From Armatimonadota bacterium (lineage in GTDB: Bacteria > Armatimonadota > Hebobacteria > CAIYQO01), in contig JAGUZN010000220.1 of assembly GCA_020060775.1 (NCBI GenBank), positions 984 to 64,983 of the forward strand: DNA of 64,000 bases, in the 5' to 3' direction. How positions within the stretch are numbered: position 1 is the first letter of the stretch; each line of letters opens with the position of its first letter. The translations under genes were made by a program, and so were the position numbers. The notes beneath the pieces are model-generated. The model searched no databases, was not told where the DNA came from, and saw nothing but the letters and a program-made list of their open reading frames with translations. This document shows positions 1 through 64,000 of the stretch, piece after piece.

Positions 1-2
1 AC

Positions 3-101
3 CAGGTAAGTCAGGTCGTAACCGAGTTCCAACGCTTCCTTGAGGGGCAACTCACAACAGATGACCCGGATGCATTGCCGGTGCTGCAGATCGAGAGGTA
101 A
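3..101 (+). CDS. 3' end of an upstream gene cut by the window edge (product unknown)
   Basis: Frame is open from the window edge (..QRFLEGQLTTDDPDALPVLQIER*) to TAA 99-101, 5 nt before the next ATG. No motif recognised. Confidence 0.3.
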   Translation, partial: QVSQVVTEFQRFLEGQLTTDDPDALPVLQIER

Positions 102-106
102 CTCGG

Positions 107-3016
107 ATGATTCAAGCCTGGGTCTTTTCAAAACTGGAACCAGTCAAAGATGACCCGATGGTGGTCGTGCGTGACCCGTTGGGATTGACGGAAGGCATGG
201 AGAACGCATTACATGCCTGGGGTAAAACACACACCTACGCTGTGATCCCTTGTGCGACTAACCTGCTCTTCCGATATAAATATGAAGAAGCACGGGCGGA
301 TGAAACCATTAAGAAAATACTCATCCTTGATCGTACTCCTTTGAGTCGGCGCACACGTCCTGATTATCATCGAGCAGCGGCGCCGTTCTATCCAGATATA
401 TTGGCGCAAACGCGCCCCGAGGCGTGTATCGAACTGGATCTGCGGCAGTTCTTGCGTGAACAAACAAACGATGCGTATTGGCCACAGGAAGTGAATGAGC
501 CACGCCTGGCCCGCCTGCTCATGAAATATCTCGATGGAGCTCTGCGTGCCCATGAGAATCTACGGGCGGCAAGCCCTGATCGTTTCACCGACCAGGATTT
601 AAAAACGATCATCGCTTTTGCGGCTCTCGGTGTACCGGAAGCTGCTTTTAAGAATCTTTCCGCCAGTGAGTATTGGAAGATCGGTCTGCGTGGTCATCAT
701 GAATTGCGCGGGTTGGAGCAGCTCATGCCTGAGATCACCGAGACGATCACCGGCAAACTGAAGAAGGCACCAGCCCCGTTCTGTTGGCTTGCTGATAAAT
801 ATGACCCAGACACGGTGATCCGGGCTTTTTACCTTTCCGTTGTGTTGGCACAGCATGTGACGCACTGGCAAACGCTGCCGGCGAATGTTGATCCGATCTT
901 TGGGCGTATGGGCGGCATCGCCCCCGAGACCTTGCAGGATGCTGCCCCCAAGCTGGTGAGCCTTGATCCGGCACGAGCGCAAAGCGACATTCGCGCGATG
1001 GAAGATAAGTTGACCGTTAAGAATTTGCATTTTCTGCTACTCGAACAGATGCAAATTGAGGCACGGTTCGCTGAGGTGATCGAGAAAGAGCAATACTCGG
1101 AATTATTCCGTTCCCTCTCGCTCATTCTCGCCCTTGATAATCTCTGCTCAACACACCCGACCCAGGAAGCGCAAAAGCGGGTGAGTGAGGCGTTACTGGC
1201 TAAACGTTCACAACGCGCGCTGGTTGACCTTCGCCCTTCAGCGACCTGGAAAATATTACGACAGGCATATCTCCGTGCCGTACGACTTCTCGCCTTGCGT
1301 GGGCAACTTGGCAAATTCGTCAAGGAGCTTGACCAATTGCCGGAAACTACGCAGGTGCTCTATCTGGCGCCCGGTCAAGAAAAAACCGTTGCCTTTCATG
1401 TGAAGCCGGATATTTCACTAGCCACCAATAGTGAGAGAGCTTCAGGGGAGATGCCATGGGCACTTCGGGTGTGCCCGGTATGTTATGAGCGTGGCTTAAT
1501 AGAAGAAATTAGTACGCGATCTGAAAAATTCGGATCGATCCCCGTCTTGGTTAGTTACATATGCGAAAACGGTTGCCAACCACAGAGTGGCGAACGCCTA
1601 CACAACGATCCAGATGACAAAAAGAGAGAGTATTTTAAGAAATATGATGTCGGTAAATTGGCCGAGATAGAAGAAATGGAAATACCATATTGGTATCCGA
1701 GAAATCGCATGATGAATGCCCCTGAAGATCAGGAATGTTGGGGAGTAAAATGGCGCGCTGGAACTAGTAACTTTCGAACTGTCGACGAGTTGTTTACAAA
1801 ACGAAATTTGTGGGCTCTCGCTGTACTCTTCAATGCAGCTTCTCAAGAGCAGACCAGCGATGTGCTTAGGTTTAGACTGGAAGCCATTTTACTAAATTTG
1901 TCTCGTATGCAAGGTAACACTACTGATCCTCGCTTCCCCAATAACATTATTCGAGGGACTTATTATACACCTCAAATTATGCGTGAATACTCAGTTTTGC
2001 CGTGGTATGCCGGTAAGATACGAAATCTAATTGATGGTTATTCTAAATTATACCCTTCATACCAGGGCTTTGGAGAGGTTTGCATTTCTACACAATCTGC
2101 ATGTTCAATGGATGCCATTCCAGATAATTCACTTGATTACATATTCACTGATCCACCGTATGGGGACAAGGTTCAGTATGGAGAACTCAACTTTGTATGG
2201 GAATCATGGATGGGGTGGAATACACTTTGGCATGATGATGAGATCATAATTAATGACGTCCGGGGCAAGACCGAGCTTGATTGGTCTGAAATGATGGAGT
2301 GTGTAATTAAGGAGTGTTACAGAGTCTTAAAGCCTGGTAGATGGCTCACTTTATGCTATCACGACACTTCGGAGGGAACTTGGGCACTTGTCCAGGACCT
2401 GATGAAAAACGCTGGTTTTATAGTGGACGTTTCAGGCAGTACTCTATTTATCGAGACAGAGCAGAAATCGTTCAACCAGCTTACGGCTGATATCGAAGAA
2501 ATGTTCTTTATGGCGCACCGCATCTCAGCGCTAACACACCGGCATCCCAGGAGCCAGATGGCATGCGGTCTCTACTGCATAATGGCAAAAGGCTTGCTGT
2601 ATGGATTGACGCCCGGAGAGGCCTACCGGTTTATGGTCGAACAGGGGCATCGGTGCTACAACGTCACCCCGTTTCAGCAGGAGATGTCCCATTTCGCGCG
2701 CATCCTCTCTGGCGAACTAATCGGTATGCCTATTAACGAGATTGCCTCCAGCGGCTATGTCATACATACGCTGGAGGCCAGTCTGTGGTGCCTGCTCACA
2801 ACAGGCTCATTCGAGGATGCTGTATTGACGGCGGTGAACCTGGGCGACGATACCGATACGACGGGATGCGTTGCCGGCGGGCTTGCTGGCGTGAGTTACG
2901 GAGATCATGCAATTAATGCTACCTGGTTATCAGTTATTGTCCGGTCATCTGATATGCGAGCGCTGTCGCAGCACTTTCTGGCAGTGATACCGCAAGAGAT
3001 CGGTATAGGAGTGTAG
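107..3016 (+). CDS. Mosaic 969-aa protein: unassigned N-terminal region, then a Zn-ribbon/DPPY DNA-methyltransferase module, then the C-terminal half of an ADP-ribosylglycohydrolase
   Basis: Cys ribbon at CPVC (aa 456-459) and CENGC (aa 486-490). Motif IV LDYIFTDPPYGDKVQYGELNFVW has DPPY at aa 682-685, as in N6A/N4C methylases, but I see no FxGxG/DPFxGSG motif I. From aa ~803 (nt ~2510) the sequence becomes ARH-like (ALTHRHP, GDDTDTTGCVAGGLAG). GC falls at ~1400-2490 and rises again after. Confidence 0.6.
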   Translation: MIQAWVFSKLEPVKDDPMVVVRDPLGLTEGMENALHAWGKTHTYAVIPCATNLLFRYKYEEARADETIKKILILDRTPLSRRTRPDYHRAAAPFYPDILAQTRPEACIELDLRQFLREQTNDAYWPQEVNEPRLARLLMKYLDGALRAHENLRAASPDRFTDQDLKTIIAFAALGVPEAAFKNLSASEYWKIGLRGHHELRGLEQLMPEITETITGKLKKAPAPFCWLADKYDPDTVIRAFYLSVVLAQHVTHWQTLPANVDPIFGRMGGIAPETLQDAAPKLVSLDPARAQSDIRAMEDKLTVKNLHFLLLEQMQIEARFAEVIEKEQYSELFRSLSLILALDNLCSTHPTQEAQKRVSEALLAKRSQRALVDLRPSATWKILRQAYLRAVRLLALRGQLGKFVKELDQLPETTQVLYLAPGQEKTVAFHVKPDISLATNSERASGEMPWALRVCPVCYERGLIEEISTRSEKFGSIPVLVSYICENGCQPQSGERLHNDPDDKKREYFKKYDVGKLAEIEEMEIPYWYPRNRMMNAPEDQECWGVKWRAGTSNFRTVDELFTKRNLWALAVLFNAASQEQTSDVLRFRLEAILLNLSRMQGNTTDPRFPNNIIRGTYYTPQIMREYSVLPWYAGKIRNLIDGYSKLYPSYQGFGEVCISTQSACSMDAIPDNSLDYIFTDPPYGDKVQYGELNFVWESWMGWNTLWHDDEIIINDVRGKTELDWSEMMECVIKECYRVLKPGRWLTLCYHDTSEGTWALVQDLMKNAGFIVDVSGSTLFIETEQKSFNQLTADIEEMFFMAHRISALTHRHPRSQMACGLYCIMAKGLLYGLTPGEAYRFMVEQGHRCYNVTPFQQEMSHFARILSGELIGMPINEIASSGYVIHTLEASLWCLLTTGSFEDAVLTAVNLGDDTDTTGCVAGGLAGVSYGDHAINATWLSVIVRSSDMRALSQHFLAVIPQEIGIGV

Positions 3017-3314
3017 GTCTGCCTCCGTTGATGTGGAACACTCATCGCTCTTATAGCGACAGCTTGCCCTTATTTATCCGTAGGGGGACGTCAATATCAA
3101 TTACTCGCGCTCGAAGACACTGCTCTGCATATGGTTGAAGATAGGCACGAATCGGTCATTTAGCTAATCCGACAGGCACTATAAACGACGTATCCATTGA
3201 TATTGCGGAGTCTCACGAAATCATTGCTGGTTTTGGACCTTAGGCGTATACTTGCTCTGTTGGGCAAGTAGCGTTTGGGTGCAAGCCATAGTAATCGGCT
3301 AATGGCGCTATTCT

Positions 3315-4388
3315 TTGAAAGGCGTGGAGCAGACCGTGGCAAAGTTGTTCATGAACGGCCTACAGCTAATTCTATCTTCCGATAGCTTCACTGCATACGA
3401 GGCAGAAATGCCCGAAGATGGTAGCTTGCGGAAACTGCGCGACCGATATGGCGACGGGTGGTTTTTCCATCGTCAAGGTAATAAGGTATATGGTTTTCCA
3501 CAAGTCGATCGTCCTACCATCCCATTTGGCACGTCCGTAGCATTAAAATGCCAAGAAAACCTTTCTATGCTAGCTGCGGTAGTCGGTGATATTATAGGAC
3601 GACGTCGATTCGGAGGCCAGGTATTATTCCGTCATCGTGGTGCGGAGTTCATCAGTAGTACAAAGGAACTCATCAGTGATGTCGCCAAACAAATGCCGGA
3701 TCTTCCCGACATAGTCAAGTTATTCAAAGCTTATCCACGTTTTACTTTAGAGGCAAAAGTCCTTGAGCTACGCGATGGCGATGGTGGGATCGGGTTATTC
3801 GTTACGTTGGGAAGCAGGTGGCGTATCGAAGCACCTCTCCACGATCTGTTGAGTAAAGGTATTGACCTTCAAGGTATGTACGTCGTTCGAAGGTATCCCG
3901 AGAAAGGCCAGCGGAGGCTTGTTGGTAGAATCTCCTGCATTGATAAAGGAACCGTCAAATTGCTAGAGTCATTCGACGGTACGGCTGAGATTGCGTGCGA
4001 CGACGTGTGGCTTGAAGGGAATAGAGAAAATTTTGCCTATTGCTTGAAGCACTTACTGAAGGCGCGTTACCTATCATTTGAGACTAAGCGTAGGGAAATA
4101 GAAGACCAGTTATTGTCGGGGCCTAAATTTCAGACAACGATACAAAGCATTGCACAGTCATTTACAAATAAGCCTCCCATGCAACTCACTCCTGATCTCC
4201 AGTGCATTGTTGGCGATATGATTTCCGTGAAAAATTTCGGCGGATACTGCACTGTGCGTGCCGCTTCTCCAGTGCAATGTTGCTATGATGCTGCACGGAC
4301 GCAACGGATGGAGTATCCCTGGAAAGGGATCGAAAATTTGGTCCGTTTAGTCGTGACACCTTTACAAGAAAATCACCGACGATACTAG
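3315..4388 (+). CDS. Prokaryotic Argonaute, N-terminal half (N/L1/PAZ-like/L2 region), separated from MID-PIWI by a frame change
   Basis: 357-aa ORF ends 2 nt before the MID-PIWI ORF and lies in another frame. Its length fits the N-terminal half of a long pAgo. No motif is readable by eye. Start is uncertain (TTG 3315 or ATG 3351). Confidence 0.55.
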   Translation: MKGVEQTVAKLFMNGLQLILSSDSFTAYEAEMPEDGSLRKLRDRYGDGWFFHRQGNKVYGFPQVDRPTIPFGTSVALKCQENLSMLAAVVGDIIGRRRFGGQVLFRHRGAEFISSTKELISDVAKQMPDLPDIVKLFKAYPRFTLEAKVLELRDGDGGIGLFVTLGSRWRIEAPLHDLLSKGIDLQGMYVVRRYPEKGQRRLVGRISCIDKGTVKLLESFDGTAEIACDDVWLEGNRENFAYCLKHLLKARYLSFETKRREIEDQLLSGPKFQTTIQSIAQSFTNKPPMQLTPDLQCIVGDMISVKNFGGYCTVRAASPVQCCYDAARTQRMEYPWKGIENLVRLVVTPLQENHRRY

Positions 4389-4390
4389 TT

Positions 4391-5605
4391 GTGTTCCCCG
4401 ATAGTGAACAAGGACCTGTTGAACGATTCCTTCGTTCGTTTCGCGACGGGATATCGTCGTCAGCCTTTGCATCTGGCTTTGTCAGGAACTTTTCTCTCGT
4501 CAACTTAAAGATTGAAAAGGTGCGAGTACCCTGGCTGGGGAAAGGGAGTCAGGCTCCTGCGCAAGCGTATAGAAAGGCGATAGATGATTACTTGGCATCC
4601 GCAGATTCGGTGCCAGATGCTGGGATCGTCATTCTCCTAGACGAACATGCCAAACTTCCCGATGCGGTAAACCCGTATCTACATGCTAAATCATCATTGC
4701 TCACGGCAGGTGTCCCGGTCCAGGAACTACGGGTGCCGACTATCAAGCAAGCTGACACATCGCTTTCCTATACCCTGCGTAACATCGCTCTCGCTCTGTA
4801 TGCAAAAATGGGGGGAACCCCATGGACAGTCGACCAGGATATGACGATCAGCGATGAACTGGTGATTGGCATGGGGAGCTGCGCACTCGCAGAGAGCCGT
4901 TTTATAGAGCGTGAAAGATATGTTGGCATCACTACCGTCTTTCGAGGAGATGGCAGCTACCTACTGGGGAACATCTCCAAAGAATGTCCGTACCGTGAAT
5001 ATCCGCAAGTTCTGGAGAGCGAAACTATATCTGTATTGAATGAAATCAAATATCGGAACGGTTGGCGTCCCGGTGATACCGTGCGGATCATATTTCACAC
5101 CTACAAACCATTAAAAAATATCGAGGTAGAAGCGATTGCTGCCAAGTGTGTGCAAGCTATCAGCGGTGAGCAGAATATCGAGTTTGCATTCCTCACGATT
5201 TCTCATGATCACCCTTTTAGACTTTTTGATATCGACCAGCAAGGTATCAAGGGTACGAAAGGCATCTATGTTCCCCAGAGGGGAATTATTATGCAGCTTG
5301 GACGATACACTAGGTTGCTTTGTACAACAGGACCAGAGTTAGTCAAACGTGAAGGATTGCCTTTGCCAGCACCTCTGCTTGTTCATCTGCATCCTGCATC
5401 AACCTACCGTTCATTAGATTACCTAGCTGAACAAGTATTGAAATTTACTGCGCTCTCGTGGCGTTCGACATTGCCTGCGCCGAAACCAGTAACAATCTTT
5501 TACTCTGACCTGATTGCGCAATTCCTGGGTCGCTTACAGCGTATTCCTGATTGGTCTCCGGCAACTCTAAACGCAAAATTACGTGCGAGTCGGTGGTTTC
5601 TATGA
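4391..5605 (+). CDS. Prokaryotic Argonaute MID-PIWI half, predicted catalytically inactive
   Basis: MID-like ILVVFPD strand and NPYLHAKSSLL..VPVQEL (Y-x3-K..Q 5'-end pocket). PIWI hallmarks LRNIALALYAKMGGTPWTV and PVTIFYSDLIAQ. The positions expected for DEDX aspartates read VIGMG and IIFHTYK. This frame is already open from 4289. Confidence 0.8.
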   Translation: MFPDSEQGPVERFLRSFRDGISSSAFASGFVRNFSLVNLKIEKVRVPWLGKGSQAPAQAYRKAIDDYLASADSVPDAGIVILLDEHAKLPDAVNPYLHAKSSLLTAGVPVQELRVPTIKQADTSLSYTLRNIALALYAKMGGTPWTVDQDMTISDELVIGMGSCALAESRFIERERYVGITTVFRGDGSYLLGNISKECPYREYPQVLESETISVLNEIKYRNGWRPGDTVRIIFHTYKPLKNIEVEAIAAKCVQAISGEQNIEFAFLTISHDHPFRLFDIDQQGIKGTKGIYVPQRGIIMQLGRYTRLLCTTGPELVKREGLPLPAPLLVHLHPASTYRSLDYLAEQVLKFTALSWRSTLPAPKPVTIFYSDLIAQFLGRLQRIPDWSPATLNAKLRASRWFL

Positions 5606-6843
5606 CGACGTATTTGTCAGGAGTATATGCTCAGCAACTTAGTACCCTAGCGACACATATCGCTGATGATGCAGTGTGGCCATCTCCGTACGCCGGGTTT
5701 CTTTACTATCTGTGTAACAAATACGATCAGCAGTTTCTGGCACCTTTGATTAACCCTTCACCGCCATGTGTTGAGCTCGGGCGGCTTTACGAGGCACCGA
5801 TTCTTGCATCAGCAGGATATTTATTCGCGCTTAACCATCCTGTAGTTCGTGCAAGTTCCGAAGCTTGGCATATTGGGTTTCAACGGCTTGCTGGGCGCGA
5901 TCCCTTCCCAATTGACCGCCAGTCATTCGTATATCGTCCAATAGAACTGCTTGGTATTACACTTGGAGTGAAGCACTGCCCTAATACTACGCAGGCAGAG
6001 ATTGATTGGCTTATAAATGTGCTACAGAGTGCTGAAAGCCGGCTGAAGAGTGCGTCCTGTTGGCAGTACCTGCTTGGTATGTATGCTTCACGACTACTGG
6101 GTAATTCCTGGGCAAAGCGTTCCTGGGATATTGGGCAATTCCCTGTGGATGACTTGAGCATCGTGGTATGGCTGTGCGCCAATACTCCTGATTTAGCGTT
6201 TGAATTCGGTGTAGACCAATTATACAAGCAAGCAGAGGAATCATTACTGACCCAGTGTGCAAAAACGGAGGTTACCATCCCAGATCCCGCACGTGCTGCA
6301 ATACTCTACTCTAGTCTTGACCGAGCTGTGAGCCGGAGTATTGAATCAGAGCACGAGCGCAATTGGCAAATAGGCCGTGATCAAGCCGATGCCCTCTCAA
6401 TCGTTATCACGTTATGCCGTAGATTTGATTTGTGTGTAAGGCAACTCCAACGTAGGCAGCGAAGTCGCAATCCTTTCACTGTACAAGATGAGTATGATGT
6501 CCAAGACCTGATGCATGCTTTGTTGAAGTTACACTTTGATGATGTTCGTCCCGAGGAGTGGACACCGTCATATGCTGGCAACGCATCACGCGTCGATTTT
6601 TTGCTTAAACGAGAGATGATCGTTGTTGAGGTAAAGATGACTCGCGATAGCCTAGCTCAACGTGAGCTAGCGGACCAATTAATTATTGATAAAGAGCGGT
6701 ATCGATCACATTCTGACTGCCGTATACTGGTGTGTTTTGTTTATGATCCGGAGCATCGCTGCACGAACCCGGCAGCATTGGAGAATGACCTCAGCGAGCA
6801 GATCGGTCTATTTAGGGTTGAAGCAATCGTCTCACCTGCGTAG
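5602..6843 (+). CDS. pAgo-associated protein with a C-terminal PD-(D/E)xK nuclease-like domain
   Basis: Its ATG overlaps the pAgo stop (ATGA at 5602-5605). The C-terminal ~110 aa read DEYDVQDLMH..RVDFLLKREMIVVEVKMTR, giving an E..D..E-x-K core. The N-terminal ~300 aa are unassigned. Confidence 0.65.
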   Translation: MTTYLSGVYAQQLSTLATHIADDAVWPSPYAGFLYYLCNKYDQQFLAPLINPSPPCVELGRLYEAPILASAGYLFALNHPVVRASSEAWHIGFQRLAGRDPFPIDRQSFVYRPIELLGITLGVKHCPNTTQAEIDWLINVLQSAESRLKSASCWQYLLGMYASRLLGNSWAKRSWDIGQFPVDDLSIVVWLCANTPDLAFEFGVDQLYKQAEESLLTQCAKTEVTIPDPARAAILYSSLDRAVSRSIESEHERNWQIGRDQADALSIVITLCRRFDLCVRQLQRRQRSRNPFTVQDEYDVQDLMHALLKLHFDDVRPEEWTPSYAGNASRVDFLLKREMIVVEVKMTRDSLAQRELADQLIIDKERYRSHSDCRILVCFVYDPEHRCTNPAALENDLSEQIGLFRVEAIVSPA

Positions 6844-7290
6844 GTCTGCGGAGCAATGTTATGCAAATGCAATTCGTCGTACATCCGAGAACGTATGAGA
6901 TCAACGGCTATTTCTTTCAAGTGCTGTCATGTTGCGCGTTGACTGATGGGCAGGCAGCTAATGCTGCCATGCATTTTTATCAAACACATAAGCTAAAGAA
7001 GAAAGACAAAGGAAAATTAATTAAAGTCATAACGAGCCCTGATACGGATACTGCAGGAATCTTTGGGTAGCACGGCTACCTATGACTACAGATACGCCAA
7101 CCTAAGTTATGCAACGTGATCTGAAGGAAGCATTCAGCAGTATTACCAGGTTACTCCTACATGAGCGTGAGGAGTATTCATTAGGTCGGTCCAAAGACCG
7201 TGCTGATATTTTAAGCGCAGGGTCTCCAATTCCCTCATGGCAGCCCCTGCGACCATTACCTATGTGGATGGTCCTTCACTTATTTGATAC

Positions 7291-8298
7291 TTACAGATCA
7301 AGCAATGATGCCGAATTCTCTTGAAACAACACCCCCATGCGGATATACCGCTGCACCATCACATTCGACCGATGACCGGTCTGCTGCATGATAGATCGCT
7401 CGTTTGCACCTGCACGGGCGGCGGCGGTGCAGTGGCCGGCGCGCAGGGAGTGACCGCTGTAGCGTTTCGGATCAAGGCCGATCTCTTTCACCATCTTCTT
7501 GATGAGATTGGCGACGGCACGATCCGATAAGCGCTCACTGCAGAGTTTGTCATGACGGTTGATGCCGCGGAAGAGGGCGCCGCCGGTAATCCCGCTGGAT
7601 TCCAGCCAGGATTTCAAGGCACGCACTGGACAGGTTTCTTCATGAGTGCCAAATGGTATGGCGACCCAACGCCCTTCACCTTCTTGATCTGTTTTTGATC
7701 GGCGGAGGCAGATAACGACTCCTTCCTCCCTGAAGGTCAGGTCGGCGACATCAAAGGCGACCAACTCGGAGCGCCGGAAGGCGCCAGCGTATCCCAGGAG
7801 TAGCAGTGCGCGGTCCCGCCGGCCTTTCAATGTCTCTGGTAATACCGCCATGATGCGTCTCATGTCATCGGTCATCAAGGCATCGACCTGGCGGGCGGTG
7901 ACGCCGATCCGCCGGCGAATGCCGCGCATGACGGCCCGCACGGCGGCGTGTTGGGTGGGGGAGGGGTGGCCAGCGTGTTGGTGGATGGCGCTGATGGCGG
8001 CCATATAGCGCGAGAGCGTGCTGTACTTGTGGTCGGTCGTCGCCATCGCCGTCATGTAGCAGGCAATCGTCTCAGGGCTGGCCGGCATCGACGGCAAGTG
8101 GTATTGTTCGCACCAGGCCACGAACTGCTGCCAATCCCGCTCGTAGGCCTCCCGCGTGTGTTGCGAGATACCTTCCTCGATGAACTCCTGGACTTGCTCG
8201 ATCAGTGGAACGAGAAGGGTGTGATCGGGGTGCTGGTTGGCACTGGGCCCGATCCGGGCAGGCAGTGATGCTGGCTGGGTGATGGGAGCCTGATCCAT
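7291..8298 (-). CDS. Tyrosine recombinase / phage-type integrase (XerC/D-like)
   Basis: N-terminal SAM-like domain (TREAYERDWQQFVAWC). C-terminal catalytic signature RRSELVAF..HSLRAGHCT..TGHRSNVMVQRYIR (R..HxxR..H..Y). Confidence 0.85.
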   Translation of the reverse strand: MDQAPITQPASLPARIGPSANQHPDHTLLVPLIEQVQEFIEEGISQHTREAYERDWQQFVAWCEQYHLPSMPASPETIACYMTAMATTDHKYSTLSRYMAAISAIHQHAGHPSPTQHAAVRAVMRGIRRRIGVTARQVDALMTDDMRRIMAVLPETLKGRRDRALLLLGYAGAFRRSELVAFDVADLTFREEGVVICLRRSKTDQEGEGRWVAIPFGTHEETCPVRALKSWLESSGITGGALFRGINRHDKLCSERLSDRAVANLIKKMVKEIGLDPKRYSGHSLRAGHCTAAARAGANERSIMQQTGHRSNVMVQRYIRMGVLFQENSASLLDL

Positions 8299-8301
8299 TA
8301 A

Positions 8302-8519
8302 CTGAGTCTTATCGGAAGCTAGAATAGCTTCGAGCTCAGAATAGAGTCAAGTCGCGCCAGTTCAATCCTAAATGTGTTCCCCCTCGGGCTGTCCCCAGCC
8401 GTCATCCTCTGCATTTTCTACCCGAAATGCCTCTAGGCGAGTACGTTTGGCTACACATTTTGCCCTGGAGGTGCCATGTGTTCACGACAGATCGGTTTCT
8501 AGCTTCCGTTAAGACTCAG
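8302..8519. repeat. 23-bp inverted repeat pair enclosing a 172-bp segment (candidate invertible element or MITE)
   Basis: 8302-8324 is CTGAGTCTTATCGGAAGCTAGAA. The reverse complement of 8497-8519 is CTGAGTCTTAACGGAAGCTAGAA, 22/23 identical. The left repeat begins 4 nt from the recombinase start codon. Confidence 0.7.
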
Positions 8520-8561
8520 ATATGAGCTACAACGTGTCTGGTAACACCGGTAGGGGGCAGG

Positions 8562-8927
8562 GTGCGTAATACGTTACTTTTAGTTGGTGGCGGCGAATTA
8601 TCAACGCTCATCTACAAGCCTGCCCTGGAGGACGCCAATTTTCAGGTAATCCTTACGCCTGATGCACGGGTGGCAGTGCAAATGGTCATACAGTACCATG
8701 CTCAAAGTATTCTCATTGATGATTCGATTCAGCCCAGTCAAGCTGAGGAAATCATCACCAATATCCATCAACTCACCCCAACAGTTAAGAGCATTTTGCT
8801 CTGTGATGGCGATAATATCAGTGATAATGCTCTCCAGTACCTGTTTGATGGCATATATCAGAAAAGCTGGCCATTACCAGTTTTAGTCACACTGGTTCGT
8901 TTTCTTCTGTGTCAGCAGGAGTCCTAA
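8562..8927 (+). CDS. CheY-like receiver-domain protein, probably a pseudo-receiver
   Basis: 121 aa with a GTG start after GGGGGCAGG. REC-like layout LLLVGGG..ILIDDSI..SILLCDG..YQKSWP, but the N-terminal acidic DD pair is replaced by GG. The gene is AT-rich relative to its flanks. Confidence 0.4.
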   Translation: MRNTLLLVGGGELSTLIYKPALEDANFQVILTPDARVAVQMVIQYHAQSILIDDSIQPSQAEEIITNIHQLTPTVKSILLCDGDNISDNALQYLFDGIYQKSWPLPVLVTLVRFLLCQQES

Positions 8928-8964
8928 GCAACCCGGCGTTTGCTAGAGTGGAAGAATGGGAAGC

Positions 8965-9144
8965 TTGACAATCCAAGCTGAAGAGCGTATCGTTTCACCA
9001 TATTAATGCATACCTCAACTATGTCCGAGATGCATATCGCCGTCTGCATTACCTGGGAGACATAACCGTCGCATCCGGGCACGCTGCGCTTTTTTCACCT
9101 CTTCCCGGATGCCGGGAAGGGGTTTTCTTTTTCAGGGGGTCCGT
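8965..9144 (+). promoter_or_regulatory. Leader cassette X1: promoter, 19-codon uORF and intrinsic terminator upstream of a nucleotidyltransferase gene
   Basis: TTGACA 8965-8970, 17-nt spacer, TATCGT 8988-8993. uORF 9006-9065 encodes MHTSTMSEMHIAVCITWET*. Terminator at 9098-9132. Blocks CCGTCTG, TGGG, ATAACCGTCG, CCGGG and the terminator are shared with the cassette at 22590-22769. Confidence 0.55.
9098..9132 (+). terminator. Rho-independent terminator / attenuator hairpin
   Basis: CCTCTTCCCGG-ATG-CCGGGAAGGGG forms an 11-bp stem with one G-U pair, followed by TTTTCTTTTT. Confidence 0.7.
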
Positions 9145-9939
9145 TTGATTGCGCTTCGAGGCGATACCCGCTTGTTGCCTTTGGTCTCATGGTGGCAGAC
9201 AGAAATCCATACCGTGTTAAGCGACAAGCTGCAAGCGGTGGTGCTGGGCGGCAGCACGGTGCTTGGCGATTTCCAGCCGGGGTGGAGCGATGTCGATGTC
9301 TGCGTGGTGCTGCGTACGCCGATCACGGAAGCCGAAGGCGCTGTTATCGGACAGGTGCACGACGCCATGCGTGCCCACTTCATCGACGGTGGGCAAGATG
9401 GCTGGCGATCAGGTCAGGCCATTGAAGGTGCCTATATCACCGGCGAGATGTTGCAGTATGGACACGCTGGCACCTGTTACGTCGCCGGCGGTAGCACGCG
9501 CTGGTGGGGTGTGAAAGATCCTATTTCGCCGTTCGACCGCCTGATATATGCCCAACACGGTTGCTGGTTGTTTGGTGAAGAAGTGCCTATTGCCCTGCCA
9601 GATGGAAAGGCTTTGCGGGCACAATCTATCCGCGATTCGCAGGAATTCATAAACCCACCAGCCGGGTGCCTGGAATCCGCCATCTGGCTGGCCGGCATCA
9701 TGCACTGGTTGTCCCGCACGCTGGTCTTCTGGCGGGATGGGGAACTGGTATCCAAAACCGCCGCGCTGGAGCGCGAGGTCGCCGCTGGTAGACCGCTGGC
9801 GAGCGCCTTCATCCTGCCCCTGGCCTTGCGGCGGGAGGGGAGTGCAGCGTGCCGGCAGCATGTTGATGATCTTCGGTATAATTACCAGGCGAATCTTGAT
9901 ACGGCTGTGCAGTCATTGGTCGAAGTCGGACTGCTGTAA
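9145..9939 (+). CDS. Nucleotidyltransferase-domain protein (aminoglycoside/small-molecule adenylyltransferase-like)
   Basis: VVLGGSTVLGDFQPGWSDVDVCVVL matches the GS-x(n)-D-x-D polymerase-beta-type NTase motif. The ATG at 9109 lies inside the terminator hairpin, so I moved the start to TTG 9145, 5 nt after AGGGGG. Confidence 0.6.
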   Translation: MIALRGDTRLLPLVSWWQTEIHTVLSDKLQAVVLGGSTVLGDFQPGWSDVDVCVVLRTPITEAEGAVIGQVHDAMRAHFIDGGQDGWRSGQAIEGAYITGEMLQYGHAGTCYVAGGSTRWWGVKDPISPFDRLIYAQHGCWLFGEEVPIALPDGKALRAQSIRDSQEFINPPAGCLESAIWLAGIMHWLSRTLVFWRDGELVSKTAALEREVAAGRPLASAFILPLALRREGSAACRQHVDDLRYNYQANLDTAVQSLVEVGLL

Positions 9940-9951
9940 TAGGGAGGCTAT

Positions 9952-10497
9952 ATGTCCGGATGGATCGAGACTATGAGCAACGTGCAACTGCTACACCCGA
10001 CCACTGATATTGAGCCGGAATACCGGGCGTTCATCGCCGAATTTATCGAGCAGCAGGAGCCAGAGATGTTTTATCGTCTGCCGGGAGACGACTTCGCTGA
10101 ATTCGTGGCGCAGTTGCACCGAGAGGCGCGAGGCGAGGGGCTGCCGGACTGGGCCGTGCCGCAAAATACCCTCTGGGCGGTGCGCGACGCACGGCTGGTT
10201 GGCGTGTTGAAGCTGCGCCATCGCCTCACCCCGGCGCTAGAGAGCCGTGGCGGGCACATCGGCTACTTCGTGCGTCCCTCGGCGCGCGGGCGCGGAATTG
10301 CCACCCGCATGCTGGCGATGGCGCTCGACAAGGCACGAGCCCTTGGCCTCACCCGCGTGCTACTCACCTGCGACATTGACAACCATGCCTCAGCCCGCGT
10401 AATGGTGAAGAACGGCGGCGTGCGCACCACCGACAGCGCGGACCCCGGCACCGGGTTGCCGCTGGCGCGATATTGGATCGATTTGGAGACAAGATGA
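9952..10497 (+). CDS. GNAT-family N-acetyltransferase
   Basis: GHIGYFVRPSARGRGIATRMLAMALDKARALG matches the acetyl-CoA-binding motif A (R/Q-x-x-G-x-G/A). Confidence 0.75.
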   Translation: MSGWIETMSNVQLLHPTTDIEPEYRAFIAEFIEQQEPEMFYRLPGDDFAEFVAQLHREARGEGLPDWAVPQNTLWAVRDARLVGVLKLRHRLTPALESRGGHIGYFVRPSARGRGIATRMLAMALDKARALGLTRVLLTCDIDNHASARVMVKNGGVRTTDSADPGTGLPLARYWIDLETR

Positions 10498-11126
10498 CGC
10501 AGACCCACTCGGCCATCCGCTGCACCCTCTTCGACTTCGCCGGCACGCTCAGCCCCACGCCGTACTTCTGGCCGCTGGGGGCCGACTTTTGCGCGGTGGT
10601 GACGGAGGCCATCTTTACCGGGGAGAACAAGGTACGCTGGGCCAGCCAGTGGTGCCGCGGTCAGCTCACTTCGTTGGATATCGCGAATTATCTCTCCGGG
10701 TTGACCGGTCTGTCGCCGGAACGCATCCTTACCGCATTAGACGAGGGCTGTGCCAAACTGCAGTTGCATCCGGCTATCTGGCGTTTTGCACAGGCTCAGC
10801 GGGCGCAGGGACGGCGTACTGCGCTGGTGACAATCAACATGGACGTCTTCACCCGCGTCGTCGCCCCCGCGCACGGCTTTAACCGGGTGTTCGATGTGGT
10901 GGTGAACTCGGCGGACTACGGCACGGAGGAGAAGAACGCGCTGTGCGAGATTGCCTTCGGTCAGTTGGATGGCTGCACCTTCGAGAACAGCCTGCTTATC
11001 GATGATATGCCAAAGTGTCTGGACGCCTTTCGGGCATGCGGGGGGATGGCGTACCAGTATACGACGGATGAGGCGTTTGCAGAATGGGCGCAAACTCTGG
11101 AGGAGAGTGGATATGTCCTGGCCTAA
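10494..11126 (+). CDS. HAD-superfamily hydrolase
   Basis: ATGA overlap with the GNAT stop. N-terminal CTLFDFAGTL is a DxxxT-type motif I, and a late LLIDDMP motif is present. Confidence 0.55.
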   Translation: MTQTHSAIRCTLFDFAGTLSPTPYFWPLGADFCAVVTEAIFTGENKVRWASQWCRGQLTSLDIANYLSGLTGLSPERILTALDEGCAKLQLHPAIWRFAQAQRAQGRRTALVTINMDVFTRVVAPAHGFNRVFDVVVNSADYGTEEKNALCEIAFGQLDGCTFENSLLIDDMPKCLDAFRACGGMAYQYTTDEAFAEWAQTLEESGYVLA

Positions 11127-11805
11127 AGCACTATTGCTGGATTTCTACGGGACGGTGGTACTGGATGACGATGCAGCGTTGACCGCTATTTGTGAAAAAG
11201 TGGCCTTGGTTGCCGCGCAGGACGTGTCAGCCAAAGACGTCGCCTCCTACTGGTGGAGGCAGTTTACCGAACTCTTCCAACAAAGTCACGGTGACGAATT
11301 TCGAACGCAAGTGGAACTCGACATTCTCTCCCTCGAGCGGGTACTGGACCATTTCTGTGCACCACTTGATGCCAAGGCGCTAATCTCACCGCTCTTTACG
11401 TACTGGGAAACACCGGAAATGTGGCCGGAAGCGCGTGAAGTATTAGAGCAATGTGATCTGCCAATTTGCCTGGTCTCGAACATCGACAATGCAGAACTCG
11501 CTATCGCGCTACAGAGGAACAATCTCACCTTTCAGTATATCGTCACCAGCGAGGATTGCCGCGCCTACAAGCCGCATCCGGCGCCTTTTATGCGCGCGCT
11601 GGAATTACTCGGATTGGAGCCACACGAGTTATTGCATGTAGGCGATTCGTTGACCAGTGACGTGCGGGGCGCACAGGCGCTGGGCATTCCGACGTTATGG
11701 ATTAACCGGACGGGGCGAAAGCTTCCGGAAGATTGTTCGCCTGAATATGTTGCGACTGATCTATATGGCCTACTTTCGGTATGCGTAACGGCGGTAACGC
11801 CATGA
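11113..11805 (+). CDS. HAD-superfamily hydrolase (haloacid dehalogenase-like)
   Basis: LLDFYGTVV (motif I), VSNID, YKPHPAPF and HVGDSLTSDVRGAQALG (motifs III/IV). Start taken at the internal ATG 11113. Confidence 0.7.
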   Translation: MSWPKALLLDFYGTVVLDDDAALTAICEKVALVAAQDVSAKDVASYWWRQFTELFQQSHGDEFRTQVELDILSLERVLDHFCAPLDAKALISPLFTYWETPEMWPEAREVLEQCDLPICLVSNIDNAELAIALQRNNLTFQYIVTSEDCRAYKPHPAPFMRALELLGLEPHELLHVGDSLTSDVRGAQALGIPTLWINRTGRKLPEDCSPEYVATDLYGLLSVCVTAVTP

Positions 11806-12647
11806 AGGTTGAACGGTTTGATGATCCTCACGCCTTTTGCGACCGGGTGCTCCCCCTGTTGCTGCGGCATGAGGCCGAGAACAACCTGATGATCAGCGTC
11901 GCTCTGCGCCTGGCAGACGGCACCGGCACGTGGGGTGATGCCCCACCCGTGCTGTATGCGGTGGAAGATGCCGGACAGATGATAGCTGCAGCGCTGCAGA
12001 CACCGCCGCATTACCTGCAACTGACGCGGATGGGGGAAGATGCGCTTGCGTGTCTCGTTGATGCGTTACGGGCTGGCAATCATGCACTGCCGGGCGTGTT
12101 GGGGCCCGTCGGGGTGGTAGAGACATTCGCAAAGCGCTGGGCAGATGGCCGTGAGCTACAGGCACAGGTTGAGAAAGGTATGGGCATCTACCAGTTGGAG
12201 CGTGTGGTACCGCCGGCGCATCCTGGCGGGCTACAGGCGTTAGCAACCGAAGACGATATCCCCCTGCTGCTGGAATGGCTGCGAGATTTCTTCCACGACA
12301 CCGGGCTCCCGGAGCAGGAGAACGAAGCGCTCATACGCAAGGCGCTGTCTGATGAACGCTTTTTTCTCTGGCAAGCTCCTGCCCCCGTCTCGCTGGCGGC
12401 CTGCTGCGGCCCGACGCCGCACGGCATGCGCATCAACTCCGTCTATACCCCGCCGGAGCAGCGGGGCAAGGGCTATGCCTCCGCCAACGTCGCCGCGCTC
12501 AGCCAGCACCTGCTGGACAACGGCTGCCTGTTCTGTTATCTGTTTACTGATCTCGACAACCCGACCTCGAACAGCATCTACCAGAAGATCGGGTACCGGC
12601 GGGTGTGCGAGTTTACGTCGGTGCGGTTTACCGATGTGCAGGGGTAA
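11802..12647 (+). CDS. GNAT-family acetyltransferase (two-domain type)
   Basis: ATGA overlap with the upstream stop. C-terminal YTPPEQRGKGYASANVAALSQHLLDNG is motif A. Confidence 0.65.
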   Translation: MKVERFDDPHAFCDRVLPLLLRHEAENNLMISVALRLADGTGTWGDAPPVLYAVEDAGQMIAAALQTPPHYLQLTRMGEDALACLVDALRAGNHALPGVLGPVGVVETFAKRWADGRELQAQVEKGMGIYQLERVVPPAHPGGLQALATEDDIPLLLEWLRDFFHDTGLPEQENEALIRKALSDERFFLWQAPAPVSLAACCGPTPHGMRINSVYTPPEQRGKGYASANVAALSQHLLDNGCLFCYLFTDLDNPTSNSIYQKIGYRRVCEFTSVRFTDVQG

Positions 12648-12686
12648 CGGATATTGCTTATCCCATCACGGGAAAGAATGTGTGAT

Positions 12687-14564
12687 ATGGAACGCTTCGC
12701 CCCGTATACCGAGAACATCCTTCGCATTGACCCGGCGCATCATGCGAAAGCTGCCTTGATTACGACCGGGAACCTGGACAACGCGTACCAGGAATACCGC
12801 CGTGATATTCAGCGGCGGACGCTCTGGTTGTGCCAGCACGGCCAGTGCGAACCCCGGTTCTTCGCTGGGGATGACGCTCATGCGCCGGCATGGGCGCCGT
12901 CTGATCGGTGGGTCGCCTATCTCTGCCGGGCGTCCGGCACGACACAACTCTGGGTCGCCCAGTCTGATGGTACGCAACCTCGTCAAGTGACAGCCTGGAT
13001 GCCGGACGAGGATAATGCGTTTCAAGGGGCACTGATCCTATGGACCCCCGATGAGCGCAGCATGGTCTTCACATCATCTACAGGAGATGGCATCCGTATC
13101 ACGGGGGTGGCGGTATCTGGTCGCGATCCATTTGTCGTTGCCGAACTCCCGTCACCGCAAGGCCATTTGTTGGGATGGGACCTCGATGCCACGCGATGCC
13201 TGGTCTCGACGAGAACGAGTATCGTGTCTCTCGCAGTCAAAAGCGGCACCTGCGAGACACGGTGCGCAGAACAGCATGATCATGCCTGGCTCGATCATGC
13301 TGGTGATCTCTGGCTTACCCGGATCATGGATCATGAACTCCATGTTGGCCTGGTTGCCGATGCCGGAATATGCGCATGGCAATGGACATTGCCATTTGAT
13401 ACGGTGGTCGACAACATCTATGCGTTCGATGCGCAACGGCGCGTGGTCTACCTGCTGCGCCATGCAGGAATGATGCGTCAGTTACTGGCATGGCACTTAC
13501 CCACGGGAGTCGTACGTGATTGCACGCCACCTGACACCGTGGTTGCGGCAGAATGTGAACGAGTTCCATCGCCAGCGATATACAGCAACGCTTGCTGGTT
13601 TTTCGCATCGACCTCAGTGCATGCGGCGGAAGTCTACCGCGTGACCCCTGACAGTGTCCCCATGAGAATGACCAGCCGGGTACCACAGATTCAGCCCGCC
13701 ACTCTGCCGGAAAGTCGGCGCATCACCTGGCAGAGTGCGGGGTGGGAGATCGAAGGCATCCTCGTGCTGCCGACCACCCAGCAGGAAGCTGCACCACCGT
13801 ACCCCACTGTCGTGTATTTGCACGGGGGGCCGGAACTTGAGGTGCAATATGCCTTTGAGACGCTGGCCAATCGTCGCGGGCAAAGTGCTGCGTATGACCT
13901 GGCCGCCGCAGGATTTGCCGTACTGTTGCCAAACGTCCGGGGCAGCCGCGGATACGGACGGGCTTTCATGGCCGAACTGGGAGATTACCACCTGTTTGAT
14001 CAGCCGTTCGCCGATGTCATGGCGGGGGTCGATACCTTGGTCGCTTCCGGGATTGCCGACCCGGCACGGTTGGGCATTTATGGATTCAGCTACGGCGCGG
14101 AGCTGGCCCTCTGGGCTATCGGTCACACCTCGCGCTTTGCCGGGGCTGTGGGTATCTGTGGGCGGTATGATCAGGAGCATCTTGCGCGCTGTTCCGGTGC
14201 CCCGTTTCACACCCTGAACGCGACACGATTAGGGGCCGCGGACCCCCAGGAGGTCTGGCAGAAGCCAGAGCTCTGGCAGCACCTGTCACCAATGCACCAT
14301 ATCGATAAGATACAAACGCCCGTGTTGTTAGTGGAAACAGCGGCGGAACGGCGTCCTGGCACGGAAGCGCAACCGCTACTGTCGGCGCTCCTGCAGCAGG
14401 GGGTCGAGTCGCACCTGCGGTATTATCCCGAGGCGTTTCATGGTGGAGGATGGCATCTCGGTTATCAGGAAGACTACTCGCGACGGTTGGTCGCCTGGTT
14501 CCGGCATATCCTGCTGGGGGAAGCATTGCCCGCAAGGTTTAGCGTGCAACAAGAGGGTATGTAA
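12687..14564 (+). CDS. S9-family serine peptidase (prolyl oligopeptidase / acylaminoacyl-peptidase-like) with an N-terminal beta-propeller region
   Basis: Nucleophile elbow GIYGFSYGAELAL (GxSxG) lies in the C-terminal alpha/beta-hydrolase part. VVYLHGGPE is also present. Start is uncertain between 12654 and 12687. Confidence 0.7.
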   Translation: MERFAPYTENILRIDPAHHAKAALITTGNLDNAYQEYRRDIQRRTLWLCQHGQCEPRFFAGDDAHAPAWAPSDRWVAYLCRASGTTQLWVAQSDGTQPRQVTAWMPDEDNAFQGALILWTPDERSMVFTSSTGDGIRITGVAVSGRDPFVVAELPSPQGHLLGWDLDATRCLVSTRTSIVSLAVKSGTCETRCAEQHDHAWLDHAGDLWLTRIMDHELHVGLVADAGICAWQWTLPFDTVVDNIYAFDAQRRVVYLLRHAGMMRQLLAWHLPTGVVRDCTPPDTVVAAECERVPSPAIYSNACWFFASTSVHAAEVYRVTPDSVPMRMTSRVPQIQPATLPESRRITWQSAGWEIEGILVLPTTQQEAAPPYPTVVYLHGGPELEVQYAFETLANRRGQSAAYDLAAAGFAVLLPNVRGSRGYGRAFMAELGDYHLFDQPFADVMAGVDTLVASGIADPARLGIYGFSYGAELALWAIGHTSRFAGAVGICGRYDQEHLARCSGAPFHTLNATRLGAADPQEVWQKPELWQHLSPMHHIDKIQTPVLLVETAAERRPGTEAQPLLSALLQQGVESHLRYYPEAFHGGGWHLGYQEDYSRRLVAWFRHILLGEALPARFSVQQEGM

Positions 14565-14642
14565 TGGCCTAGATAAGCGGTATGGCTCTCACCACATCGT
14601 GACGGGCCGGGTACAAGCATACCCGGCCCCCCCGATGACAGG

Positions 14643-15896
14643 TTACACCATCCGCACCAGCTTCCGCTGCTGGTTATCCCAACGCCATTCGGCTTGAGTA
14701 CCGTACAGGTGGACACCACCGAGCCAACGGTCGATGCCGTTGAGGGTGATCCAATCGGCCTGACCACGCATGACAGCTTCACCGTCGGAGGTAAGGGTAT
14801 ATGTTGTCTGAGTAATTGGCCAATCGCAGCGCGGAAGATCATGCGCGTGTTCGAGTCCACTGATAGTCAGAAGCGGATATTCGCGCGAAGCTAGCGGCTC
14901 GAGTTGATCAAATAGGTAGGAGAGACCGAAATAGGCAGGTTGCTCGAGGTCTGAGAGCCGGTGGAATATCTGATCATAACGATGATACCCATTGGCGACC
15001 AGTTCGAGGATCTCCTGCTCCATGCGATTCACCCCGTTTAGCAACGTGGGAAAGCGTTCCAGATGCTTCAGCAGCGCTGGGGCTAGATACGGGAGTGCAG
15101 AAGTGTCACCAGCAAGCACATGCTCAATCGAGGTCGGGTCCGCCGAACGGTAAGCCTGCCATGCTGCGACACCCAGGGTTGTTTGCACAGCGGACACCGG
15201 CTGTCGCTGCGGCAGCAAGCCGGCCAACTGCTCGTTGGATAGCTCACCCAGGCCATGGAAGACAGGTTTGCCCGGGTACTCGCCAATGCAGATGAGGCTG
15301 AGGGTAGTTCTGCCAAGCGTCTGGCGAGAGAACCAATCGAGTTGGCGGCAGAGCACGACCTGGTCGTATAAGCATGCGTCAAACCAGAGCACCACTTCCT
15401 GATACTCGGGAAACTCGGCTAATCGCCGGTCCATGTTCTGCAATGCCTGGATCGCCTGTGCGGGTGTCGGGAAGATTTCGGTGAGTTGCTGGGCACGCAA
15501 TTCCAGCCACTGCTGCTCCGTAACCCCGGAGGGAGTCGGCCCCTCGATCAGCGGGTCCAGCCAAGTCATGACGGTGCCAGGCACTCGGCTCTCGCGCAGA
15601 ACCAAGGCGGGCAGTTCGATGCAGAAGACGTGGAGATATCGCCGGGGGTCTTCCTGTTCGACATACTGCTTCAACGCACGCCAACTGGTGAAACCATAAT
15701 CTTGTGCAAGCGCAAATTGCATCTCCGTGAGTGTGACATCGGCTGATAGGATCTCATCCGGTGAGGCTGATGTAAATCGATGGAGATGCCGCAACACCGT
15801 ACAGACGGTCTGATCGCCCTGCTGGTGCGCGCGGAGGAGTGACTTGGCCTGCTTTTTGAGGTTTTCCAAGCTAGGCCGTGAAGGTAAGCTGGTCAT
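14643..15896 (-). CDS. Hypothetical protein (DUF1835/DUF3658-like layout)
   Basis: I trimmed the start to ATG 15896, which is preceded by AAAGGAGGT. N-terminal SLENLKKQAKSLLRAHQQGD helix motif, then YLHVFCIE..DPLIEGP. The family assignment is tentative. Confidence 0.4.
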   Translation of the reverse strand: MTSLPSRPSLENLKKQAKSLLRAHQQGDQTVCTVLRHLHRFTSASPDEILSADVTLTEMQFALAQDYGFTSWRALKQYVEQEDPRRYLHVFCIELPALVLRESRVPGTVMTWLDPLIEGPTPSGVTEQQWLELRAQQLTEIFPTPAQAIQALQNMDRRLAEFPEYQEVVLWFDACLYDQVVLCRQLDWFSRQTLGRTTLSLICIGEYPGKPVFHGLGELSNEQLAGLLPQRQPVSAVQTTLGVAAWQAYRSADPTSIEHVLAGDTSALPYLAPALLKHLERFPTLLNGVNRMEQEILELVANGYHRYDQIFHRLSDLEQPAYFGLSYLFDQLEPLASREYPLLTISGLEHAHDLPRCDWPITQTTYTLTSDGEAVMRGQADWITLNGIDRWLGGVHLYGTQAEWRWDNQQRKLVRMV

Positions 15897-16095
15897 ATGA
15901 CCTCCTTTCAACATTTGCCTGGCGTCTGCAATCACAGGCTGAAAGAAGGTGTCTTCATTCAGGGAACACGCATGGCAGGCTTGGCCCTTTCCGCAGACTG
16001 GAGGTGCCCATGACACACCTCTGTGGAGTATAATCAGTTGAACAGGTGCTGTCAACGGCAAGCGACAGCCGACAGCCTTTTCGAGGGAAGACCCG

Positions 16096-16941
16096 ATGCA
16101 CGCAGTGACTTATCACATCGCTCCGCCAAGCTGGACACACGAAGACCCGAATCCCTTCACTGCCGACGGCAGCTACGGGCCGGGTTGGAGCTGCTTTCGC
16201 ATTCGTGAGGAGACAGATAGCCGTGGGTGGAATGGTCGAGGAACAAACGGCCTTTTTGCCTATGTGGTGGGTCGCGGATGGAAGCGCAATCTGGCCGCTG
16301 ATCTGGCTGACTTCATCCGCTATGAATCCATCTACGGGCGGCAGTGCATCATCAGCGTGCCGGCAGATATGGGGTGCACCTTCGTCGAGCGAGCATTGGC
16401 TGAGACGCCGGACTGGTCGGTGGTGCGCCCGGATGACCCGAAATGGCTGGTGCATTCCACCACCGTACAGGGGTGGGCGGCCATTCAAGCCTGCGGCGAG
16501 TTGCGTGCGCAGGCCCGCTTGCGCCGAGAAGGTGTCGTCATGCCCAACCTGGGCGGCGACTGGCTGGGAGAGCCGGCGGATTACGCCGACTACATCATCC
16601 TGGCGACCGCTGGCGCCATGGCTCCCGAGTTCGTAGTGGCTTCCCGCAACGCCAACCGACTGCACACCGAACCGGACACCCCCTACACGCCGGGAGCGCG
16701 TCTCTTCTTCGACGGGCACCAGATGATTCGCGACGGCTTGATCGTCCGCGACGGCCTGCATGGGGCCAAGGTATACGACCATCTGCCACTCGATCCCTAC
16801 TTGGTCGCTGCGGTGACGTCACACGACCTTGACCCCGAGGGGGAAGTCACCGCCTGGACGCCAAAGTCATTCTGCTTAGCGGCGCTGGAATATTTTTCGT
16901 CGGTTGTGGGGGAGCCAGTGCCGTATGAGCATTGGGCGTGA
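16096..16941 (+). CDS. Hypothetical protein
   Basis: 281-aa ORF with coding-like composition in a co-directional context. No confident motif. Confidence 0.45.
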   Translation: MHAVTYHIAPPSWTHEDPNPFTADGSYGPGWSCFRIREETDSRGWNGRGTNGLFAYVVGRGWKRNLAADLADFIRYESIYGRQCIISVPADMGCTFVERALAETPDWSVVRPDDPKWLVHSTTVQGWAAIQACGELRAQARLRREGVVMPNLGGDWLGEPADYADYIILATAGAMAPEFVVASRNANRLHTEPDTPYTPGARLFFDGHQMIRDGLIVRDGLHGAKVYDHLPLDPYLVAAVTSHDLDPEGEVTAWTPKSFCLAALEYFSSVVGEPVPYEHWA

Positions 16942-16962
16942 TATTGAAGGCGGAGAGATCGC

Positions 16963-18009
16963 ATGCGGCAGACACCCTTCACACAGGAACAATGGGCCGA
17001 CATCCTGCAGCGAGTGGTGGGATGGACCGATACCCGCGTGACAACGATTGACGTATTACGGGGGCAACACCCGCCGTATACGTGTCGGCTGTCGCTCGTC
17101 GGGAGTCAGGCACCATGTCCGATCATTGCCAAGGTCGCCGTTCCCTATGGCCCGCGACCGGCGGATGTGGAAGGCCTGCTCCATGCGTGGTTGCTCGCCG
17201 TAGGGGCGCCGTTGCCGCGGCTGTTGTGGCATGGCATGATTGCTAATGACATGGCGCTGGTGTTGCTCGACGATCTCGCCATAACGCACCGACTGCACAC
17301 CCACGAACACCTGTGGTCGCCGGACGAGATACGCGCCGTAATGTCGGCCACGGCGCAATTCCATGCCGCCGGGATGCGCTTGCCTCTTGCGCAGCTGCGC
17401 CACCGGCATCCCTGGCTCGTGCCGGCCTCCTCGATATGGAGCTCCTGGTTGCCGGATATTTGCGCGCGCGCATCACGGCCGCCGTTACGGGTCACCGACC
17501 CCCATTCCCTGGAAGCGTTGCAGCGGCTGCATGACTGGATGCAGCGGTATCGCACACCACTCACTGCATGGGAAACGATCATCCATGCGGACATCTTTTG
17601 GGGCAATGTGGCACTCTATGATACGGTTGATGGTGTGCAGGCCACCCTCCTCGATCTCGGTTCGGCATCGATTGGACTTCCTCAGTATGACGCCGTTTAT
17701 CTCAGGCTGCGTGGTGGTTTCCCCACTGATGCCGGCGATGACATCTGGCCACACAGTGATCGCTGGTATGAAGACGTGCTGCGTCCGCTGCTCCCAGCGC
17801 GACACACGGATGGGCCGTCCTGGGACGTGGCACAGGCTGTTGCCGAGGTGCAAATGAATCTGGAATGGCATGCCCATATTATCGCACTGCTCGATAAAGG
17901 CGATCAGGCCACCCTACAAGACCGGGATCTCCTCGCCAGGCAAGTGCGCGGCCCGTTATTCGGTGAGACATTCATACACCTGTGCCAGCGACTTTTTACA
18001 TTTGTATAA
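16963..18009 (+). CDS. Phosphotransferase-family (APH/choline-kinase-like) protein
   Basis: Brenner motif IIHADIFWGNVAL (HxDxxxxN) followed by LLDLGSASIG (Mg-binding D). Confidence 0.7.
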   Translation: MRQTPFTQEQWADILQRVVGWTDTRVTTIDVLRGQHPPYTCRLSLVGSQAPCPIIAKVAVPYGPRPADVEGLLHAWLLAVGAPLPRLLWHGMIANDMALVLLDDLAITHRLHTHEHLWSPDEIRAVMSATAQFHAAGMRLPLAQLRHRHPWLVPASSIWSSWLPDICARASRPPLRVTDPHSLEALQRLHDWMQRYRTPLTAWETIIHADIFWGNVALYDTVDGVQATLLDLGSASIGLPQYDAVYLRLRGGFPTDAGDDIWPHSDRWYEDVLRPLLPARHTDGPSWDVAQAVAEVQMNLEWHAHIIALLDKGDQATLQDRDLLARQVRGPLFGETFIHLCQRLFTFV

Positions 18010-18136
18010 TGCGAGATTGAGAGCATGATGTCGTGAATCTCACGCAGAGTTGCGGGAGACGAAGCGAGAGCGGGAACGATAAAGACTTGTGTCCTGCGTC
18101 ATGGTTATTACGCGATCATGCTCTCGAATGCCAGGG

Positions 18137-20668
18137 CTAAATCACCACATTCACCACTCTTCCCAATACTACAATGACCTTCGCCGGCTCTCTGTCTGCC
18201 AGTGAGTATTGCACCTTCGGGCTGGCCAGCGCCAGGACCCTCACCGTGTCTTCATCGGCATCCGCCGGCACGGTCAGGCGGTCACGGACTTTGCCGTTGA
18301 CCTGGATGACCAGTATCACCTCCTCAACGCTGGCGACCGTTGCGTCTGGTGTTGGCCAGGGGTGGCGGTACAGAAAGCCCATCTGCCTCAGGCCCTCCCA
18401 CATCTCGTCGGCGATATGCGGCGCGAAAGGGGAGAGCAGCACCACCAGGTGCTCGATGGCCTCATCCAAGGCGGCAGAGCGCTGTCTATCCGGCAGGCGT
18501 TGGGACACTTCATACATCGCGTTAACCCATTCCATCAACGCCGCCAAGGCGGTGTTAAAACGGAAACTCTCCAGGTCTTCGGTGACTTTGGCGATGGTCT
18601 GGTGGGTTTTTCGGCGCAATGCCATCTCATCACCCTGCGCTTGGGCAATGCTTGTGCGCCAGACGGTGGCGTCAAAGCCCTCCGCGTGCCGGGCGACTAG
18701 CCGCCACACGCGTGCCAGAAAGCGTGCCGCACCGCGGATGCCCTCCTCGCTCCACAGCACCGTCTCCTCGAAGGGCGCGACGAACAGCTCATAGATGCGC
18801 AGCGCGTCGGCGCCGTACTGCGCGGCCATCTCGTCGGGGGTGACCACGTTGCCGTAGCTCTTGCTCATCTTCACCCAGCGCCACACCCACTGCTCCTCGG
18901 GAATGGTCGCACGCTCCTCCGGGCGCAATACCTTCCAATTCTCGATGGCGTCTTCGCCGCCCACCGTGCGGCCTGGCGTGCGCGTCAGCATCATGCCCTG
19001 GTTGCGCAGGGTGGTGAAGGGCTCGGTGAAGCCCACCAGGCCGGCATCATACAGCACCTTGGTCCAGAAGCGCGCATACAGCAGATGCATCACCGCATGC
19101 TCGGCGCCGCCCACGTACAGATCCACCGGCAGCCAGGCATCCACCGCTTCTCGTGAGAATGGTGCCTCTGTATTGTGTGGGTCTGCGAAACGCAGAAAGT
19201 ACCATGAGGAGCAGGCGAAGCCACCCATGGTATCCGTCTCGCGCCGTGCCGGACCGCCGCAGGTGGGGCAGGTCGTCTCGACGAACTCCGGGATACCCGC
19301 CAACGGTGATTCTCCGGTGCCAGTCGGCTGATACTGCTCAACCTCGGGCAGCAGCACGGGTAACTGGTCTTCGGGTACCGGCACCTCGCCGCACTGCGGG
19401 CAATGGATGATCGGAATGGGCGCTCCCCAGTAGCGCTGCCGGGAGATCAGCCAGTCGCGTAATTTGTAGGTGACCACCCCGCGGCCCAGCCCGCGTTCGT
19501 CCAACCAGCGAATGCTCTGCTGCACCAGTGCGGATGCCTCCGGTTCACCGGAGAAAGGGCCGGCGACGGTCATGCCGTCAGCATACACCGGTATCATGGG
19601 TAGGCCATAGGTCTCTGCAAACGCTGCATCGCGTGCATCATGCGCCGGTACCGCCATGATGGCGCCAGTGCCGTAGCCCATCACCACGTAATCGGCGATC
19701 CAGATGGGGATGAGGTCGCCGGTGGCCGGGTTGACGGCAGACGCGCCGGTCCACACCCCCGTCTTCTGCCGACCTTCCGCCAGCCGGTCGATTTCGCTGT
19801 GGCCCCGGGCATGGGCGATGTAGGCATCGACTTCTCTACGCTGGGTATCCGTGGTGATCTCGGCGACCAGCGGGTGCTCGGGCGCCAGCACGACAAAGGT
19901 GGCGCCCCACAGCGTATCCGGGCGTGTGGTGAAGACGCGCAAGGGTTCCGAGCGACCGACCACCGGGAAGGCGATCTCCGCGCCCTCACTGCGCCCAATC
20001 CAGTTCCGCTGCATCGCCTTGATGCCCTCCGGCCAGTCCAGGGTCTCCAGGTCGGCTAGCAGCCGGTCGGCATAGGCGGTGATGCGGAAGAACCACTGGG
20101 GCAGTTGCCGCTGTTCGATAGGCGTGTCACAGCGCCAGCAGCGGCCGTTTACCACTTCTTCATTAGCCAGCACCGTGCGATCCTGCGGGCACCAGTTCAC
20201 CGGCGCCTGCGCGCGATACGCCAACCCCATCCGATATAACAGCAGGAAAATCCATTGCGTCCAGCGGTAATACGACGGGTCGCTGGAGTTGACTTCTCTC
20301 GACCAGTCGTACGCCAGGCCGATCAGGTCCATCTGGTGGCGATAATTTGCGGCGAACTCCTGCACCATCGGTTGTGGGTGGCGCTGCAGGCGGATGGCTT
20401 CATTCTCTGCCGGCTGACCAAAGGCATCCCAGCCCATCGGATGCAGCACGTTGAACCCGCACATCGCTTTGTAGCGCAGGAAGGCATCGGTGGGCACGTA
20501 GTTCTTGAAATGCCCCACGGAAAGCCCCGCCCCGCTGGGGTAGGGGAAGAACTCCAGCCCATAATACTTCGGTCGGTCGTGGCATAATTCGGCTTCGAAC
20601 AGCCGCGCCTCGCGCCAGCGCTGCTGCCATTTTCGTTCTATCACTTGAAATTCATATCTTTCCAGCAT
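18137..20668 (-). CDS. leuS: Leucyl-tRNA synthetase
   Basis: MLERYEFQVIERKWQQRW N-terminus, PYPSGAGLSVGH (HIGH region), KMSKSYGNVV (KMSKS), and a CP1 editing insertion. Start is ATG 20668 after GGAGGAGG. Confidence 0.95.
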   Translation of the reverse strand: MLERYEFQVIERKWQQRWREARLFEAELCHDRPKYYGLEFFPYPSGAGLSVGHFKNYVPTDAFLRYKAMCGFNVLHPMGWDAFGQPAENEAIRLQRHPQPMVQEFAANYRHQMDLIGLAYDWSREVNSSDPSYYRWTQWIFLLLYRMGLAYRAQAPVNWCPQDRTVLANEEVVNGRCWRCDTPIEQRQLPQWFFRITAYADRLLADLETLDWPEGIKAMQRNWIGRSEGAEIAFPVVGRSEPLRVFTTRPDTLWGATFVVLAPEHPLVAEITTDTQRREVDAYIAHARGHSEIDRLAEGRQKTGVWTGASAVNPATGDLIPIWIADYVVMGYGTGAIMAVPAHDARDAAFAETYGLPMIPVYADGMTVAGPFSGEPEASALVQQSIRWLDERGLGRGVVTYKLRDWLISRQRYWGAPIPIIHCPQCGEVPVPEDQLPVLLPEVEQYQPTGTGESPLAGIPEFVETTCPTCGGPARRETDTMGGFACSSWYFLRFADPHNTEAPFSREAVDAWLPVDLYVGGAEHAVMHLLYARFWTKVLYDAGLVGFTEPFTTLRNQGMMLTRTPGRTVGGEDAIENWKVLRPEERATIPEEQWVWRWVKMSKSYGNVVTPDEMAAQYGADALRIYELFVAPFEETVLWSEEGIRGAARFLARVWRLVARHAEGFDATVWRTSIAQAQGDEMALRRKTHQTIAKVTEDLESFRFNTALAALMEWVNAMYEVSQRLPDRQRSAALDEAIEHLVVLLSPFAPHIADEMWEGLRQMGFLYRHPWPTPDATVASVEEVILVIQVNGKVRDRLTVPADADEDTVRVLALASPKVQYSLADREPAKVIVVLGRVVNVVI

Positions 20669-20845
20669 ATCGCCTCCTCCAGATACAAAAAGCCCAGGGG
20701 CAAATGCCTCTGGGCCTGGTCGCTTCGCTATTGGGCTGTTTTCTCGCGTCACCCAGCAGCAAACCGCCCAGACCCCTTGGTAAGAAGGAGTCCGGTCGTC
20801 TGCAGGCTAAGCTGGATGAACAGGATGCGCATAGATTGCTCCGTT
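20669..20845 (-). promoter_or_regulatory. leuS 5' leader with a terminator/antiterminator alternative (T-box-like attenuator candidate)
   Basis: On the minus strand, a T-box-like GCUGGGUGACGCGAG (20743-20756) can pair with GCCCAG, the 5' arm of the terminator. A CUU-A (Leu codon plus purine) lies in an upstream stem region. The terminator sits immediately before the RBS. Confidence 0.45.
20685..20715 (-). terminator. Intrinsic terminator inside the leuS leader
   Basis: Minus-strand GCCCAGAGGC-AUUU-GCCCCUGGGC pairs at 9 of 10 positions and is followed by UUUUUGU. Confidence 0.65.
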
Positions 20846-20850
20846 GACCG

Positions 20851-20879
20851 ATTATAACGAAACAGGGGGAGACTGTCCA
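20851..20879 (-). promoter_or_regulatory. Sigma70-type promoter for the leuS leader
   Basis: Minus strand reads TGGACA, 17-nt spacer, TATAAT (-10 at 20851-20856, -35 at 20874-20879). Confidence 0.6.
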
Positions 20880-21034
20880 TCACTACATCGGCCAGGTCTG
20901 TGCACTTGCCATTCATTAACTATCATTACCACTATTTATCATTGATACTTACGAATGCCATTGACGGATACTTTTGGGAGGGATATCGTGTGAGTGGAGC
21001 ACCGGTGATACTCCGGTACAAGAGGAGGGCGATC

Positions 21035-22504
21035 ATGAGCACTGAGATGGTTACAGCGGAGCAGGAATTGCTCTCACTCGAAGACGCCGCCGAGTTCTTA
21101 TGTGTGAGCAAGTCGACGATGTATCGGTTGCTCGATCAACGCAAGCTGACCGGCATGAAGGCGGGGAAGCAGTGGCGGTTTCGCAAAGAAGACCTTCTTG
21201 CGTATATGCAGCGCGGGCCTGCCGCTCAGGCGCTGGCCAAAGTGCCCATGCCGGTGCTGGATACCGAACTGGATTTCCTTGGAACGGAGTTGGCAAAGGC
21301 GGGCACCGAACCCGCGGCCTGCGATTATCCGATGCTGGAAGATGAAGCGGGAAGAATCACCCAGTATCTCCGCCGGCTCGTCTGGCTGCTGCATACGCTG
21401 CGTGGAAGCGATATCCATCTGAACCCCATCTGGCAGGCTGATGGCGCGGCCGTGCAACTCGTCCTGCGCGTTGATGGCGCGCTACGAGAGATTCGTCGCT
21501 TGCCATTCGTCATGTACGACGCGCTAGTGCTGGAATGGAAACGTCAGGCAGAGCTGCCGATCGAGGATACGCATCACCCGCATGAGGGACGCTCACAATT
21601 CGTCTTCGGAGAGATCATGCTTTCTCACCGCGTCGCCACGGTGTCGACCATTTATGGTGAAAAGGTCTCGGTGCGTCCTCTCCCGACTACCATCCCCACG
21701 CTGCAGGTGCTGGGCATCGACGACACACCGTTAGTGGCGTTGAGCAAGCGCCAGCGTGGATTGCTCATCTTTGCCGGTCCCACCGGCTCGGGCAAAGCCA
21801 CCACCATGTCGGCGTTCGTGCAGGAGATTCTCACCCATGGCCCCCGCAACATCATGACCGTGGTTGATCCGGTCGAGTATATCTTCATGCACGGCGTCAC
21901 CCATCTGAATCTGGCGCAGATGACGCCGGTCGAGGGACTGCGCGCCGTGTTGTACCACGATCCGGATGTCGTCATGCTCGGCGAGCTGCGGGACGATCCT
22001 GAACTTGCACAGCAGGCGATATGGACGGCGGAAACCGGTCATCTCGTCCTCACCTGCCAGCATGCCAGCGATCCTGTCGAACTGCTATACGAGATGCTCG
22101 CTATGGGCGTGAAGCGCGCCCTTTTCGCCAACAATCTGATCGGCGTGGTCTATCAACAGCTTGCCCCCAAGCTTTGCGCGCAATGCCGTATACCGGCCAC
22201 GCCGGAACCGGACACTCTGGAGAAGATGCGCCAGGCAGCGCGAGCGGGTGGGTATACGCTGCCGGAGGACGCGGTGTTTTACCAGCAGACGGGTTGCCCA
22301 TCGTGCGGCGGCCGTGTCGCCTTGCATGAGTTCATCCTCTTTACCCCCGAGGTGCGCCAGGCCTTTCTGCAGTGCGCCTCGAAAGAGGAATTTACGAAAG
22401 AGCTACGCGCGCAAGGACTGCTATCCTTCTTCGCGGCGCAGGTGCAACAGGCTGTATCGGGTAAAATCTCGCTGGAGACGCTACAGCGCTATATGCCGTA
22501 CTGA
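21035..22504 (+). CDS. GspE/PilB-family secretion ATPase fused to an N-terminal excisionase/MerR-type HTH
   Basis: HTH is LSLEDAAEFLCVSKSTMYRLLDQRKLTGMKAGKQWRFRKEDL. Walker A is FAGPTGSGKATTM, Walker B is DPDVVMLGELRD, plus a CAQC..CPSCGG zinc motif. Start is ATG 21035 after GGAGGG. Confidence 0.8.
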   Translation: MSTEMVTAEQELLSLEDAAEFLCVSKSTMYRLLDQRKLTGMKAGKQWRFRKEDLLAYMQRGPAAQALAKVPMPVLDTELDFLGTELAKAGTEPAACDYPMLEDEAGRITQYLRRLVWLLHTLRGSDIHLNPIWQADGAAVQLVLRVDGALREIRRLPFVMYDALVLEWKRQAELPIEDTHHPHEGRSQFVFGEIMLSHRVATVSTIYGEKVSVRPLPTTIPTLQVLGIDDTPLVALSKRQRGLLIFAGPTGSGKATTMSAFVQEILTHGPRNIMTVVDPVEYIFMHGVTHLNLAQMTPVEGLRAVLYHDPDVVMLGELRDDPELAQQAIWTAETGHLVLTCQHASDPVELLYEMLAMGVKRALFANNLIGVVYQQLAPKLCAQCRIPATPEPDTLEKMRQAARAGGYTLPEDAVFYQQTGCPSCGGRVALHEFILFTPEVRQAFLQCASKEEFTKELRAQGLLSFFAAQVQQAVSGKISLETLQRYMPY

Positions 22505-22589
22505 GGTTGGCGCCTGCTATAGAGAACTATTGCCAATATGAGGAACCGGTATTGAGCCCGCTTGTGATGGCGATTGCTCGAGCCAAACG

Positions 22590-22769
22590 TTGACACCTGC
22601 CGCTTGCCTCACTATACTGCGCATATGCTGTTCATTAATCCGGTCATCGAACATACCTTCCGTCTGTACGCGTGGGCTCCATAGCCGTCGTGCCGGGATG
22701 TATTGTATTCGCTTTCTCACCCCTCCCGGTACTCGGGAGGGGTTTTCGCTTTACCAGGAGGGCAACGCC
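22590..22769 (+). promoter_or_regulatory. Leader cassette X2: consensus promoter, leaderless 19-codon uORF and intrinsic terminator upstream of a methyltransferase gene
   Basis: TTGACA 22590-22595, 17-nt spacer, TATACT 22613-22618. uORF 22625-22684 encodes MLFINPVIEHTFRLYAWAP*. Terminator at 22720-22752. Paralogous to 8965-9144. Confidence 0.6.
22720..22752 (+). terminator. Rho-independent terminator / attenuator hairpin
   Basis: CCCCTCCCG-GTACT-CGGGAGGGG forms a 9-bp stem, followed by TTTTCGCTTT. Confidence 0.7.
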
Positions 22770-23606
22770 ATGGCAACCATAAAATATGATCCCCAATGGG
22801 TGCGTGACTTCTACGATGCCTACGGCATGCAGGAGTGGGAACGGTTTGACCGTCATCCCATGCTGCGCATCGCCTTCGCCATCCATCAGCACTACCTGCG
22901 GCAGTATCTGCAGCCGGGACAGCATATATTGGAGATCGGCGCGGGCGCCGGGCGCTTTACCCAGGTGCTGGCAGAGATGGGCATGCGGGTGACCGTGGCC
23001 GATATCTCACCGATCCAATTGGCGTTGAACCGGCAGCAGGCCGACACGCATGGCTTTGCGTCGGCAGTTGACCAGTGGGTCGAGTGTGATGCCTGCGATC
23101 TGCGCGGACAGTTTGCCGACAAGGCTTTCGACGCGGTGGTCGCCTATGGCGGCCTGCTCAGCTACGTCTTCGATCAGGCCGGCTTGGTGCTGACCGAGTT
23201 GCAGCGCGTGGTGATGCCGGGTGGTCCCATCTTTCTGGAAGTAATGAGCCTGTGGGGGGCGATCCATTGCTATCTGCCGCCGGTGTTGTCCATCGACCCG
23301 GCGGTGAACCGCCAGATCGTCGCCCGCGGTGATCTGGACCGGGAGTTGGCGATTTCCACGCACTATTGCCACATGTATCGTGCCAAGGAGTTCCGGCAAC
23401 TGATTGAGGAGTGCGGACTGACCATCGAGGTCATGAGCGCCAGCAATGCGCTCTCCACCAACTGGGAAGAGCAACTTCGCACCATCCATGAAGACAGCCC
23501 TGCCTGGCAGCACCTGCTGGAAATGGAACTGGAAGCCTGCCGCGAGCCGGGGTGTCTGGACATGGGCACGCATTTGATTGCGGTGTGCCGGAGGAGCACG
23601 ACATGA
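22770..23606 (+). CDS. Class I SAM-dependent methyltransferase
   Basis: Motif I is ILEIGAGAGRFTQVLAEMGMRVTVADIS. Start is ATG 22770 after CAGGAGGG. Confidence 0.75.
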   Translation: MATIKYDPQWVRDFYDAYGMQEWERFDRHPMLRIAFAIHQHYLRQYLQPGQHILEIGAGAGRFTQVLAEMGMRVTVADISPIQLALNRQQADTHGFASAVDQWVECDACDLRGQFADKAFDAVVAYGGLLSYVFDQAGLVLTELQRVVMPGGPIFLEVMSLWGAIHCYLPPVLSIDPAVNRQIVARGDLDRELAISTHYCHMYRAKEFRQLIEECGLTIEVMSASNALSTNWEEQLRTIHEDSPAWQHLLEMELEACREPGCLDMGTHLIAVCRRSTT

Positions 23607-24004
23607 ATGAACAGACTATTCCTGTGCCAACCCTCGCAGAGATGCGCGCACTGGAAGAAAGCCTACTGAAGCCTGATCTGCGCTCGTCACCAGAGGTGCT
23701 TCAGCGGATGCTGGCAGATGATTTTCTGGAGTTTGGTGCGTCGGGCCGTTCCTATGATAAACAACAGGTGATTGCAGGCCTACTCAATCAGGTCGAAGAA
23801 GAGTTTGTTATCGATGACTTCTGCATACGGCACTTGGCTCCGGGGGTGATATTAACGACATATCGGGTGACGCGTCGGCGTAACCCGTCTCATGTAGCGC
23901 CATACTCTTTGCGCAGCTCGGTCTGGAAATACCTGCTGGGGCACTGGCAAATGCTCTTTCATCAAGGCACGCCAACTGATCTGTCTACCAATGAGCATGG
24001 ATAA
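23603..24004 (+). CDS. NTF2-fold protein (DUF4440/SnoaL-like)
   Basis: ATGA overlap with the upstream stop. LLKPDLRSSPEVLQRMLADDFLEFGASGRSYDKQQV is typical of DUF4440. Confidence 0.5.
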   Translation: MNEQTIPVPTLAEMRALEESLLKPDLRSSPEVLQRMLADDFLEFGASGRSYDKQQVIAGLLNQVEEEFVIDDFCIRHLAPGVILTTYRVTRRRNPSHVAPYSLRSSVWKYLLGHWQMLFHQGTPTDLSTNEHG

Positions 24005-24025
24005 CGACAGCATGGCACCTGCAGT

Positions 24026-24931
24026 ATGCCAGAAGGCAGGGTCGTAATGAAAGAGATGAAGACGTTACACTGCCAACATTGGTCCTCGCGTGCGCGCCTC
24101 GACGCTCTCCTCCAGCGGCTCATCGCCTGCTTGCCAGGAGTGCCGGGCTTTCGGACCTTGTCGCTCTTCGGCTCGGTGGCGGAAGGGCGGGCCGACGGCT
24201 ACTCGGATATCGATATGATCCTGACCACCGACGATTTGCCGGCGGCGCAGCATGCCGTGCTTGATGTGTTGGAAGCGGGTGTCGGGCCGGTGGAGAGTTG
24301 CTGGGCCATCGCGCTGCGCCCGGATGAGTGGAATCCGACGATCATCTTCTCGGAGGAGGGCTATTACCACAAGCTCGACCTCGGGCTGGTGGCATCGACC
24401 GCCGTCACCCCTACTATCCCACCGGAGCAAACCACCGTGTTGGTGACACAACCGGTGGGGCATCAACGCGCTTCGGCACCGGAGAGCACGGCCTATCTGC
24501 CGCCATACGGCTCGGTCGGACATTTCTTGCTCGGGCAATTGCTTGGCGGCAACCGCTATTGTAAAGCGCGCAAGCGCGGGCAGCCGCTCACCTGCTACCG
24601 CTTCGTCTCCGCCGCGGCGGACTGGTGCCTGCGTGCCCTGCATGTGCGCTTAACTGGCAAAGTAATGTGGCAGGGCAAGCTGTCCACGGAGGAATACGCC
24701 GTCCTGGGTGGCCTTGATACCGGTGGCCGGGGCCGCACCATCCTCGCCGCCTTGGACTACTCGACCCCGGAGAAGATGGATCAGTCGCTCTGCGGCATCT
24801 TCCGGCACCTGTACGAACTCTGCGGGGAGATATCTGCCATGCAGAGCGAAGTATTACCGGTCGGCATGTTCGAGCGCATGCTGGATTTTATGAGGACTGA
24901 GTTGGACATTGCAGAAGGACACCAACCATGA
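24026..24931 (+). CDS. Nucleotidyltransferase-domain protein
   Basis: LSLFGSVAEGRADGYSDIDMILTTDD matches the GS..DxD motif. Start could instead be ATG 24047. Confidence 0.6.
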   Translation: MPEGRVVMKEMKTLHCQHWSSRARLDALLQRLIACLPGVPGFRTLSLFGSVAEGRADGYSDIDMILTTDDLPAAQHAVLDVLEAGVGPVESCWAIALRPDEWNPTIIFSEEGYYHKLDLGLVASTAVTPTIPPEQTTVLVTQPVGHQRASAPESTAYLPPYGSVGHFLLGQLLGGNRYCKARKRGQPLTCYRFVSAAADWCLRALHVRLTGKVMWQGKLSTEEYAVLGGLDTGGRGRTILAALDYSTPEKMDQSLCGIFRHLYELCGEISAMQSEVLPVGMFERMLDFMRTELDIAEGHQP

Positions 24932-25749
24932 CGAATGTCGCCGACTTCTACACCCAGGGTGCCGCCCGTGAATGGGAACGTCTGGAGCAGGCACCGTATC
25001 AGCACCTGGAATTCCAGGTGACCCTGCACTTCCTGCGCAAGCACCTGCCGCCGGAGGGCGTGATCCTCGACGCCGGTGGCGGGCCGGGGCGGTATGCGCT
25101 GGCGCTTAGCCGCGAAGGGCGTGAGGTTGTGCTGTGCGACCTGGCGCCGGGCAATATCGCCCTGGCACGGGAGCAGTTCACTGGGGAACCTGAAGCGGTG
25201 CGTGCCCGGCTGCGCGAGGCACAGGTGGCGGATATTCGTGCCCTACCGTATGCGGACAGCACGTATACCGCCGTGCTCTGCCTGGGTGGGCCGCTGTCGC
25301 ATCTGCCTGATCCAATGGATCGCGAGCAGGCGGTGCGGGAACTGGTGCGCGTGGCCGCGCCCGGCGGGCTGGTGGTGCTGACCGGCATCGGCGCCCTGGC
25401 GGTGTTGCGCACCATCATCATGATCTGTCCGCACGAACTGGTCGACGGCTCGCTGGACACCTTTTCCAATGACGGCAACTCCCCCGGCCCAGGCGGCATG
25501 CTCTGGCACTGGTTCCGTGCGGCAGAGTTGCGAGAACTGGCGGAGTCGGCCGGTTTGACCACCCTGGAGATGGCCGGCTGCCAGGGACTCTCCACCGGCC
25601 TGGAGGAGGCAACAAACCGACTCGCGGCGAACGAAGAGCAATGGCAGCGCTGGCTCGATATCCTGCTGGCCACCGCCACCGAGCCGCCGGTGGTCGATAT
25701 GGCGGAGCATCTGCTGTATGTTGGGCGCAAGGAGGGGATACGTGAATGA
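24928..25749 (+). CDS. Class I SAM-dependent methyltransferase
   Basis: VILDAGGGPGRYALALSREGREVVLCDLAPGNI. ATGA overlap with the upstream gene. Confidence 0.75.
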   Translation: MTNVADFYTQGAAREWERLEQAPYQHLEFQVTLHFLRKHLPPEGVILDAGGGPGRYALALSREGREVVLCDLAPGNIALAREQFTGEPEAVRARLREAQVADIRALPYADSTYTAVLCLGGPLSHLPDPMDREQAVRELVRVAAPGGLVVLTGIGALAVLRTIIMICPHELVDGSLDTFSNDGNSPGPGGMLWHWFRAAELRELAESAGLTTLEMAGCQGLSTGLEEATNRLAANEEQWQRWLDILLATATEPPVVDMAEHLLYVGRKEGIRE

Positions 25750-26573
25750 CGCACCAGCAGACCCCGACGATGCTTCGCGCAGCCATGGTCAGTTATCCTG
25801 TCGCTCTCGGTGATGTCGATGCCAATCGGCGGGTGATTGAGACGACATTGGCCGCGCATGATGGCATCGACCTGTTCGTCTTCCCCGAACTCTGCCTGTG
25901 CGGAAACCTGCCGCCAACCATTGAGGCGATGAGCCGTGTTGCTGAGGCCGTGCCAGCCGGACCATCCGCCCAGCACATGATCGCACTGGCACAACGCTAT
26001 CAGACCGTGCTCTGTGCCGGTATTATCGAGGTGGAGGACGGTGCGTATTATGCCACGCACTTCCTCTGTGGGCCACAGGGCTATCTCGGGAAGCAACGGA
26101 AACTGTTTCCCTCGCGCGGGGTGCCGCATACCGGAGATCTCTCCGGCGGGCGAAATGTCACCCAGATAGAGCTCTTTGGCGTGGGGTGTGCTATCCTCGC
26201 CTGTGCAGACTGGATGCTGCCGGAAGGGCCTTACCTGGCGAGTCTACAGGACGTGGCACTCATCCTTGCCCCGACAGACAGGTATGAATCATCACGGATG
26301 GACCTGCTCTGCCAAATCGGTCAGGCGCGGGTATTCGACAGTCACGCCTGCCTGGCTGTCGCCTTCGGGCGTGACGCGTCCTGTCACGACGACGCGCCCA
26401 CTGGTCTGGTCGTCCATGCGGATAGCACCGTACAGATGGAAGCCTGTGCCGACTCCGCTGTGCAGGTCATGGTATCCGAGTTGTGCCTTCAGCCTCCCCT
26501 GCACCGGTGGGGGAGGCCTGTTGATCGGGTGACGACCGTTTGGGAGGTTATAGGAGGATCACATGATCGATGA
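25746..26573 (+). CDS. Carbon-nitrogen hydrolase (nitrilase-superfamily) protein
   Basis: An E-K-C triad can be assigned from FVFPELCLCG (E), GKQRKLFP (K) and AILACADW (C). ATGA overlap with the upstream gene. Confidence 0.65.
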   Translation: MTHQQTPTMLRAAMVSYPVALGDVDANRRVIETTLAAHDGIDLFVFPELCLCGNLPPTIEAMSRVAEAVPAGPSAQHMIALAQRYQTVLCAGIIEVEDGAYYATHFLCGPQGYLGKQRKLFPSRGVPHTGDLSGGRNVTQIELFGVGCAILACADWMLPEGPYLASLQDVALILAPTDRYESSRMDLLCQIGQARVFDSHACLAVAFGRDASCHDDAPTGLVVHADSTVQMEACADSAVQVMVSELCLQPPLHRWGRPVDRVTTVWEVIGGSHDR

Positions 26574-27351
26574 CATCGCTGCCGTGAACCGCGAACGCTG
26601 GAATGCCATGGCCAGCGCCAAGGTGATGTTCTCACGACCGTTCTTCGACTTCACCCGAGAAGAGGCGGCTGCCTACATCCACTGCGATACCATGCTCGGT
26701 GATGTGGCAGGCAAAGACGTGCTGTGCCTGGCGAGTGGGGGCGGACAGGATTCGGCGGCGTTCGGTTTGCTGGGGGCCAGTGTCACGGTATTCGATCTGT
26801 CCGACGTGCAATTGTCTCGTGATCAGGATGCCGCCCGATCTCATGGCTACACGGTGCAGACCGTGCAAGGCGACATGCGCGACCTGTCCGCCTTCACAGC
26901 GAACACCTTCGACATTGTCTGGCAGCCCTATTCCATCAATTACAGCCCGACGGTCGAGCCGGTGATCGCCGAAGTGGCCCGCGTGCTGAAGCCCGGCGGC
27001 ATCTATCACCTGGCCTTCGCCAATCCGTTCGCGCTGGCGATGGACAACGGTTGGGACGGTAACGGCTATCCCCTGCGCGACCTGTATCGAGACGGCGAGG
27101 ACATTACACGGTTCTTCCCCATCTGGGAACTGGAGCAGGAGGACGGTACGGTTGTGACCGTCGAGCGCCCGCACGAATTCCGCCATACGCTGAGCACCAT
27201 GTTCAATACGCTCGCCCGGCAGGGGTTCCAGTTCATGCAGATGTCAGAATGGGTGCGTCCGGATATCGACCCGGAGCAGGGCTCCTGGGCCCATTTCACC
27301 CAGTGTTGCCCGCCGTATCTGCAGACGTTCTGGCGGTGGGGTGGTTCGTAA
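26563..27351 (+). CDS. Class I SAM-dependent methyltransferase
   Basis: VLCLASGGGQDSAAFGLLGASVTVFDLSDVQL and VLKPGGIYHL. Overlaps the upstream gene by 11 nt. Confidence 0.75.
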   Translation: MIDDIAAVNRERWNAMASAKVMFSRPFFDFTREEAAAYIHCDTMLGDVAGKDVLCLASGGGQDSAAFGLLGASVTVFDLSDVQLSRDQDAARSHGYTVQTVQGDMRDLSAFTANTFDIVWQPYSINYSPTVEPVIAEVARVLKPGGIYHLAFANPFALAMDNGWDGNGYPLRDLYRDGEDITRFFPIWELEQEDGTVVTVERPHEFRHTLSTMFNTLARQGFQFMQMSEWVRPDIDPEQGSWAHFTQCCPPYLQTFWRWGGS

Positions 27352-27504
27352 GTGCACGTCTGCTGCAGGTCGAAGTCGTAACCGGGTGCTTCGATGTCGA
27401 TTGCGCATGTGGCTGAGCATGCTTGAATATTGAATCTACACATGATGTCCCTGCCGCGCAACGATGCCGGCATGTGCTGACCTGATGCCGTCAGCATCTT
27501 TCGT

Positions 27505-29088
27505 ATGGAGGTGGATGACATGATGACACGCATTACACTGGTGCTGCTCCTGCTGGTCAGTCTCGTCGTCACGGTGCAGGCACAGGCACCGTTGAAGACC
27601 GAGGTATTGCATTGGCCGGAGGGGAAAGCCGCGGCGGTGGCGTTGACGTTCGACGACAATGTGCTCAGTCAACTCACCACTGCGATTCCGGAGTTGGAGA
27701 AACACGGCTACCGCGGCACCTTTTTCATCGTGGCACAATGGCTGGATCTCCCGGCGTCCGAGGAAGGGCTGGCGGTACAATGGCAGCAGGTGGCCCGGCG
27801 CGGGCATGAGATCGGCTGCCATACCTACTCGCACGCCTTTTTGACATCACTGCCCGAGGAAGCCCTTCAACGGCAAATCCAGGACGCAAAAGGAATCATT
27901 GAGCACTGGATCGGCGAGGGAAACTGCCGGATGTTCCGCGCGCCTTCGGCTACGAGTCCTGCGGCAGAGAAGCTGATCCGCGAACTCTTCCCGCTGAACG
28001 CCGTGAACCTGGGGCGGGACGACAAGGTGATTTGTACCGTGCCGCGCACCTATGGGGACGTCAAACGACAGATCGACCAGACGATCGCCGACCGCGGCAT
28101 CTATCTGCCCATCTGGCACGGCGTCGGGGCTGATTTCACGAAGATCTCCACCGAAGATTTCCAGCACGTGCTGCAGTATCTGGACGAGCGGCGTGCGGTT
28201 GTGTGGGTGGCCACCATGAGCGAGGTGGCACGCTATGTCGGCTTGCGCCAGCAGGCCGTGGTCTCATCGGAGGGGGGCATCCACCTGGTGCTGCCGCCGG
28301 GGATGGACATCAAACGGTTCAATGTGCCGTTGTGGCTGCGCACGACGGTACCGGCCGAGTGGACAACGGTCTGCCTGCGGCGCGGGCTGTCATGTGCCGT
28401 GGTTCCGACGGTAGCCGCGCCAGGGGGGCGCATAATTGATTACCTGGTGGCACCGGGCGAGACCTGGTCCATCGAACGCTATACCCCCATTGACACGACG
28501 GCGCTTAAGCTGACAAATGTCGCAACCGCATCGTTCGACACCCCGGAAACGCTCAAGACATGGACGGTGATCAGCGGGAAGGCGCAGGTTGCGGATGGAG
28601 TGGTGCGCCTGGAGAATGGCAGTGGTCTGCTGCTCAACGATTTACAGTTGGCGGATGGGCAACTGCGCGGTCGGTTCCGGTTGACTGATGATCCCGCGCT
28701 GCGGAAATATGCCTGCTGGGCCGGCCTGCTCTTCCGCGTGCGCGCCGTCTGGCCGGCGAACGGCTATACGGGACTATTTTACGAACTGGCGAACCAACCC
28801 GAATACAGCGATTTCCGTCCCAATCGGGTGTTGCTCTGGCAGCAATTAGGCTACAAAGAGCCGACGTGGCCCAACCGGCTCTGCGGTTCGGGAGCATCGG
28901 AACAGCCTTCCGGCGCCTGGCACACCTTCGAAGTCACCATCCAGGGTGACCGGCTGCGCTATTTGGTTGACGGCAAGCTCGTCTTCCACCTCGCGGGCCT
29001 GGACCCGGCCGCGGGCCAAGTAGGCCTACGGGCGATGAACTCGGCAGTAGAATTCGACGATATTGTCGTCTCGCGCATCGAGCCATAA
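27505..29088 (+). CDS. Secreted polysaccharide deacetylase (NodB domain) with a C-terminal DUF1080/lectin-like domain
   Basis: Signal-like TRITLVLLLLVSLVVTVQAQA. NodB motifs ALTFDDN and CHTYSH. C-terminal WHTFEVTIQGDRLRYLVDGKLVF..VEFDDIVV resembles 3-keto-disaccharide-hydrolase/DUF1080. Confidence 0.65.
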   Translation: MEVDDMMTRITLVLLLLVSLVVTVQAQAPLKTEVLHWPEGKAAAVALTFDDNVLSQLTTAIPELEKHGYRGTFFIVAQWLDLPASEEGLAVQWQQVARRGHEIGCHTYSHAFLTSLPEEALQRQIQDAKGIIEHWIGEGNCRMFRAPSATSPAAEKLIRELFPLNAVNLGRDDKVICTVPRTYGDVKRQIDQTIADRGIYLPIWHGVGADFTKISTEDFQHVLQYLDERRAVVWVATMSEVARYVGLRQQAVVSSEGGIHLVLPPGMDIKRFNVPLWLRTTVPAEWTTVCLRRGLSCAVVPTVAAPGGRIIDYLVAPGETWSIERYTPIDTTALKLTNVATASFDTPETLKTWTVISGKAQVADGVVRLENGSGLLLNDLQLADGQLRGRFRLTDDPALRKYACWAGLLFRVRAVWPANGYTGLFYELANQPEYSDFRPNRVLLWQQLGYKEPTWPNRLCGSGASEQPSGAWHTFEVTIQGDRLRYLVDGKLVFHLAGLDPAAGQVGLRAMNSAVEFDDIVVSRIEP

Positions 29089-29201
29089 CATGCCTGGAGG
29101 ATGAATATCGCGCCAGCGCCGGAGTCGGCGATTACACGGGGTGATGATGTGTTATTTTTTCTCGATATGGCGGAGTGCAACAAGCAGCGGGGAGATCAGC
29201 A

Positions 29202-30008
29202 GTGACCGAACATATCAACGCCAACATCGACCGCTTCAGCGGCTTTGCCGATTGCTATGACCGGTATCGCCCGCAGCCGCCGGCGGTGATTCCGGAGATC
29301 CTCGCGCAACTGCTGGGTGATCCGATGCCGACGCTGGTGGTCGACCTGGGCAGCGGCACGGGGCTCTCGACGCGCATCTGGGCCGGCAAGGCGCGGGAGG
29401 TGATCGGCATTGAGCCGAATGCTGACATGCGCCGGGTGGCGAAGGCGCAGACGCCGCCGGATGCCGGCATCCGGTACCAAAATGGCCTCTCGACGCAGAT
29501 GCACGTGCCGGATGCGAGCGCCGACATCATCTGCTGCTCGCAGGCCTTCCACTGGATGGCGCCGGAACCCACCCTCGCCGAAGTGGCGCGCGTGCTGCAT
29601 CCAGGTGGGGTATTCGCCGCCATCGACTGCGATTGGCCGCCGACGCTGCATTGGCAGGCGGAACAGGCTTATCGCGCCCTGATGCACCAGGTGGGCATGC
29701 TTGAGCACCAGCACGGCATCTACCACACGGTGAAGAAGTGGCCGAAAGATCGCCACCTCGCCAATATCCAGGCCAGCGGCCATTTCCGGTATACGAACGA
29801 AGTGATCGTTCATCATGTCGAGTCCGGCAATACCGACCGCCTCATCGGCCTGGCACTCAGTCAGGGAGGGGTAGAAGGCTTGCTGAAGCTTGGCCTGACA
29901 GAAGAGGAGATCGGCCTGACCGCCTTCCGCGCTACGGTGTATGCCTTGTTAGGCGACACCCCCTGTCCCTGGTATTTCGGGTACCGTGTGCGGTTAGGGG
30001 TGAGGTAG
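29202..30008 (+). CDS. Class I SAM-dependent methyltransferase
   Basis: LVVDLGSGTGLSTRIWAGKAREVIGIEPNADM. I chose the start at GTG 29202, 7 nt after GGGGAG. The ORF is open from 29175. Confidence 0.7.
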   Translation: MTEHINANIDRFSGFADCYDRYRPQPPAVIPEILAQLLGDPMPTLVVDLGSGTGLSTRIWAGKAREVIGIEPNADMRRVAKAQTPPDAGIRYQNGLSTQMHVPDASADIICCSQAFHWMAPEPTLAEVARVLHPGGVFAAIDCDWPPTLHWQAEQAYRALMHQVGMLEHQHGIYHTVKKWPKDRHLANIQASGHFRYTNEVIVHHVESGNTDRLIGLALSQGGVEGLLKLGLTEEEIGLTAFRATVYALLGDTPCPWYFGYRVRLGVR

Positions 30009-30307
30009 AGATATCTGGCATGTTGAATCAGGCAGACGATAATCGAAGAGTGACGCTCGGAAATTTTCATCGCTACGGCCACTTCCCACGCCGTCAAGTG
30101 ACCGCGTGATTCACGCAGGAGTACGATAGTGATGAGACGGTAGCCATGTCGTGATATCCCAGGTGGCAGGGATACAATATATGTGCGGTATCGTGCACTT
30201 AACAGAAATTGAGCTCGTCTTGCCAACTCTCATGTCTCTATTGACAGATTGAGCTGCATGATGCAATATCATATGCGAAAGTCCCCGCTACACTGGGTTA
30301 TTTGCAT

Positions 30308-31093
30308 ATGAGAGTGTCAACTGCAAGTGAATATGTGCGCACACTCCTCCAACGTGGCCGCTATACCTTCAGCCGCGATGAAGCCGAAGCCGCGCTGGGG
30401 AGTCCGCGTGCGACGATGAAGGCGTTACACCGGCTCGAAAACCAGGGATGGCTGGTCTCACCGAGCCAGTGCTTCTACGTCATCCAGGACCCCCTGCATC
30501 AAGTTGCCGGGTTACCTGTCGAATGGTTCCTGGATGATTGGGCGCGACACCTCGGCGTGAAGTATTATGTCGGACTGCTCACCGCGGCGATGTATCATGG
30601 CGCCGCCCATCAAAAGCCGCAGCAGTTTCAGGTGATCGTCGACCGGCAACTCAGACCGGTGGTTCGCGGTCCGTATCATATTCACTTCTTTTATAAGAAG
30701 CGCATTGCTGATGCCGCCTGGGAGACGCGGCAGTCACCTGCCGGCTACTACCGGATCAGCACCCCGGAAATGACCGCCTACGATCTCCTGCGGTATCCGA
30801 AGGCGTGCCCGACCCGTGATATGGCGGCCACCATCCTTGCGGAACTCGGCGAGATGATCCTGGACGACCGTTTGGCAGATCTCCTGGAGCAGGAAGCAGA
30901 GATTGCCACCCTCCAACGGCTGGGGTGGATGCTGGATGCGGTCGGCTGGTCAGCGAAGACCGAGGCGTTGGCCAGTGCATTACACTCCCATCGTCGGCTC
31001 TGGCAACCCTTGCGGCCTGATCTTCCAGCCGATGGCCCTCGCGACCCACGCTGGCGCATCATCGTGAATGAAACGATTGAGGTTGAGATATGA
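30308..31093 (+). CDS. abiEi: AbiEi-family antitoxin / transcriptional regulator (type IV TA, abortive infection)
   Basis: Sits immediately upstream of, and overlaps by ATGA, an AbiEii-type nucleotidyltransferase. The N-terminal winged-helix-like RTLLQRGRYTFSRDEAEAALG and the size (~260 aa) fit AbiEi. Confidence 0.6.
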   Translation: MRVSTASEYVRTLLQRGRYTFSRDEAEAALGSPRATMKALHRLENQGWLVSPSQCFYVIQDPLHQVAGLPVEWFLDDWARHLGVKYYVGLLTAAMYHGAAHQKPQQFQVIVDRQLRPVVRGPYHIHFFYKKRIADAAWETRQSPAGYYRISTPEMTAYDLLRYPKACPTRDMAATILAELGEMILDDRLADLLEQEAEIATLQRLGWMLDAVGWSAKTEALASALHSHRRLWQPLRPDLPADGPRDPRWRIIVNETIEVEI

Positions 31094-31917
31094 TCCCCGA
31101 GGCATTTCTCGCCGAGTGGCGAGTCACCAGCGCACCATGGCAGCAACTGGCCATGGTCGAACAGGACCTGGTCATCAGCCGGGCACTCCTGAATATCTAC
31201 GACGATGACTACCTCCGGGACCGATTGGCCTTTCGTGGAGGGACCGCGCTCTACAAGCTCTACCTGGTGCCGCCGGCACGGTATTCCGAAGACATTGATC
31301 TGGTGCAAATCAACGCCGAGCCCATTCGCGAGACCGTCGTTCACCTGCAAGCGGCACTCGACCCCTGGCTGGGGCAGCCGCGGTATACCGCAACCGCACA
31401 ATCGGTCAAACTGCTCTATCGCTTCGCGGCAGAAGCGACGCCAGGTCTGCAGCAGCGCCTGAAGATCGAGATCAATACGCGGGAGCACCTTCCGGCATTT
31501 GGCTTGGTCAATAGACCGTTCACTGTGCAATCCCGATGGGTCGACGGCACGGTTATGATCCCCACTTATGCCATCGATGAACTACTGGGCACGAAGCTGC
31601 GCGCGCTCTATCAACGCAAGAAAGGCCGTGATCTCTTTGACGTGGATTATGCCATGCGGCAAGGGGAGGTCGATGGGCAACGGGTGCTCACAGCCTTCAT
31701 GCATTATGTGTCTCGGCAGGGATTGCGCATCACCACCGGGCAGTACCAGGCCAACCTGCGGGAGAAGATGACGGACCCCCGGTTCGGCGCCGACATTGCC
31801 CCACTGCTGCGTGATGGGATTGCCTTCTCACTCGATGAGGCATTAGCCCGAGTGGAGGAGCAGTTCCTGCGTCACCTTGACGCCGCCTGGTCACAGGTGG
31901 CGGAGCCTGTCCCGTAA
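31090..31917 (+). CDS. abiEii: AbiEii/AbiGii-family nucleotidyltransferase toxin (DUF1814)
   Basis: LAFRGGTALYKLYLVPPARYSEDIDLV (GG-T-x-L .. S-E-D-I-D NTase core) and KLRALYQRKKGRDLFD. Confidence 0.8.
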   Translation: MIPEAFLAEWRVTSAPWQQLAMVEQDLVISRALLNIYDDDYLRDRLAFRGGTALYKLYLVPPARYSEDIDLVQINAEPIRETVVHLQAALDPWLGQPRYTATAQSVKLLYRFAAEATPGLQQRLKIEINTREHLPAFGLVNRPFTVQSRWVDGTVMIPTYAIDELLGTKLRALYQRKKGRDLFDVDYAMRQGEVDGQRVLTAFMHYVSRQGLRITTGQYQANLREKMTDPRFGADIAPLLRDGIAFSLDEALARVEEQFLRHLDAAWSQVAEPVP

Positions 31918-31919
31918 GA

Positions 31920-32830
31920 TCAGCAGCCATGTTGTTGCTGGTAACAGCCACTTAACGGAAGCCAGCCATTAACACCACTGGGATCGAGCACGAAGGCGAC
32001 CGCGTCGGTGCTGGTAAATACCCAGAGCCACCAGCGCAATTTCGTCTTGTCGTTGAAGTGGAGCCACCACGTTTCATCCGCGTGCCAGTGGTCGGCCATA
32101 CGCAGATGGAGGAGGGTGGCATCATAGAGCGACGGAGCAGCGCGCCGACGGTGTCTTGCACCCTGAAGAGTGTGCTGGAGGCGAAGCGCACGCCGCAACA
32201 CAGGGTCAGTGCGTACAGTTAGCGGTAGACGGTTGGCCGTGGAGGAATTTGTTGACGACCAGGTGCGCAATGGCGCCGGTTCGGGATGAGTTTCGGCGGC
32301 GCAAGCGCGGGCAATTGCACCGTGGAGCCCGGCAGGTGGTACTTTCGCCGCATATGGATGACGCGCCGTATCCTGGCCTCCCCGTTTGAGGTTGGTGGCG
32401 TCTTTCGTGCCAGCGGTGGTGAGTAGTACTTCCCAAAGATGGGGCATTGGCGTGCCTCCTCGGGGAGGTTATGGAGCACCTCGCTGGGCGGCAACTATTG
32501 GTAGAGCCGACAGCCATGGCCGGGAGTGCCGTGCCGTTGCCCGCTCTGACCATGCGGCGCGTCGGTGGGCGCATCAGCCGACGGGATTGGCTGGAGTCGG
32601 GGGCGTCTGCGGCGGCACCGCGGAGGCTCTGCTCGGATTTTCGCCAAACAGCATCGTCTATTATTGCGGATGAGGGCATATTGCTTGGCGACCATCTCGC
32701 GCAAGGCGGCGTTGTCGGAGAGCAACTGTTCGACGGTCTCCTGCAGCGAGACGACGGTGGTCTCCAGCGTCTGGAGGCGCGCCAGCAGGGACGCGATGTC
32801 ATAGGCGGTGGGTGCAATGGACATTCCTCT
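31920..32830 (-). pseudogene. Decayed, 3'-truncated IS66-family transposase
   Basis: IS66 landmarks are spread over three minus-strand frames. These are an N-terminal coiled coil (LQTLETTVVSLQETVEQLLSDNAALREMV), a WRKSEQ box, the zinc-finger region LPEEARQCPIFGKYY..RRKYHLP, and HADETWW..WLWVF (first DDE Asp). The sequence ends before the rest of the DDE domain. Confidence 0.65.
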
Positions 32831-33086
32831 CCAGATTCACGAGAGGAGAGACACAGTCCTTTCAGAGAAGGCACCTTTCAGAGAAGGCGCTTGACGTGCA
32901 GGGGGGGGCAGTATTATGATGGTATCGGTGAACTCATCTGAAAGGGAAAGGGGTTCACCGAATACTTATCTTCACGAATTCACGGTCGACCTGTGTGGTG
33001 CGAAGGCTCATCTAGAATTCCCGTGATGCGACAACGTGCTCCTGCGTGGCAATATCCGCCTCACAGGTCTCGAGAACAGTTGGCGT

Positions 33087-33335
33087 TCACGGGCACTTGG
33101 GTAAGTGCGTAATCGGGTCGAATAGGACACGACCTTTCTTGCGTTGATACAAGGCGCGTAGTTTGCTCACAAGCAATTCTTCCAGTGAGAAGTTGATGAC
33201 GGAGACGTTATCCTGTACCCATCGCGAGTCGACGGCAAATGGTCTAGCAGCCTGTTGCACAACCACGGCCGATTTTCTGTCAACCGACAGAGCGCAAGCC
33301 GATGATTGCACTGAAATGGCTGTTAAGATGAACAT
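33087..33335 (-). pseudogene. Fragment of a second, inverted AbiEii-type gene
   Basis: RPFAVDSRWVQDNVSVINFSLEELLVSKLRALYQRKKGRVLFD aligns with RPFTVQSRWVDGTVMIPTYAIDELLGTKLRALYQRKKGRDLFD of 31090-31917. Only ~45 aa are retained. Confidence 0.7.
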
Positions 33336-33659
33336 CTCGGTTTGGTAAGGTTGGACCCTGTTACGTTATTGAGCTCGAATGCTTACCTGTAGACCAAGGG
33401 CACGTCCTTGCTCAACAGGCTGCTAGGCACCAGCACGGTCTGTTCAATATGCGCACGGGTAATCGTCCCCTTGGAGAAGTGACGGTATACCCATGCGCGC
33501 TTTTCATTCCCGCTCGGTCAGGTGAGTCACGGCGTCCAGCCGGCCCGGCACTATATGGGGGAGCCGAGCCTTATGGCTTATAATCGGTTGTGGACGTGGC
33601 AATGAGAATACGATCAGTACCGATACCACTATTTTGGGGGAAGGAAGGAATCCGCTGCT

Positions 33660-35342
33660 TTGCACCAAATACACTATTTGTGTGCCATCATGCCGATTAG
33701 GACTGATAATATGAGTTTGTCAACAAAAACTCCTCAAAATCCAGATCTGGCAAATCCTAGCAGTTGCCATTCCAGTTTAGGACCCCTTAGGCTGCCGCAG
33801 TCATTTTATGGCGATGCGTTCACGACGTTTCTATATGGAGCGGCGATATGCTGTATCGTTACGAAGGTCGATGCTGGTTATTCATGGTCTAATTTCGGTC
33901 TGTTGGCAATCATCTATATATTTTTTGATTGGGTTAGCAGAATTCTTTTACCATCATGTTTGCCCAATGACGACTTAGCTGTGAGAAATCGCATATACTT
34001 GAATGTGCTAAAAGCACTACTGGAAGCTGCAGGTTTATACTTGCTTACCGCTTTCCTTCTATCTGTTTTCACAACACCATTATACGGGTTATTTGCAGGA
34101 TTTTTGATCGTCAATTTATTGTGGAATTTGTTGTTGTTGTATATTATGGGTGGCCTTGGATGGAGGGACTTACAAGATGTTTGTTTTAAAGGTAATGGAA
34201 TGGATAACGAAGCTATAGCATTACATTCGTCGACCATTACGGAAATCGAAGCTCTAATAGAGAAGGCTGATATCTCTACTGACAATGCAAACACTAGTAG
34301 TCAAGTCATAAAAACGTATAATAATCACATAAAGCTTCGTAGTAGTATCAATTCAATAGGCGCAATCTACCGGATGCTCATACAATTGTTCGCATTTCAT
34401 GTTCGATATGGATATGTAGTTATTGTAATATTTGTTGCCAAGATGCTATTGGAGAGTACAACGAATACTTGGGGAAGTTTTCTGTTGAAAAAAACATATT
34501 TTTCTGTAGTGCTTGATTTCGCACAAGTCACAACAATGCACATAAGCATTTTTTGTGATAATGGCTATTTGGATGAGATATTTCTTACTGTATTAATATT
34601 AATACTTTGTGGTTTTGTTTTACGCTCTGTTAATATCAGTAATGTTTTTCAGAGTGATTGGTGGAAAAGTTACATTGCTAGTATTAAAGATAAAAACTAT
34701 GAAATGCTTGTCCCGTGGATGAAGATAATATGCAGTGTACCACTTTTCTTTGCTTGTTTGTACATATTATATATAATATGTTTTGTTGTATACACTTATT
34801 ACCCGCAGTTGTTCGCAGGTATTGATAGTGAAGGTGTAGGCATTGGCTTCCCAATCTTACTTTTTATTTATATTTTGTTGTTTTTCATACCTTTCTTATT
34901 TTTTAAATACGCACAACTTAATAAAATTATGAAAAAATCAATTGCTTCAAATGGAGATAACCATAAGAATCACGCCTCTATTTCTTGCTCATGCCCTCCT
35001 TCCAAAATCCAAGGAGAGGAGGAGAATAAAGCGATTGTCATTGAGAATTTACGATTTCAACAGGCTTGTAGAAATGGGTCATTATCACTTTATATCATTC
35101 TATTACTACTTTACTTCGCGTTGCCGATAAAAGACTTTGCAATATTTATTGCATTCCAGCAGGCCTGTGTTACGCTATTCCTATGTATCGCCGTATCTTG
35201 TCCACTTGAACAGAGAGATGAACCTATTGGCAACTTATGTCGAATGAACTCCCCGAGACCGACTTCGTGCCCTCCAAATATTAACGACGGGCTTGATGAT
35301 ACAACATCAGTGACGCCGAAAGAACAGGTAACAAGTTCATAG
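33660..35342 (+). CDS. Polytopic membrane protein of unknown function (about 11 hydrophobic segments)
   Basis: 560-aa ORF in an AT-rich segment (~36-40% GC). Repeated 18-25-residue hydrophobic stretches such as LYGLFAGFLIVNLLWNLLLLYIMGG and IGFPILLFIYILLFFIPFLFF. No family motif recognised and the start is uncertain. Confidence 0.6.
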   Translation: MHQIHYLCAIMPIRTDNMSLSTKTPQNPDLANPSSCHSSLGPLRLPQSFYGDAFTTFLYGAAICCIVTKVDAGYSWSNFGLLAIIYIFFDWVSRILLPSCLPNDDLAVRNRIYLNVLKALLEAAGLYLLTAFLLSVFTTPLYGLFAGFLIVNLLWNLLLLYIMGGLGWRDLQDVCFKGNGMDNEAIALHSSTITEIEALIEKADISTDNANTSSQVIKTYNNHIKLRSSINSIGAIYRMLIQLFAFHVRYGYVVIVIFVAKMLLESTTNTWGSFLLKKTYFSVVLDFAQVTTMHISIFCDNGYLDEIFLTVLILILCGFVLRSVNISNVFQSDWWKSYIASIKDKNYEMLVPWMKIICSVPLFFACLYILYIICFVVYTYYPQLFAGIDSEGVGIGFPILLFIYILLFFIPFLFFKYAQLNKIMKKSIASNGDNHKNHASISCSCPPSKIQGEEENKAIVIENLRFQQACRNGSLSLYIILLLLYFALPIKDFAIFIAFQQACVTLFLCIAVSCPLEQRDEPIGNLCRMNSPRPTSCPPNINDGLDDTTSVTPKEQVTSS

Positions 35343-35384
35343 TTAATGGTATATAAGTGATCATCAGATTGGAGTGACCAAGCG

Positions 35385-36842
35385 ATGTCTATGATTGATC
35401 TAGTCATAATAGGAGTTTATTTGATGGCGTTGTTCTGCTGGGCTATTTATATTGGCCTGCGAGAAAACGCCCAAGATTTTTTGGTTTTCTCGCGGCGTGC
35501 TCCTTTTGTGCTGGTATTGTTTTCTATTGTAGCTACCTGGGTTGGCGTTGGCACGACCGTAGTGACAGCGGCATCGGCATACGAATCCGGTATCTCACTA
35601 GGATTGATCGCCTGCCTTGGGGGCGTGTTGGGGTCTATCGGTGCCGCAATCTTTGCCCCTCGTCTGAAAGCGTTTGGAGACCGTTTCAACGCGCATACCA
35701 TCGGAGACTTCTTCCTGATCCGGTATTCAAACGGTGGACGCTTGATGGCTGGTGCACTGATAACAATCGTCTATTCACTGCTGACCGCCGCGCAACTCGT
35801 AGGGCTTGCAACGCTCTTGAAGGTTTGGACTGGGCTTCCTGTGGAGGTCGTCATCATTTTTGCTGCGTTTTCCACCGTAGCCTATACGGCGTTCGCTGGG
35901 ATCAAAAGCGATTTTTATACCGACATCATACATTTTATAGTTATGGCAATTGTTCTCTTTGTTATCCTATTGCCATTGACACTGGATAAAATTGGCGGAT
36001 TACATGGATTGCTGCGATTACCTCATACTTATTTCGATCCCTTCTCCTACGGAGGGCCAGCTCTATTCATCGCTGGAATGATCTTTGGCGCAGGCAGTGT
36101 TTTCGTGACCATGGAGCTTTGGCAACGCGTCTACGCATCAACAACCGGACGTGCCGCACGTATCTCGCTTGCAGTTGCCATCCTTCTTATCGTTCTCTTT
36201 TACGCGGTATCCACTGTGTTGGGTATGTCAGCAAAGCTACTATTACCGAATCTGCCGAATCGTGATTTTGCCTTGTTTGCGATGATGAAAGAGTATTTAC
36301 CTACAGGTATGCTGGGGCTAGGGATGTCAGGATTCATGGCGATTATTCTGTCTACCTTAAACTCAACACTGATGGTAACCTCTGCGACCTTCACCAAGGA
36401 TTTCTGGTGTGGAGCTCTTAATAAATCCGCTGATGACCAAAAGGCATTGTTATCTGTGGGCCGAATTTCTACATTTGTGAGCGGAGCTATTGGTCTGGGG
36501 ATTGCCTTGATACTACCTGATCTGGTTGCCTTAAGTGTCAATGGCATGTTCATGTTGCTGATCATCCTTCCAGCCATCGCTGGGGGATTCTTCTGGCGAC
36601 GTGCTACTGCCACGGCTGCAACGCTTTCCGTCTTCGCAGGAGCGCTTGTGACAGTGATTTTCTTGAAAATCGATGCTGGTATCGCGTTTGTGCCTGGTTT
36701 TCTCACAAGCCTTCTAGTTTTCGTTATTGGCTCTCTTGTCACTGAGCACTCTATAGAAGAAAATATTGGAGTTGTTTCTATGTGGCGAGGGAAAGCGGAA
36801 ATCCCGTCGATGCATGAAGGAGATGTTCATGACTTACGTTAA
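35385..36842 (+). CDS. Sodium:solute symporter family (SSF) transporter
   Basis: IIGVYLMALFCWAIYIGLRENAQDFLVFSRRAPFVLVLFSIVATWVGVGT is the typical SSF N-terminus. About 13 TM segments. Confidence 0.75.
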   Translation: MSMIDLVIIGVYLMALFCWAIYIGLRENAQDFLVFSRRAPFVLVLFSIVATWVGVGTTVVTAASAYESGISLGLIACLGGVLGSIGAAIFAPRLKAFGDRFNAHTIGDFFLIRYSNGGRLMAGALITIVYSLLTAAQLVGLATLLKVWTGLPVEVVIIFAAFSTVAYTAFAGIKSDFYTDIIHFIVMAIVLFVILLPLTLDKIGGLHGLLRLPHTYFDPFSYGGPALFIAGMIFGAGSVFVTMELWQRVYASTTGRAARISLAVAILLIVLFYAVSTVLGMSAKLLLPNLPNRDFALFAMMKEYLPTGMLGLGMSGFMAIILSTLNSTLMVTSATFTKDFWCGALNKSADDQKALLSVGRISTFVSGAIGLGIALILPDLVALSVNGMFMLLIILPAIAGGFFWRRATATAATLSVFAGALVTVIFLKIDAGIAFVPGFLTSLLVFVIGSLVTEHSIEENIGVVSMWRGKAEIPSMHEGDVHDLR

Positions 36843-37932
36843 TACTGTGGAGCAAGTAAGCGATAAGCTGATGGCTGCTACCGATTCTGCGAATTGTTCT
36901 GCGATGTCAGCCTTACTCCACCAGGTGTGCCAATCGCTTCAAGAGTCTGACGCATCATTCTTGCGTCATTGGTATAATAGTCGGCTTACACGCGCCTGCG
37001 AAAACCCTATGCTTGGCGAAAAAGCCGTTACCATCTTCGCAGATTTGCTAGGAATTACCGTCGAGACGGCACAATGCGTTGAGAAGCCATGGATGCTTCT
37101 ATACATCCATGCACTCTTATTAGATGACATGATTGATTATATCCCTAGAGAAGAATCAAAAAAAGTTCAATCATTATGCAGCGCTTTCGATAGGGAACAC
37201 AATAAAGTATGTGAGCTGCTATTGAATGAAAATTTTGTGGTGTATTCACATCACCATCAGCGCTTCAATGCTGAAGCATGGGCAGCTATAACTTACGAGA
37301 TTGAATGGTCAAAAGGAACTAGATTCACATCACATAATGAAGCGCCACGTCAGCAAGGCCTCAAAGCCGCTCTCGCAAAGTCGTGTGCTACCATGCTTAT
37401 GCTTGCTGAACGTGGTATACCTCTTTCATCAGAACAGGAAGAGGGCATTATTACATTATGCGAAGGTATTCAACTTCTAGACGATTTTGCTGATATGACA
37501 GAAGATTATATGCAAGGACGTATGAATAGGTTGTTGAATACAACATATCGATGGATAAGGAGAAATCTGCCATGCATAGATATAGCTTATCTGGGCAAAT
37601 ACCAGCTACTCGTCTCTGCGATTCTTTCTTCTGCGATTACCTGCACATGGATTGATGCGGCAAATCGATATGAGCAGACATTGCAGATATTTAAACCCTC
37701 TAGTGAGTGCTGGACTGCTCAATATTTTTTGCAACAATCAGTGGAATGTCGACTATGCAGCACTGCATTAACTGATTTACTCACGCAAAATCGTTGCCTG
37801 TTGGATCAACTCATCACAGCTCTGAGTGTGAACGAAGAAGAATTAGCGTGTAAGTTAACAACCGGATGCCTAGCCGGTTTATGGCAAGATATTCGCTATA
37901 TTATTGGGACAGGACCAAAAGCAAGTAATTGA
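36829..37932 (+). CDS. Isoprenoid-synthase-fold protein (polyprenyl synthetase/terpene-synthase-like) with two Asp-rich motifs
   Basis: IHALLLDDMIDY is a first DDxxD motif. CEGIQLLDDFADMTEDY matches the second G-x-x-Q-x-x-DDxxD motif. Start is ATG 36829, 6 nt after GAAGGAG, overlapping the symporter 3' end. Confidence 0.5.
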   Translation: MTYVNTVEQVSDKLMAATDSANCSAMSALLHQVCQSLQESDASFLRHWYNSRLTRACENPMLGEKAVTIFADLLGITVETAQCVEKPWMLLYIHALLLDDMIDYIPREESKKVQSLCSAFDREHNKVCELLLNENFVVYSHHHQRFNAEAWAAITYEIEWSKGTRFTSHNEAPRQQGLKAALAKSCATMLMLAERGIPLSSEQEEGIITLCEGIQLLDDFADMTEDYMQGRMNRLLNTTYRWIRRNLPCIDIAYLGKYQLLVSAILSSAITCTWIDAANRYEQTLQIFKPSSECWTAQYFLQQSVECRLCSTALTDLLTQNRCLLDQLITALSVNEEELACKLTTGCLAGLWQDIRYIIGTGPKASN

Positions 37933-38309
37933 CCGTGGGCAATTCCATCATCGCCTGGGCAATATAGACACTTTTTTCTGAATTAGGTGACAGTATGGGC
38001 AAACTGAAGTGTTCTCAGGAGGCGCGTTTTTTCTTCCGGCATTTTGCCCGGCGTCGTCGCATCTCCTCATAATCGGGTAACGCGTATGCCGGTTCTTCCC
38101 CCTGTGCCCTGGCAGCTTTAGCGACTTGGCACCTGAGTACCCCACGTGCGAAGATATCGACGAGTTCCGCCAGGCGGGCCTCGGGGGTCATCTTGGTCGG
38201 GTCGATGGTGGTATTGAACATGGGACACACCCCTTTCATGAACGTATGACGGACAATACCTCAACATCGGCTGACATGGGAAGGGGATGGCGGAAGATTG
38301 TTTTTGAGG

Positions 38310-39698
38310 ATAACGTAGGATATTTTTCGCACTTTCACCGAGGGGTTGCGGTGTAGCCCTTTCGCTGAGTAGAGTGTAAGCGCCAACTTACCATACTCAC
38401 GAAAGGGACTACACACGATGAACACTACGACAATCACTGGTGAGAGTCAAGCCCAAGCCGGGCTGGTGACGATCAATGAGGGGGAGCTGCGGGCGCATCT
38501 CGACCAGATCGTCACCGGCGCGGTGGAAGAGACGCTGAACCAATTGCTTGACGCGGAAGCGGAGGCGTTGTGCCAGGCGCGACGCTATGAGCGGACGGCG
38601 ACGCGGCAAGATACGCGGGCCGGGCATTACGCGCGTAAGCTCCAGACGCGGGCGGGCGAGGTGACGCTGAAGGTGCCGAAACTGCGGCAGCTGACCTTTG
38701 AGACGGCGATCATCGAGCGCTACCAGCGCCGGGAAGCCTCGGTGGAAGAGGCGCTGATCGAGATGTACCTCGCCGGGGTGAGCGTCCGGCGGGTGGAAGA
38801 CATCACCGAGGCGCTGTGGGGCACGAAGGTGAGCGCCTCGACGGTGAGTGACTTGAATCAGAAGCTCTACCTGCGCCTGGACGACTGGTTGGCCCGTCCG
38901 TTGACCGGGGACTTTGCCTACGTCTATCTGGACGGGCTCTGGCTGAAGAAGAGTTGGGGCGGCGAGGTGCAGACGGTCTCGGTGCTGGTGGCGGTGGGGG
39001 TGAGCGCCGACGGCTACCGGGAGATCCTGGGAGTCGCCGAAGGCATGAAGGAGGATACCGCAAGTTGGCGGGACTTCCTGCGGGGGATGAGGGCGCGGGG
39101 ATTGCAGGGTATCCGGCTGGTGGTCTCCGATTGCTGCCTGGGGCTGGTGGAGGCGCTGGGCGAGGTCTTCCCCGAGGCTGCTTGGCAGCGGTGCGTGGTG
39201 CACTTCTACCGCAATGTGCTGGGACAGGTGCCGCGGGGTAAGAGCCGGGAGGTGGCGACGATGCTGAAGGCGATTCATGCCCAGGAGGATCGCACGGCTG
39301 CCCTGCAGAAAGCAGAGGATGTCGCCGGGAAACTCCGGGGGCTGAAGCTGGAGAAGGCGGCCAAGGTGCTCCAAGCGGGCATCGCCGATACGCTGGCGTA
39401 CTATGCCTTCCCGAGTGAGCACTGGCGGAGTCTGCGTACGAATAATCCGTTGGAACGACTGAATCGAGAGATCCGTCGGCGGACCCGCGTGGTGGGCTGT
39501 TTCCCCGATGGCCGCTCGGCGGTGATGCTGGTGACCGCGCGCCTGCGGTATCTGGCCAGTAAAGACTGGGGGACCAAGCGGTATTTGAACATGCAACGCC
39601 TCTGGGACGCGGCGCCTTCCGGGGAGGAGGGCGCGTAGCGCGGAGGACAATCAGGCGCTCATACTCTACAAAAAGTGCGAAAAACTCTGGACACTACC
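38310..39698 (+). mobile_element. IS256-family insertion sequence (~1.39 kb) with a target-site duplication
   Basis: Single mutator-type transposase gene. Imperfect terminal inverted repeats share a perfect 13-bp core TTTTTCGCACTTT (38323-38335 and the reverse complement of 39672-39684). Flanked by the direct repeat TTTTTGAGG at 38301-38309 and 39699-39707. Confidence 0.85.
38418..39638 (+). CDS. IS256-family (mutator-type) transposase
   Basis: LNQLLDAEAEALCQARRYERT..RAGHYARKLQTRAGEVTLKVPKLR..IERYQRRE..MYLAGVSVRRVEDI..YLDGLWLK matches the canonical IS256 Tnp pattern. Confidence 0.9.
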   Translation: MNTTTITGESQAQAGLVTINEGELRAHLDQIVTGAVEETLNQLLDAEAEALCQARRYERTATRQDTRAGHYARKLQTRAGEVTLKVPKLRQLTFETAIIERYQRREASVEEALIEMYLAGVSVRRVEDITEALWGTKVSASTVSDLNQKLYLRLDDWLARPLTGDFAYVYLDGLWLKKSWGGEVQTVSVLVAVGVSADGYREILGVAEGMKEDTASWRDFLRGMRARGLQGIRLVVSDCCLGLVEALGEVFPEAAWQRCVVHFYRNVLGQVPRGKSREVATMLKAIHAQEDRTAALQKAEDVAGKLRGLKLEKAAKVLQAGIADTLAYYAFPSEHWRSLRTNNPLERLNREIRRRTRVVGCFPDGRSAVMLVTARLRYLASKDWGTKRYLNMQRLWDAAPSGEEGA

Positions 39699-39914
39699 TT
39701 TTTGAGGTGGTTTTCGCTGGTCGTGGGGGAGGGGGGAACGGAAATATAACCGAGAGAGGAACATGGCAAAGAACATGTACGGTAAACCCGGAACTGACCG
39801 CCAAAAGAGGAACAATTTTATACTCAGCGGCTTGATGTGTTAATCGGCGTTTCGGGGTTAGGCCCCTGCGGAGCCACACCCCTTTCGCCAGCCAACTGCT
39901 TATAGCATTAGGTT

Positions 39915-39947
39915 AACCGACCGTCGGAGATCATCCGGCGGTTTTTT
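39915..39947 (+). terminator. Possible orphan intrinsic terminator
   Basis: AACCG(A)CCG..CGGCGGTT forms an 8-bp stem with one bulge, followed by TTTTTT. No obvious upstream plus-strand gene apart from the IS. Confidence 0.3.
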
Positions 39948-40242
39948 CGTGTTTGTGAGCACGAATTCTCTCTCGGCGAGAGATTTCAGGTACTTACCTT
40001 AGCACTACACGCGCCCCCCATCGCCACCCCATCTCTCCGAAATTGCCCACTTCTCTCTGCCGCTCTGAGAGGTTCTCTCTGTCCGGTTAACAGCATGCGG
40101 AAATGATTTTCAAAATGCGGAAAAAGTGTATACCGGGGTGGAAAAGTTGTAAAACAAGGGTGGAGAAACTGCTGACTGTTGAGTCATCGACGATGTCTAC
40201 TGTCCTACTTAAGCATATGCGTATTTTGGGAGAAGGGGTGAC

Positions 40243-41010
40243 ATGGGATGGAAGCGAAAGTATAATGATCTTATCGTGAAATCACCTACCTTGTTGAGGT
40301 ATTATGCTTCATCGAAGGGTATATCAATGTCACCAACTATTGGGCATCATTCAGAATTACCGCTTACGACCGAGCAAGTATTAGCGCTGACGCGCATAGT
40401 GTTTCTCGATCCAGTCGACCCTGTGCCGTGCGACTTGATTTTCATTTTCGGTGGAACGCATCCTGGGGCGTGGGAGGCAGGAGCCGAAGCTTACTTTAAC
40501 GGATTAGGGCAGCAAATCTTTGTGGTTGGCGGTATTCCCCGAAATCCGAAAGCACCGCATGTTTCCTGGACGGGCGAGGACCGCTTCGTCCCTAATTGCC
40601 GGCGAATTGCGACTAATCTGATTCGCCTTGGTGTCCCAGAACATGTCATCAGTTGCGACGAGCGTCCATTGAATTCCTACGAAGAGGCAATGTGCCTCCG
40701 TGCATTCATTGGTACTCACCCGGAAATCGTCAGTGTGCTCTTTATCTCAAAAGGCTGGGGAATCGGTCGGCAATTTCGTACGTTACACCACAACCTGCCT
40801 GGTGACATTGTATTGGTGCCATACCCCTTTGAAACTAACCTTGGTGAGGGTGAAGCTGTCACACGGGAAAATTGGGCTGACAGCCCACAGGGTAGAGCGA
40901 TGGTTATTGCAGAATACAACCGCATACTAACTTATGGAAAACAGGGCGGTCTCACACCGTTGGCGTCTCCGGTTGTTGGGTTAGAAGACATAAGACTATC
41001 GCATCTGTAG
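40243..41010 (+). CDS. DUF218/YdcF-like (ElyC/SanA family) protein
   Basis: CDLIFIFGGTHPGAWEAGAEAYFNGLGQQIFVVGG resembles the DUF218 core. Start may be ATG 40327. Confidence 0.4.
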   Translation: MGWKRKYNDLIVKSPTLLRYYASSKGISMSPTIGHHSELPLTTEQVLALTRIVFLDPVDPVPCDLIFIFGGTHPGAWEAGAEAYFNGLGQQIFVVGGIPRNPKAPHVSWTGEDRFVPNCRRIATNLIRLGVPEHVISCDERPLNSYEEAMCLRAFIGTHPEIVSVLFISKGWGIGRQFRTLHHNLPGDIVLVPYPFETNLGEGEAVTRENWADSPQGRAMVIAEYNRILTYGKQGGLTPLASPVVGLEDIRLSHL

Positions 41011-41459
41011 ATACACCCCAATTCCGTACAGGTTAGATGGTGATAGAATGGTACAAGCTTGATACCTGATGCGATATGTTGCCACTGCTGCCGTTGCATT
41101 GCCCAGTCTGGGATCATGGCAATCCGTCGCAACTCCTTTTCGCTCATCGGGTCTTTCCCGTGCTGCATCGGTAGCTCTGTCAGTTGCTCCTGAATCTCCG
41201 GTGCCAGGAATTTCAGCGTGAGAATCTGCGCGACCCGTGCTCGCGACATCTGTGCCAGCCGGGCGATCTCCGCATAGTCCTTTACGGCGCCTTGCGCGAT
41301 CAAGTCATCAAAGTGATGCGCCAGCGCCAGCACGCGCGCTACGCGGGGTATGCGTCCGACGGGCTGGGGCTTCTCGCCTTGTCGCAATACCTTCCGTCCC
41401 TTTGCTTGTGTGGCGAAATGCACAGTGTATTCCATGCGGAGTGGGGTCTCGGTGCTCAT
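40932..41459 (-). CDS. HTH protein of the type found downstream of large serine recombinases
   Basis: IPRVARVLALAHHFDDLIAQGAVKDYAEIARLAQMSRARVAQILTLKFLAPEIQEQL. This is the pattern I recall from accessory genes that follow serine recombinases. The 3' end overlaps the convergent gene by 79 nt. Confidence 0.45.
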   Translation of the reverse strand: MSTETPLRMEYTVHFATQAKGRKVLRQGEKPQPVGRIPRVARVLALAHHFDDLIAQGAVKDYAEIARLAQMSRARVAQILTLKFLAPEIQEQLTELPMQHGKDPMSEKELRRIAMIPDWAMQRQQWQHIASGIKLVPFYHHLTCTELGCIYRCDSLMSSNPTTGDANGVRPPCFP

Positions 41460-41462
41460 AGC

Positions 41463-41657
41463 TTATGCCTCCTCAATGTGTTGTGCGGCCAGTTGTTGGG
41501 CGCTGGTCATCTCATCGTATAATGCGGCGATGCCGGTGGGGCGGAAGGTGATGCCGATCTTCCCGGTGCTCGCGGTGAAGTCGATCTGCTCAATGAGCAA
41601 ACGCAGGATGCGTGCGCGCTCGACGCGGTAGAGGACATCCCAGACCGGATCGAACAA
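41463..41657 (-). pseudogene. C-terminal remnant of a large serine recombinase
   Basis: FDPVWDVLYRVERARILRLLIEQIDFTASTGKIGITFRPTGIAALYDEM matches the conserved extreme C-terminus of recombinase-family proteins. The catalytic N-terminal part is absent, and the upstream sequence is replaced by the repeat array at 41680. Confidence 0.5.
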
Positions 41658-41679
41658 TTCCAGCGCGGCGCGGAAGTCC

Positions 41680-41798
41680 GTAATACGGTGACACGTAATA
41701 CGGTGACAGGTTAGTAATACTGTGACAGGTTATGTATTTCGCGTAATACGGTGACAGGTTATGTATTTCGCAATAATAGCTAACCTGTCATCGTATTC
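41680..41798. repeat. Iteron-like array: four direct copies and one inverted copy of GTAATACGGTGACAGGTTA
   Basis: Direct copies lie at 41680-41693 (14 bp), 41695-41713 (19 bp), 41714-41742 and 41743-41771. The last two are a 29-bp tandem pair with one mismatch. An inverted copy TAACCTGTCATCGTATTC lies at 41781-41798. Confidence 0.8.
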
Positions 41799-41952
41799 TA
41801 TGGCGACGCGAATTATGTAAGTTCTCGACCTTTAATGTTATGGTATGCCTCGACGATATAGAGATGATGGTTGACATGAGAGAAGAGAAAAGCGTATATC
41901 TTCTTGTTTGGCCGTGACCGAATCTATTCACACCATGAGGAGATTTCCCGAA

Positions 41953-42699
41953 ATGGACATTCCCCGGATCTTCAATATCACTGAAAGCGCTCACCGCATC
42001 CATAACCCGTTTACACCCGACAAGCTCGCTAGGCTCGGCGAGGCGCTGCGTCTGGAAAGGGGGACCCGCGTGCTCGACCTCGGCAGCGGTTCGGGGGAGA
42101 TGCTGTGCACCTGGGCACGTGATCACGGAGTCATCGGCACCGGCATCGACATGAGCCAATTGTTCACGGAGCACGCGAAAATCCGCGCTAAAGAACTCGG
42201 CGTCGCCGATCAAGTCCAGTTCATCCATGACGATGCTGCCGGCTACGTCGCCGACGAAAAGGTCGATGTGGCAGCCTGTGTCGGCGCCACGTGGATCGGC
42301 GGTGGAGTCCCCGGCACGATCGAGCTGCTGGCACAGAGCCTCAGCACCGGAGGGATCATCCTCATCGGCGAGCCCTACTGGCGGCAGTTACCGCCGACGG
42401 ACGATGTTGTCAAAGGGTGTCATGCCCATTCAATCTCCGACTATCTCATACTGCCTGAACTACTCGCGTCGTTCGGCCGCCTTGGCTATGATGTCGTGGA
42501 AATGGTGCTGGCTGACCAGGATGCCTGGGACAGATACGAGGCGGCCAAATGGCTCACCATGCGCCGATGGCTTGATGCCAATCCCGACGATGAGCTCGCG
42601 AACGATGTCCGAGTCCAACTGACCTCGGAACCTGAGCGCTACGCCACGTACACGCGTGAATATATGGGCTGGGGCGTGTTCGCACTGATGGCGCGGTGA
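41953..42699 (+). CDS. Class I SAM-dependent methyltransferase
   Basis: VLDLGSGSGEMLCTWARDHGVIGTGIDMS. Start chosen at ATG 41953, after GAGGAG. The ORF is open from 41908. Confidence 0.7.
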   Translation: MDIPRIFNITESAHRIHNPFTPDKLARLGEALRLERGTRVLDLGSGSGEMLCTWARDHGVIGTGIDMSQLFTEHAKIRAKELGVADQVQFIHDDAAGYVADEKVDVAACVGATWIGGGVPGTIELLAQSLSTGGIILIGEPYWRQLPPTDDVVKGCHAHSISDYLILPELLASFGRLGYDVVEMVLADQDAWDRYEAAKWLTMRRWLDANPDDELANDVRVQLTSEPERYATYTREYMGWGVFALMAR

Positions 42700-42762
42700 T
42701 GCGTTGTGGCATCCAGCGGGTTGTCACTGACACCGCGTCCTGACTATAACCGGAGGGTAGCT

Positions 42763-43404
42763 ATGCCGAACGTTGTCATTTTTGGAGCGAATGGGCTGAC
42801 TGGCCAGCAGCTCATCACACAGATGCTGGCCAAGGGGTGGAGCGTCACGGGAGCCGTACGTCGGCCGGAAACGCTGGAAGCCTTTGGCTCGCAGATTACT
42901 GTCAAGCAGATCGCTTTTAATAACGATGACAGTATTCGGAGTGCCGTCTCCGGACAGGATGTCGTCGTTTCTGCACTTGGATCTGGAGGACTCCGCGAGT
43001 CAGCGCGACCCACCAATCTATATAGCACGTCGATCAAAGCAATCACCAACGCCATGCTGGAGCAACGTATCTCTCGCGTGTATACGATCTCTTCCGGGGG
43101 CGTCGAGTATGATGCGGGTGCCCCCTGGTACTTCCGAGCTTTGCTTAGGCCGTACTTGATTAACAACTACCTCGACATGATGAAGATGGAGACGATCCTC
43201 GAAGAATCCCCATCGCTGATCGAGTGGACTATTGTCCGTCCAACTTATCTGCTGGATGGCCCGTCCAGACAGTATCTGGTGAGCGACCGGACACTTGGTA
43301 CAGGGTCATTCAAAATTCACCGGGTGGACGTGGCAGCCTTTATTATCCAGGATATCGAACGCGGGGAATGGATCCGTAAGCATCCCGTGCTTGGATACCC
43401 GTGA
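42763..43404 (+). CDS. NAD(P)H-binding (NmrA/atypical SDR-like) oxidoreductase
   Basis: MPNVVIFGANGLTGQQLITQMLAKGWSVTGAVRRPE is a Rossmann GxxGxxG. Start is ATG 42763 after GGAGGG. Confidence 0.7.
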   Translation: MPNVVIFGANGLTGQQLITQMLAKGWSVTGAVRRPETLEAFGSQITVKQIAFNNDDSIRSAVSGQDVVVSALGSGGLRESARPTNLYSTSIKAITNAMLEQRISRVYTISSGGVEYDAGAPWYFRALLRPYLINNYLDMMKMETILEESPSLIEWTIVRPTYLLDGPSRQYLVSDRTLGTGSFKIHRVDVAAFIIQDIERGEWIRKHPVLGYP

Positions 43405-43604
43405 TCTTCATTGGGAAATGCTTGCATCAGCGAGTGGCTGTGACAGCGGATGGTCGGAGCGTTTTCGCATGCATGCTCGATTAGGACCCTGATACCGTTG
43501 CCGCCAAGCGAGAGACCCTATTCTCTACAATCTGAATACTGATCAGGTTAACTGCCGACGCGGGCAAGGTGTGGAACGATGGTGGTTTTAGGTGACCCCA
43601 GTGT

Positions 43605-43776
43605 CCTAAAAACTGTTTTGAAAGTCTCTATCCGGTCTCGCTTGATCTTTTCGCGGCGGTCCCTGCCGGGCCTCCTCACCCTATCGGCCCTGGATAGTAC
43701 CTCGTCGTCCCGGCAGGGACCGCCGCGAACATCTACGGCGCGATCCGCGAACAGATCCTTTCAAAACAATTTCTAA
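43605..43776. repeat. 172-bp hairpin-forming, TIR-bounded repeat element, copy 1 (MITE-like or structured RNA)
   Basis: ~85% identical to 62200-62372. Terminal inverted repeats are (G)AAACTGTTTTGAAAG and CTTTCAAAACAATTTC. TAA is present on both flanks. The internal perfect 20-bp stem pairs 43651-43670 with 43709-43728. Confidence 0.8.
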
Positions 43777-44151
43777 GATATGCGAGAAGAGCCCCGAGCA
43801 GTTGGATGTCAAGACGATTTTCAGCGGCAGGTCTCTTGGACATGTTATCGGCAATGATGGGCGGCGAGTTGCGGCCGTGGAGATCTGGTCGAAATATGGC
43901 GATTTGGTCGGGAAGAGGTGCGAGAGATGCGCTCACGAGCCCGGCGCAATATGCCCCTTCCACTCTTTCGTGCAATCAATCATGTCATTTCATCGATGCC
44001 ACCTACTTGACAGGGAAGAGGGATCGTGATTCAATATAAGTGTAGTTTACACCTATGGGTGAGTAACATCACGTTCGACAAGACGTGAATGCCCTGCCCA
44101 GCCATGTAGAGCATTCCAGACGGATTCGGCTGGAATGGAAAGGAGCAGACA

Positions 44152-44484
44152 ATGCCAGGTGGAGATGGAACAGGCCCAGCGGGAGTGGGCCCGATGACGG
44201 GGCGAGGAGCCGGCTACTGCGCCGGCGCCGGTGTTGCGGGAAGCGCATCGCTGATCCCCGGTCGCGGACGCGGCATGGGGCTTGGCCGGGGTTTCGGTCG
44301 TGGCGTGTGTCGCGGTCTCGGATGGATTGGCGTCCTTGCGGCCGGCGGCTTGCTCGCTCGCACATTGTTCGGTTCGGCATCGAGAGCCGATGAAAAGGCC
44401 CTGTTGACCGAACAGGCCAGGAATATGGAAGGCGCGCTCGCCAATATCAAGCAGCGCCTGAGTGAACTTGACAAAGACGAGTGA
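44152..44484 (+). CDS. DUF5320-family protein
   Basis: MPGGDGTGPAGVGPMTGRGAGYCAG N-terminus, a Gly/Arg-rich middle, and a C-terminal coiled coil (LTEQARNMEGALANIKQRLSEL). Confidence 0.7.
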   Translation: MPGGDGTGPAGVGPMTGRGAGYCAGAGVAGSASLIPGRGRGMGLGRGFGRGVCRGLGWIGVLAAGGLLARTLFGSASRADEKALLTEQARNMEGALANIKQRLSELDKDE

Positions 44485-44547
44485 TCCCCGTGCTGCCTGA
44501 CCGGCAGTTCTGGCTGGTCAGGCAGCGTGACACCAGGAGTGCCAGTT

Positions 44548-45393
44548 ATGCGCATCGCCATCGCCAGCGGGAAAGGCGGCACCGGAAAGACCACGGTGGC
44601 CGTCAATCTTGCGCGCATCCTCTGCCGCCGGGAGGCGGTGCAATACGTGGATTGCGATGTCGAGGAACCTAATGGTCATCTTTTCCTCACGCCGTCGATC
44701 ACGCAGACGGCACCGGTGACGATCCCTGTCCCCGACGTGCGCGACGATCGCTGTACGCATTGTGGGGCGTGCAGTCAACTCTGCCAGTATCATGCCATCG
44801 CCGTGCTCAATCACATGACGCTGGTGTTCCCGGAGCTCTGTCACGGCTGCGGCGGGTGCGCCCGCGTCTGCCCGGAGCAGGCCATCAGCGAGGTGGGGCG
44901 TCCCATCGGGGTTGTCGAACGTGGGATGGCCGGCAGCGTGGCGTTTGTGCACGGGCGGCTGAATGTGGGCGAAGCGATGAGCCCGCCGCTGATACGGGCG
45001 GTGCAGGCGTTGGCGGACCCACAGGCGACCGTCATTCTCGATGCGCCGCCGGGTACCTCCTGTCCGGTCATCGCCGCGATTCGCCCGAGCGACGCGGTGG
45101 TGCTGGTCACCGAGCCGACCGCCTTCGGTCTGCATGACCTGACGCTGGCGGTGGAGATGGTGCGCGTGCTCTCTCGTCCCATGGGTGTGGTGCTCAACCG
45201 CGCGGATATGGGTGATGACCGTGTCGAGCAGTTTTGCGCGCGGGAAGGCATTCCCATTTGGGGGCGCATTCCGCATGACCGGCGGATTGCCGAGGCCTAC
45301 TCGCGAGGGGAGATCGCCGTTGATGTCCTTCCGGACACCATACCCTTTTTTGCGGCCGTTATCGATGCCATCCGAAGTGAGGTGCCGGCATGA
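44548..45393 (+). CDS. MinD/Mrp-like P-loop ATPase with a 4Fe-4S ferredoxin-type insert
   Basis: MRIAIASGKGGTGKTTVAVNLA is a deviant Walker A. CTHCGACSQLCQYHAI and CHGCGGCARVCPEQAI are Cys motifs. Confidence 0.8.
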   Translation: MRIAIASGKGGTGKTTVAVNLARILCRREAVQYVDCDVEEPNGHLFLTPSITQTAPVTIPVPDVRDDRCTHCGACSQLCQYHAIAVLNHMTLVFPELCHGCGGCARVCPEQAISEVGRPIGVVERGMAGSVAFVHGRLNVGEAMSPPLIRAVQALADPQATVILDAPPGTSCPVIAAIRPSDAVVLVTEPTAFGLHDLTLAVEMVRVLSRPMGVVLNRADMGDDRVEQFCAREGIPIWGRIPHDRRIAEAYSRGEIAVDVLPDTIPFFAAVIDAIRSEVPA

Positions 45394-46298
45394 GAGAGAT
45401 TGTGATCATCAGCGGCAAGGGGGGCACGGGGAAAACGAGCGTGACGGCAGCCTTTGCCAGTATAGCCCCACGTGCTGTGCTGGTGGACTGCGATGTCGAT
45501 GCCGCCGACCTGCACCTCATTCTCACCCCCACCGTGCAGGAGACGCATGAATTTTATGGCGGCAACACCGCACGCATCGCACAGGAGCGTTGCCGGCGGT
45601 GCGGGATATGCGTTGACGTGTGCCGCTTCGGCGCGGTCTTCACTGACTCTCGTGAGACTGACGATGATCGAGCTGCGGTGTACGCGATCGATCCGATCGC
45701 CTGTGAGGGGTGCGGTGTCTGTGCACATCTGTGTCCCCATCAGGCCATTGCCTTTACCGAGGCCCTCAACGGCCACTGGTTCCACTCTGACACCCGCATG
45801 GGCCCCATGGTGCATGCGCGGCTGGGCGTGGCGGAAGAGAACTCGGGAAAGCTGGTGACGCTCATTCGGCGTGAAGCGCGCGCCCTGGCCGAGGCCCAGG
45901 GGCATGATCTGATCCTGGTGGACGGCCCGCCGGGCATCGGGTGTCCGGTGATCGCTTCACTGTCAGGCGCCGATCACGTGGTGATTGTGACCGAGCCGAC
46001 GGTTTCCGGCAGTCACGATATGGCACGCGTGGTCTCGCTGGCTGCACACTTCAACGTGCCGGCCAGCGTCATCATCAATAAAGCGGATCTCAATCGGGAT
46101 AAAGCCGCGGAGATTGTGCACTATGCACTGGCGCACCGGATCGGCGTACTGGGTGAGATTCCGTATGATTCGGTGATCACGCGCGCGCAACTCGCCGGCC
46201 TCAGTGTGATCGAGTATGGCGATAATCCGGCGAGTGATGCATTGCGCACGATCTGGAGCCGGCTGCAGCAGCATATGGCAACAGAATGTGTTCGATGA
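45390..46298 (+). CDS. MinD/Mrp-like P-loop ATPase with a 4Fe-4S ferredoxin-type insert (paralogue)
   Basis: MREIVIISGKGGTGKTSVTAAFA. CRRCGICVDVCRFGAV and CEGCGVCAHLCPHQAI. ATGA overlap with the upstream gene. Confidence 0.8.
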   Translation: MREIVIISGKGGTGKTSVTAAFASIAPRAVLVDCDVDAADLHLILTPTVQETHEFYGGNTARIAQERCRRCGICVDVCRFGAVFTDSRETDDDRAAVYAIDPIACEGCGVCAHLCPHQAIAFTEALNGHWFHSDTRMGPMVHARLGVAEENSGKLVTLIRREARALAEAQGHDLILVDGPPGIGCPVIASLSGADHVVIVTEPTVSGSHDMARVVSLAAHFNVPASVIINKADLNRDKAAEIVHYALAHRIGVLGEIPYDSVITRAQLAGLSVIEYGDNPASDALRTIWSRLQQHMATECVR

Positions 46299-46386
46299 GG
46301 AATTTGCCGCACGGATTGGCATGCAGGCAGGGTATCTGACGTCGGTGATCGGGTAGTCCCTCTGGCCATCAGCCCTCTGGGTGGGC

Positions 46387-46773
46387 TTACTGCACCGCCC
46401 GCACATCATCGACAAACGCGGCCATGGCCTGGGAGAGCTTTTCGAGGACCACGCTCCACTCGCGGAGATGTTCGTCGCCACTCTCGGTCAATCGATAGAC
46501 ATGGCGCGCGGGACCACTGCCGCTCACATCCCACTCGGAAACCACATGGCCATTCATCTCGAGTTGTTTCAGCGTGCGGTAGAGCGCGGCCCGTTCGATC
46601 TCGGCGTCCGTGAGCGCATGCTCATTCAGCGCCGTCGCCAATTCGTAGCCATACGACGGACCATGTTTCTTGAGCAACAGGAGCACGACCGGCTCAACGA
46701 ACCGGTAGAGATTTCCCATCGCGCAGGTGCATGGACGATCGGCGCCATGACGATGACACTGGCCTCTTGGCAT
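46387..46773 (-). CDS. PadR-family transcriptional regulator with a Cys/His-rich N-terminal extension
   Basis: VVLLLLKKHGPSYGYELATAL..LYRTLKQLEMNGHVVSEW..RHVYRLTESG is a PadR winged helix. N-terminal CHRHGADRPCTC. Confidence 0.7.
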   Translation of the reverse strand: MPRGQCHRHGADRPCTCAMGNLYRFVEPVVLLLLKKHGPSYGYELATALNEHALTDAEIERAALYRTLKQLEMNGHVVSEWDVSGSGPARHVYRLTESGDEHLREWSVVLEKLSQAMAAFVDDVRAVQ

Positions 46774-46905
46774 AGAATAATTTCTCCCTATGTGTGAAAT
46801 GCGGATATAGACAATAATTATACCATGCCACGCCGGCCTTGTCGCATCGGGCGGTGGGTAGAGCTTGTTTGATTTCGCACCTGCAATCTGTCGTGTAGTA
46901 CCCGC

Positions 46906-47265
46906 CTACCAGTGCCCGGCAACATCCGCTGACGCAGCCGGTTGCAGCGTTCCAGCGTGATACGCCGCTAACGCATCTTCGGCGGTACCACTGGCGCCCA
47001 GGTAGACAGTCACTCCGGCTGCCTGCAAGACGCGAAAGGCTTTCGGGCCGCAATGGGGAGCCAGTACCGCCGATACTCCCTCGCGTACGAGCGTCTCTGA
47101 CGATTGAATGCCGGCACCCTGCACGGCCTGCAGGTTCGGGGTGTTCTCCACCGCCTGCCAGGCGCCGGTTTCCGTGTCAAACAGGAGAAACCAGGGAGCA
47201 CGGCCAAAACGGGCGTCAATCATGGCGGTGGGTGTATTACCAACGGTCGGGATGGCGATCTTCAC
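46906..47265 (-). CDS. NifB/NifX-family (dinitrogenase Fe-Mo cofactor-binding-like) domain protein
   Basis: KIAIPTVGNTPTAMIDARFGRAPWFLLFDTETG..GAGIQSSETLVREGVSAVLAPHCGPKAFRVLQAAGVTVY. Start is GTG 47265, 6 nt after GGAGGA. Confidence 0.7.
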   Translation of the reverse strand: MKIAIPTVGNTPTAMIDARFGRAPWFLLFDTETGAWQAVENTPNLQAVQGAGIQSSETLVREGVSAVLAPHCGPKAFRVLQAAGVTVYLGASGTAEDALAAYHAGTLQPAASADVAGHW

Positions 47266-47445
47266 GGTGTATCCTCCGTACGCAAATGCGTTGTGCATAT
47301 AGGTGTAAAGTACACCATATTCTCCGTGAAACAACCCGTTCTGTCAATAGACGTGCAACATGGCGGGAAAGAGCGCAGGGGGAGAAGGCAGCCTCTCCCC
47401 CTGCAGTGTGAGCATCGCGGCATCCGCGGACTCTGCCACCGGCCG

Positions 47446-47943
47446 TTATGCGGCTTTGCGGTTGATGCTCTCTTGGGCAAGGCTGGTCAGCAGTTCATCG
47501 GTCTGCGATTCTTGCTGCAGTGTCGTTTGCAGCAAATCGGCGACATCGTTGCGGCCGAGCGTGCGGGCATACGTGCGCAGCGTGCCATAGCTGGAGATCT
47601 CGTAATGTTCGACCTTTTGGGCTGCGGCGATCAGGGCGGCATCAATGGCGGCGGCGTTGCCCTTGGCCTTCAGCACTTTCTCGCCGTCACGCAGGATGCC
47701 CTTCATTCCTTTGCACTCTTCTTCCGTCGGCGTGATGCCGAGCATCGTAAAGACCTGGTGCAGGCGATTGATCTGATCGTGTGTTTGTTTCAGATGCGCC
47801 TCGAACTTGGCTTTCAGGCGCGGTGAGGAGGCGTGATCGATCATCTCCGGCATGACCTTCACGATCTGTTGCTCGGCGTCGAGTATATCATTGAGTTCCG
47901 TGACGAATACATCGTGCAGGGAATCGAGCGATTGGTGGCTCAT
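47446..47943 (-). CDS. Ferritin-like DUF892 (YciE/YciF-family) protein
   Basis: LHDVFVTELNDILDAEQQIVKVMPEMIDHASSPRLKAKFEAHLKQT..KVEHYEISSYGTL. Confidence 0.7.
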   Translation of the reverse strand: MSHQSLDSLHDVFVTELNDILDAEQQIVKVMPEMIDHASSPRLKAKFEAHLKQTHDQINRLHQVFTMLGITPTEEECKGMKGILRDGEKVLKAKGNAAAIDAALIAAAQKVEHYEISSYGTLRTYARTLGRNDVADLLQTTLQQESQTDELLTSLAQESINRKAA

Positions 47944-48111
47944 AGCGCATCACTCCTTTGCGTACATGCCATCCCGCAATTTCCCACAATTGGTAGCTGC
48001 GGCGATGTCTGCAGGTTCTGTACCCGGCCCGTCGCGACGTAAATTACGGGAGGTGTGCGCGCCACCTCACAGCCGTCGCCGGCACGCATCGTGTACAGCC
48101 GTGGAGTGATA

Positions 48112-49803
48112 TCAGCGTGACAACACGGCCTGTGTCGGGTTGATCGGTGGACGTACGACCCAATCCGTGTCAGGAACGACGTGAAAGAGCCGATTCAGTT
48201 CGCTGAAACCTTCGAGGCAAGCGGGCGTGGGTGCGCCCCCGTTGGTTTTTAACTCGCTGTCCATCATCGCCCGTATGTAGAGGATGCGCCAGCGCCATGA
48301 GGCGCGCACCGACTCCGACAGTAGGCGATCGATATGCTGCATTGCAGCGAAGGCATCCTCGGCTCCGGGGTCGGGCTGAGGCGCGAGGCCTTGCGAGGGG
48401 AACCAGGGAAGCTTCACACCATCCAATTTTCCCGGCCACCAGCGGAAATGATGATTCTGCTCAAGGGTGTATATAACTGAACGCACATCAGCAACAGCTT
48501 CCGGTGAGAAGTAGTATGCGATGTACTCTCCTAGAATCTCGTCCACGGTGGCGTCCGGGTTCCAGTAGAGTTGCGTCCAGAGCACCTTGTTGATATCTTC
48601 GAAGATGCCTTCCGAATAGGGGAACCCCCCGGCGAGGGCATCACTCACGCGAATCCATTCACGATGAAAACGCTTGGGCTGCGGATTGGCGCCAAAGCCG
48701 CCCCAGGGAAACATGCCCCACATGCTGATTTCGGGGAAGCCCACAACCGGCAACCCGAGGGCTGCCCCTTCATGAACGGGAACCTGCTGCTCATCAGGGA
48801 AGAAATGCTCCATAAGGAGCCCATCCACTAATTCCGGTCGCTCCTGCAGGATACGGGCCACGTCACGCCATTCTGCCTGGTTGAAATACCAGGTCGACAG
48901 GATGACCTTGACTCCGGGCAACTTGCGGCGAGCGAGACTGCTCACGGATTCGACACAGCGCATGAATCCGTTGGAACCCCAGGGACGGCACTGTTCGCAG
49001 CCGCATCCTCCCTGGTCGTACGGCCAAATGCCAATATGGCTCGGTTCGACCTCGCGCGCCCAATCGAATTCATCGCCGAGCACCTGCAGAATGTAGTCCA
49101 TGCCGCTGGGAGTGGATGGGCATACCGCCACATCGTAATAGCCGCCACGTTTCGCGGTGGCGTCAGCACGAAGCTCAAGCGGACTATTCGCATACGCCTC
49201 ATTGCCCACGGCGAGCAACATGGTGTCCAATCCGAGCCGTCTGGCTGCCGCCAGCATCTGCCGGAGGCGCTCGCGAAACGCGACGGCTTCGGGGTGATCG
49301 CTGTGCTCGAAATGGTGCATATCGTACCAGACGGCCAGCGTATTCATCCCCCACAGGGCGAGTTCTTCGATGTAACGAATAACCTCATCGATGGGCGCGG
49401 TCTGATAGAAGTTGTAGTAATGTGTCGCAAAGTAGATGCCCCGCAATTTTTTTACCGGTTTGGAAGCGCCGCGCCAGTCGCCCGGGGTGAAGACGCCGGG
49501 GGCAAAGCGCGATGTGCGAAGAAACTTGCCGATGCCGTACAGCACGCCGCGCGCGTCACCGCCAGCGATGCGAACCGTCTCGCATGGGCCATCCTCGATC
49601 GCATACCCCTCAGCATCCAGTTCGGGTAGGATGGATAACTCAATGGTGCAGCTGTGATTGTCAGCACAGCGCACGACTGTGCCGCAGCGTGCAGCGACCT
49701 GCCGGTGAAGCAGATCGGCAAGCGCCTGCAGCAACGGCGACGCATCTGCCGGGACGATGACCCGGATATCCGGTGCATCGGTTGAATATTCTTGCATACT
49801 CAT
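48112..49803 (-). CDS. Putative glycoside hydrolase-like TIM-barrel protein
   Basis: The N-terminal module EGYAIEDGPCETVRIAGGDARGVLYGIGKFLR is typical of GH N-terminal alpha/beta domains. A barrel-like region with NEAY and a CGCEQC motif follows. The start ATG overlaps the upstream stop (ATGA at 49800-49803). Family is uncertain. Confidence 0.35.
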   Translation of the reverse strand: MSMQEYSTDAPDIRVIVPADASPLLQALADLLHRQVAARCGTVVRCADNHSCTIELSILPELDAEGYAIEDGPCETVRIAGGDARGVLYGIGKFLRTSRFAPGVFTPGDWRGASKPVKKLRGIYFATHYYNFYQTAPIDEVIRYIEELALWGMNTLAVWYDMHHFEHSDHPEAVAFRERLRQMLAAARRLGLDTMLLAVGNEAYANSPLELRADATAKRGGYYDVAVCPSTPSGMDYILQVLGDEFDWAREVEPSHIGIWPYDQGGCGCEQCRPWGSNGFMRCVESVSSLARRKLPGVKVILSTWYFNQAEWRDVARILQERPELVDGLLMEHFFPDEQQVPVHEGAALGLPVVGFPEISMWGMFPWGGFGANPQPKRFHREWIRVSDALAGGFPYSEGIFEDINKVLWTQLYWNPDATVDEILGEYIAYYFSPEAVADVRSVIYTLEQNHHFRWWPGKLDGVKLPWFPSQGLAPQPDPGAEDAFAAMQHIDRLLSESVRASWRWRILYIRAMMDSELKTNGGAPTPACLEGFSELNRLFHVVPDTDWVVRPPINPTQAVLSR

Positions 49804-50894
49804 ACCACTCCTTGCGTGTATAGTTGCGATGTCCACTTCACGCAGTGATCCAGTAACTGTTCGCCCTCATCGCGGCTGGCGCACCAGACCTGCAGCATCA
49901 GCAATGCTGGATCCAGCGAACGCACCAGTGGCTCGACATTGGACAGCGGCACATCGATGTGGACAATTTTCCCCGCGGCCTGAATGTGCTGATACATCTC
50001 CAGGTGCGCTGGCCCATTCGGCGGTTCGCTCGGCGTGGGTATGTACTGGATCACCCTGAGATACGGCAACGACAACAGGCGGGGCAAGTGTTGCCGGGCA
50101 TCGCCGCCATCCAGGTGATACCACAATGCTGAAAACGCCTCGGCATACACCTCGAGTTCCGGTAACACAAACTGGTCGAACTGCTCTGGGGAGAGCATGC
50201 AGGAGACATCCGATTGCGTGACTTTGAATGGTTCGGGCGCCCAAAAACGCATCCATCCAGCATTGCCGTACCAGTAGTGGTGTCCTGCTTCGCGCATGAA
50301 CGCCTGCAACTCATGCTGCACTTGCGCTTGGTCCCGTGCTCCGGTAACCACGGCCTCAGCCATCCACTCGGGATGATCCATCAACCCGAGCATGAAGGCT
50401 TCTGTGCCCATATGCATCGACAACAAGTCGCTGGCAGGCAGCCCGACGGGTTGGCCGAGAAGAAAATTATCTTCGGCGGCCATGGCGCACAGCGCCCGCA
50501 ACAGCGTGCGGTATCGGTGCATCCAGGGGCTGTCCGGGTCGTGCCGAAACGGTGATGGCCGAGAGAAGTCGACCTCCTGCGTGGCAAACCAGATCGTATC
50601 CGGCGCGAATTGCGGCGTGCCGCCCAGGCAGGCCATCCAATTCGCCATCGTCAAACAGGACGGCGCGGCCTCGCCCCCCCACCAGGTCGTCTCCAATTTG
50701 TGGCGAAAGGCGGGGAGCAGGTACTCAGGATCAAGCCAGCGCGCTTCATCATCGGCCGGCTCAGGCACAGCCAATGGACGCATTGTCGGCTGTGGAGCCA
50801 TGACCGCCATGCATGGGCGGTCCAGCCGCTCGCCGTGCCAGAGGGCGGTCAACCGATACTGTGCCTCCGGCCAATCTGCTTTGTACTGCATCAC
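49800..50894 (-). CDS. Hypothetical protein, possibly uroporphyrinogen-decarboxylase-like fold
   Basis: N-terminal LTALWHGERLDRPCMAVMAP resembles URO-D-family proteins found in sugar-utilisation clusters. This is a weak call by eye. Confidence 0.3.
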   Translation of the reverse strand: MMQYKADWPEAQYRLTALWHGERLDRPCMAVMAPQPTMRPLAVPEPADDEARWLDPEYLLPAFRHKLETTWWGGEAAPSCLTMANWMACLGGTPQFAPDTIWFATQEVDFSRPSPFRHDPDSPWMHRYRTLLRALCAMAAEDNFLLGQPVGLPASDLLSMHMGTEAFMLGLMDHPEWMAEAVVTGARDQAQVQHELQAFMREAGHHYWYGNAGWMRFWAPEPFKVTQSDVSCMLSPEQFDQFVLPELEVYAEAFSALWYHLDGGDARQHLPRLLSLPYLRVIQYIPTPSEPPNGPAHLEMYQHIQAAGKIVHIDVPLSNVEPLVRSLDPALLMLQVWCASRDEGEQLLDHCVKWTSQLYTQGVV

Positions 50895-51096
50895 ATACCC
50901 TTTATCACAGCGGTAACTGTGAAGTGAGAATCACATTGCTACGTTGGTGAAATTCATCGCCGGCAACCTTGTGAAAATATCGCTACTCGTTTTACAGCAT
51001 GGAAATGAGTACGATGGGTGTGCGGCTATTGATCTCTACAGCCGAACAGGCGATAATCACGAACATCGTTCCCCCGGGCCTGGAAGGAGACCGCAG

Positions 51097-52389
51097 ATGG
51101 CCAACCTCCATATTCGTAATGTCACCGCCGTCATCATGGACGAGCACCATACCATCCTGGAACAGGCCGCCATCGTCACGGATGGGGCGCATATACATTT
51201 TGTCGGTCCACTGGCGCAAGCTCCCGACCCCGCTGCGGATGATGCCGTTATCGATGCCGATGGCATGGTGGCCATCCCCGGGCTGATCAATGCCCATACG
51301 CACCTGGCGATGACGCTCTTCCGGGGGGCGGCTGACGACCTCCCGCTGATGACCTGGCTGCAGGAGAAGATCTGGCCGGTCGAGGCGCATATCACCCGTG
51401 ACGATGTCTACTGGGCCTCGCTGCTGGGCATTGCCGAGATGCTGCGCGCCGGCGTCACCACCTTCAACGACATGTATTGGCATGTCGAAGCGGTGGCCGA
51501 TGCCGTGCGCGAAAGCGGCATCCGCGCCGGCCTGTCGGCCGTGGTCATCGGCGTGGTGCCGCACGCTGAGGCATTGCTGCACGAGGCCGAGGCGCGCGTG
51601 CAAGCGTTTATTGCTGAAGGCCATCCGCGCATCGTGCCCTTCTTTGGCCCGCATGCGCCCTATACGGTGCCGGAAGCGATGATGCGCAAGATTGTTGCGT
51701 TGGCGCACACGTACGGCGTGCGTATGCACACCCACCTGTCGGAAACTGCCGGAGAAGTGGAGTCGAGCCGGAATCTGAGCGGGATGACCCCCATTGCGCT
51801 CATGGACGCCTATGAACTGTTTACCAGGCCAACCACCGTGGCGCATGGCGTGCATGCCACCGACCACGACATTGCCGTGCTGGCGCATCGCGGCGTTGGG
51901 GTGGCGCACTGCCCCAGCAGCAACATGAAGCTCGGCTCGGGCATTGCTCCGGTGCCGGACATGTTGCGGGCCGGCATTGCCGTTGGCCTGGGCACCGACG
52001 GCGCCGGCAGCAATAACACCCTCGATGTGCTGCGCGAGGTGCGGCAGGCGGCGTTGCTGCACAAGGTTGGGGGTGATGCCACCGCCGTGCGTGCAGCAAC
52101 CGCGTTGGCCATGGCCACGCGGCAAGGTGCCGCCGCCATGCACCTGGAGCACCTTGGCATGCTGGCGCCCGGCTACCTCGCTGATATCGCCCTGCTCGAT
52201 TTCCAACAACCGCACCTCACGCCCGGCGGTCGCGTGGTGTCGCATCTGGCCTATGCCGCATACGCCGGCGATGTTGATACCGTGATTGTGCATGGGAAGG
52301 TGTTGATGCGTGGGCGGCAATTCGCTACGCTGGATATAGAGCGTATCCGGGCGCGCGTGCGCGAGAGTGCCGATCGATTGTTTTCGTGA
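51097..52389 (+). CDS. mtaD: Amidohydrolase: 5-methylthioadenosine/S-adenosylhomocysteine deaminase-like
   Basis: IDADGMVAIPGLINAHTHLAMTLFRGAADDLPLMTWLQEKIWPVE, HTHLSET and GLGTDGAGSNN. Start is ATG 51097 after GGAAGGAG. Confidence 0.75.
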   Translation: MANLHIRNVTAVIMDEHHTILEQAAIVTDGAHIHFVGPLAQAPDPAADDAVIDADGMVAIPGLINAHTHLAMTLFRGAADDLPLMTWLQEKIWPVEAHITRDDVYWASLLGIAEMLRAGVTTFNDMYWHVEAVADAVRESGIRAGLSAVVIGVVPHAEALLHEAEARVQAFIAEGHPRIVPFFGPHAPYTVPEAMMRKIVALAHTYGVRMHTHLSETAGEVESSRNLSGMTPIALMDAYELFTRPTTVAHGVHATDHDIAVLAHRGVGVAHCPSSNMKLGSGIAPVPDMLRAGIAVGLGTDGAGSNNTLDVLREVRQAALLHKVGGDATAVRAATALAMATRQGAAAMHLEHLGMLAPGYLADIALLDFQQPHLTPGGRVVSHLAYAAYAGDVDTVIVHGKVLMRGRQFATLDIERIRARVRESADRLFS

Positions 52390-52441
52390 GAGGTACAGCC
52401 AACACCGTGCTGCGCGCTGCGGACGGAAAGGAACCCCTGTC

Positions 52442-53278
52442 ATGAAGCTGGCCTTCAGCACCTTGGGTTGTCCAGCGTGGACGCTGGCGCAAGTCATCGA
52501 GGCGGCGCAGCGCGATGGCTACGACGGTGTCGAGTTTCGCGGGCTGCGGGAGACGATTGAACTCACCGAAGCTCCCGACTTTTCCCCTGCCCACATCGCT
52601 GATACGCGCGCTCGCCTGGCGGATGCCGGCGTGGCGGTGGCGTGTGTGTCCACCGGACTGCGCGTGGTGTCGGCGACGACCACGCGCATCGACCGCCATA
52701 CCCTGGTCGAGCATGCCCGCCGTTATGTCGACCTGGCGAAAGAGGTCAACGCGCCCTACATTCGCCTGTTTTGCGGCGAGGTGCCGGAGCATCACCCGCG
52801 CGCCATCGCCCTGGAACAGGCCGTGGATGCTCTGCAGCAGATCGGTGACTTTGCGCAGGGGCGTGAGGTCATCGCCCTGTTGGAGACGCACGACGCCTTT
52901 GTGAGCAGCGGCGAGCTCATGGACCTGCTTCGCCTCACCCATCATCCTGCGGTGCAGGTCCTCTGGGATATCCATCATCCCTACCGCCTGGCCGGTGAGA
53001 CGATTGCCCAGACCATGCGCAACCTGCACGGTCATATCCGCAGCACCCATGTGAAAGACTCGGTGTTGCATGAGGATGGGGAACAGTACACCTTTGTGCC
53101 GGTAGGGCAGGGGGATGTGCCGATCCCCGCGGCCCTGCGCGTGCTGCACGACACCGGATACGACGGTTACCTCACCTTCGAGTGGGAACAGCGCTGGCAC
53201 CCCCACCTCGCCGCGCCCGAGATCGTCTTCCCGCAGTATGTCCGGCAGATGCGCGCCTGGCTCGCGGAACTGCAGTAG
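52442..53278 (+). CDS. Sugar phosphate isomerase/epimerase (xylose-isomerase-like TIM barrel)
   Basis: MKLAFSTLGCPAWTLAQVIEAAQRDGYDGVEFRG, LLETHD and YDGYLTFEWE. Confidence 0.75.
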   Translation: MKLAFSTLGCPAWTLAQVIEAAQRDGYDGVEFRGLRETIELTEAPDFSPAHIADTRARLADAGVAVACVSTGLRVVSATTTRIDRHTLVEHARRYVDLAKEVNAPYIRLFCGEVPEHHPRAIALEQAVDALQQIGDFAQGREVIALLETHDAFVSSGELMDLLRLTHHPAVQVLWDIHHPYRLAGETIAQTMRNLHGHIRSTHVKDSVLHEDGEQYTFVPVGQGDVPIPAALRVLHDTGYDGYLTFEWEQRWHPHLAAPEIVFPQYVRQMRAWLAELQ

Positions 53279-53295
53279 ACCGGATGATGGCACAC

Positions 53296-53339
53296 GCCAG
53301 GCCCCGCGCTTTCCGCATCTCGGTGGGGCGGGGCCTGGC
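53296..53339 (+). terminator. Strong hairpin downstream of the isomerase gene (no U-tract)
   Basis: GCCAGGCCCCGC (53296-53307) pairs with GCGGGGCCTGGC (53328-53339), a 12-bp perfect stem with a 20-nt loop. Confidence 0.4.
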
Positions 53340-53407
53340 GGTTGCAGTCATCCGCCCCCAACTCCCCCTGCCTGCGGAATTTGCACAGCTTAACCGCCAT
53401 CCCCGCC

Positions 53408-53480
53408 GTTCTCAAGAAAAGTGTCGTAAAGCTGCACATATTCCCTTGACAAGAGGTGCAACACTGGAGGCGATCACTGT
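53408..53480 (+). promoter_or_regulatory. Conserved upstream block (promoter/operator candidate) of secreted-protein gene A
   Basis: Shares TCAAGAAAGTG, CTGCACATAT, CCTTGACAA and GGCGATCA blocks with 54795-54868. TTGACA lies at 53446-53451, 150 nt before the ATG. Confidence 0.5.
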
Positions 53481-53595
53481 CCACGCTGTCGTTTCGCCGG
53501 TCATGTACCTGGTCGCGCGGGGATCGGTTACACACAGCGTGCGCTCGGTGAACATACGAGAACACTGTCACAGGGAACAAAAGGAGGATCTCCCT

Positions 53596-54630
53596 ATGCT
53601 TAGGATGATGGCCGTTCTCGCGGTGGGGGGCGCGATGCTCATCAGCAGCCTCGCGTACGCTGCCCCGAGGGAGCTTTCGAGTGGTGACCTGGACACCGTC
53701 GCGGCTGGTGCGTACATCGACCAGTTCATTCCGACGATGCCGAATTCCGTGAATACCAATGCCGAATTCGCCTATGGCGACATTGCCGAAGCCGTGGGCG
53801 GCGCGGCGATCGTGGGTGATGCCAACGAAGTGACGTTGGCCGGCGCGACATGCGATGGCATTGCCGTGATTGGTAATGACAACATTACCGCTGACAACTC
53901 CAATGTGGTGGACGACGGCGCCGAGGTGGCGATCGCCGGCAATCACAACTCTGCCCTGCGCATCGATCAGGAAGATGCCGTGGCTGCGCTGGTGATTGGC
54001 CCCAATGCCACGTTCGATATCACCTTCAACGATGTTGAAGGCCTGATCGACGACGGTTCCGCCGTCGTCATCGGCGACAATAACCTGGTGGACGTGTACA
54101 TGGATGACACGGACGTCTATGGCACCATTGGCGGTAATTTCAGCCTTGTCGATACGAATACGGCAACTGCGACGATTGCGCAAACCAATACCGCCAACGC
54201 GAGTGGCGAAAGCAGTGCCGATATCACGCAGGCCAACATCGCCAACATCACCATCAACCAGAATGGCGATAACGACGATGCCTATGGCGTCATTGCGAAG
54301 GAAGCCAAGGTCGATCACGCCTTCAACGTGGATGAGCTCTACGTTGACGTGTCAGCGGATATCTGTGGTTCCTTCAACAAGGAAGACACCGCGATTAGCA
54401 TCTGCGGGCAGAATGGCGTATCCACCAATGTGAACGGCAATGCGGCCGGCCTGCAGGAAATCGGCTCATTGCTCAACACCACGAACGCCGCTGCCTCCGG
54501 CACCGGCGCGTTGGCCGATAACGGCTCGAGCATCTCGGCTGATGCCTTTGCGGACACCGCCGCCACCCAGATCGTGTTGAACGGCGTGTGCGTGGGGATC
54601 GGCATCTTCGTCGATGGTGGTGCTCGATAG
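53596..54630 (+). CDS. Secreted acidic repeat protein A (beta-solenoid-like) with a post-signal double-glycine-type propeptide
   Basis: AAGGAGGA RBS. Signal peptide MLRMMAVLAVGGAMLISSLAYA, then APRELSSGDLDTVAAG. Six repeats of the type hhhG(D/N)xN (AAIVGDAN, IAVIGNDN, VAIAGNHN, LVIGPNAT, AVVIGDNN, GTIGGNFS). Four Cys. C-terminal QIVLNGVCVGIGIFVDGG. Confidence 0.7.
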   Translation: MLRMMAVLAVGGAMLISSLAYAAPRELSSGDLDTVAAGAYIDQFIPTMPNSVNTNAEFAYGDIAEAVGGAAIVGDANEVTLAGATCDGIAVIGNDNITADNSNVVDDGAEVAIAGNHNSALRIDQEDAVAALVIGPNATFDITFNDVEGLIDDGSAVVIGDNNLVDVYMDDTDVYGTIGGNFSLVDTNTATATIAQTNTANASGESSADITQANIANITINQNGDNDDAYGVIAKEAKVDHAFNVDELYVDVSADICGSFNKEDTAISICGQNGVSTNVNGNAAGLQEIGSLLNTTNAAASGTGALADNGSSISADAFADTAATQIVLNGVCVGIGIFVDGGAR

Positions 54631-54663
54631 ACCATCGCGGCTGATAACAGGTGAAACCAGGTG

Positions 54664-54697
54664 TGCGCACCCCGGGCATGCAATGGCTCGGGGTGCG
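54664..54697 (+). terminator. Hairpin after gene A (weak U-tract)
   Basis: GCGCACCCCG (54664-54673) pairs with CGGGGTGCGT (54688-54697), followed by TGCTTAGTGTTG. Confidence 0.4.
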
Positions 54698-54794
54698 TTG
54701 CTTAGTGTTGATACCCTGCGGAGCCCCGGAAGAGGGAGTGGATGAGAAAGTTGACAGATGCTCGGTTTTGCACAGGTTCTCCACCAGACGGCTT

Positions 54795-54868
54795 GTTCGT
54801 CAAGAAAGTGACGCCACTCCTGCACATATCTCCTTGACAATCGGTGTGATACTGAGGGCGATCATCGT
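54795..54868 (+). promoter_or_regulatory. Conserved upstream block (promoter/operator candidate) of secreted-protein gene B
   Basis: Paralogous to 53408-53480. TTGACA lies at 54834-54839, 136 nt before the ATG. Confidence 0.5.
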
Positions 54869-54969
54869 ACCGCCAACCCGCATGGCTGGTCGGGGTACTT
54901 CCCGCGCGACGACCCAGACAGGGACGCCGGAACGGTGAGACTATCACTGGGAAGTAAGGAGGATCTCCC

Positions 54970-55857
54970 ATGAAGACGAATGTGGGCGCGTTGCTGGTGG
55001 CAGGGCTTTTCCTCTGCAGCAGCATCGCAATCGCCGCACCGAAAGCACTTTCGAGTGCCGAGCTGGATGGCGTGGCGGCCGGGTTTGGTAACTGGGCCCC
55101 CCCGTCGACGAACAATACCCCGCAAAACATCCCCTTTATGGTGACCGAGGATGTCGCGGTGGCTGAACTCGGTGGACTGGCGATTGACGGTAACGAGAAC
55201 GAATACAAAGAGGCCTTTGCATCTGAAGATGCTATTGCCGTGATCGGCAATGACAACGAGACGATCGATGGCAGCAATTTCGTTGATGGTGATGGTGACT
55301 GCGAGATTGCCATCGCCGGCGAGATGAACGAAGCCATCTCGATCGAGCAGGATGCCGACTTCGCGCTGGTGGCCGGTGAGAACCTGTCGCTGAACGCGAC
55401 CTATAACGAAATCGGCAGTGTGGACGAGTCGGCGGTCGTGCTCGGCACCAACAATCACGTGACGGTGACGCAGGACGACACCTATATCGATGGTTTCATC
55501 GGCAACGGTGGCTACGGTGTGATTGCCAAGGAAGCCTGTGTCGTAGATTCCTTCAACACCAGCATCGTCGAGACCTATGTCACGGTGACCATTGAAGATT
55601 CGTTCAACTGCATTTCCAACACCCTGGACATCTCCGGCCAGAACAACATGACCGCGCTGGTGAATGCCAATACGTTGGGCGATCAGTACATCGGCGTGGC
55701 CGTGAACGTGACTAACGCGGCTGCGACCTCGAGTGCGCCTGGTCCGTCGGCGCCGGTGGTGGCGACCGCGCAAACGGCGGTTACCCAGGTTGTGGTCAAC
55801 GGCTCCTGCTTCTTCGGCATCGGAGTCATTGATCTCTTCCCTGGTAATGGCGGTTAA
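54970..55857 (+). CDS. Secreted acidic repeat protein B (paralogue of A)
   Basis: Same RBS context (AAGGAGGATCTCCC-ATG). Signal MKTNVGALLVAGLFLCSSIAIA, then APKALSSAELDGVAAG. Repeats IAVIGNDN, IAIAGEMN, AVVLGTNN. The shared YGVIAKEA box, four Cys and C-terminal QVVVNGSCFFGIGVIDLF are all present. Confidence 0.7.
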   Translation: MKTNVGALLVAGLFLCSSIAIAAPKALSSAELDGVAAGFGNWAPPSTNNTPQNIPFMVTEDVAVAELGGLAIDGNENEYKEAFASEDAIAVIGNDNETIDGSNFVDGDGDCEIAIAGEMNEAISIEQDADFALVAGENLSLNATYNEIGSVDESAVVLGTNNHVTVTQDDTYIDGFIGNGGYGVIAKEACVVDSFNTSIVETYVTVTIEDSFNCISNTLDISGQNNMTALVNANTLGDQYIGVAVNVTNAAATSSAPGPSAPVVATAQTAVTQVVVNGSCFFGIGVIDLFPGNGG

Positions 55858-55910
55858 GTCGCCGCAGTCGGTTCGAACGCAAGGCGGAAGGCTTTGTCGT
55901 TCGTCTGCAC

Positions 55911-55934
55911 GGGGGCCGGGCTCACCCGGCCCCC
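55911..55934 (+). other. Intercistronic GC hairpin between genes B and C
   Basis: GGGGGCCGGG-CTCA-CCCGGCCCCC forms a perfect 10-bp stem with a 4-nt loop and no U-tract. It lies 20 nt before the start of gene C. Confidence 0.6.
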
Positions 55935-55953
55935 ACCGAGATAGGAGGGAGTG

Positions 55954-56484
55954 ATGACCACGAAGATTCTGCGATGGATGCTGCTCGGTGTCCTGAGCAT
56001 CCTGTGCATCAGCATCGTGGCTGCGGCGACTCCCCGCCCGTTGGCCGACCACCAGTTGGATGACGTGTACGCTGCGGGGTTCGATGTACAGGTCGATTTT
56101 AACATGGATGTTGCGGCGGAACGGCCGGAATCGGTCATTTTGCTATCCGGCGATCAACAAGCGTTGGAGTCGCTCGCCGGTCAGGGGATCACCCTGACGC
56201 GCACCATGGGCGGCGGGCGCAACACCGCCGGGCTCGACCCGAACGGCACCTATGTGCCGAATTTGCAAAACCTGACCAATAACACGATCAATCTCTCTGG
56301 AAACGCGTTGCAGAACGCGACGAGCCTGCTCAACATTTTTGCGTTGGAAGGCGATGTCGCGGTCGGTCTGAACCTGAACGTGGTGGTAAACCCGGTGAAC
56401 AGTCCGGTGAATGTGTCACAAATGAACCTAAACTGGGGCACACTCAATCTTTCGAATGCGTTGCCGACATTCGCTTCCCCGTGA
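55954..56484 (+). CDS. Secreted Asn/Leu-rich protein C with the same post-signal propeptide motif
   Basis: Signal MTTKILRWMLLGVLSILCISIVAA, then ATPRPLADHQLDDVYAAG. The C-terminal half is N-rich (NLQNLTNNTINLSGNALQNATSLLN..LNLNVVVNPVNSPVNVSQMNLNWG). Confidence 0.6.
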   Translation: MTTKILRWMLLGVLSILCISIVAAATPRPLADHQLDDVYAAGFDVQVDFNMDVAAERPESVILLSGDQQALESLAGQGITLTRTMGGGRNTAGLDPNGTYVPNLQNLTNNTINLSGNALQNATSLLNIFALEGDVAVGLNLNVVVNPVNSPVNVSQMNLNWGTLNLSNALPTFASP

Positions 56485-56524
56485 AACGAGTAGACTAGAG
56501 GAGAAGCGTAACCCCGGAGGACGT

Positions 56525-57247
56525 ATGCGAAAGTTGAACCATCTGGTCACGATGACCGTGTTGGTATGGTGGGTTCTACTGCGAACCTCACCCGCGCTCG
56601 CGGGTGAGGTTCGCGTCCCCACCTCATCGTTTGGCGCCGGCATTTCGGTGAGCGTTGAGGTGAAGAGCATCAAAGAGATGCGCGAGGACGAGATGGTGCT
56701 GCAGCGGCTGGACTACAGTTGCGGGTCAGCCGCCCTCTCCACGATGTTCACGTCCTACCTGCACCAGGCCTACACGGAGGAGGAGATCATCGACTTTCTC
56801 CTGCAGAGCGGCAATATGCAAAAGTTTCTGGCGCGCAAAGGGTTTTCCATGCTTGACCTGAAACGCTTTGCGGAAGCGCATGGGGTCAAGGCGATCGGCT
56901 ATGAACTGGACCTGGAGAGCCTGGCAGAACTGAACCAGCCGGTGCTCATCCCGCTCTTCCGCAAAGCACAGGATATGCGTCACTTTGTGATCTTCCGTGG
57001 CATGCATGATGGCCGTGTCTTCCTGGCAGACCCGGCGGTGGGGCGTACGGTTATTCCCGTTGCGCAGTTTGAAGAGGAATGGACGCCGCGCGTCGGCATG
57101 GTCTTCCAGCGCCCGGGCTGGCCGACATGCGACGTGCATGCGCTGGCGGTTGAGGATCGCGATCGCATTTATCTGGATACCGAGCAAGTACGCGCCTTGA
57201 TTACCAATACCGTGGCGGACGTCTTCCACCAGGCGAATGAGTTTTAA
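56525..57247 (+). CDS. Stand-alone, signal-peptide-bearing C39-family cysteine peptidase
   Basis: Signal MRKLNHLVTMTVLVWWVLLRTSPALAGE. Catalytic context is VLQRLDYSCGSAALSTMF (Q..C), HFVIFRG (H) and FLADPAVG (D). No ABC-transporter domains are attached. Confidence 0.75.
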   Translation: MRKLNHLVTMTVLVWWVLLRTSPALAGEVRVPTSSFGAGISVSVEVKSIKEMREDEMVLQRLDYSCGSAALSTMFTSYLHQAYTEEEIIDFLLQSGNMQKFLARKGFSMLDLKRFAEAHGVKAIGYELDLESLAELNQPVLIPLFRKAQDMRHFVIFRGMHDGRVFLADPAVGRTVIPVAQFEEEWTPRVGMVFQRPGWPTCDVHALAVEDRDRIYLDTEQVRALITNTVADVFHQANEF

Positions 57248-57363
57248 ATTTACCGTGTGAACCGTCAACATATACCGATGGCATCCCACTGTGATGGGAT
57301 CGGCAGTCGAGAGAAAACGATCGAAGAGTGATTAAAAACACGAGCTGAGAGGAGAAGATATCC

Positions 57364-58458
57364 GTGCGTATCACACCGGTTTTTGTTGCAGTGCTGGCAG
57401 CGCTGTGGTGCTGCCTGATGTCTGCCGCTACGGCACAGGTCACGCAATTACCCGGCATTCCTGCGGAAACCAGCCCGTTGCCCGTGGAAGACACGGCACC
57501 TGCCCCCCTACCCACCGGCGAGGGAGAGGACGAGGTGGCGCCACCGCCGGCCGAAGAGGCGGCGTTACCCTCGCAGGTACGGCGGGCGGACCTGATGATC
57601 AAGCGCGGCGAAGCTGAGTTGGAATGGCGCGTGTCCTACTCGCATTTCTCCTCCAACACCCTGTTTATCGATGGCGTGGCCATGTTGCCGATCATGGTTA
57701 TCGGCAATGTGGCGGTCGAACGCGTGCGGCGCGACCTGATCATCACGTCGGCGGCGGTGCGCTACGGGTTGCAGGACAATCTGGAGGGCGAGGTTCGCCT
57801 CCCCTTCCGCTACCAGTTCGAACGCCGGGCTGTTCCCGATGCCTCGCCCCCGCAGGAAGATACGCTCAACGGCTTCGGCCTGGGTGATATCGAAGGGGCA
57901 CTGTATTACCAACTTCCCAAGACACCGCAGAGCACCGTGCGGTGGATCGTCAGCGCCGGGGTGAAAACCGCTACCGGCAAGGATATCTTCGAAATCGATA
58001 CCAACGAGGAAGTCCCACTGGGCTCGGGGTTCTGGAGTTCGAAGTTCGGCATCACCGGCATGAAGATCGCCGATCCCGCCGCGATCTACTGGAACGCGGG
58101 CTTCACCTATAACTGGCTGCGGGAGAATATCCGCATCGTCTCGACAGATCAGACGACCGGCGACACCGTAGTCAGTTACGTCAATATCAAACCGGGCAAC
58201 ACTATCGATTTCGGCGGCGGCGTGGCCTATGCGCTGAATCCCAAACTCTCCCTCAACATGGGCGTGTCCGCCAGCTTTAGCGGTTCGACCACCTCAAACG
58301 ACCGGCGCGTGCCCAACACCGCGGTGACCAGCGCCACCCTCCGGTTAGGGGCGGTGTGGGTAGGGGAAGTCCTGCCGGTTGATCTCTCGCTCGGCATCGG
58401 GCTCACGGAAGACTCTCCGGACTTCACGCTCGAATTCCGTCAGAACTATCGATTTTGA
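57364..58458 (+). CDS. Outer-membrane beta-barrel protein (MetA-pathway/transporter-like family)
   Basis: Signal MRITPVFVAVLAALWCCLMSAATAQ, then a Pro/Glu/Ala-rich linker. Alternating beta-strand pattern with GFGLGDIEG and KTATGKD..PLGSGFWS motifs. The C-terminal LEFRQNYRF ends in an aromatic residue, a beta-signal. Confidence 0.7.
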   Translation: MRITPVFVAVLAALWCCLMSAATAQVTQLPGIPAETSPLPVEDTAPAPLPTGEGEDEVAPPPAEEAALPSQVRRADLMIKRGEAELEWRVSYSHFSSNTLFIDGVAMLPIMVIGNVAVERVRRDLIITSAAVRYGLQDNLEGEVRLPFRYQFERRAVPDASPPQEDTLNGFGLGDIEGALYYQLPKTPQSTVRWIVSAGVKTATGKDIFEIDTNEEVPLGSGFWSSKFGITGMKIADPAAIYWNAGFTYNWLRENIRIVSTDQTTGDTVVSYVNIKPGNTIDFGGGVAYALNPKLSLNMGVSASFSGSTTSNDRRVPNTAVTSATLRLGAVWVGEVLPVDLSLGIGLTEDSPDFTLEFRQNYRF

Positions 58459-58567
58459 GCATGCCGGCAGCAGCCCGGATATCAATGGTACGGTATGGTT
58501 GAGTGGGGGAGGGCATGCCATGCATCCTTCCCCCCGCATCTTCTGACCGCTCGAATCTCGCCTGACC

Positions 58568-58596
58568 TTGCCAGAACCGGCGTTGATCCGTATACT
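58568..58596 (+). promoter_or_regulatory. Sigma70-type promoter upstream of smc
   Basis: TTGCCA (58568-58573), 17-nt spacer, TATACT (58591-58596), 35 nt before the smc ATG. Confidence 0.55.
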
Positions 58597-58631
58597 GTGG
58601 GCATTCCGGCATCCCCGCCTGACGACCGCCC

Positions 58632-61600
58632 ATGTTTCTCAAACGATTAGAGTTGTACGGATTCAAAACCTTTGCCGACCGCACCGAGCTGGAACTGGGT
58701 CCCGGCATCACGGCGATCGTGGGCCCCAATGGCTCAGGCAAAAGCAATATCAGCGATGCCATCCTCTGGGTGCTCGGCGAGCAAAGCACCAAAGCCCTGC
58801 GCAGCGCGCGGTCGACCGATGTCATCTTCAAGGGGTCGGAGTCGCGCAAGGCGCTGGGCATGGCCGAGGTCAACCTCACGCTCGACAACGAGCACGGCGA
58901 TCTCCCCATCGATTATAACGAGGTCACCGTCACCCGCTGCGTCTTCCGCTCCGGCGAGTCCGAGTACCTGATCAACCGCACCCCGGTGCGCCTGCGCGAT
59001 GTCCATGAACTGTTTATGGACACCGGCATCGGCAAGCACTCGTATTCCATCATCAGCCAGGGTGAAGTGGATGCCGTGCTTTCTTCGCGCTCGGAAGACC
59101 GTCGCGCGCTCTTTGAAGAGGTGGCGGGCATCACGAAGTACAAGCACCGCAAAAAGGAAGCCCTGCGCAAGCTCGAGCAAACACAGCAGAACCTGTTGCG
59201 CGTGAGCGATATCATCAACGAACTGGAATCACAGCTCGAGCCCATGGCCGCGCAATCGGAAAAAGCCAGGCAGTATCAGGTGCTCAACGCCGAACTCACC
59301 GACCTCCACCTTTCGCTGGTCGTCGCACAGTACCAGGGGTTGCAGGGCAGCCTGGCGCGTTCGCGCGAACGGGAAGCCGAACTGCACCAGGAACTCGAGC
59401 AGTTGCGCCATACCCTGCAGCAGGCTGAAGTGAAAGAGACGACCTTGCGCGCCGCGTTGCAGCAACTCGAGGACGAGTTGGAGGAACGGCGCGGCGTGGA
59501 GAATCGCCTGGCGGCAGCCGTGCAGGGCACGGAGAGCAAGCTTGCGTTGCTCAAACAACAGGAAGATGTCGCGCGTAAAGAGTGTGAACGCATTGAGCGC
59601 GAACGCGGCGAGGGCGAGCAACAGGCCGAAGCGCTGCAGTGCGAAATTGACACCGCCGAGCAGGAGCAGGCGCGTTTGCAGGAGATCATCGCCGGCCTCG
59701 AGGGGGAAATCGCCGCGGCGGATGATACGCTGAAAGAGGCCACTGCCGCGGTGGAAGCGGTCGCGCAACAACTCCATGAGCGGCGCGGCGCTTACCTCGA
59801 CGCCCTTGACCAGGTGGCGAAAGTGCGCAATGAACTGGCGCGCCTGGATTCGATGCTGAAAACCTCAGACGGGCGTTTGACGCGCATTGCCGAGGAACGT
59901 CGTGAAGTCGACGGCAAACTCGCTGCCCGGCGAGCAGAGAAGCAGACCGCCGATGCCCGCGTCCACGCGTGTAAAACCGCGCGCGAGTCCCTCATCGCCA
60001 GGCGTAATGAAGTGAATGCTGCCCGCCAGGCTGCCGTGGAACAGCAGGCAGAAGCGCGACAGCAGGAACATCGCCTGCGCGAAGGATTGGCCGGCTTGCG
60101 CGAGCGCCAGCGCACCCTGCAGGAATTGGAAGATTCGCTGGAAGGTTACTTTCCCGGCGTACGCGCGGTGATGGCGGCCGCACAGTCGGGCACGTTGGCC
60201 GGCTGGTATGCGCCGGTTACCGAATTGATCAATGTGCCCGCCGAGCTGGAGACGGCCGCGGAAGTCGCGCTCGGCGCGAATTTACAAGACGTGGTGACCG
60301 ATGGCGAGCAATCCGCGAAAGCGGCGATTTCCCTGCTGAAGCGCGCCAACGCGGGGCGCGCGACGTTCCTGCCGATGGATCTGATCTCCCCCGCTCCCCG
60401 GGCGACCGTGCCGGACATGGATGGCGTACTCGGTCTGTTCATGGATTTAGTGGGCTACGACCACCAGCATGAGCGCGTGGTGCAGCATATTATGGGGCGC
60501 GTGATCGTCGCGCGTGATCTGGATGCCGCGCTCGCCGCCGCCAAATCGCCGCACGCCAGCGGGTGGAATCGCATCGTCACGCTGGAAGGCGAGGTTGTCC
60601 ATCCCTCGCGCGCCATGACCGGTGGTTCGAAGGGACGGGGCAGCGGGCTGCTCACGCGCAAACGCGAACTGCAGGAACTCACCGAGCAACTGGAGACGCT
60701 GGAGCGCAAAGCGCAACAGGCGCACACGCGATATCAGGAGATTACCGCCGAGCTGCAGCGCCTGGAGGGCGAGGTGGTCCGCGTTGCCAAGCAGAGCGAA
60801 CAGGCGGCAGCGCAGCAAGCGGAGGCCGAACGCGCGGTGGCGACCGTGCAGCGCGACGTGCAGGCGCTGGATGAACGCCTCGGCGCTCTCGATGAAGAGA
60901 CCGCGTGGATCACGCGGGAGGTGGAGGAAACCCGCGCCGACCATCAGCGCTTGCTCGAGTCGCTGGCCGAAACCGAGGGACGCCAACGCGAGGCCGAGCA
61001 GGCCATTGCCGAGGCGGAGGGGACACTGGCGGCAGAACAGCGCGAGCGCGATACGGTGACCGAGCGGTTTGCCGCGCTGCGCTTAACACTGACCGAAGTG
61101 CGCGGACAGTGGCAAACCCAGCAGGCGGCAGCACGTCGGGCATCGGAGCAACGCGAAGCCCTGCACCAGCGGCTGCAGCAGCATGACAGCACGACCGCGC
61201 GGTTAGCCGAGGAGATCGCCCAACTGTGCGCGAAGCACACCGACGCCGCGGCTGAACTCGAGCGCCAGCGCGCTGCCCTGCAGAAAAGCGGGACGGATCT
61301 GGAGGGGGCGCGGGGACGGCGCACCGCCATGCTCGAGGCCATCGCCGCCAGCCTGGAAGCGCAGAAGGCCCTGCGCGAACAGGTGGAGGGCTGCCAGGAC
61401 CGCGTGCACCGCACGGATTTGCGCACCACGCAGATCGAGACGGAGCTCGGCTTCCTGGAGACGCAGTTCTTCGAGGATTACCGCCTCACCACCGAACAGG
61501 CGATTGTCCGCGCGAAACCGGTGGAACACCGCGGCGTGGCCATCGCCCGCATGAAGGAATTGCAGGCCGCCGTCGATGAGTTGGGCACCGTCAATTTGGG

Positions 61601-62204
61601 GGCCATCGAGGAGTACGACCGCATCTGCGAGCGCTTATCCTTTCTCACCGCCCAGCGCACTGATCTGGAAGAAGGGCGCGCCAGCCTGCTGAAGGTGATT
61701 GTCGAGATCGACACGACGTGCAAGGAAAAATTCCTCGAGGCCTTTGCCGCGATCGCCCGCGAGTTTCAGGACCTGTTTGCGCAACTCTTCGGCGGCGGCA
61801 CGACGCAACTCACCCTGGAAGACCCGGCGAACGTGTTGGAGAGCGGCATCGAGATTCATGTCACCATCCCGGGAAAGCGCAATCAGCATCTCCTGCAGCT
61901 CTCCGGGGGGGAGCGGGCGCTCACTGCGCTGGCGTTGCTGTTTGCCATGTTGCGCGTGAAGCCCAGCCCCTTCGTGGTGCTCGACGAGATCGACGCGCCT
62001 CTCGACGAAGCCAATGTCGGGCGCTATTGCGATGTACTGCTCGGCTTCACCGACCGCACCCAGTTCCTGGTGGTGACCCACAACAAGGGCACCATGGAGG
62101 CTGCCGACGTCCTGTACGGCGTCACCATGGAAAAGGCCGGGGTGTCCAAGATCATCGGCGTCCGCCTGTCCGACGGCCAGCAGACCCTGCCCGTCACTGC
62201 CTAA
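58632..62204 (+). CDS. smc: Chromosome segregation protein SMC
   Basis: MFLKRLELYGFKTFADRTELELGPGITAIVGPNGSGKSNISDAILWVLGEQS is the Walker A head. Long coiled coils and a hinge (GWYAPVTELINV). C-terminal LSGGERALTALALLFA (signature motif) and FVVLDEIDAPLD (Walker B). Confidence 0.95.
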   Translation: MFLKRLELYGFKTFADRTELELGPGITAIVGPNGSGKSNISDAILWVLGEQSTKALRSARSTDVIFKGSESRKALGMAEVNLTLDNEHGDLPIDYNEVTVTRCVFRSGESEYLINRTPVRLRDVHELFMDTGIGKHSYSIISQGEVDAVLSSRSEDRRALFEEVAGITKYKHRKKEALRKLEQTQQNLLRVSDIINELESQLEPMAAQSEKARQYQVLNAELTDLHLSLVVAQYQGLQGSLARSREREAELHQELEQLRHTLQQAEVKETTLRAALQQLEDELEERRGVENRLAAAVQGTESKLALLKQQEDVARKECERIERERGEGEQQAEALQCEIDTAEQEQARLQEIIAGLEGEIAAADDTLKEATAAVEAVAQQLHERRGAYLDALDQVAKVRNELARLDSMLKTSDGRLTRIAEERREVDGKLAARRAEKQTADARVHACKTARESLIARRNEVNAARQAAVEQQAEARQQEHRLREGLAGLRERQRTLQELEDSLEGYFPGVRAVMAAAQSGTLAGWYAPVTELINVPAELETAAEVALGANLQDVVTDGEQSAKAAISLLKRANAGRATFLPMDLISPAPRATVPDMDGVLGLFMDLVGYDHQHERVVQHIMGRVIVARDLDAALAAAKSPHASGWNRIVTLEGEVVHPSRAMTGGSKGRGSGLLTRKRELQELTEQLETLERKAQQAHTRYQEITAELQRLEGEVVRVAKQSEQAAAQQAEAERAVATVQRDVQALDERLGALDEETAWITREVEETRADHQRLLESLAETEGRQREAEQAIAEAEGTLAAEQRERDTVTERFAALRLTLTEVRGQWQTQQAAARRASEQREALHQRLQQHDSTTARLAEEIAQLCAKHTDAAAELERQRAALQKSGTDLEGARGRRTAMLEAIAASLEAQKALREQVEGCQDRVHRTDLRTTQIETELGFLETQFFEDYRLTTEQAIVRAKPVEHRGVAIARMKELQAAVDELGTVNLGAIEEYDRICERLSFLTAQRTDLEEGRASLLKVIVEIDTTCKEKFLEAFAAIAREFQDLFAQLFGGGTTQLTLEDPANVLESGIEIHVTIPGKRNQHLLQLSGGERALTALALLFAMLRVKPSPFVVLDEIDAPLDEANVGRYCDVLLGFTDRTQFLVVTHNKGTMEAADVLYGVTMEKAGVSKIIGVRLSDGQQTLPVTA

Positions 62205-62372
62205 GAAACTGTTATGAACGTCTCTGTCCGGTCTCGCGTGATCTGTTCGCGCCAGTCCGTATCGGGACTCCTCACCCTATCGGTCTTGGAGAGTACCTCG
62301 GCGTCCCGATACGGACGGCTACGAACATCCACGGCGCGATCCGCGAACAGATCCTTTCACAACAATTTCTAA
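62200..62372. repeat. Hairpin-forming TIR-bounded repeat element, copy 2, abutting the smc stop codon
   Basis: Aligns end to end with 43605-43776. The left flanking TAA (62202-62204) is the smc stop codon, and TAA is repeated at 62370-62372. The central stem 62255-62266 / 62305-62316 differs from copy 1 by three compensated base pairs. Confidence 0.8.
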
Positions 62373-62427
62373 CACAGAGGCGCCGCTCAACGCGACGCCT
62401 CAGAATCATTCCGCCTGCCGCAGCGCC

Positions 62428-63282
62428 CTATACCCGCGCGCCAGCCACCCGCTCGTAGAGCGCCATGAAGCGCCGCCCGTACTCGAGGTAGCTGTCGAAG
62501 AGCAACTGCTCGCGCTCCTCGCCACCGATGTCGCCGGTATGCACCACTGCAGCGATATGCGGTTCGATCGAATACCCGCCGTCATAGCCGTGCTCGAGCA
62601 GGATGCGCACCGAGTCCTCTACGCGGCAACTGCCCTCGCCCGGGTAGGTGAAGATCGGCTTGTGGTCCTCACTCATGTAACCGTCCTTGATGTGGACATG
62701 CACGACGTGATCGATTACTTTACGCAGGTAGTCCTGGGCATCCTGTTGGTGGATGAAGGTATTTCCGGTATCGAACACCAGCTTCAGCGCCGGGCTGTCC
62801 ACCCGCTCCAGCAGTTCCAGCGTGTTCTCCGGCGATTCGCCACCCCAGCCGGTGCAGTTTTCGTGCAGCAGGGTGATGCCGCCATCTTCCGCCATTGTCG
62901 CCAGTTCGCGAATGCGGCGCACCGCTTCATCGCGCCAGGCCTCATCGGACAAGCCATCGTTCTCGAACGACATGATGCGGATGAATGACGTGCCGCTGCG
63001 CTGCATGCGCGGGATCGCCTGGCGCAACTCGTTGACATCCCGTGCGAAATCACCGCTGATCTTGCGGCTCCAGTTCGCCAGCGCTGAGGCAAAGCAGCAG
63101 ATGGTCATCCCGGCTTCCTCGATGGCCTCGAGCGCACGGTCGAAGGTGGCGTCATCGACCAGTGTCGCATTCGTGCCTTCGATCAAACGCAGTTCCAGTT
63201 GTTGCCAGCCCAGTGCCTTGTGCGCGGCGATTTGCTGCGCGACTTTACCGCCGGCTTCATCGGAAATCCCAGTGAAATACAT
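62428..63282 (-). CDS. Sugar phosphate isomerase/epimerase (xylose-isomerase-like TIM barrel)
   Basis: MYFTGISDEAGG..GWQQLELR..ITLLHENCTGWGG..VHVHIKDG..YDGGYSIEPH. Confidence 0.7.
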   Translation of the reverse strand: MYFTGISDEAGGKVAQQIAAHKALGWQQLELRLIEGTNATLVDDATFDRALEAIEEAGMTICCFASALANWSRKISGDFARDVNELRQAIPRMQRSGTSFIRIMSFENDGLSDEAWRDEAVRRIRELATMAEDGGITLLHENCTGWGGESPENTLELLERVDSPALKLVFDTGNTFIHQQDAQDYLRKVIDHVVHVHIKDGYMSEDHKPIFTYPGEGSCRVEDSVRILLEHGYDGGYSIEPHIAAVVHTGDIGGEEREQLLFDSYLEYGRRFMALYERVAGARV

Positions 63283-63382
63283 GGTTGCACTCCTTGAATG
63301 TGCGGGTGACAGTGTTATCCAGTGTGTATGGTTTGACGAGGCAGTAACGCATTCCTGCCCCAGATGGATAAAGTGGAATGCG

Positions 63383-63772
63383 TTAGTCGACCAATACGCT
63401 GATCAGCAGGATGATGCCGAGCATGACGACAATCATGCTCGACAGGACGACGGCGGTGACGATGCGGGTAAAGGTGCGCAACTGCTGTGCGATGGAGTCG
63501 GCGCGCTCGCGGCACTCGACCAATACGGCCGCCGGAACCATGCGCAACGCCAGCGCAATGCCCACGGGCACGATCACCAGGTCATCGAGGTAGCCGAGTA
63601 GGGGAAGCGAATCGGGGATGAGATCGATCGGACTGAGGAGGTAGGCGAGCACCAACAGCACTACCGCCCGGGCTTTCCATGGCGTCTGCTGATGCCGGAA
63701 CGCCAGGTACAACGTGGCGCTCTCACGATTCAGTCGGTGCGCCCAGGTGCGCCACCCTTTCCACGAGGCCAT
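63383..63772 (-). CDS. DUF1232 (YkvA-like) membrane protein
   Basis: YLLSPIDLIPDSLPLLGYLDDLVIVPVGIALA is the DUF1232 signature, followed by a C-terminal TM segment. Confidence 0.7.
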   Translation of the reverse strand: MASWKGWRTWAHRLNRESATLYLAFRHQQTPWKARAVVLLVLAYLLSPIDLIPDSLPLLGYLDDLVIVPVGIALALRMVPAAVLVECRERADSIAQQLRTFTRIVTAVVLSSMIVVMLGIILLISVLVD

Positions 63773-63775
63773 ACT

Positions 63776-64000
63776 TCAATACCCCAACGCTTGCAGGCGT
63801 TCCAACGTGAGCCCACCGGATGACTCCCGGGCGGTGAGCAGTCGGTCGATATAGCGGGCGAGGAGATCGACTTCGATATTCACACGGTCACCCACAGCAC
63901 GCAGGCTCAGCGTGGTCGCCTGCAAGGTGTGGCGGATCAGCGATACGGCGAAGGTCTCTGCGGTCACCGATACCACCGTCAAGCTGATGCCGTCCACGGC
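63776..64000 (-). CDS. ribE: Riboflavin synthase (alpha chain), 3' portion; the gene continues beyond the window
   Basis: VDGISLTVVSVTAETFAVSLIRHTLQATTLSLRAVGDRVNIEVDLLARYIDRLL is the second lumazine-binding repeat of riboflavin synthase. Confidence 0.8.
   Translation of the reverse strand, partial: AVDGISLTVVSVTAETFAVSLIRHTLQATTLSLRAVGDRVNIEVDLLARYIDRLLTARESSGGLTLERLQALGY

What the first reader, a model, noticed from the sequence alone, without database searches (positions are those of the whole stretch)
107..3016. One 969-aa ORF is an in-frame mosaic of three unrelated pieces (unassigned N-terminal region / Zn-ribbon DPPY methyltransferase without motif I / C-terminal half of an ADP-ribosylglycohydrolase)
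Seen directly: the ORF is uninterrupted, but base composition changes twice, being moderately GC-rich to ~1400, AT-rich at 1400-2490, then GC-rich at 2500-3016. The protein content changes at the same points. The middle piece carries a Cys ribbon and DPPY (aa 682-685) with the ..YGELNFVW context typical of Zn-ribbon adenine/cytosine DNA methylases, yet I find no SAM-binding motif I anywhere in the ORF. The last ~165 aa start mid-fold of an ADP-ribosylglycohydrolase (ALTHRHP .. GDDTDTTGCVAGG), lacking the N-terminal metal-binding half. Either this is a recombination scar in a decaying defence island that happened to stay in frame, or it is a genuine new fusion. It sits directly upstream of the pAgo operon.
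Basis: partly seen in the sequence, partly recalled or inferred. Interest (0 to 1): 0.55.

Follow-up and report, generated by a model that had tools for sequence, protein, structure and literature searches.

The report
Deletion-scarred BREX gene remnant fused ORF
This long open reading frame is most likely not a new multidomain enzyme but the in-frame wreck of a phage-defence (BREX-like) operon, in which three deletions welded fragments of pglZ, its neighbouring DNA methylase gene and an unrelated ADP-ribosylglycohydrolase gene into one catalytically dead reading frame.

Summary
ORF 107-3016 (969 aa) is uninterrupted, GC steps 0.53 -> 0.43 -> 0.54, DPPY is at aa 682-685, no SAM motif I exists, and the last ~175 aa are the C-terminal half of an ADP-ribosylglycohydrolase (ARH).

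There are four co-linear fragments of three genes:
- PglZ aa 1-408.
- A ~45-aa piece of the PglZ C-terminus.
- The middle of a PglXI-type methylase (family profile 212-554 of 839).
- ARH (profile ~131-295 of 298).

pglZ and this methylase are adjacent genes in intact BREX-like operons (BrxC-PglZ-MTase-BrxL). A close relative (L010, 78% nt identity) holds every missing segment and shows the same native GC drop from pglZ to the methylase gene.

Each fragment lacks its parent's catalytic core: the PglZ domain, the SAM-binding strands, and the N-terminal ARH metal site. Two billion-scale protein searches found no other protein with this architecture. BrxL is absent from the window, and the downstream pAgo is frameshifted.

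Verdict: a recent deletion scar (a chimeric pseudogene) in a decaying defence island. Interest is low. The parent operon family, which pairs BrxL with a PglXI-type methylase, may deserve its own look.

The parts
3..101 (+). 3' end of the upstream BrxC-like ATPase gene (stop at 99-101). It places the ORF at the pglZ position of a BREX-like operon.
   Evidence: The translation ...VVTEFQRFLEGQLTTDDPDALPVLQIER* matches the BrxC C-termini of L001 and L004 (...VVREFQAFLEAQL...DTLPVLQIE*). Window 2-1329 aligns to L010 9484-10809 at 78% nt identity.
107..1330 (+). Fragment 1: PglZ N-terminal domain, ORF aa 1-408 (family profile positions 1-413 of 970).
   Evidence: Profile of 113 PglZ relatives, 542.6 bits, E 1e-166. 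51% identity to P0006 aa 1-415. 81-85% aa identity to L010. Relative P0241 continues as normal PglZ after ...FVKEL.
1330..1336 (+). Junction 1: internal pglZ deletion of about 1.4 kb. It removes profile positions 414-881, that is, the whole PglZ phosphodiesterase-like domain.
   Evidence: Only these 7 nt are unaligned between the two L010-matching blocks (L010 ..10809 and 12211..). GAGCT is present at both breakpoints in L010.
1337..1467 (+). Fragment 2: short piece of the PglZ C-terminal region, ORF aa ~411-454 (profile positions ~882-925 of 970).
   Evidence: 70% aa identity over 57 aa to L010 12199-12369, E 8e-19, and 75% nt identity. Profile score 12.0 bits against a maximum of 2.0 in 5000 shuffles. 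Six full-length PglZ proteins place it at their residues ~875-925.
1468..1471 (+). Junction 2: deletion of the pglZ 3' end, the intergenic spacer and the first ~211 codons of the methylase gene. The lost methylase part includes motif I and the first Zn finger.
   Evidence: Three-way nucleotide comparison. The window follows the L010 pglZ 3' end up to ..GGTG and the L010 methylase gene from GGTG.. onward, and GGTG is shared by both proxies. The methylase profile match starts at position 212.
1472..2491 (+). Fragment 3: middle of a PglXI/BrxXI-type N6-adenine methylase, ORF aa ~456-795 (profile 212-554 of 839). It holds the second Zn ribbon (C456/C459/C485/C489), the rest of the nested TRD, and the catalytic strands carrying DPPY (nt 2150-2161).
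   Evidence: 554 bits, E 2.5e-170 against a profile of 6 relatives. 52-63% identity to P0002, P0003 and the L001 methylase. PADLOC PglXI model positions 338-607 of 919. Pfam N6_N4_Mtase scores only 21.4 bits, below the 26.7 cut-off, and covers model positions 2-56 only.
2491..2492 (+). Junction 3: deletion from methylase codon ~555 to codon ~106-130 of an ARH gene. It removes the methylase C-terminal ~285 aa, BrxL and anything else that lay between.
   Evidence: Methylase homology ends at D795 (nt 2491) in all relatives. Nucleotide homology to the intact ARH gene of L006 starts at nt 2492. GCTGA is present in both proxies.
2492..3016 (+). Fragment 4: C-terminal ~58% of an ADP-ribosylglycohydrolase with its own stop codon, ORF aa 796-969. 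It keeps the C-terminal DDTDT metal motif (aa 914-918, nt 2846-2860).
   Evidence: Pfam PF03747 model 139-285 of 287, E 1e-33. Profile of 51 full-length ARHs, positions 127-295 of 298. 69% identity to P0122 aa 106-269. Aligns to residues 174-328 of the 332-residue solved chain 8za7.
3315..5605 (+). Neighbour, not part of the ORF: a long pAgo split into two frames (3315-4388 and 4391-5605) by an apparent 1-nt frameshift near nt 4325-4340.
   Evidence: One PADLOC pAgo_II model covers both ORFs contiguously (positions 2-314 and 334-724 of 724). The second frame is open back to at least nt 4301 and reads ..KFGPFSRDTFTRKSPTILVVFPD.
5551..6843 (+). Neighbour: pAgo-associated helical-REase gene, apparently intact.
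   Evidence: PADLOC Aga_Helical-REase, E 1.7e-74, model positions 5-374 of 378.
7291..8298 (-). Neighbour: tyrosine recombinase at the right edge of the lower-GC island.
   Evidence: Pfam Phage_integrase 7e-22 plus Phage_int_SAM_1. GC rises from about 0.45-0.50 to 0.6 or more here.

Best explanation
The ORF is a chimeric pseudogene, the remnant of a BREX-like defence operon (BrxC - PglZ - PglXI-type methylase - BrxL) that suffered three deletions.

The three deletions:
1. About 1.4 kb inside pglZ was lost, removing the whole PglZ catalytic domain.
2. About 0.8 kb was lost, spanning the pglZ 3' end, the short intergenic spacer and the first ~211 codons of the methylase gene. This took out SAM-binding motifs I/II and the first Zn finger.
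3. A larger deletion ran from methylase codon ~555 into the middle of an unrelated, co-oriented ARH gene. It removed the methylase C-terminal DNA-binding domains and BrxL.

Each junction happens to preserve the reading frame, so a gene caller sees one 969-aa protein that starts at the native pglZ start codon and ends at the native ARH stop codon.

Shown:
- The fragment identities and the breakpoints.
- The intact arrangement in relatives.
- The absence of every catalytic core.
- The uniqueness of the architecture.

Inferred:
- The deletions arose by microhomology-mediated illegitimate recombination or replication slippage. Motifs of 4-5 nt are shared at the breakpoints in proxy parents.
- The deletions are recent, because the retained fragments show no excess decay.
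- Any translated product has no methylase, PglZ or ARH activity.
For: Operon context:
- Intact operons have pglZ immediately followed by this methylase and then brxL (L001, L004, L009).
- The window's first 101 nt are the brxC 3' end.
- The close relative L010 (78% nt identity) carries complete BrxC, PglZ, methylase and BrxL coding content.

Fragments and breakpoints:
- The window ORF aligns to L010 as co-linear blocks separated by gaps of ~1.4 kb and ~0.8 kb.
- Family profiles place the fragments at PglZ 1-413 and 882-929, methylase 212-554 of 839, and ARH 127-295 of 298.
- The weak PglZ-tail match is real: 0 of 5000 shuffles reach its score, and it has 70% identity to L010.

Lost catalytic cores:
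- In intact relatives the SAM motif I block (P0002 aa 77-127, DPFCGSGGT) aligns to CcrM, RsrI and MboIIA motif I, and lies upstream of the retained part.
- The ARH fragment covers only residues 174-328 of solved chain 8za7.
- Family-conserved columns (>=95% conserved) falling in segments absent from the ORF number 93 for PglZ, 204 for the methylase (only 6 sequences) and 18 for ARH.

Uniqueness:
- No other protein shares the architecture in a 5.8e9-protein search or an exhaustive search of 1.84e9 representatives.
- The missing segments are not elsewhere in the 64-kb window.

Composition, decay and junction chemistry:
- The pglZ-to-methylase GC step is native: 0.55 -> 0.42 in L010.
- The adjacent pAgo is frameshifted.
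- An independent PglZ-methylase mosaic with different breakpoints exists in another degraded locus (P0380/L011). So such scars recur.
- Shared GAGCT, GGTG and GCTGA occur at the three breakpoints in proxy parents.
Against: - Three independent junctions all in frame has a naive chance of about 1/27. The ORF was flagged because it is long, which is an ascertainment bias, but this is still a mild oddity.
- The retained fragments show no excess substitutions at family-invariant columns: 62 of 64, 101 of 113 and 34 of 34 are kept, within the range of genuine family members. Recent deletion would give this result, but so would continued selection.
- The native Shine-Dalgarno-like GAGAGG and the start codon are intact, so the chimera may well be translated.
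- The true ancestors are not available. The proxies are 70-78% identical in DNA, so the microhomology calls are only suggestive.
- Read-level support for the junctions could not be examined.
Confidence: 0.85

Rival explanations
1. Genuine neo-functional fusion. The in-frame chimera is expressed and kept by selection. It might act as a scaffold, decoy or regulator through the PglZ N-terminal domain and the methylase DNA-recognition (TRD/Zn-ribbon) part, without catalysis.
For: - All three junctions are in frame.
- The native start and SD-like site are retained.
- No decay is seen at invariant positions.
- A second PglZ-methylase mosaic exists elsewhere.
Against: - The architecture is unique among billions of proteins.
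- The second mosaic has different breakpoints and sits in a scrambled locus.
- Every breakpoint cuts through a domain rather than a linker. The Rossmann fold loses strands 1-2, the ARH helical fold loses its first ~170 residues, and only a ~45-aa sliver of the PglZ C-terminus remains.
- The partner gene BrxL is gone, and the neighbouring pAgo is frameshifted.
Confidence: 0.05
2. Assembly or sequencing artefact. The contig is a chimeric or collapsed assembly, and the junctions do not exist in the organism's DNA.
For: - Only one contig carries this protein.
- The pAgo frameshift lies next to an AAAA run and a GGG run, and could be an error.
Against: - The joined segments are co-linear, co-oriented and in the native gene order of one operon. 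Deletions would give this pattern, but random chimeras would not.
- The proxy parents share only 4-5 nt at the breakpoints. That is too short for k-mer-driven mis-joins.
- Other long genes in the window are intact, such as LeuRS (871 aa) and SMC (1190 aa). This argues against an error-prone assembly.
Confidence: 0.07
3. Mosaic made by recombination between two different BREX-like operons (cassette exchange) rather than by simple deletions within one operon.
For: - The affinities are discordant. The PglZ fragment is closest to L010 (81%) and L004 (51%). The methylase fragment is closest to L001 (63%) and only 46-50% identical to the L010 methylase.
- The methylase position and copy number vary among operons.
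Against: - L010 shows the same low-GC methylase next to a higher-GC pglZ. So methylase cassette exchange probably predates the deletions and does not replace them.
- The losses of PglZ 414-881, methylase 1-211 and methylase 555-839 still require deletions.
Confidence: 0.03

Closest known systems
BREX PglZ (PF08665-containing, ~970 aa) of BrxC-PglZ-MTase-BrxL operons
   Same: ORF aa 1-408 are a well-conserved copy of the family's N-terminal domain (profile E 1e-166; 81-85% identity to L010). They sit at the native position after brxC and use the native start codon. A sliver of the C-terminal region is also present.
   Different: The entire PglZ (alkaline-phosphatase/NPP-like) domain, profile positions 414-881, is deleted. 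Pfam PF08665 gives no hit on the ORF.
PglXI/BrxXI-type N6-adenine DNA methylase of Type-3 BREX and BREX-related systems (PF01555 core with nested Zn-finger TRD and C-terminal HTH triad; PMC12839542)
   Same: The ORF keeps part of the nested TRD with one 4-Cys ribbon, and the catalytic motif IV DPPY with the following core strands. PADLOC PglXI gives E 7e-55. Identity to intact relatives is 52-63%.
   Different: It lacks the N-terminal segment, core strands 1-2 with SAM motif I (DPFCGSGGT in relatives), the first Zn finger and the ~285-aa C-terminal region. The Pfam score is below the gathering threshold. It cannot bind SAM in the canonical way.
ADP-ribosylglycohydrolase family (PF03747; solved relatives Lmo0067 8za7, DraG 2woc, Tri1-like 6dre)
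   Same: The C-terminal ~165 residues are 69% identical to the nearest full-length relative P0122. All 34 family-invariant columns in this part are retained, including the DxDT metal motif.
   Different: The N-terminal ~40% of the fold is missing. That part carries the N-terminal conserved motifs, which by established ARH3/DraG structural knowledge supply half of the binuclear metal site.
Fusion pseudogenes / deletion scars in decaying defence islands
   Same: Co-linear fragments of neighbouring genes are joined at short microhomologies. Partner genes are lost, and a neighbouring system is frameshifted. An independent example exists in the same operon family (L011).
   Different: It is unusual only in that three successive junctions all stayed in frame and gave a 969-aa ORF.

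Membership tests
PglZ (BREX core protein, PF08665) | PglZ/NPP-like catalytic domain with metal-binding residues | tested here: not met
   No PF08665 hit on the ORF. Family profile positions 414-881 are absent. 93 family-conserved columns lie in the missing parts.
PglZ (BREX core protein, PF08665) | Family-specific N-terminal domain, and a gene position directly after brxC | tested here: met
   Profile positions 1-413, E 1e-166. The brxC 3' end lies 5 nt upstream.
PglXI/BrxXI-type N6-adenine methylase (PF01555) | Catalytic motif IV (D/N)PP(Y/F) | tested here: met
   DPPY at aa 682-685. It aligns to the DPPY of P0002 and P0003 and to CcrM residues 25-69.
PglXI/BrxXI-type N6-adenine methylase (PF01555) | SAM-binding motif I (FxGxG) on core strands 1-2 | tested here: not met
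   The relatives' motif I block (P0002 aa 77-127) lies upstream of profile position 212, where the ORF match begins. No library finds it in the ORF.
PglXI/BrxXI-type N6-adenine methylase (PF01555) | C-terminal DNA-binding (HTH-like) region of ~285 aa | tested here: not met
   Profile positions 555-839 are absent. Homology stops at D795.
PglXI/BrxXI-type N6-adenine methylase (PF01555) | Pfam gathering score | tested here: not met
   21.4 bits against a cut-off of 26.7.
ADP-ribosylglycohydrolase (PF03747) | C-terminal DxDT metal-binding motif and C-terminal helices | tested here: met
   DDTDT at aa 914-918. Pfam model positions 139-285, E 1e-33. 34 of 34 invariant columns are kept.
ADP-ribosylglycohydrolase (PF03747) | N-terminal half of the fold with the N-terminal metal-binding motifs | tested here: not met
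   Pfam model positions 1-138 are absent. There is no counterpart to 8za7 residues 1-173 or to P0122 aa 1-105. No ARH N-terminal half is found elsewhere in the window.
Complete BREX-like system | Intact BrxC, PglZ, methylase and BrxL genes in one locus | tested here: not met
   Only the last 99 nt of brxC are visible at the window edge. pglZ and the methylase gene are truncated and fused. tblastn finds no BrxL in the 64-kb window.

The most novel reading that the evidence does not exclude
The in-frame chimera is translated and has been co-opted. It could act as a catalytically dead DNA-binding scaffold, or as a dominant-negative 'off-switch' for BREX-type immunity. Recurrent in-frame PglZ-methylase deletion fusions (this ORF and P0380) would then be a selected route for silencing these operons, rather than random decay.
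Probability: 0.04. Interest if true: 0.55.

Novelty: new member of a known kind. Interest (0 to 1): 0.15.

Why it matters
It matters mainly as a caution.
- A 969-aa 'hypothetical protein' that looks like an exotic PglZ-methylase-ARH fusion is a deletion scar. It should be annotated as a pseudogene, not counted as a new domain architecture or a new defence gene.
- It documents at near-nucleotide resolution how a BREX-like operon is dismantled: three deletions with short sequence shared at the breakpoints in proxy parents, the methylase SAM site and PglZ catalytic domain both removed, and BrxL lost.
- The by-products may be more useful than the finding itself. The parent operon family combines BrxL with a PglXI-type nested-TRD methylase. 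A 2026 survey treats BrxL as absent from Type-3 BREX, the type that uses this methylase. The methylase also appears to move between operons as a low-GC cassette.

Tried and rejected
- The look-up of encoding contigs on the exact ORF product found no record.
- The genome-contig scan did not recover the source genome or any close relative. It found only a 33%-identical methylase in a Vulcanimicrobiota MAG. The source organism therefore remains unnamed.
- No tRNA gene is in the window to mark an integration site.
- A mixed-family MAFFT alignment (A1) forced unrelated PglZ, methylase and ARH regions into common columns, so I did not use it for structure prediction. No structure was predicted. Fold completeness was judged from profile coordinates and from alignments to solved chains.
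- Alignments of some methylases that run past aa 795 to ~817 proved to be chance extensions, not shared junctions.
- Direct and inverted repeats in nt 1-3400 gave only short two-copy matches of the kind expected by chance. One is a 19-nt 84% repeat spanning J3.
- No operon partner of the nearest intact ARH (L006) is present in the window.
- I considered that the GC shift at ~1450 marks foreign DNA. I rejected this because L010 shows the same step.
Full report
**Observation.** The ORF at 107..3016 (+) is real: 969 aa, ATG start, no internal stop. Composition steps twice. GC is 0.529 (GC3 0.55) for nt 107-1330, 0.434 (GC3 0.41) for nt 1436-2491 and 0.544 (GC3 0.62) for nt 2492-3013. DPPY is at aa 682-685, and a 4-Cys ribbon lies at C456/C459/C485/C489. 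Pfam, NCBIfam and PADLOC find no SAM-binding motif I anywhere in the ORF. The C-terminus matches Pfam ADP_ribosyl_GH only over model positions 139-285 of 287 (E 1e-33).

**What the pieces are.** A search of 5.8e9 proteins with the whole ORF returned only the ORF itself at full length. All other hits fell into two classes. One class is ~970-aa PglZ-domain proteins that match ORF aa 1-~410. The other is ~845-aa PF01555 methylases that match ORF aa ~445-795. The 'unassigned' N-terminal region is thus the N-terminal domain of a BREX PglZ protein.

I built family profiles from 113 PglZ, 6 methylase and 51 full-length ARH relatives. They place the ORF as follows:

| ORF aa | Parent | Profile positions |
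|---|---|---|
| 1-410 | PglZ | 1-413 of 970 |
| 414-463 | PglZ (weak second match) | 882-929 of 970 |
| 452-795 | methylase | 212-554 of 839 |
| 792-960 | ARH | 127-295 of 298 |

The weak PglZ-tail match is genuine.
- It scores 12.0 bits, against a maximum of 2.0 in 5000 shuffles.
- Six full-length PglZ proteins independently align it to their residues ~875-925.
- It is 70% identical over 57 aa (E 8e-19) to the corresponding part of a close relative.

The ORF therefore consists of four co-linear fragments from three genes.

**Genomic logic.** Intact relatives sit in operons ordered ~386 aa - ~173 aa - BrxC-like (1450 aa) - PglZ (~975 aa) - methylase (~845 aa) - BrxL. In L001, pglZ and the methylase gene are only 13 nt apart. 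The first 101 nt of the window encode a BrxC C-terminus (...ALPVLQIER*) like that of L001 and L004. So the ORF starts at the native pglZ start codon.

The exhaustive search of 1.84e9 representatives gave a close relative, P0241, at 81% identity. P0241 tracks the ORF up to ...FVKEL (aa 408) and then continues as ordinary PglZ. Its contig, L010, carries complete BrxC, PglZ, methylase and BrxL coding content. That content is interrupted only by frame switches. The Flye-style contig name suggests a long-read assembly, so these may be indel errors; this is an inference and was not checked.

The window aligns to L010 in blocks:

| Window nt | L010 nt | nt identity |
|---|---|---|
| 2-1329 | 9484-10809 | 78% |
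| 1337-1460 | 12211-12334 | 75% |
| 1468-1744 | 13156-13433 | 70% |

Relative to L010, the window has lost about 1.4 kb inside pglZ. It has also lost about 0.8 kb spanning the pglZ 3' end, the spacer and the methylase 5' end. L010 shows the same composition step, with pglZ at 0.549 and the methylase gene at 0.422. The first GC shift is therefore a native property of this operon lineage, not a mark of foreign origin.

**Third junction.** Methylase homology ends at D795 (nt 2491) in every relative. Nucleotide homology to the nearest intact ARH gene (L006, P0122, 69% aa) starts at nt 2492. That intact ARH sits in a different defence-type cluster, and none of its operon partners is present in the window.

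tblastn with intact BrxC, PglZ, methylase, BrxL and ARH proteins found none of the missing segments anywhere in the 64-kb window. They are lost, not relocated.

**Why the product should be dead.**
- *PglZ.* The PglZ catalytic domain (profile positions 414-881) is entirely absent, and PF08665 does not hit the ORF.
- *Methylase.* In intact relatives the SAM-binding block (P0002 aa 77-127...LVLDPFCGSGGTALAA...) aligns to motif I of CcrM, RsrI and MboIIA. The DPPY block (aa 426-470) aligns to their N-terminal motif IV. This fits the published PglXI/BrxXI architecture, where a Zn-finger TRD is nested after core strand 2 and a triad of HTH-like domains follows the core (PMC12839542). The ORF begins after strands 1-2 and after the first Zn finger, and it ends before the C-terminal domains. 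Its Pfam score is 21.4 bits, below the gathering threshold of 26.7.
- *ARH.* The fragment corresponds to residues 174-328 of the 332-residue solved chain 8za7. It keeps the DDTDT motif. It lacks the N-terminal half, which by established ARH3/DraG structural knowledge supplies the other metal ligands.

**How it formed (inferred).** I compared the window with the proxy parents nucleotide by nucleotide. Each breakpoint shows short shared sequence: GAGCT at J1 (nt 1330-1336), GGTG at J2 (nt 1468-1471) and GCTGA at J3 (nt 2491/2492). This fits microhomology-mediated deletion. The proxies are only 70-78% identical, so the point is suggestive rather than proven.

The retained fragments show no excess change at family-invariant columns: 62 of 64, 101 of 113 and 34 of 34 are kept, within the range of genuine members. 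The deletions are therefore probably recent.

The neighbouring pAgo is split into two frames. One PADLOC model covers both ORFs contiguously, and the second frame stays open across the boundary. That points to a single recent frameshift and matches a decaying island. A tyrosine recombinase and a rise in GC mark the island's right edge. LeuRS and SMC further along show that the window is chromosomal.

Neither is met.

Among 385 relatives fetched, only one other protein matches two of the parent profiles. This is P0380, in the 3.3-kb contig L011. It is an independent PglZ(468-592)-methylase(371-574) mosaic with different breakpoints. Its locus is scrambled, with a BrxC N-terminal fragment lying downstream of a toxin-antitoxin pair. 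That supports recurrent decay rather than a conserved design.

The one oddity is that three junctions all kept the frame, a naive chance of about 1/27. The ORF was noticed because it is long, so ascertainment bias explains much of this. I give a functional co-option reading about 4-5%, and an assembly artefact about 7%. Against an artefact, the joined blocks are co-linear and in native operon order, the shared sequences are too short for k-mer mis-joins, and other long genes in the window are intact.

**Comparison with the known.** The parents belong to known families:
- BREX PglZ.
- PglXI/BrxXI-type PF01555 methylase (PADLOC PglXI 1.8e-111 for the intact L001 gene).
- ARH (PF03747).

The ORF fails the defining catalytic feature of each, so it should not be filed as a member of any of them. 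It is a new instance of a known phenomenon, a deletion-derived fusion pseudogene.

**Verdict.** The 'recombination scar in a decaying defence island' reading is supported, with a corrected anatomy: four fragments and three junctions, with two parents that are operon neighbours. Interest is low (0.15).

The more interesting by-product is the parent operon family itself. It combines BrxL with a PglXI-type methylase. A recent survey treats BrxL as absent from Type-3 BREX, the type that uses this methylase. The family also shows variable methylase position and copy number, and discordant PglZ and methylase ancestry.

Noticed in passing
window 3315-5605 (frameshift near 4325-4340): The long pAgo downstream is split into two ORFs in different frames. 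One PADLOC pAgo_II model covers both contiguously, and the second frame is open across the boundary. The shift lies next to an AAAA run and a GGG run. It is either a real recent frameshift or a sequencing error.
   Followed up: partly
L001 993-15630; L004 3866-19782; L008 1209-13755; L009 2955-17168; L010 3484-19327: The parent operon family has the order ~386 aa - ~173 aa (neither has a Pfam or PADLOC hit) - BrxC-like 1450 aa - PglZ ~970 aa - PglXI-type PF01555 methylase - BrxL. PMC12839542 describes BrxL as specific to Type-1/4 BREX and absent from Type-3, which uses this methylase type. This may therefore be an uncatalogued BREX subtype. More than 110 PglZ homologues were seen across many phyla.
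   Followed up: partly
L009 4658-7168 and 14481-17039; L008 1209-3755: The methylase gene's position and copy number vary. L009 has two paralogous methylases flanking BrxC-PglZ. L008 has the methylase upstream of BrxC, with an AAA_15/21 + DUF4276 pair inserted. L004 has extra PDDEXK and Zn-ribbon genes around the methylase.
   Followed up: no
L010 14800-15198, 16131-16442, 16861-17181: There are three same-strand copies of the methylase C-terminal (~90-130 aa) domain in and downstream of the methylase gene. They might be spare specificity-domain cassettes or duplication remnants.
   Followed up: no
window 1436-2491 vs L001, L004, L010: The ancestry is discordant. The window's PglZ fragment is 81-85% identical to L010, but its methylase fragment is only 46-50% identical to the L010 methylase and 63% identical to that of AT-rich L001. 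Both the window and L010 methylase genes have low GC (~0.42-0.43) next to higher-GC pglZ. This suggests the methylase is exchanged between operons as a cassette.
   Followed up: partly
L011 901-2493 (P0380) and 3112-3204: This is an independent in-frame PglZ(468-592)-methylase(371-574) mosaic in another lineage. A PIN/antitoxin-like pair follows it, then a stray BrxC N-terminal fragment. It is a second degraded remnant of the same operon family.
   Followed up: partly
P0277 (526 aa): This PglZ relative matches the ORF in two stretches (query 3-185 and 282-417) with the intervening ~96 residues missing. It is possibly another internal in-frame deletion in a pglZ N-terminal domain.
   Followed up: no
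L006 7350-11642: The nearest intact ARH (P0122) lies in an apparent operon WYL regulator - 444 aa unknown - ARH - 259 aa unknown. The operon sits inside a defence-type cluster (Z1, DUF4420, AIPR, SNF2 helicase). It comes from the same ENA sample (ERZ25039519) as the close BREX relative L010.
   Followed up: no
window 1660-1678 and 2485-2503: A 19-nt imperfect direct repeat (84%), GGCCGAGATAGAAGAAATG / GGCTGATATCGAAGAAATG, has its second copy spanning junction 3. It encodes AEIEEM and ADIEEM. It is probably chance.
   Followed up: partly
window 1-7300 vs 7300-12000: The BREX remnant, ARH remnant and pAgo operon form a lower-GC block (0.43-0.54). A tyrosine recombinase gene (7291-8298, minus strand) bounds it on the right, and flanking DNA is at 0.57-0.68 GC. 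No tRNA gene is present. The left boundary lies beyond the window.
   Followed up: partly

Follow-up and report, generated by a model that had tools for sequence, protein, structure and literature searches.

A two-gene locus at positions 3315 to 6843 of a 64,000-nucleotide stretch of DNA from an Armatimonadota bacterium (assembly GCA_020060775.1, contig JAGUZN010000220.1; hereafter the window) is very probably a horizontally acquired abortive-infection system of the BPAN type, whose pAgo gene has been broken by a 1-nt deletion and which is most likely inactive, the alternative being an intact system and an error in the sequence. BPAN systems consist of a long-B pAgo and the effector bAgaN; they have been characterised earlier (Song et al., 2023; PMC10620215) and a cryo-EM structure is available for EcBPAN (Liu et al., 2026; PDB 23wq; PMC13535254). 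The features of the operon described below are on the plus strand of the window.

Identity and active-site residues of the pAgo

The first-pass annotation of this DNA proposed that the ORFs at 3315–4388 (frame 0) and 4391–5605 (frame 2) are the two halves of one long pAgo, and this proposal is borne out by our analyses. The PADLOC model pAgo_II (PDLC02379), which EcAgo matches at 1e-292, matches the first ORF over profile positions 2–314 (E = 6e-45) and the second over positions 334–724 (E = 2e-156), and as the two parts of the profile fall consecutively on the two ORFs, these are parts of a single protein. When one A is restored in the run at 4333–4336, a pAgo of 751 aa is obtained, which aligns end to end, and gap-free over 741 residues, with RsAgo (E = 8e-201), the long-B pAgo of Rhodobacter sphaeroides (PDB 5AWH, 6D8P) and the closest solved structure; the match to EcAgo over the full repaired length is weaker (E = 5.5e-83). 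The repaired protein has the full long-B architecture, N-L1-PAZ(reduced)-L2-MID-PIWI, and its length is within the size of this class (about 730–790 aa). Its identity to the best database homologues is 51–55%, no entry of the databases searched exceeding 55%.

The 5' part of the gene (N, L1, reduced PAZ and L2; 3336–4334, frame 0) was delimited by PADLOC and by alignment to RsAgo residues 34–350. Its likely start is either GTG 3336, preceded at a distance of 7 nt by GGAG, or ATG 3351, whereas the first ORF as listed begins at TTG 3315 and continues out of frame to TAG 4386–4388. The 3' part (MID and PIWI; 4391–5605, frame 2) was assigned from PADLOC, from Pfam Piwi (4e-17) and from its mapping onto RsAgo (3.7e-142) and EcAgo (5.7e-69). 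All of the MID and PIWI motifs pointed out in the first-pass annotation (NPYLHAKSS...VPVQ, YAKMGGTPW, VIGMG, IIFHTYK and PVTIFYSDLIA) are present in this part, and when aligned with EcAgo they coincide with the MID pocket and the tetrad positions.

The slicer tetrad, aligned to EcAgo G492/E532/Q568/D700, consists of G509 (codon 4874–4876), R549 (4994–4996), Y585 (5102–5104) and D720 (5507–5509). Because the tetrad reads G/R/Y/D, not an intact DEDX, the protein is predicted to be a catalytically dead long-B pAgo, as had been suspected. The glutamate-finger position is occupied by R549 in place of E; this is a difference, though one of no consequence in a catalytically dead pAgo. RsAgo carries the same slicer-site substitutions (GMG and FH-x-[HY]). 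The 5'-phosphate pocket of the MID domain is intact, with Y443 (4676–4678), K447 (4688–4690), Q458 (4721–4723) and K486 (4805–4807) as well as the C-terminal L751 aligned to Y426/K430/Q441/K469 and L731 of EcAgo.

The break in the pAgo gene

The first-pass annotation had treated the split state of the pAgo as an architectural feature, but the split is a single-base frameshift. By three-frame translation the site was located at GAAAATTTGG (4332–4341), which contains an A4T3 run and has one base fewer than all homologues, a change from A5 to A4 being the simplest explanation. With one A added, ...WKGIEKFGPFSRDTF... is obtained, and this can be aligned gap-free with WRGLSQFGPFDRPSF of RsAgo and with six relatives. 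More than 100 pAgo homologues (737–797 aa, with near-complete coverage) include none that is split at this site, and the gene is a single ORF in the related loci L001, L003, L004, L044 and L046; hence, the split appears to be specific to this lineage, reflecting either a true lesion of 1 nt or an error of sequencing. The codons for KFGPFSRDTFTRKSPTILV (4334–4390), which are residues 329–347 of the repaired protein at the L2/MID boundary, are out of frame in the first ORF and upstream of the first possible start of the second (GTG 4391), and the conserved GPFSRD segment is missing from both ORF products. Within this stretch F333, D336 and F338 align with EcAgo Y318, R321 and F323, residues that touch EcbAgaN (PMC13535254). 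As both fragments lack GPFSRD and the sensor is split, the system as sequenced is most likely inactive and would be a very recent pseudogene, or else it is intact and the sequence carries an error.

That the frameshift is an error of sequencing or assembly in a short homopolymer, the BPAN operon of the organism being standard and functional, is a serious possibility, although not one that we would presume. The indel is a lone one in an A4T3 run, the other 750 codons are open with all functional motifs conserved, and the partner gene is intact. Similar single-base breaks at short homopolymers also affect one or the other gene in further BPAN assemblies (L004, L006 and L043), some of them long-read MAGs. 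However, the many long unbroken ORFs elsewhere in the window, reaching 1190 aa, indicate that the indel error rate of the assembly is not high, and the split gene is found in both the NCBI and the JGI copies, though these are the same assembly. Further, the ORF at 107–3016, which adjoins the pAgo gene, is a chimera of gene fragments in which the N6-methyltransferase core of a truncated PglX-like protein is fused to half of an ADP-ribosylglycohydrolase, and this suggests real decay in the island.

It is very unlikely that the split is regulatory, with −1 ribosomal frameshifting on A_AAT_TTG or a reversible change in the A-run (phase variation) serving to throttle or switch a toxic sensor. Positions 4334–4340 formally fit a −1 slippery heptamer in phase (X_XXY_YYZ), where a −1 slip would regain the pAgo frame with the length unchanged, and expressing BPAN at 37 °C is toxic to E. 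coli (PMC13535254). However, any 1-nt deletion in AAAAATTT makes such a heptamer automatically, the homologues have non-slippery codons here and no change of frame, and phase variation or transcriptional slippage typically needs a much longer run than four A residues. At slippery sites the re-pairing of an A-site Leu codon from UUG to UUU, as would be required here, is poor. Lastly, the sequence downstream of the heptamer contains no stimulatory RNA structure (z = −0.09, with 91 of 200 shuffled sequences folding equally well), for which reason programmed frameshifting was rejected as unsupported. If the split were regulatory, the breaks in L004, L006 and L043 would reflect a general on/off strategy of BPAN systems and not decay or sequencing error.

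Even less credible is a genuinely split but functional long-B pAgo, i.e. a new subtype in which N-L1-PAZ-L2 and MID-PIWI polypeptides reassemble in the manner of short pAgo plus APAZ systems, a reading towards which the first-pass annotation leaned. The break does fall at the L2/MID boundary, roughly the division point of short pAgos, and TAG 4386–4388 is only 2 nt from GTG 4391, so that reinitiation is possible. Against this, the 19 conserved residues of KFGPFSRDTFTRKSPTILV, which include the first MID strand together with the equivalents of the EcAgo effector contacts, are absent from both pieces, the tail of the first ORF consists of 17 out-of-frame residues, and none of the more than 100 homologues shares the split. 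In addition, GTG 4391 is not preceded by a Shine-Dalgarno-like sequence, and the MID-PIWI remnant has no start codon before it.

The partner gene and its genomic setting

The frameshifted pAgo gene is followed by an uninterrupted gene for a protein of 413 aa (5602–6843), the start codon of which overlaps the pAgo stop codon in the sequence ATGA (5602–5605), as first noted from the sequence. The same 4-nt overlap is found in the relatives L044, L046, L047, L050 and L052, and the effector gene is located immediately 3' of pAgo also in L001, L003, L044 and L046. The N-terminal domain of the protein is all-helical and is followed by a PD-(D/E)xK domain, and the AF2 model (pLDDT 87.6) likewise shows a helical domain and then an alpha/beta nuclease domain, in accordance with the nuclease fold expected in the first-pass annotation. 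The C-terminal domain (6490–6843), assigned from Pfam REase_DpnII-MboI (PF18742, E = 2e-51), profile and hhalign searches, contains the E..D..EVK core recognised earlier, in the form of QDEYDVQD, RVD332 and E343-V344-K345. The residues D332 (6595–6597), E343 (6628–6630) and K345 (6634–6636) are invariant across 36 family members and align with D298/E309-K311 of EcbAgaN, and the spacing of 11 residues from D332 to E343 is equal to that between D298 and E309.

A profile of 36 partner sequences reaches EcbAgaN (PDB 23wq_1) at E = 1e-4, and hhalign of the partner family with one EcbAgaN sequence gives a probability of 89%, in both cases for the C-terminal domain only; phmmer with the single partner sequence found no match among PDB sequences. 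Foldseek comparison of the AF2 model with the PDB (to April 2026, without 23wq) gave nothing significant (best E = 0.1), the best matches, all of them weak, being with the nuclease domain of Can2 (over 85 residues, with a probability no higher than 0.85).

The N-terminal domain (aa 1–283; 5602–6450), delimited using AF2, PADLOC, family conservation and MAFFT, had earlier been described as an unassigned domain of 300 aa; it is in fact about 265–285 aa long and is covered by the PADLOC Aga_Helical-REase models. One of these (PDLC02411) matches the partner over aa 10–411 (1.4e-74) and the EcbAgaN orthologue over aa 7–382 (1.2e-105), with the whole profile represented in both proteins. The full EcbAgaN orthologue was rebuilt from the Klebsiella pneumoniae locus L043, where the gene itself is frameshifted, and a 124-aa EcbAgaN fragment used as a query retrieved short fragments only. 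The N-terminal domains of the partner and EcbAgaN are about 14% identical. In EcbAgaN a docking loop (R77, Q81–R90, D86) inserts between MID and PIWI (PMC13535254), and MAFFT, at low identity, aligns R77 and D86 with R95 and D105 of the partner. These residues are part of a predicted loop, R95–P113 (5884–5940), in which R95 is conserved in at least 90% of the family and D105, R112 and P113 are invariant. The evidence that the N-terminal domain is homologous to that of EcbAgaN consists of the PADLOC HMM common to both proteins and this low-identity alignment of the docking loop; as judged from sequence, the domain is probably the bAgaN adaptor/autoinhibitory domain.

The helical N-terminal domain of bAgaN was also found to precede TIR, CHAT, nucleoside-phosphorylase, metallophosphatase, GT4-conflict and hydrolase domains. 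Among five look-ups of these other-effector loci, the gene directly upstream was complete in three, encoding each time a long-B pAgo of 766–777 aa; in L049 it is a C-terminal fragment of a pAgo and in L051 a gene without assignment. This domain is a portable adaptor, recurring before varied effector domains.

The two genes of the operon also co-occur elsewhere, in line with their being a pair: pAgo is directly upstream in all five genome loci with a full-length partner and in none of the 37 with the nuclease domain alone, and at least 10 pairs of pAgo and partner matches share a longest contig of equal size. A tblastn search of plasmids with the partner found the isolated nuclease domain only and no BPAN operon. 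The Pfam name REase_DpnII-MboI and the N6-methyltransferase core in ORF 107–3016 could point to a type II restriction endonuclease (DpnII/MboI-like) of a restriction-modification system that is adjacent to pAgo by chance, but this has next to no probability and was ruled out on co-occurrence, the full-length partner being found only beside pAgos, with the 4-nt overlap; moreover, the neighbourhoods of relatives contain no methyltransferase, the upstream one is the truncated fragment described above, and EcbAgaN is a non-specific DNase (PMC10620215).

The description of the locus as a low-GC island beside a tyrosine recombinase also holds: the GC content in the window profile is 42–49% over about 1500–7000 vs 58–64% past 9500, and the recombinase gene is at 7291–8298 on the minus strand. 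A terminator-like hairpin followed by a T-run is present 3' of the operon (6953–6968), based upon a consensus scan only. A search for att repeats and tRNA genes of the island gave none that was convincing, and neither of the ORFs at 6861–7070 and 7109–7324 has a counterpart in the related loci L001–L049 that would make it a conserved third gene.

Relationship to known systems and significance

The window pair resembles EcBPAN in the order pAgo-then-effector, in a dead tetrad that begins with G and ends with D, in the Y-K-Q-K pocket with a C-terminal Leu, and in an effector whose helical N-terminal domain is joined by a linker to a D-EVK PD-(D/E)xK domain with equal D-to-E spacing; the PADLOC HMMs are shared end to end. 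It differs in tetrad positions 2 and 3 (R/Y vs E/Q in EcAgo), in the length of its effector (413 aa vs 390 aa), and in its frameshifted pAgo gene. The reading of the locus as a sensor-effector pair stands, given its dead long-B pAgo, translationally coupled PD-(D/E)xK effector and co-occurrence, but not the suggestion of an undescribed subtype; the pair belongs to the already characterised BPAN family, to which it adds one divergent, apparently inactivated member. RsAgo, which is directed against DNA by RNA guides and is followed by a predicted nuclease gene (PMC10620215), differs in that most work on it has been done in the absence of its partner.

Short pAgo systems whose effector is a nuclease (SPARDA and others) similarly combine a dead PIWI sensor with a collateral PD-(D/E)xK-type DNase, triggered by guide and target and leading to abortive infection. 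However, short pAgos (SPARTA/SPARSA/SPARDA) natively consist of MID-PIWI only and have APAZ on the partner, whereas the window pAgo has a true long-B N-L2 half, separated only by the frameshift, and its partner carries the bAgaN helical domain, matching Aga_Helical-REase and not APAZ models. Membership in the short pAgo plus APAZ group was rejected on the same grounds, the N-L2 half matching PADLOC profile positions 2–314 and the partner having no APAZ match. The fold of the C-terminal nuclease domain is shared, by weak Foldseek matches, with the CRISPR ancillary nucleases Can2/Card1, a similarity reported for EcbAgaN as well (PMC10620215), but these enzymes have a CARF domain, absent from the window partner, by means of which cyclic oligoadenylate activates them.

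RNA-guided DNA recognition leading through a non-specific DNase to abortive infection is known only for EcBPAN (PMC10620215; PMC13535254), in which the N-terminal domain of EcbAgaN docks on the pAgo and autoinhibits and the C-terminal domain is a D-EVK nuclease (PMC13535254). For the BPAN system of the window, which would have been acquired horizontally on the low-GC segment, the type of guide and target, recruitment, oligomerisation and outcome are proposed by analogy with the family. In an intact system the dead pAgo would bind small RNA guides with a 5'-phosphate by means of its MID pocket, as in EcBPAN and RsAgo, and base-pair with invader DNA. The target-bound pAgo may then recruit an autoinhibited bAgaN dimer through the N-terminal-domain loop inserting between MID and PIWI, and higher-order assembly would switch on the D-EVK DNase, which would destroy DNA indiscriminately and kill or arrest the infected cell. 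In the window as written, the sensor would consist of an N-L2 fragment and a MID-PIWI remnant, and intact bAgaN would remain autoinhibited.

The main value of this work is one of correct annotation, in that two 'hypothetical' ORFs and a 'REase_DpnII-MboI' protein are recognised as a single defence operon that a frameshift disables. The mechanism and structure of BPAN are already published, and the finding itself matters very little. More useful is the by-product concerning the adaptor domain, which suggests that the effector repertoire of long-B pAgos is wider than the described nuclease, SIR2 and membrane classes.

The Argonaute gene and its reading frames

Two abutting plus-strand open reading frames, ORF1 (3315-4388, frame 0, 357 aa) and ORF2 (4391-5605, frame 2, 404 aa), are followed in the window by the reading frame of the partner protein (5551/5602-6843, plus strand). 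Because the 724 positions of the class II pAgo model of PADLOC (PDLC02379) are matched in successive stretches by ORF1 (profile 2-314, E = 6e-45) and ORF2 (profile 334-724, E = 2e-156), these frames encode consecutive parts of a single protein; ORF2 also matches the Pfam Piwi domain at 4e-17. Three-frame translation located the change of frame at GAAAATTTGG (4332-4341), where frame 0 reads ...WKGIENLVRLVV...* and frame 2 reads ...RKFGPFSRDTFTRKSPTILVVFPDSEQ... Insertion of one A gives a pAgo of 751 aa, counting from the ATG at 3351, whose junction WKGIEKFGPFSRDTF aligns without gaps to WRGLSQFGPFDRPSF of the Rhodobacter sphaeroides Argonaute (RsAgo) and also to the GPF(S/D)R motif of six relatives and of EcAgo.

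Residues 11-751 of the repaired pAgo match structures of RsAgo (5AWH, 6D8P, and others) with an E value of 8e-201. RsAgo is a textbook long-B pAgo. The match to EcAgo, from the E. coli pair EcAgo-EcbAgaN (PDB 23wq), has an E value of 5.5e-83. Published EcAgo positions were transferred to the window pAgo via a copy of EcAgo recovered from a Klebsiella pneumoniae locus (L043, CP153945.1), which has all of the residues named in Liu et al. (2026). In this alignment G509/R549/Y585/D720 occupy the positions of the EcAgo tetrad G492/E532/Q568/D700, so that no intact DEDX tetrad is present, as the first-pass annotation had proposed. The 5'-phosphate motif of the MID domain (Y443/K447/Q458/K486; Y426/K430/Q441/K469 in EcAgo) and the Mg-coordinating C-terminus (L751; L731 in EcAgo) were aligned likewise, and the protein is therefore a sensor without catalytic activity, though guide loading should still be possible.

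At least 120 pAgo homologues were recovered among the 5.8 billion proteins searched. Among the matches listed, nearly all were 737-797 aa long with query coverage of 96-100%, the exceptions being one truncated sequence of 587 aa and one DprA-Piwi fusion of 1022 aa; the highest identity was only 55% and the split was not seen in any relative. The family is large and the window copy divergent. The 1022-aa homologue (P0193; 50% identical, full coverage) is an unusual fusion, with an extra DprA/DNA_processg_A domain (PF02481).

The partner protein and its association with Argonautes

The partner of a long-B pAgo, encoded downstream of it, may be a nuclease (BPAN systems), a SIR2 protein (BPAS) or a membrane protein (BPAM), and the gene downstream of RsAgo encodes a predicted nuclease (Song et al. 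2023, PMC10620215). The nuclease EcbAgaN is a Mn-dependent non-specific DNase of two domains, which has a D-EVK motif and structurally resembles Card1 and Can2 (PMC10620215). The activated 8:8 EcAgo-EcbAgaN complex has been solved (Liu et al. 2026, PMC13535254), and autoinhibited EcbAgaN dimers are recruited by RNA-guided, DNA-bound EcAgo via a loop of the N-terminal domain (Q81-R90, with R77 and D86 important) that goes between MID and PIWI and touches Y318, R321, F323, S524, R552, N554, and D559 of EcAgo (PMC13535254). The C-terminal domain of EcbAgaN, with catalytic residues D298/E309/V310/K311, is toxic alone and is restrained by the N-terminal domain; with this pair, host DNA is degraded upon phage infection (PMC13535254).

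The window partner (413 aa) matches the Pfam domain REase_DpnII-MboI (PF18742) over aa 268-412 (2e-51) and the PADLOC model Aga_Helical-REase (PDLC02411) over aa 10-411 (1.4e-74), two sister models being matched more weakly. At least 3916 homologues were found, almost all of those listed being 400-420 aa long and covering the whole query including the N-terminal domain. In a 36-member alignment of this family, E297, Y298, D299, D332, E343, and K345 of the nuclease core and D105, R112, and P113 of the N-terminal domain are invariant, and R95 is kept in at least 90%. The AlphaFold2 model based upon this alignment (pLDDT 87.6) has an all-helical region (aa 1-283) that a low-confidence linker joins to an alpha/beta nuclease domain (aa 297-411).

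The family profile matches EcbAgaN (PDB chain 23wq_1) with E = 1e-4, and with 89% probability by hhalign, in both cases over the span of the nuclease domain. An EcbAgaN orthologue reconstructed from L043, which has the published residues D14, Y15, R77, Q81, D86, P89, R90, S94, H134, and Q189, matches PDLC02411 over aa 7-382 (1.2e-105), and hence the window partner and this orthologue fit the same model over the same full span. Similarly, the pAgo proteins of L043 and the window both match PDLC02379. The sensor-effector pairing suggested in the first-pass annotation is right. Its further suggestion, that the subtype was undescribed, does not hold, since both proteins match the same models as the EcAgo/EcbAgaN orthologues of the published BPAN system (PMC10620215, PMC13535254); the locus is a divergent addition to an already described system and not a new subtype.

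The genes are coupled by an ATGA overlap, as noted earlier, with the partner ATG (5602-5604) lying over the pAgo TGA (5603-5605). When 185,579 species genomes were scanned with partner peptides, 42 loci emerged, and these were then searched with the repaired pAgo by tblastn. A pAgo ends at the partner start in all five loci that match the N-terminal domain (L001, L002, L003, L004, and L006), whereas none was found in the other 37, which match the nuclease domain alone. It is therefore the N-terminal domain that links this nuclease to Argonautes. A restriction-modification reading, prompted by the Pfam name, was excluded, as among these 42 loci only partners that include the N-terminal domain stood beside a pAgo. 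Gene calls at further loci (L044/L045 and L046) show a Piwi gene of 760-764 aa overlapping by 4 nt with a DpnII-MboI gene of 411 aa, and in the database searches at least 10 pAgo matches and partner matches agree in longest-contig size. No conserved third gene was found in the related loci L001-L049.

Small conjugative plasmids of enterobacteria widely carry the isolated REase_DpnII-MboI domain (207 records; e.g., NC_021492.1 11765-12307 and CP035774.1 21209-21679), which there is 45-48% identical to partner aa 200-397 and has no pAgo beside it. Several of these records are labelled 'malate dehydrogenase', apparently in error.

The frame change and its genomic setting

The lesion in the pAgo gene is a single base in an A4T3 run, and a real mutation and a sequencing error cannot be separated on sequence alone. 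The 750 codons hold no second defect, which favours a sequencing error or an event of very recent date. Real decay is favoured by the long intact reading frames in the rest of the window and by the neighbouring 969-aa reading frame (107-3016, plus strand), which appears to be a chimera of gene fragments. Its N-terminal 500 aa match no assigned domain, and aa 511-793 are a truncated PglX-like N6-methyltransferase core; the adjoining aa 795-937 cover only positions 139-285 of the 287 in the Pfam profile of an ADP-ribosylglycohydrolase, its C-terminal half. GC content rises abruptly at the join, being 40-46% before it and 54-56% after it, and the reading frame probably arose when a deletion fused the remains of defence genes. 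In three further BPAN loci one of the two genes likewise has a single-base break at a short homopolymer, namely L004 (partner, ~6090-6140), L006 (pAgo, ~4360-4400), and L043 (bAgaN, ~6030-6040), so that, the window included, four of about nine independent BPAN loci inspected carry a frameshift of this kind. These breaks may stem from repeated inactivation, under selection against a toxic system, or from assembly error; some of these loci come from long-read MAGs.

A working two-piece pAgo is unlikely, because residues 329-347 (KFGPFSRDTFTRKSPTILV) are missing from both products as written, the earliest start codon of the downstream frame (GTG 4391) is not preceded by a Shine-Dalgarno-like sequence, and the ORF1 product consists of residues 1-328 followed by 17 nonsense residues. 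In the alignment with relatives and EcAgo, the missing residues are the best-conserved stretch of the L2/MID boundary, and F333/D336/F338 align with the EcAgo effector contacts Y318/R321/F323. Programmed -1 frameshifting is unsupported: although the site matches, in phase, the slippery pattern A_AAT_TTG, this pattern arises from any deletion in AAAAATTT, the fold of the RNA that follows is no more stable than that of shuffled sequence (z = -0.09), and homologues use ordinary codons at this site and read through. The sensor gene is either disabled or mis-sequenced through a 1-nt deletion.

GC content is 42-49% over ~1500-7000 and 58-64% beyond 9500, and the minus strand carries a tyrosine recombinase gene at 7291-8298. 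The AT-rich island beside a recombinase was thus also seen, and, with the reading frames, frame change and ATGA overlap, the first-pass description proved accurate. The locus is a long-B pAgo/bAgaN operon of the BPAN abortive-infection type and lies on an acquired low-GC segment. A 26-nt inverted repeat (8299-8324 and 8497-8522; 92% complementary) flanks 172 bp immediately upstream of the recombinase start codon (8298). A promoter-like sequence, TTGACT-18-TATTCT (8350 to 8321), lies partly within the repeat and is aimed at the recombinase; inversion would aim it at the reading frame 8562-8927, and this segment may be an invertible promoter switch. Two small plus-strand reading frames between the operon and the recombinase (6861-7070, 69 aa; 7109-7324, 71 aa) have no counterpart in loci L001-L049, and the first has no NCBIfam match; as a terminator-like hairpin (6953-6968) falls within the first, they are probably not genes.

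The N-terminal domain in other effectors

A search of 1.84 billion representative proteins with only the N-terminal domain (aa 1-265) gave 201 matches, including bAgaN proteins of ~400 aa and longer proteins in which the same domain (PDLC02411 positions ~2-250) precedes other domains, viz. TIR, CHAT, PNP_UDP_1, a calcineurin-like phosphoesterase, GT4-conflict, an alpha/beta hydrolase (a marginal Pfam match that falls short of the gathering score, E = 5e-4) or an unassigned region (P0291, P0296, P0297, P0300, P0304, P0358, and P0370). In all five look-ups the fusion gene overlaps the upstream gene by 4 nt. This upstream gene is a long-B pAgo (Piwi) gene of 774 aa for the CHAT effector (L047/L048), 777 aa for the metallophosphatase (L050) and 766 aa for PNP_UDP_1 (L052); it is cut by the contig end for the TIR effector (L049), where the remainder is 62% identical to the pAgo C-terminus, and for the GT4-conflict effector (L051), where it is likewise truncated. 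In the BPAN/BPAS/BPAM papers cited here, the partners named for long-B pAgos are limited to nuclease, SIR2, membrane and VirE-N proteins (PMC10620215). A full-text literature search for long-B pAgo with CHAT returned nothing relevant, and none of the TIR, CHAT, PNP_UDP_1, phosphoesterase, GT4-conflict or hydrolase fusions has a PADLOC model of its own. The helical N-terminal domain of bAgaN is a portable adaptor, joined in place of the REase to TIR, CHAT protease, nucleoside phosphorylase, phosphoesterase, GT4-conflict glycosyltransferase and, by the marginal match, hydrolase effector classes that these papers do not name.

Follow-up and report, generated by a model that had tools for sequence, protein, structure and literature searches.

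BPAN systems combine a long-B prokaryotic Argonaute (pAgo) with a bAgaN nuclease, as in EcBPAN (Song et al., 2023; PMC10620215), and RsAgo of Rhodobacter sphaeroides likewise has a predicted nuclease gene downstream (PMC10620215). The locus described here lies in a window of 64,000 nucleotides (the whole stretch of DNA that we analysed) and would be a BPAN-type defence operon, in which an RsAgo-like long-B Argonaute is followed by a PD-(D/E)XK nuclease. The downstream gene, in the same operon, encodes a helical and PD-(D/E)XK nuclease with a D-EVK motif, matching the description of bAgaN (PMC10620215). Once its frame is repaired, the Argonaute is a protein of 756 residues that resembles RsAgo (PDB 5AWH, 6D8P) over its whole length, residues 4-756 aligning with RsAgo 23-778 (E=3e-201), and that also aligns over its whole length with EcAgo (chain 23wq, EcBPAN; E=5e-83). 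The full-length relatives that we found are at most 55% identical to it. What separates this locus from RsAgo and BPAN is that the Argonaute ORF is not intact: a 1-nt frame break interrupts it where the MID-PIWI part begins. The gene is most likely a long-B pAgo broken by a one-base loss, in itself an ordinary finding. The features on which our argument draws are the following.

107-3016, + strand: chimeric ORF of 969 aa, made of three gene fragments (BLASTP and Pfam)
3336-4340, + strand: first half of a long-B Argonaute gene, coding for the N-L1-PAZ-L2 lobe, in frame 0 (PADLOC pAgo_II, PDLC02379, profile 2-314, E=6e-45)
4334-4340, + strand: frame-break site, an A4T3 run that reads A_AAT_TTG in frame 0 (profile junction and homologue comparison)
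4341-4388, + strand: end of the upstream ORF beyond the break, out of frame (VRLVVTPLQENHRRY*) and closed by the TAG at 4386-4388 (translation; no homology to the Argonaute family)
4340-5605, + strand: second half of this Argonaute gene, coding for MID-PIWI, in the -1 frame (Pfam Piwi, PF02171, E=5e-17; PADLOC pAgo_II, profile 314-724, E=5e-167)
5602-6843, + strand: intact pAgo-associated PD-(D/E)XK nuclease, bAgaN-like, with a helical and a DpnII/MboI-type REase domain (Pfam and PADLOC)
7291-8298, - strand: tyrosine recombinase/integrase bordering the low-GC island on which the pAgo operon lies (Pfam Phage_integrase, E=8e-22, and a SAM-like N-domain)

One Argonaute gene in two reading frames

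In our ORF reading of the window, the upstream frame-0 ORF spans 3315-4388 of the forward strand and stops at the TAG at 4386-4388. Its start is uncertain between TTG 3315, GTG 3336 and ATG 3351, the likelier candidates being GTG 3336, preceded by GGAG at a distance of 5 nt, or ATG 3351. In the -1 frame a TGA stands at 4286-4288; this frame is open from 4289 to the TGA at 5603-5605 and overlaps frame 0 by 100 nt. The first-pass annotation had given the same stop, opening and overlap, all of which check out, and had placed an A_AAT_TTG heptamer of the X_XXY_YYZ type at 4334-4340, which is indeed there, positions 4332-4340 reading GAA AAT TTG in frame 0. Its identification of a pAgo gene with a MID-PIWI half also holds, since Pfam Piwi, PADLOC pAgo_II and the alignment with RsAgo agree.

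Against the PADLOC pAgo_II profile (PDLC02379, 724 positions), residues 12-341 of the upstream ORF match positions 2-314, and the -1 frame matches positions 314-724 from residue 16 counted from 4289. Together the two halves cover positions 2-724, and by their profile coordinates the frame changes at nt 4334-4337, within the heptamer. The N-terminal half aligns with RsAgo residues 23 to ~349 and with 24 homologues; the whole long-B architecture (N-L1-PAZ-L2-MID-PIWI) is present, and the repaired protein shows no alignment gap across the junction relative to either RsAgo 5AWH or EcAgo 23wq. Judging from the close homology to RsAgo, the catalytic DEDX tetrad would be absent, as in an inactive PIWI domain. 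The nuclease ATG overlaps the pAgo stop as ATGA, and the partner itself is complete: it matches Pfam DpnII-MboI (PF18742, E=2e-51, profile 3-149 of 150) and PADLOC Aga_Helical-REase (PDLC02411, E=1.7e-74, profile 5-374 of 378), and its translation contains the D...EVK motif (VDFLL...VVEVK).

Gene callers see two genes here. They start the MID-PIWI ORF at GTG 4391, 2 nt after the TAG, and the resulting 404-aa product is on record in NCBI and JGI/IMG; an exact protein look-up of the N-terminal ORF product with five alternative start codons returned no match. This layout invites the idea of a functional split, in which an N-PAZ lobe and a MID-PIWI lobe would be made separately, by reinitiation at GTG 4391, and assemble like APAZ plus short pAgo. 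Both halves are intact, and the break falls where homology to short pAgos begins (the PADLOC short-type profile PDLC02436 is matched from position 31). However, a start at GTG 4391 would leave out the first MID strand together with the invariant motif GPFSR, that is, residues 336-352, which include the invariant G336, P337, F343 and P348 and the nearly invariant F338, S339, R340 and V352. The corresponding HMM positions, 334-351, are encoded by neither annotated ORF. In the N-terminal ORF the match to the family HMM stops at residue 334 of 350, leaving 16 unrelated residues at its end, no Shine-Dalgarno sequence precedes GTG 4391, and no homologue is split at this point among the proteins listed and the 29 DNA loci that we compared. 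We regard two such separate working subunits as highly improbable.

The break site in homologous genes

Among the matches listed, 120 of 120 homologous proteins are single long proteins, 119 of them of 737-797 aa (at least 96% query coverage) and one of 587 aa (76% coverage); this search missed the window's own 404-aa half although it was in the collection, so the absence of split forms from it is weak evidence. At the DNA level, all 29 homologous loci spanning the site, from genomes and metagenomes, have one open frame, and in none of the 29 is there a heptamer at the corresponding position. One of them (L023) reads ATC GAA AAA TTC GGC where the window reads ATC GAA AA- TTT GGT, and the other 28 read, for example, GAG AAA TAC GGG, all in one frame. 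Adding a single A (or T) to the window gives back the family consensus GIE(K/N)FGPFSR. The -1 frame already encodes the consensus K-F-GPFSRD, its Phe being the aromatic residue typical of the family directly before GPFSR: of 117 homologues, 62 have Y and 47 have F just before GPF, the full set at this position (117/117) comprises Y, F, H, W and R, and L never occurs.

This comparison of conservation covers relatives that are at most 55% identical. In the collections of genome and metagenome contigs, no full-length relative above 55% identity was found, partial fragments reaching 58-66%; the LeuRS and SMC of the source organism are themselves singletons at 90% identity in the collections searched. 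The repaired protein has three private deviations at otherwise invariant columns, while intact homologues of comparable isolation have 5-10. Neither half bears a further lesion, and all family-invariant residues are kept. With so few deviations and no added lesion, there is no sign of relaxed selection, a state equally compatible with a very recent mutation, with a sequencing error and with a gene that still works.

The heptamer and its surroundings

Known programmed -1 sites in bacteria are A_AAA_AAG in dnaX, and A_AAA_AAG or A_AAA_AAA in IS3/IS911, accompanied by an upstream Shine-Dalgarno (SD) sequence and a downstream hairpin or pseudoknot. The spacing at which SD-like sequences stimulate such shifts in dnaX and IS911 is 10-14 nt. 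Around the heptamer in the window, no suitably spaced upstream SD was found: GGAG (4310-4313) precedes it by 20 nt and AAGGGA (4324-4329) by 4 nt. Nor did we find a stimulatory structure downstream, where the sequence folds no better than its shuffles (z = -0.66 over 100 nt and +0.15 over 60 nt), in line with the first-pass annotation, which had seen no convincing hairpin. By E. coli rules, the heptamer itself would be of a poor class, UUG being a "heterogeneous" ZZN codon (PMC4066793). The U_UUG tetramer, taken here in place of A_AAU_UUG itself, reached just 1.8-3.6 times background in E. coli even with the IS3 pseudoknot, and motifs deprived of stimulators reached at most ~10 times the 0.055% background (PMC4066793).

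One attraction of programmed -1 frameshifting at A_AAT_TTG, by which a fraction of ribosomes would slip to make full-length pAgo and an abortive-infection sensor might be kept at a low level, is the position of the heptamer. Across the window, 38 of 15,733 codon positions carry an in-frame X_XXY_YYZ, 11 of these 38 falling in the four ORFs of the island, which together have ~2,950 codons (~0.4% per codon). The chance of finding one anywhere in the 33-codon overlap is ~12%, and that of finding it exactly at the junction ~1%. The coincidence is not random, but a homopolymer indel explains it no less well than a recoding signal. A codon-aligned XXX YYY preceded by X and deprived of one X would become X_XXY_YYZ in the upstream frame. 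Homopolymer indels thus create such heptamers automatically at the break, so that finding one where two frames meet does not on its own argue for recoding. Here A_AAT_TTG is most probably an automatic by-product of the deletion and not a programmed signal; the same heptamer occurs twice more in the neighbouring ORF 107-3016 without any frame change.

The peptide written for the slip in the first-pass annotation (..GIE-KFGPF..) is the translation of the -1 frame, as a repaired deletion would encode it. The canonical tandem slip would instead give ...GIE-N-L-GPF..., with a Leu where the family has an aromatic residue and where 117 of 117 homologues have no Leu. A P-site-only slip of tRNA-Asn would yield ENF-GPF, a product about as good a fit to the family as that of the repaired gene (family HMM scores of 1109.2 bits for ENF and 1110.2 for the repaired EKF, against 1105.7 for the tandem-slip ENL); this, together with the intact halves and the lack of a relaxed-selection signal, is what programmed frameshifting has in its favour beyond the position of the heptamer. 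Against it stand the absence of conservation (neither split nor heptamer in 29 loci, and no split in 120 proteins among the matches listed), the missing downstream structure, the wrong spacing of GGAG and AAGGGA and the poor class of UUG in E. coli (PMC4066793), and we find programmed frameshifting very hard to credit. The first-pass annotation had offered programmed slippage and a single-base indel in the AAAA/TTT run as equal readings, and had taken single-ORF orthologues without a heptamer to speak against the former. Such is the state of the homologues compared (120/120 listed proteins and 29/29 loci); of the two readings, the indel is supported and programmed slippage is not.

Slippage of RNA polymerase is known from runs of ~8-9 nt. 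Transcriptional slippage was rejected, the A4/T3 run being far below that length, and phase variation is unlikely on so short a tract.

Origin of the break and known systems

We favour a recent and genuine 1-nt deletion in the Argonaute gene, to which we would give a probability of roughly 60%. The gene would ancestrally have been a single ORF of ~756 codons, which lost one base either from GAA AAA TTT to GAA AA TTT (A5) or, equally, from GAA AAT TTT to GAA AAT TT (T4). Ribosomes coming from the true start would lose the frame at 4335-4340 and terminate at the TAG at 4386-4388, and unprogrammed slippage would yield at most a trace of full-length protein. The frame break, its exact position, the single ORF of the relatives compared and the lack of stimulators are observed, whereas a biological origin of the lesion, as opposed to a sequencing error, and its recent date are what we infer; the inactivating mutation would have struck very recently in an island that was already decaying.

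The state of the island bears on this question. GC content is 48-51% over positions 1-8000 and 58-66% over most of the remaining window, and with an integrase at its edge the region is probably a horizontally acquired island on which the operon sits. Neither an Rfam nor a tRNA scan detected any RNA gene in the window. The 969-aa ORF upstream of the Argonaute joins a PglZ-type N-terminus, a DNA methyltransferase (MTase) middle that lacks motif I, and an ADP-ribosylglycohydrolase reduced to its C-terminal half. Its residues 1-408 correspond to residues 1-415 of a 974-aa PglZ-family protein (51% identity); a BLASTP alignment of residues 341-795 with an 844-aa MTase has 52% identity overall, the well-matched part being ~445-795 (MTase residues ~208-553); and residues 795-937 correspond to positions 139-285 of the 287 of the ADP_ribosyl_GH profile. 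We found no homologue covering more than 47% of this ORF. Such a three-fragment chimera indicates that the island has undergone real deletions.

Alternatively, the gene could be an intact single-ORF pAgo in which one base of A5 (or T4) was under-called. A 1-nt change of length in a homopolymer is the classic context of indel errors, the sequence comes from a 65-kb draft contig, and everything around the lesion is sound: the two halves are otherwise flawless, with their family-invariant residues kept, and the nuclease partner and its ATGA coupling are intact. Exact look-ups of the C-terminal half, the nuclease, the 969-aa ORF, LeuRS and SMC led to one contig alone, of 65,141 bp, in NCBI and JGI/IMG. 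However, a run of 4-5 bases is short for systematic homopolymer error, and the assembly does not appear error-prone, since no other split gene turned up among ~45 ORFs checked across the 64 kb and the ~30 ORFs with Pfam matches, including LeuRS (843 aa) and SMC (1190 aa), show no split or N- or C-terminally cut domain architecture. Moreover, no homopolymer miscall could create the chimera at 107-3016, and its decay means that inactivating lesions do occur in this island. Both the chimera and the lack of other splits count for a real mutation, and we consider an error of sequencing or assembly the next likeliest source of the break, well behind a real deletion.

Under the favoured deletion, the consequences are mostly for annotation, and of little importance beyond it. 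The two ORFs are one frameshifted long-B Argonaute gene, to be recorded as a pseudogene, or corrected if the reads disagree; as they are annotated at present, as a hypothetical protein and a 404-aa "short" Argonaute, they could inflate the counts of short pAgos in surveys. A gene that is functional despite the break would matter more, bearing on the origin of split (short) Argonautes or on the throttling of toxic defence sensors. The break would then be real and tolerated, either because unassisted -1 slippage (e.g. to ENF-GPF) gives a tuned, low amount of full-length Argonaute or because coupled re-initiation gives a two-subunit one. We would be looking at a long pAgo becoming a split of the "APAZ plus short pAgo" kind, or at a recoding-based throttle on a toxic abortive-infection sensor, which we see as a long shot.

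A literature search for prokaryotic Argonaute genes that are frameshifted or pseudogenes turned up nothing of relevance. The short pAgos with an APAZ-effector partner (SPARTA, SPARSA, SPARDA) bear a superficial likeness to the locus, in that a gene for an N-terminal lobe precedes a MID-PIWI gene. In contrast to them, Pfam shows no effector domain in the upstream half, which is collinear with the long-B N-PAZ lobe and matches only the N-terminal part of the long pAgo_II profile; the split costs the protein conserved residues and occurs in this sequence alone, the homologues compared all being fused. With the sites of dnaX, IS3 and IS911 the locus shares an in-frame X_XXY_YYZ at a 0/-1 overlap; it differs from them in its class, a poor one by E. 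coli rules (A-site UUG), in having no structure, no spaced SD and no conservation, and in encoding ancestral residues in the -1 frame right up to the break. With homopolymer-indel pseudogenes and "savior indel" leakage (Atkins et al., 2016; PMC5009743) it has in common a one-base change in the length of a short A/T run, in a gene that is otherwise intact. Short A/T runs are intrinsically slippery, which makes some low-level translational correction conceivable. Nothing distinguishes the frame break of this Argonaute from ordinary cases of that kind.

The frame break within one Argonaute gene

The frame-0 ORF extends from 3315 to a TAG at 4386-4388 (+), with GTG 3336 (GGAG 5 nt upstream) or ATG 3351 as likelier starts. 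The -1 frame, closed by a TGA at 4286-4288, opens at 4289 and runs to a TGA at 5603-5605, giving a 100-nt overlap in which frame 0 reads GAA AAT TTG (4332-4340) and carries a heptamer of the X_XXY_YYZ type, A_AAT_TTG, at 4334-4340. Re-reading the sequence returned the same coordinates, overlap and in-frame heptamer as the first-pass annotation, and its placing of a pAgo MID-PIWI half in the -1 frame agrees with the Pfam Piwi domain found there and with PADLOC pAgo_II matches. In this profile (PDLC02379, 724 positions), residues 12-341 of the upstream ORF match positions 2-314, and the -1 frame, from its 16th codon after 4289, matches 314-724. Since both boundaries map to nt 4334-4337, each ORF is one half of a single gene that switches frame at the heptamer, and the pair should be annotated as one interrupted long-B Argonaute gene. 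The archetype of long-B Argonautes is RsAgo, with which the joined protein of 756 aa aligns along its entire length, ungapped at the junction (5AWH/6D8P, E=3e-201); it also aligns with EcAgo (23wq, E=5e-83), the Argonaute of the BPAN system in E. coli.

In gene-caller output the second ORF begins at GTG 4391, 2 nt 3' of the TAG, and the 404-aa product is recorded in NCBI and JGI/IMG. That the halves function as two separate polypeptides is nevertheless very improbable: this GTG has no Shine-Dalgarno (SD) sequence and leaves profile positions 334-351 unencoded, so that a segment with the invariant G336, P337, F343 and P348 and the nearly invariant F338, S339, R340 and V352 is lost. The sole in-frame alternative retaining the motif is CTG 4319-4321, 5 nt after GGAG, a speculative start.

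Homologues and the case for recoding

Used as a query, the joined protein retrieved 203 homologues; negatives from this search call for caution, as it missed the window's own 404-aa C-terminal half, present in the collection. The best 120 of the 203, 45-56% identical to the query, are all single proteins, 119 of 737-797 aa (96-100% coverage) and one of 587 aa. Scans of representative genomes and metagenomes yielded 33 loci, 29 of which conserve a W.G(I/L)..(Y/F)GPFS site; it lies within one open frame in 29/29, and none of the 29 has an X_XXY_YYZ heptamer at the break position. This comparison goes against the programmed -1 slippage that the first-pass annotation had proposed and favors its alternative, a single-base indel. 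A typical homologue reads GGA ATT GAG AAA TAT GGG CCT TTT, the homologous locus L023 reads GGC ATC GAA AAA TTC GGC CCA TTC, and the window reads GGG ATC GAA AA- TTT GGT CCG TTT; one A added to the A-run (giving EKF before GPF) or one T to the T-run (ENF) thus restores the exact family sequence.

Seven intact homologues, mostly from Nostoc and other Nostocales, carry an in-frame A_AAA_AAA 47 nt 3' of the W.G motif, in ..KK.. codons (L001 7020, L003 1571, L006 7014, L007 4487, L010 107, L016 4029, L017 4014), and stay single-ORF past it. These loci, too, illustrate that heptamers are incidental in this gene family.

The peptide expected by the first-pass annotation, GIE-KFGPF, is correct as a -1-frame translation, equal to that of the repaired gene, but a canonical tandem slip at A_AAU_UUG gives Asn-Leu, and thus GIENLGPF. 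GPF is preceded by Y in 62 of 117 homologues, by F in 47, by H in 6 and by W and R in one each, but in none by Leu; the position before that has K in 31, R in 27, N in 21 and others in the rest. Against an HMM of 24 intact homologues, the EKF version reaches 1110.2 bits, ENF 1109.2 and ENL 1105.7. As a P-site-only slip would yield ENF, the product argument excludes the tandem model only.

Downstream of the heptamer, folding is no stronger than in dinucleotide shuffles (z = +0.15 over 60 nt, -0.66 over 100 nt), in line with the earlier failure to see a convincing hairpin. In dnaX and IS911, SD sequences stimulate -1 shifts at a spacing of 10-14 nt, which neither SD-like sequence 5' of the heptamer fits (GGAG at 20 nt, AAGGGA at 4 nt). 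A systematic survey in E. coli found ZZN codons of the 'heterogeneous' kind, UUG among them, to be the poorer shifters; U_UUG reached only 1.8-3.6x background even with the IS3 pseudoknot, and stimulator-free motifs at most about 10x a background of about 0.055% (PMC4066793). With relatives that are unsplit and have no heptamer at the site, no downstream structure, unsuitable SD spacing and a codon class that shifts poorly in E. coli, programmed frameshifting is highly unlikely, and a recoding interpretation of the break is not supported.

Origin of the lesion

In-frame X_XXY_YYZ heptamers occupy 38 of the window's 15,733 codon positions, 11 of them in the four ORFs of the low-GC island, including two A_AAT_TTG in ORF 107-3016 and A_AAT_TTT/C in the pAgo N-terminal half; the chance of one exactly at the junction is only about 1%. 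However, were AAA TTT to stand in codon register after an A, loss of one A would leave A_AAT_TTG in the upstream frame. Replication-slippage deletions prefer such homopolymer runs, so that the heptamer is expected under the indel explanation.

We consider a genuine recent 1-nt deletion the best reading, with a probability of roughly 60%. An assembly error in the homopolymer is the less likely source of the same break. Both halves are free of further lesions, and the joined protein has just 3 private deviations where columns are otherwise invariant, versus 5-10 in comparably isolated intact homologues, which would suit an assembly error as well as a mutation of very recent date. Against an error, the run is just 4-5 bases long, and the assembly is not indel-prone: about 45 other window ORFs were scanned with Pfam, and none of the roughly 30 with matches has a split or terminally (N or C) cut architecture, LeuRS (843 aa), SMC (1190 aa), a T2SSE ATPase and an IS256/Mutator-family transposase being among those uncut. 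Close relatives are absent from the collections searched, where the nearest pAgo is about 55% identical and the organism's LeuRS and SMC are singletons at 90% identity. The neighboring 969-aa ORF, whose real deletions also speak against an error, belongs with the pAgo operon to a block of 48-51% GC, compared with 58-66% over most of the remaining window.

Features of the low-GC block
107-3016 (+): chimeric 969-aa ORF, three unrelated gene fragments in frame, adjacent to pAgo
5602-6843 (+): PD-(D/E)XK nuclease from ATG, full-length helical and DpnII/MboI-type (PF18742, E=2e-51; PADLOC Aga_Helical-REase, E=1.7e-74)
7291-8298 (-): tyrosine integrase, adjoining the pAgo operon and bounding the block

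Homologues cover at most 47% of the 969-aa ORF. Its first part (residues 1-408) corresponds to the N-terminus of PglZ-domain proteins of ~970 aa, its second (~445-795) to the middle of an 844-aa DNA methyltransferase, without motif I, and its third (795-937) to an ADP-ribosylglycohydrolase, of which only the C-terminal half is represented. The ORF looks like what is left of a BREX-like system, and such a chimera points to an island in decay; oddly, one long frame survived two deletion junctions. Window positions 1 to ~8300 are probably an integrated mobile defence island.

Surroundings and nuclease partner

Features elsewhere in the window
22542-23606, 24901-25749, 26554-27351, 29148-30008 (+): SAM-dependent methyltransferases
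30245-31917 (+): intact AbiEi antitoxin / AbiEii nucleotidyltransferase toxin pair (type IV TA / abortive infection)
31920-32447 (-): weak IS66-transposase fragment, flanking the second insert
33660-35342: second-insert ORF without family
35385-36842: sodium:solute symporter, second insert
36766-37932: second-insert ORF without family
38418-39638 (+): intact Mutator/IS256-family transposase, flanking the second insert

The methyltransferase genes cluster at 22542-30008 (+) with a CN-hydrolase gene and a polysaccharide deacetylase / 3-keto-disaccharide hydrolase gene among them. The second low-GC insert (33600-38000, 40-45% GC) has three ORFs, none with a PADLOC match.

The nuclease at 5602-6843 shows a D...EVK motif, and its start (ATG 5602-5604) overlaps the pAgo stop (TGA 5603-5605) as ATGA. 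Judged from gene layout, this overlap implies that a pAgo sensor and a nuclease effector would be translationally coupled, in which case the frame break would also lower translation of the nuclease. The pAgo-then-nuclease order is the arrangement described for BPAN systems by Song et al. 2023 (PMC10620215), and the locus is a frameshift-disrupted member of this known long-B pAgo/BPAN family.
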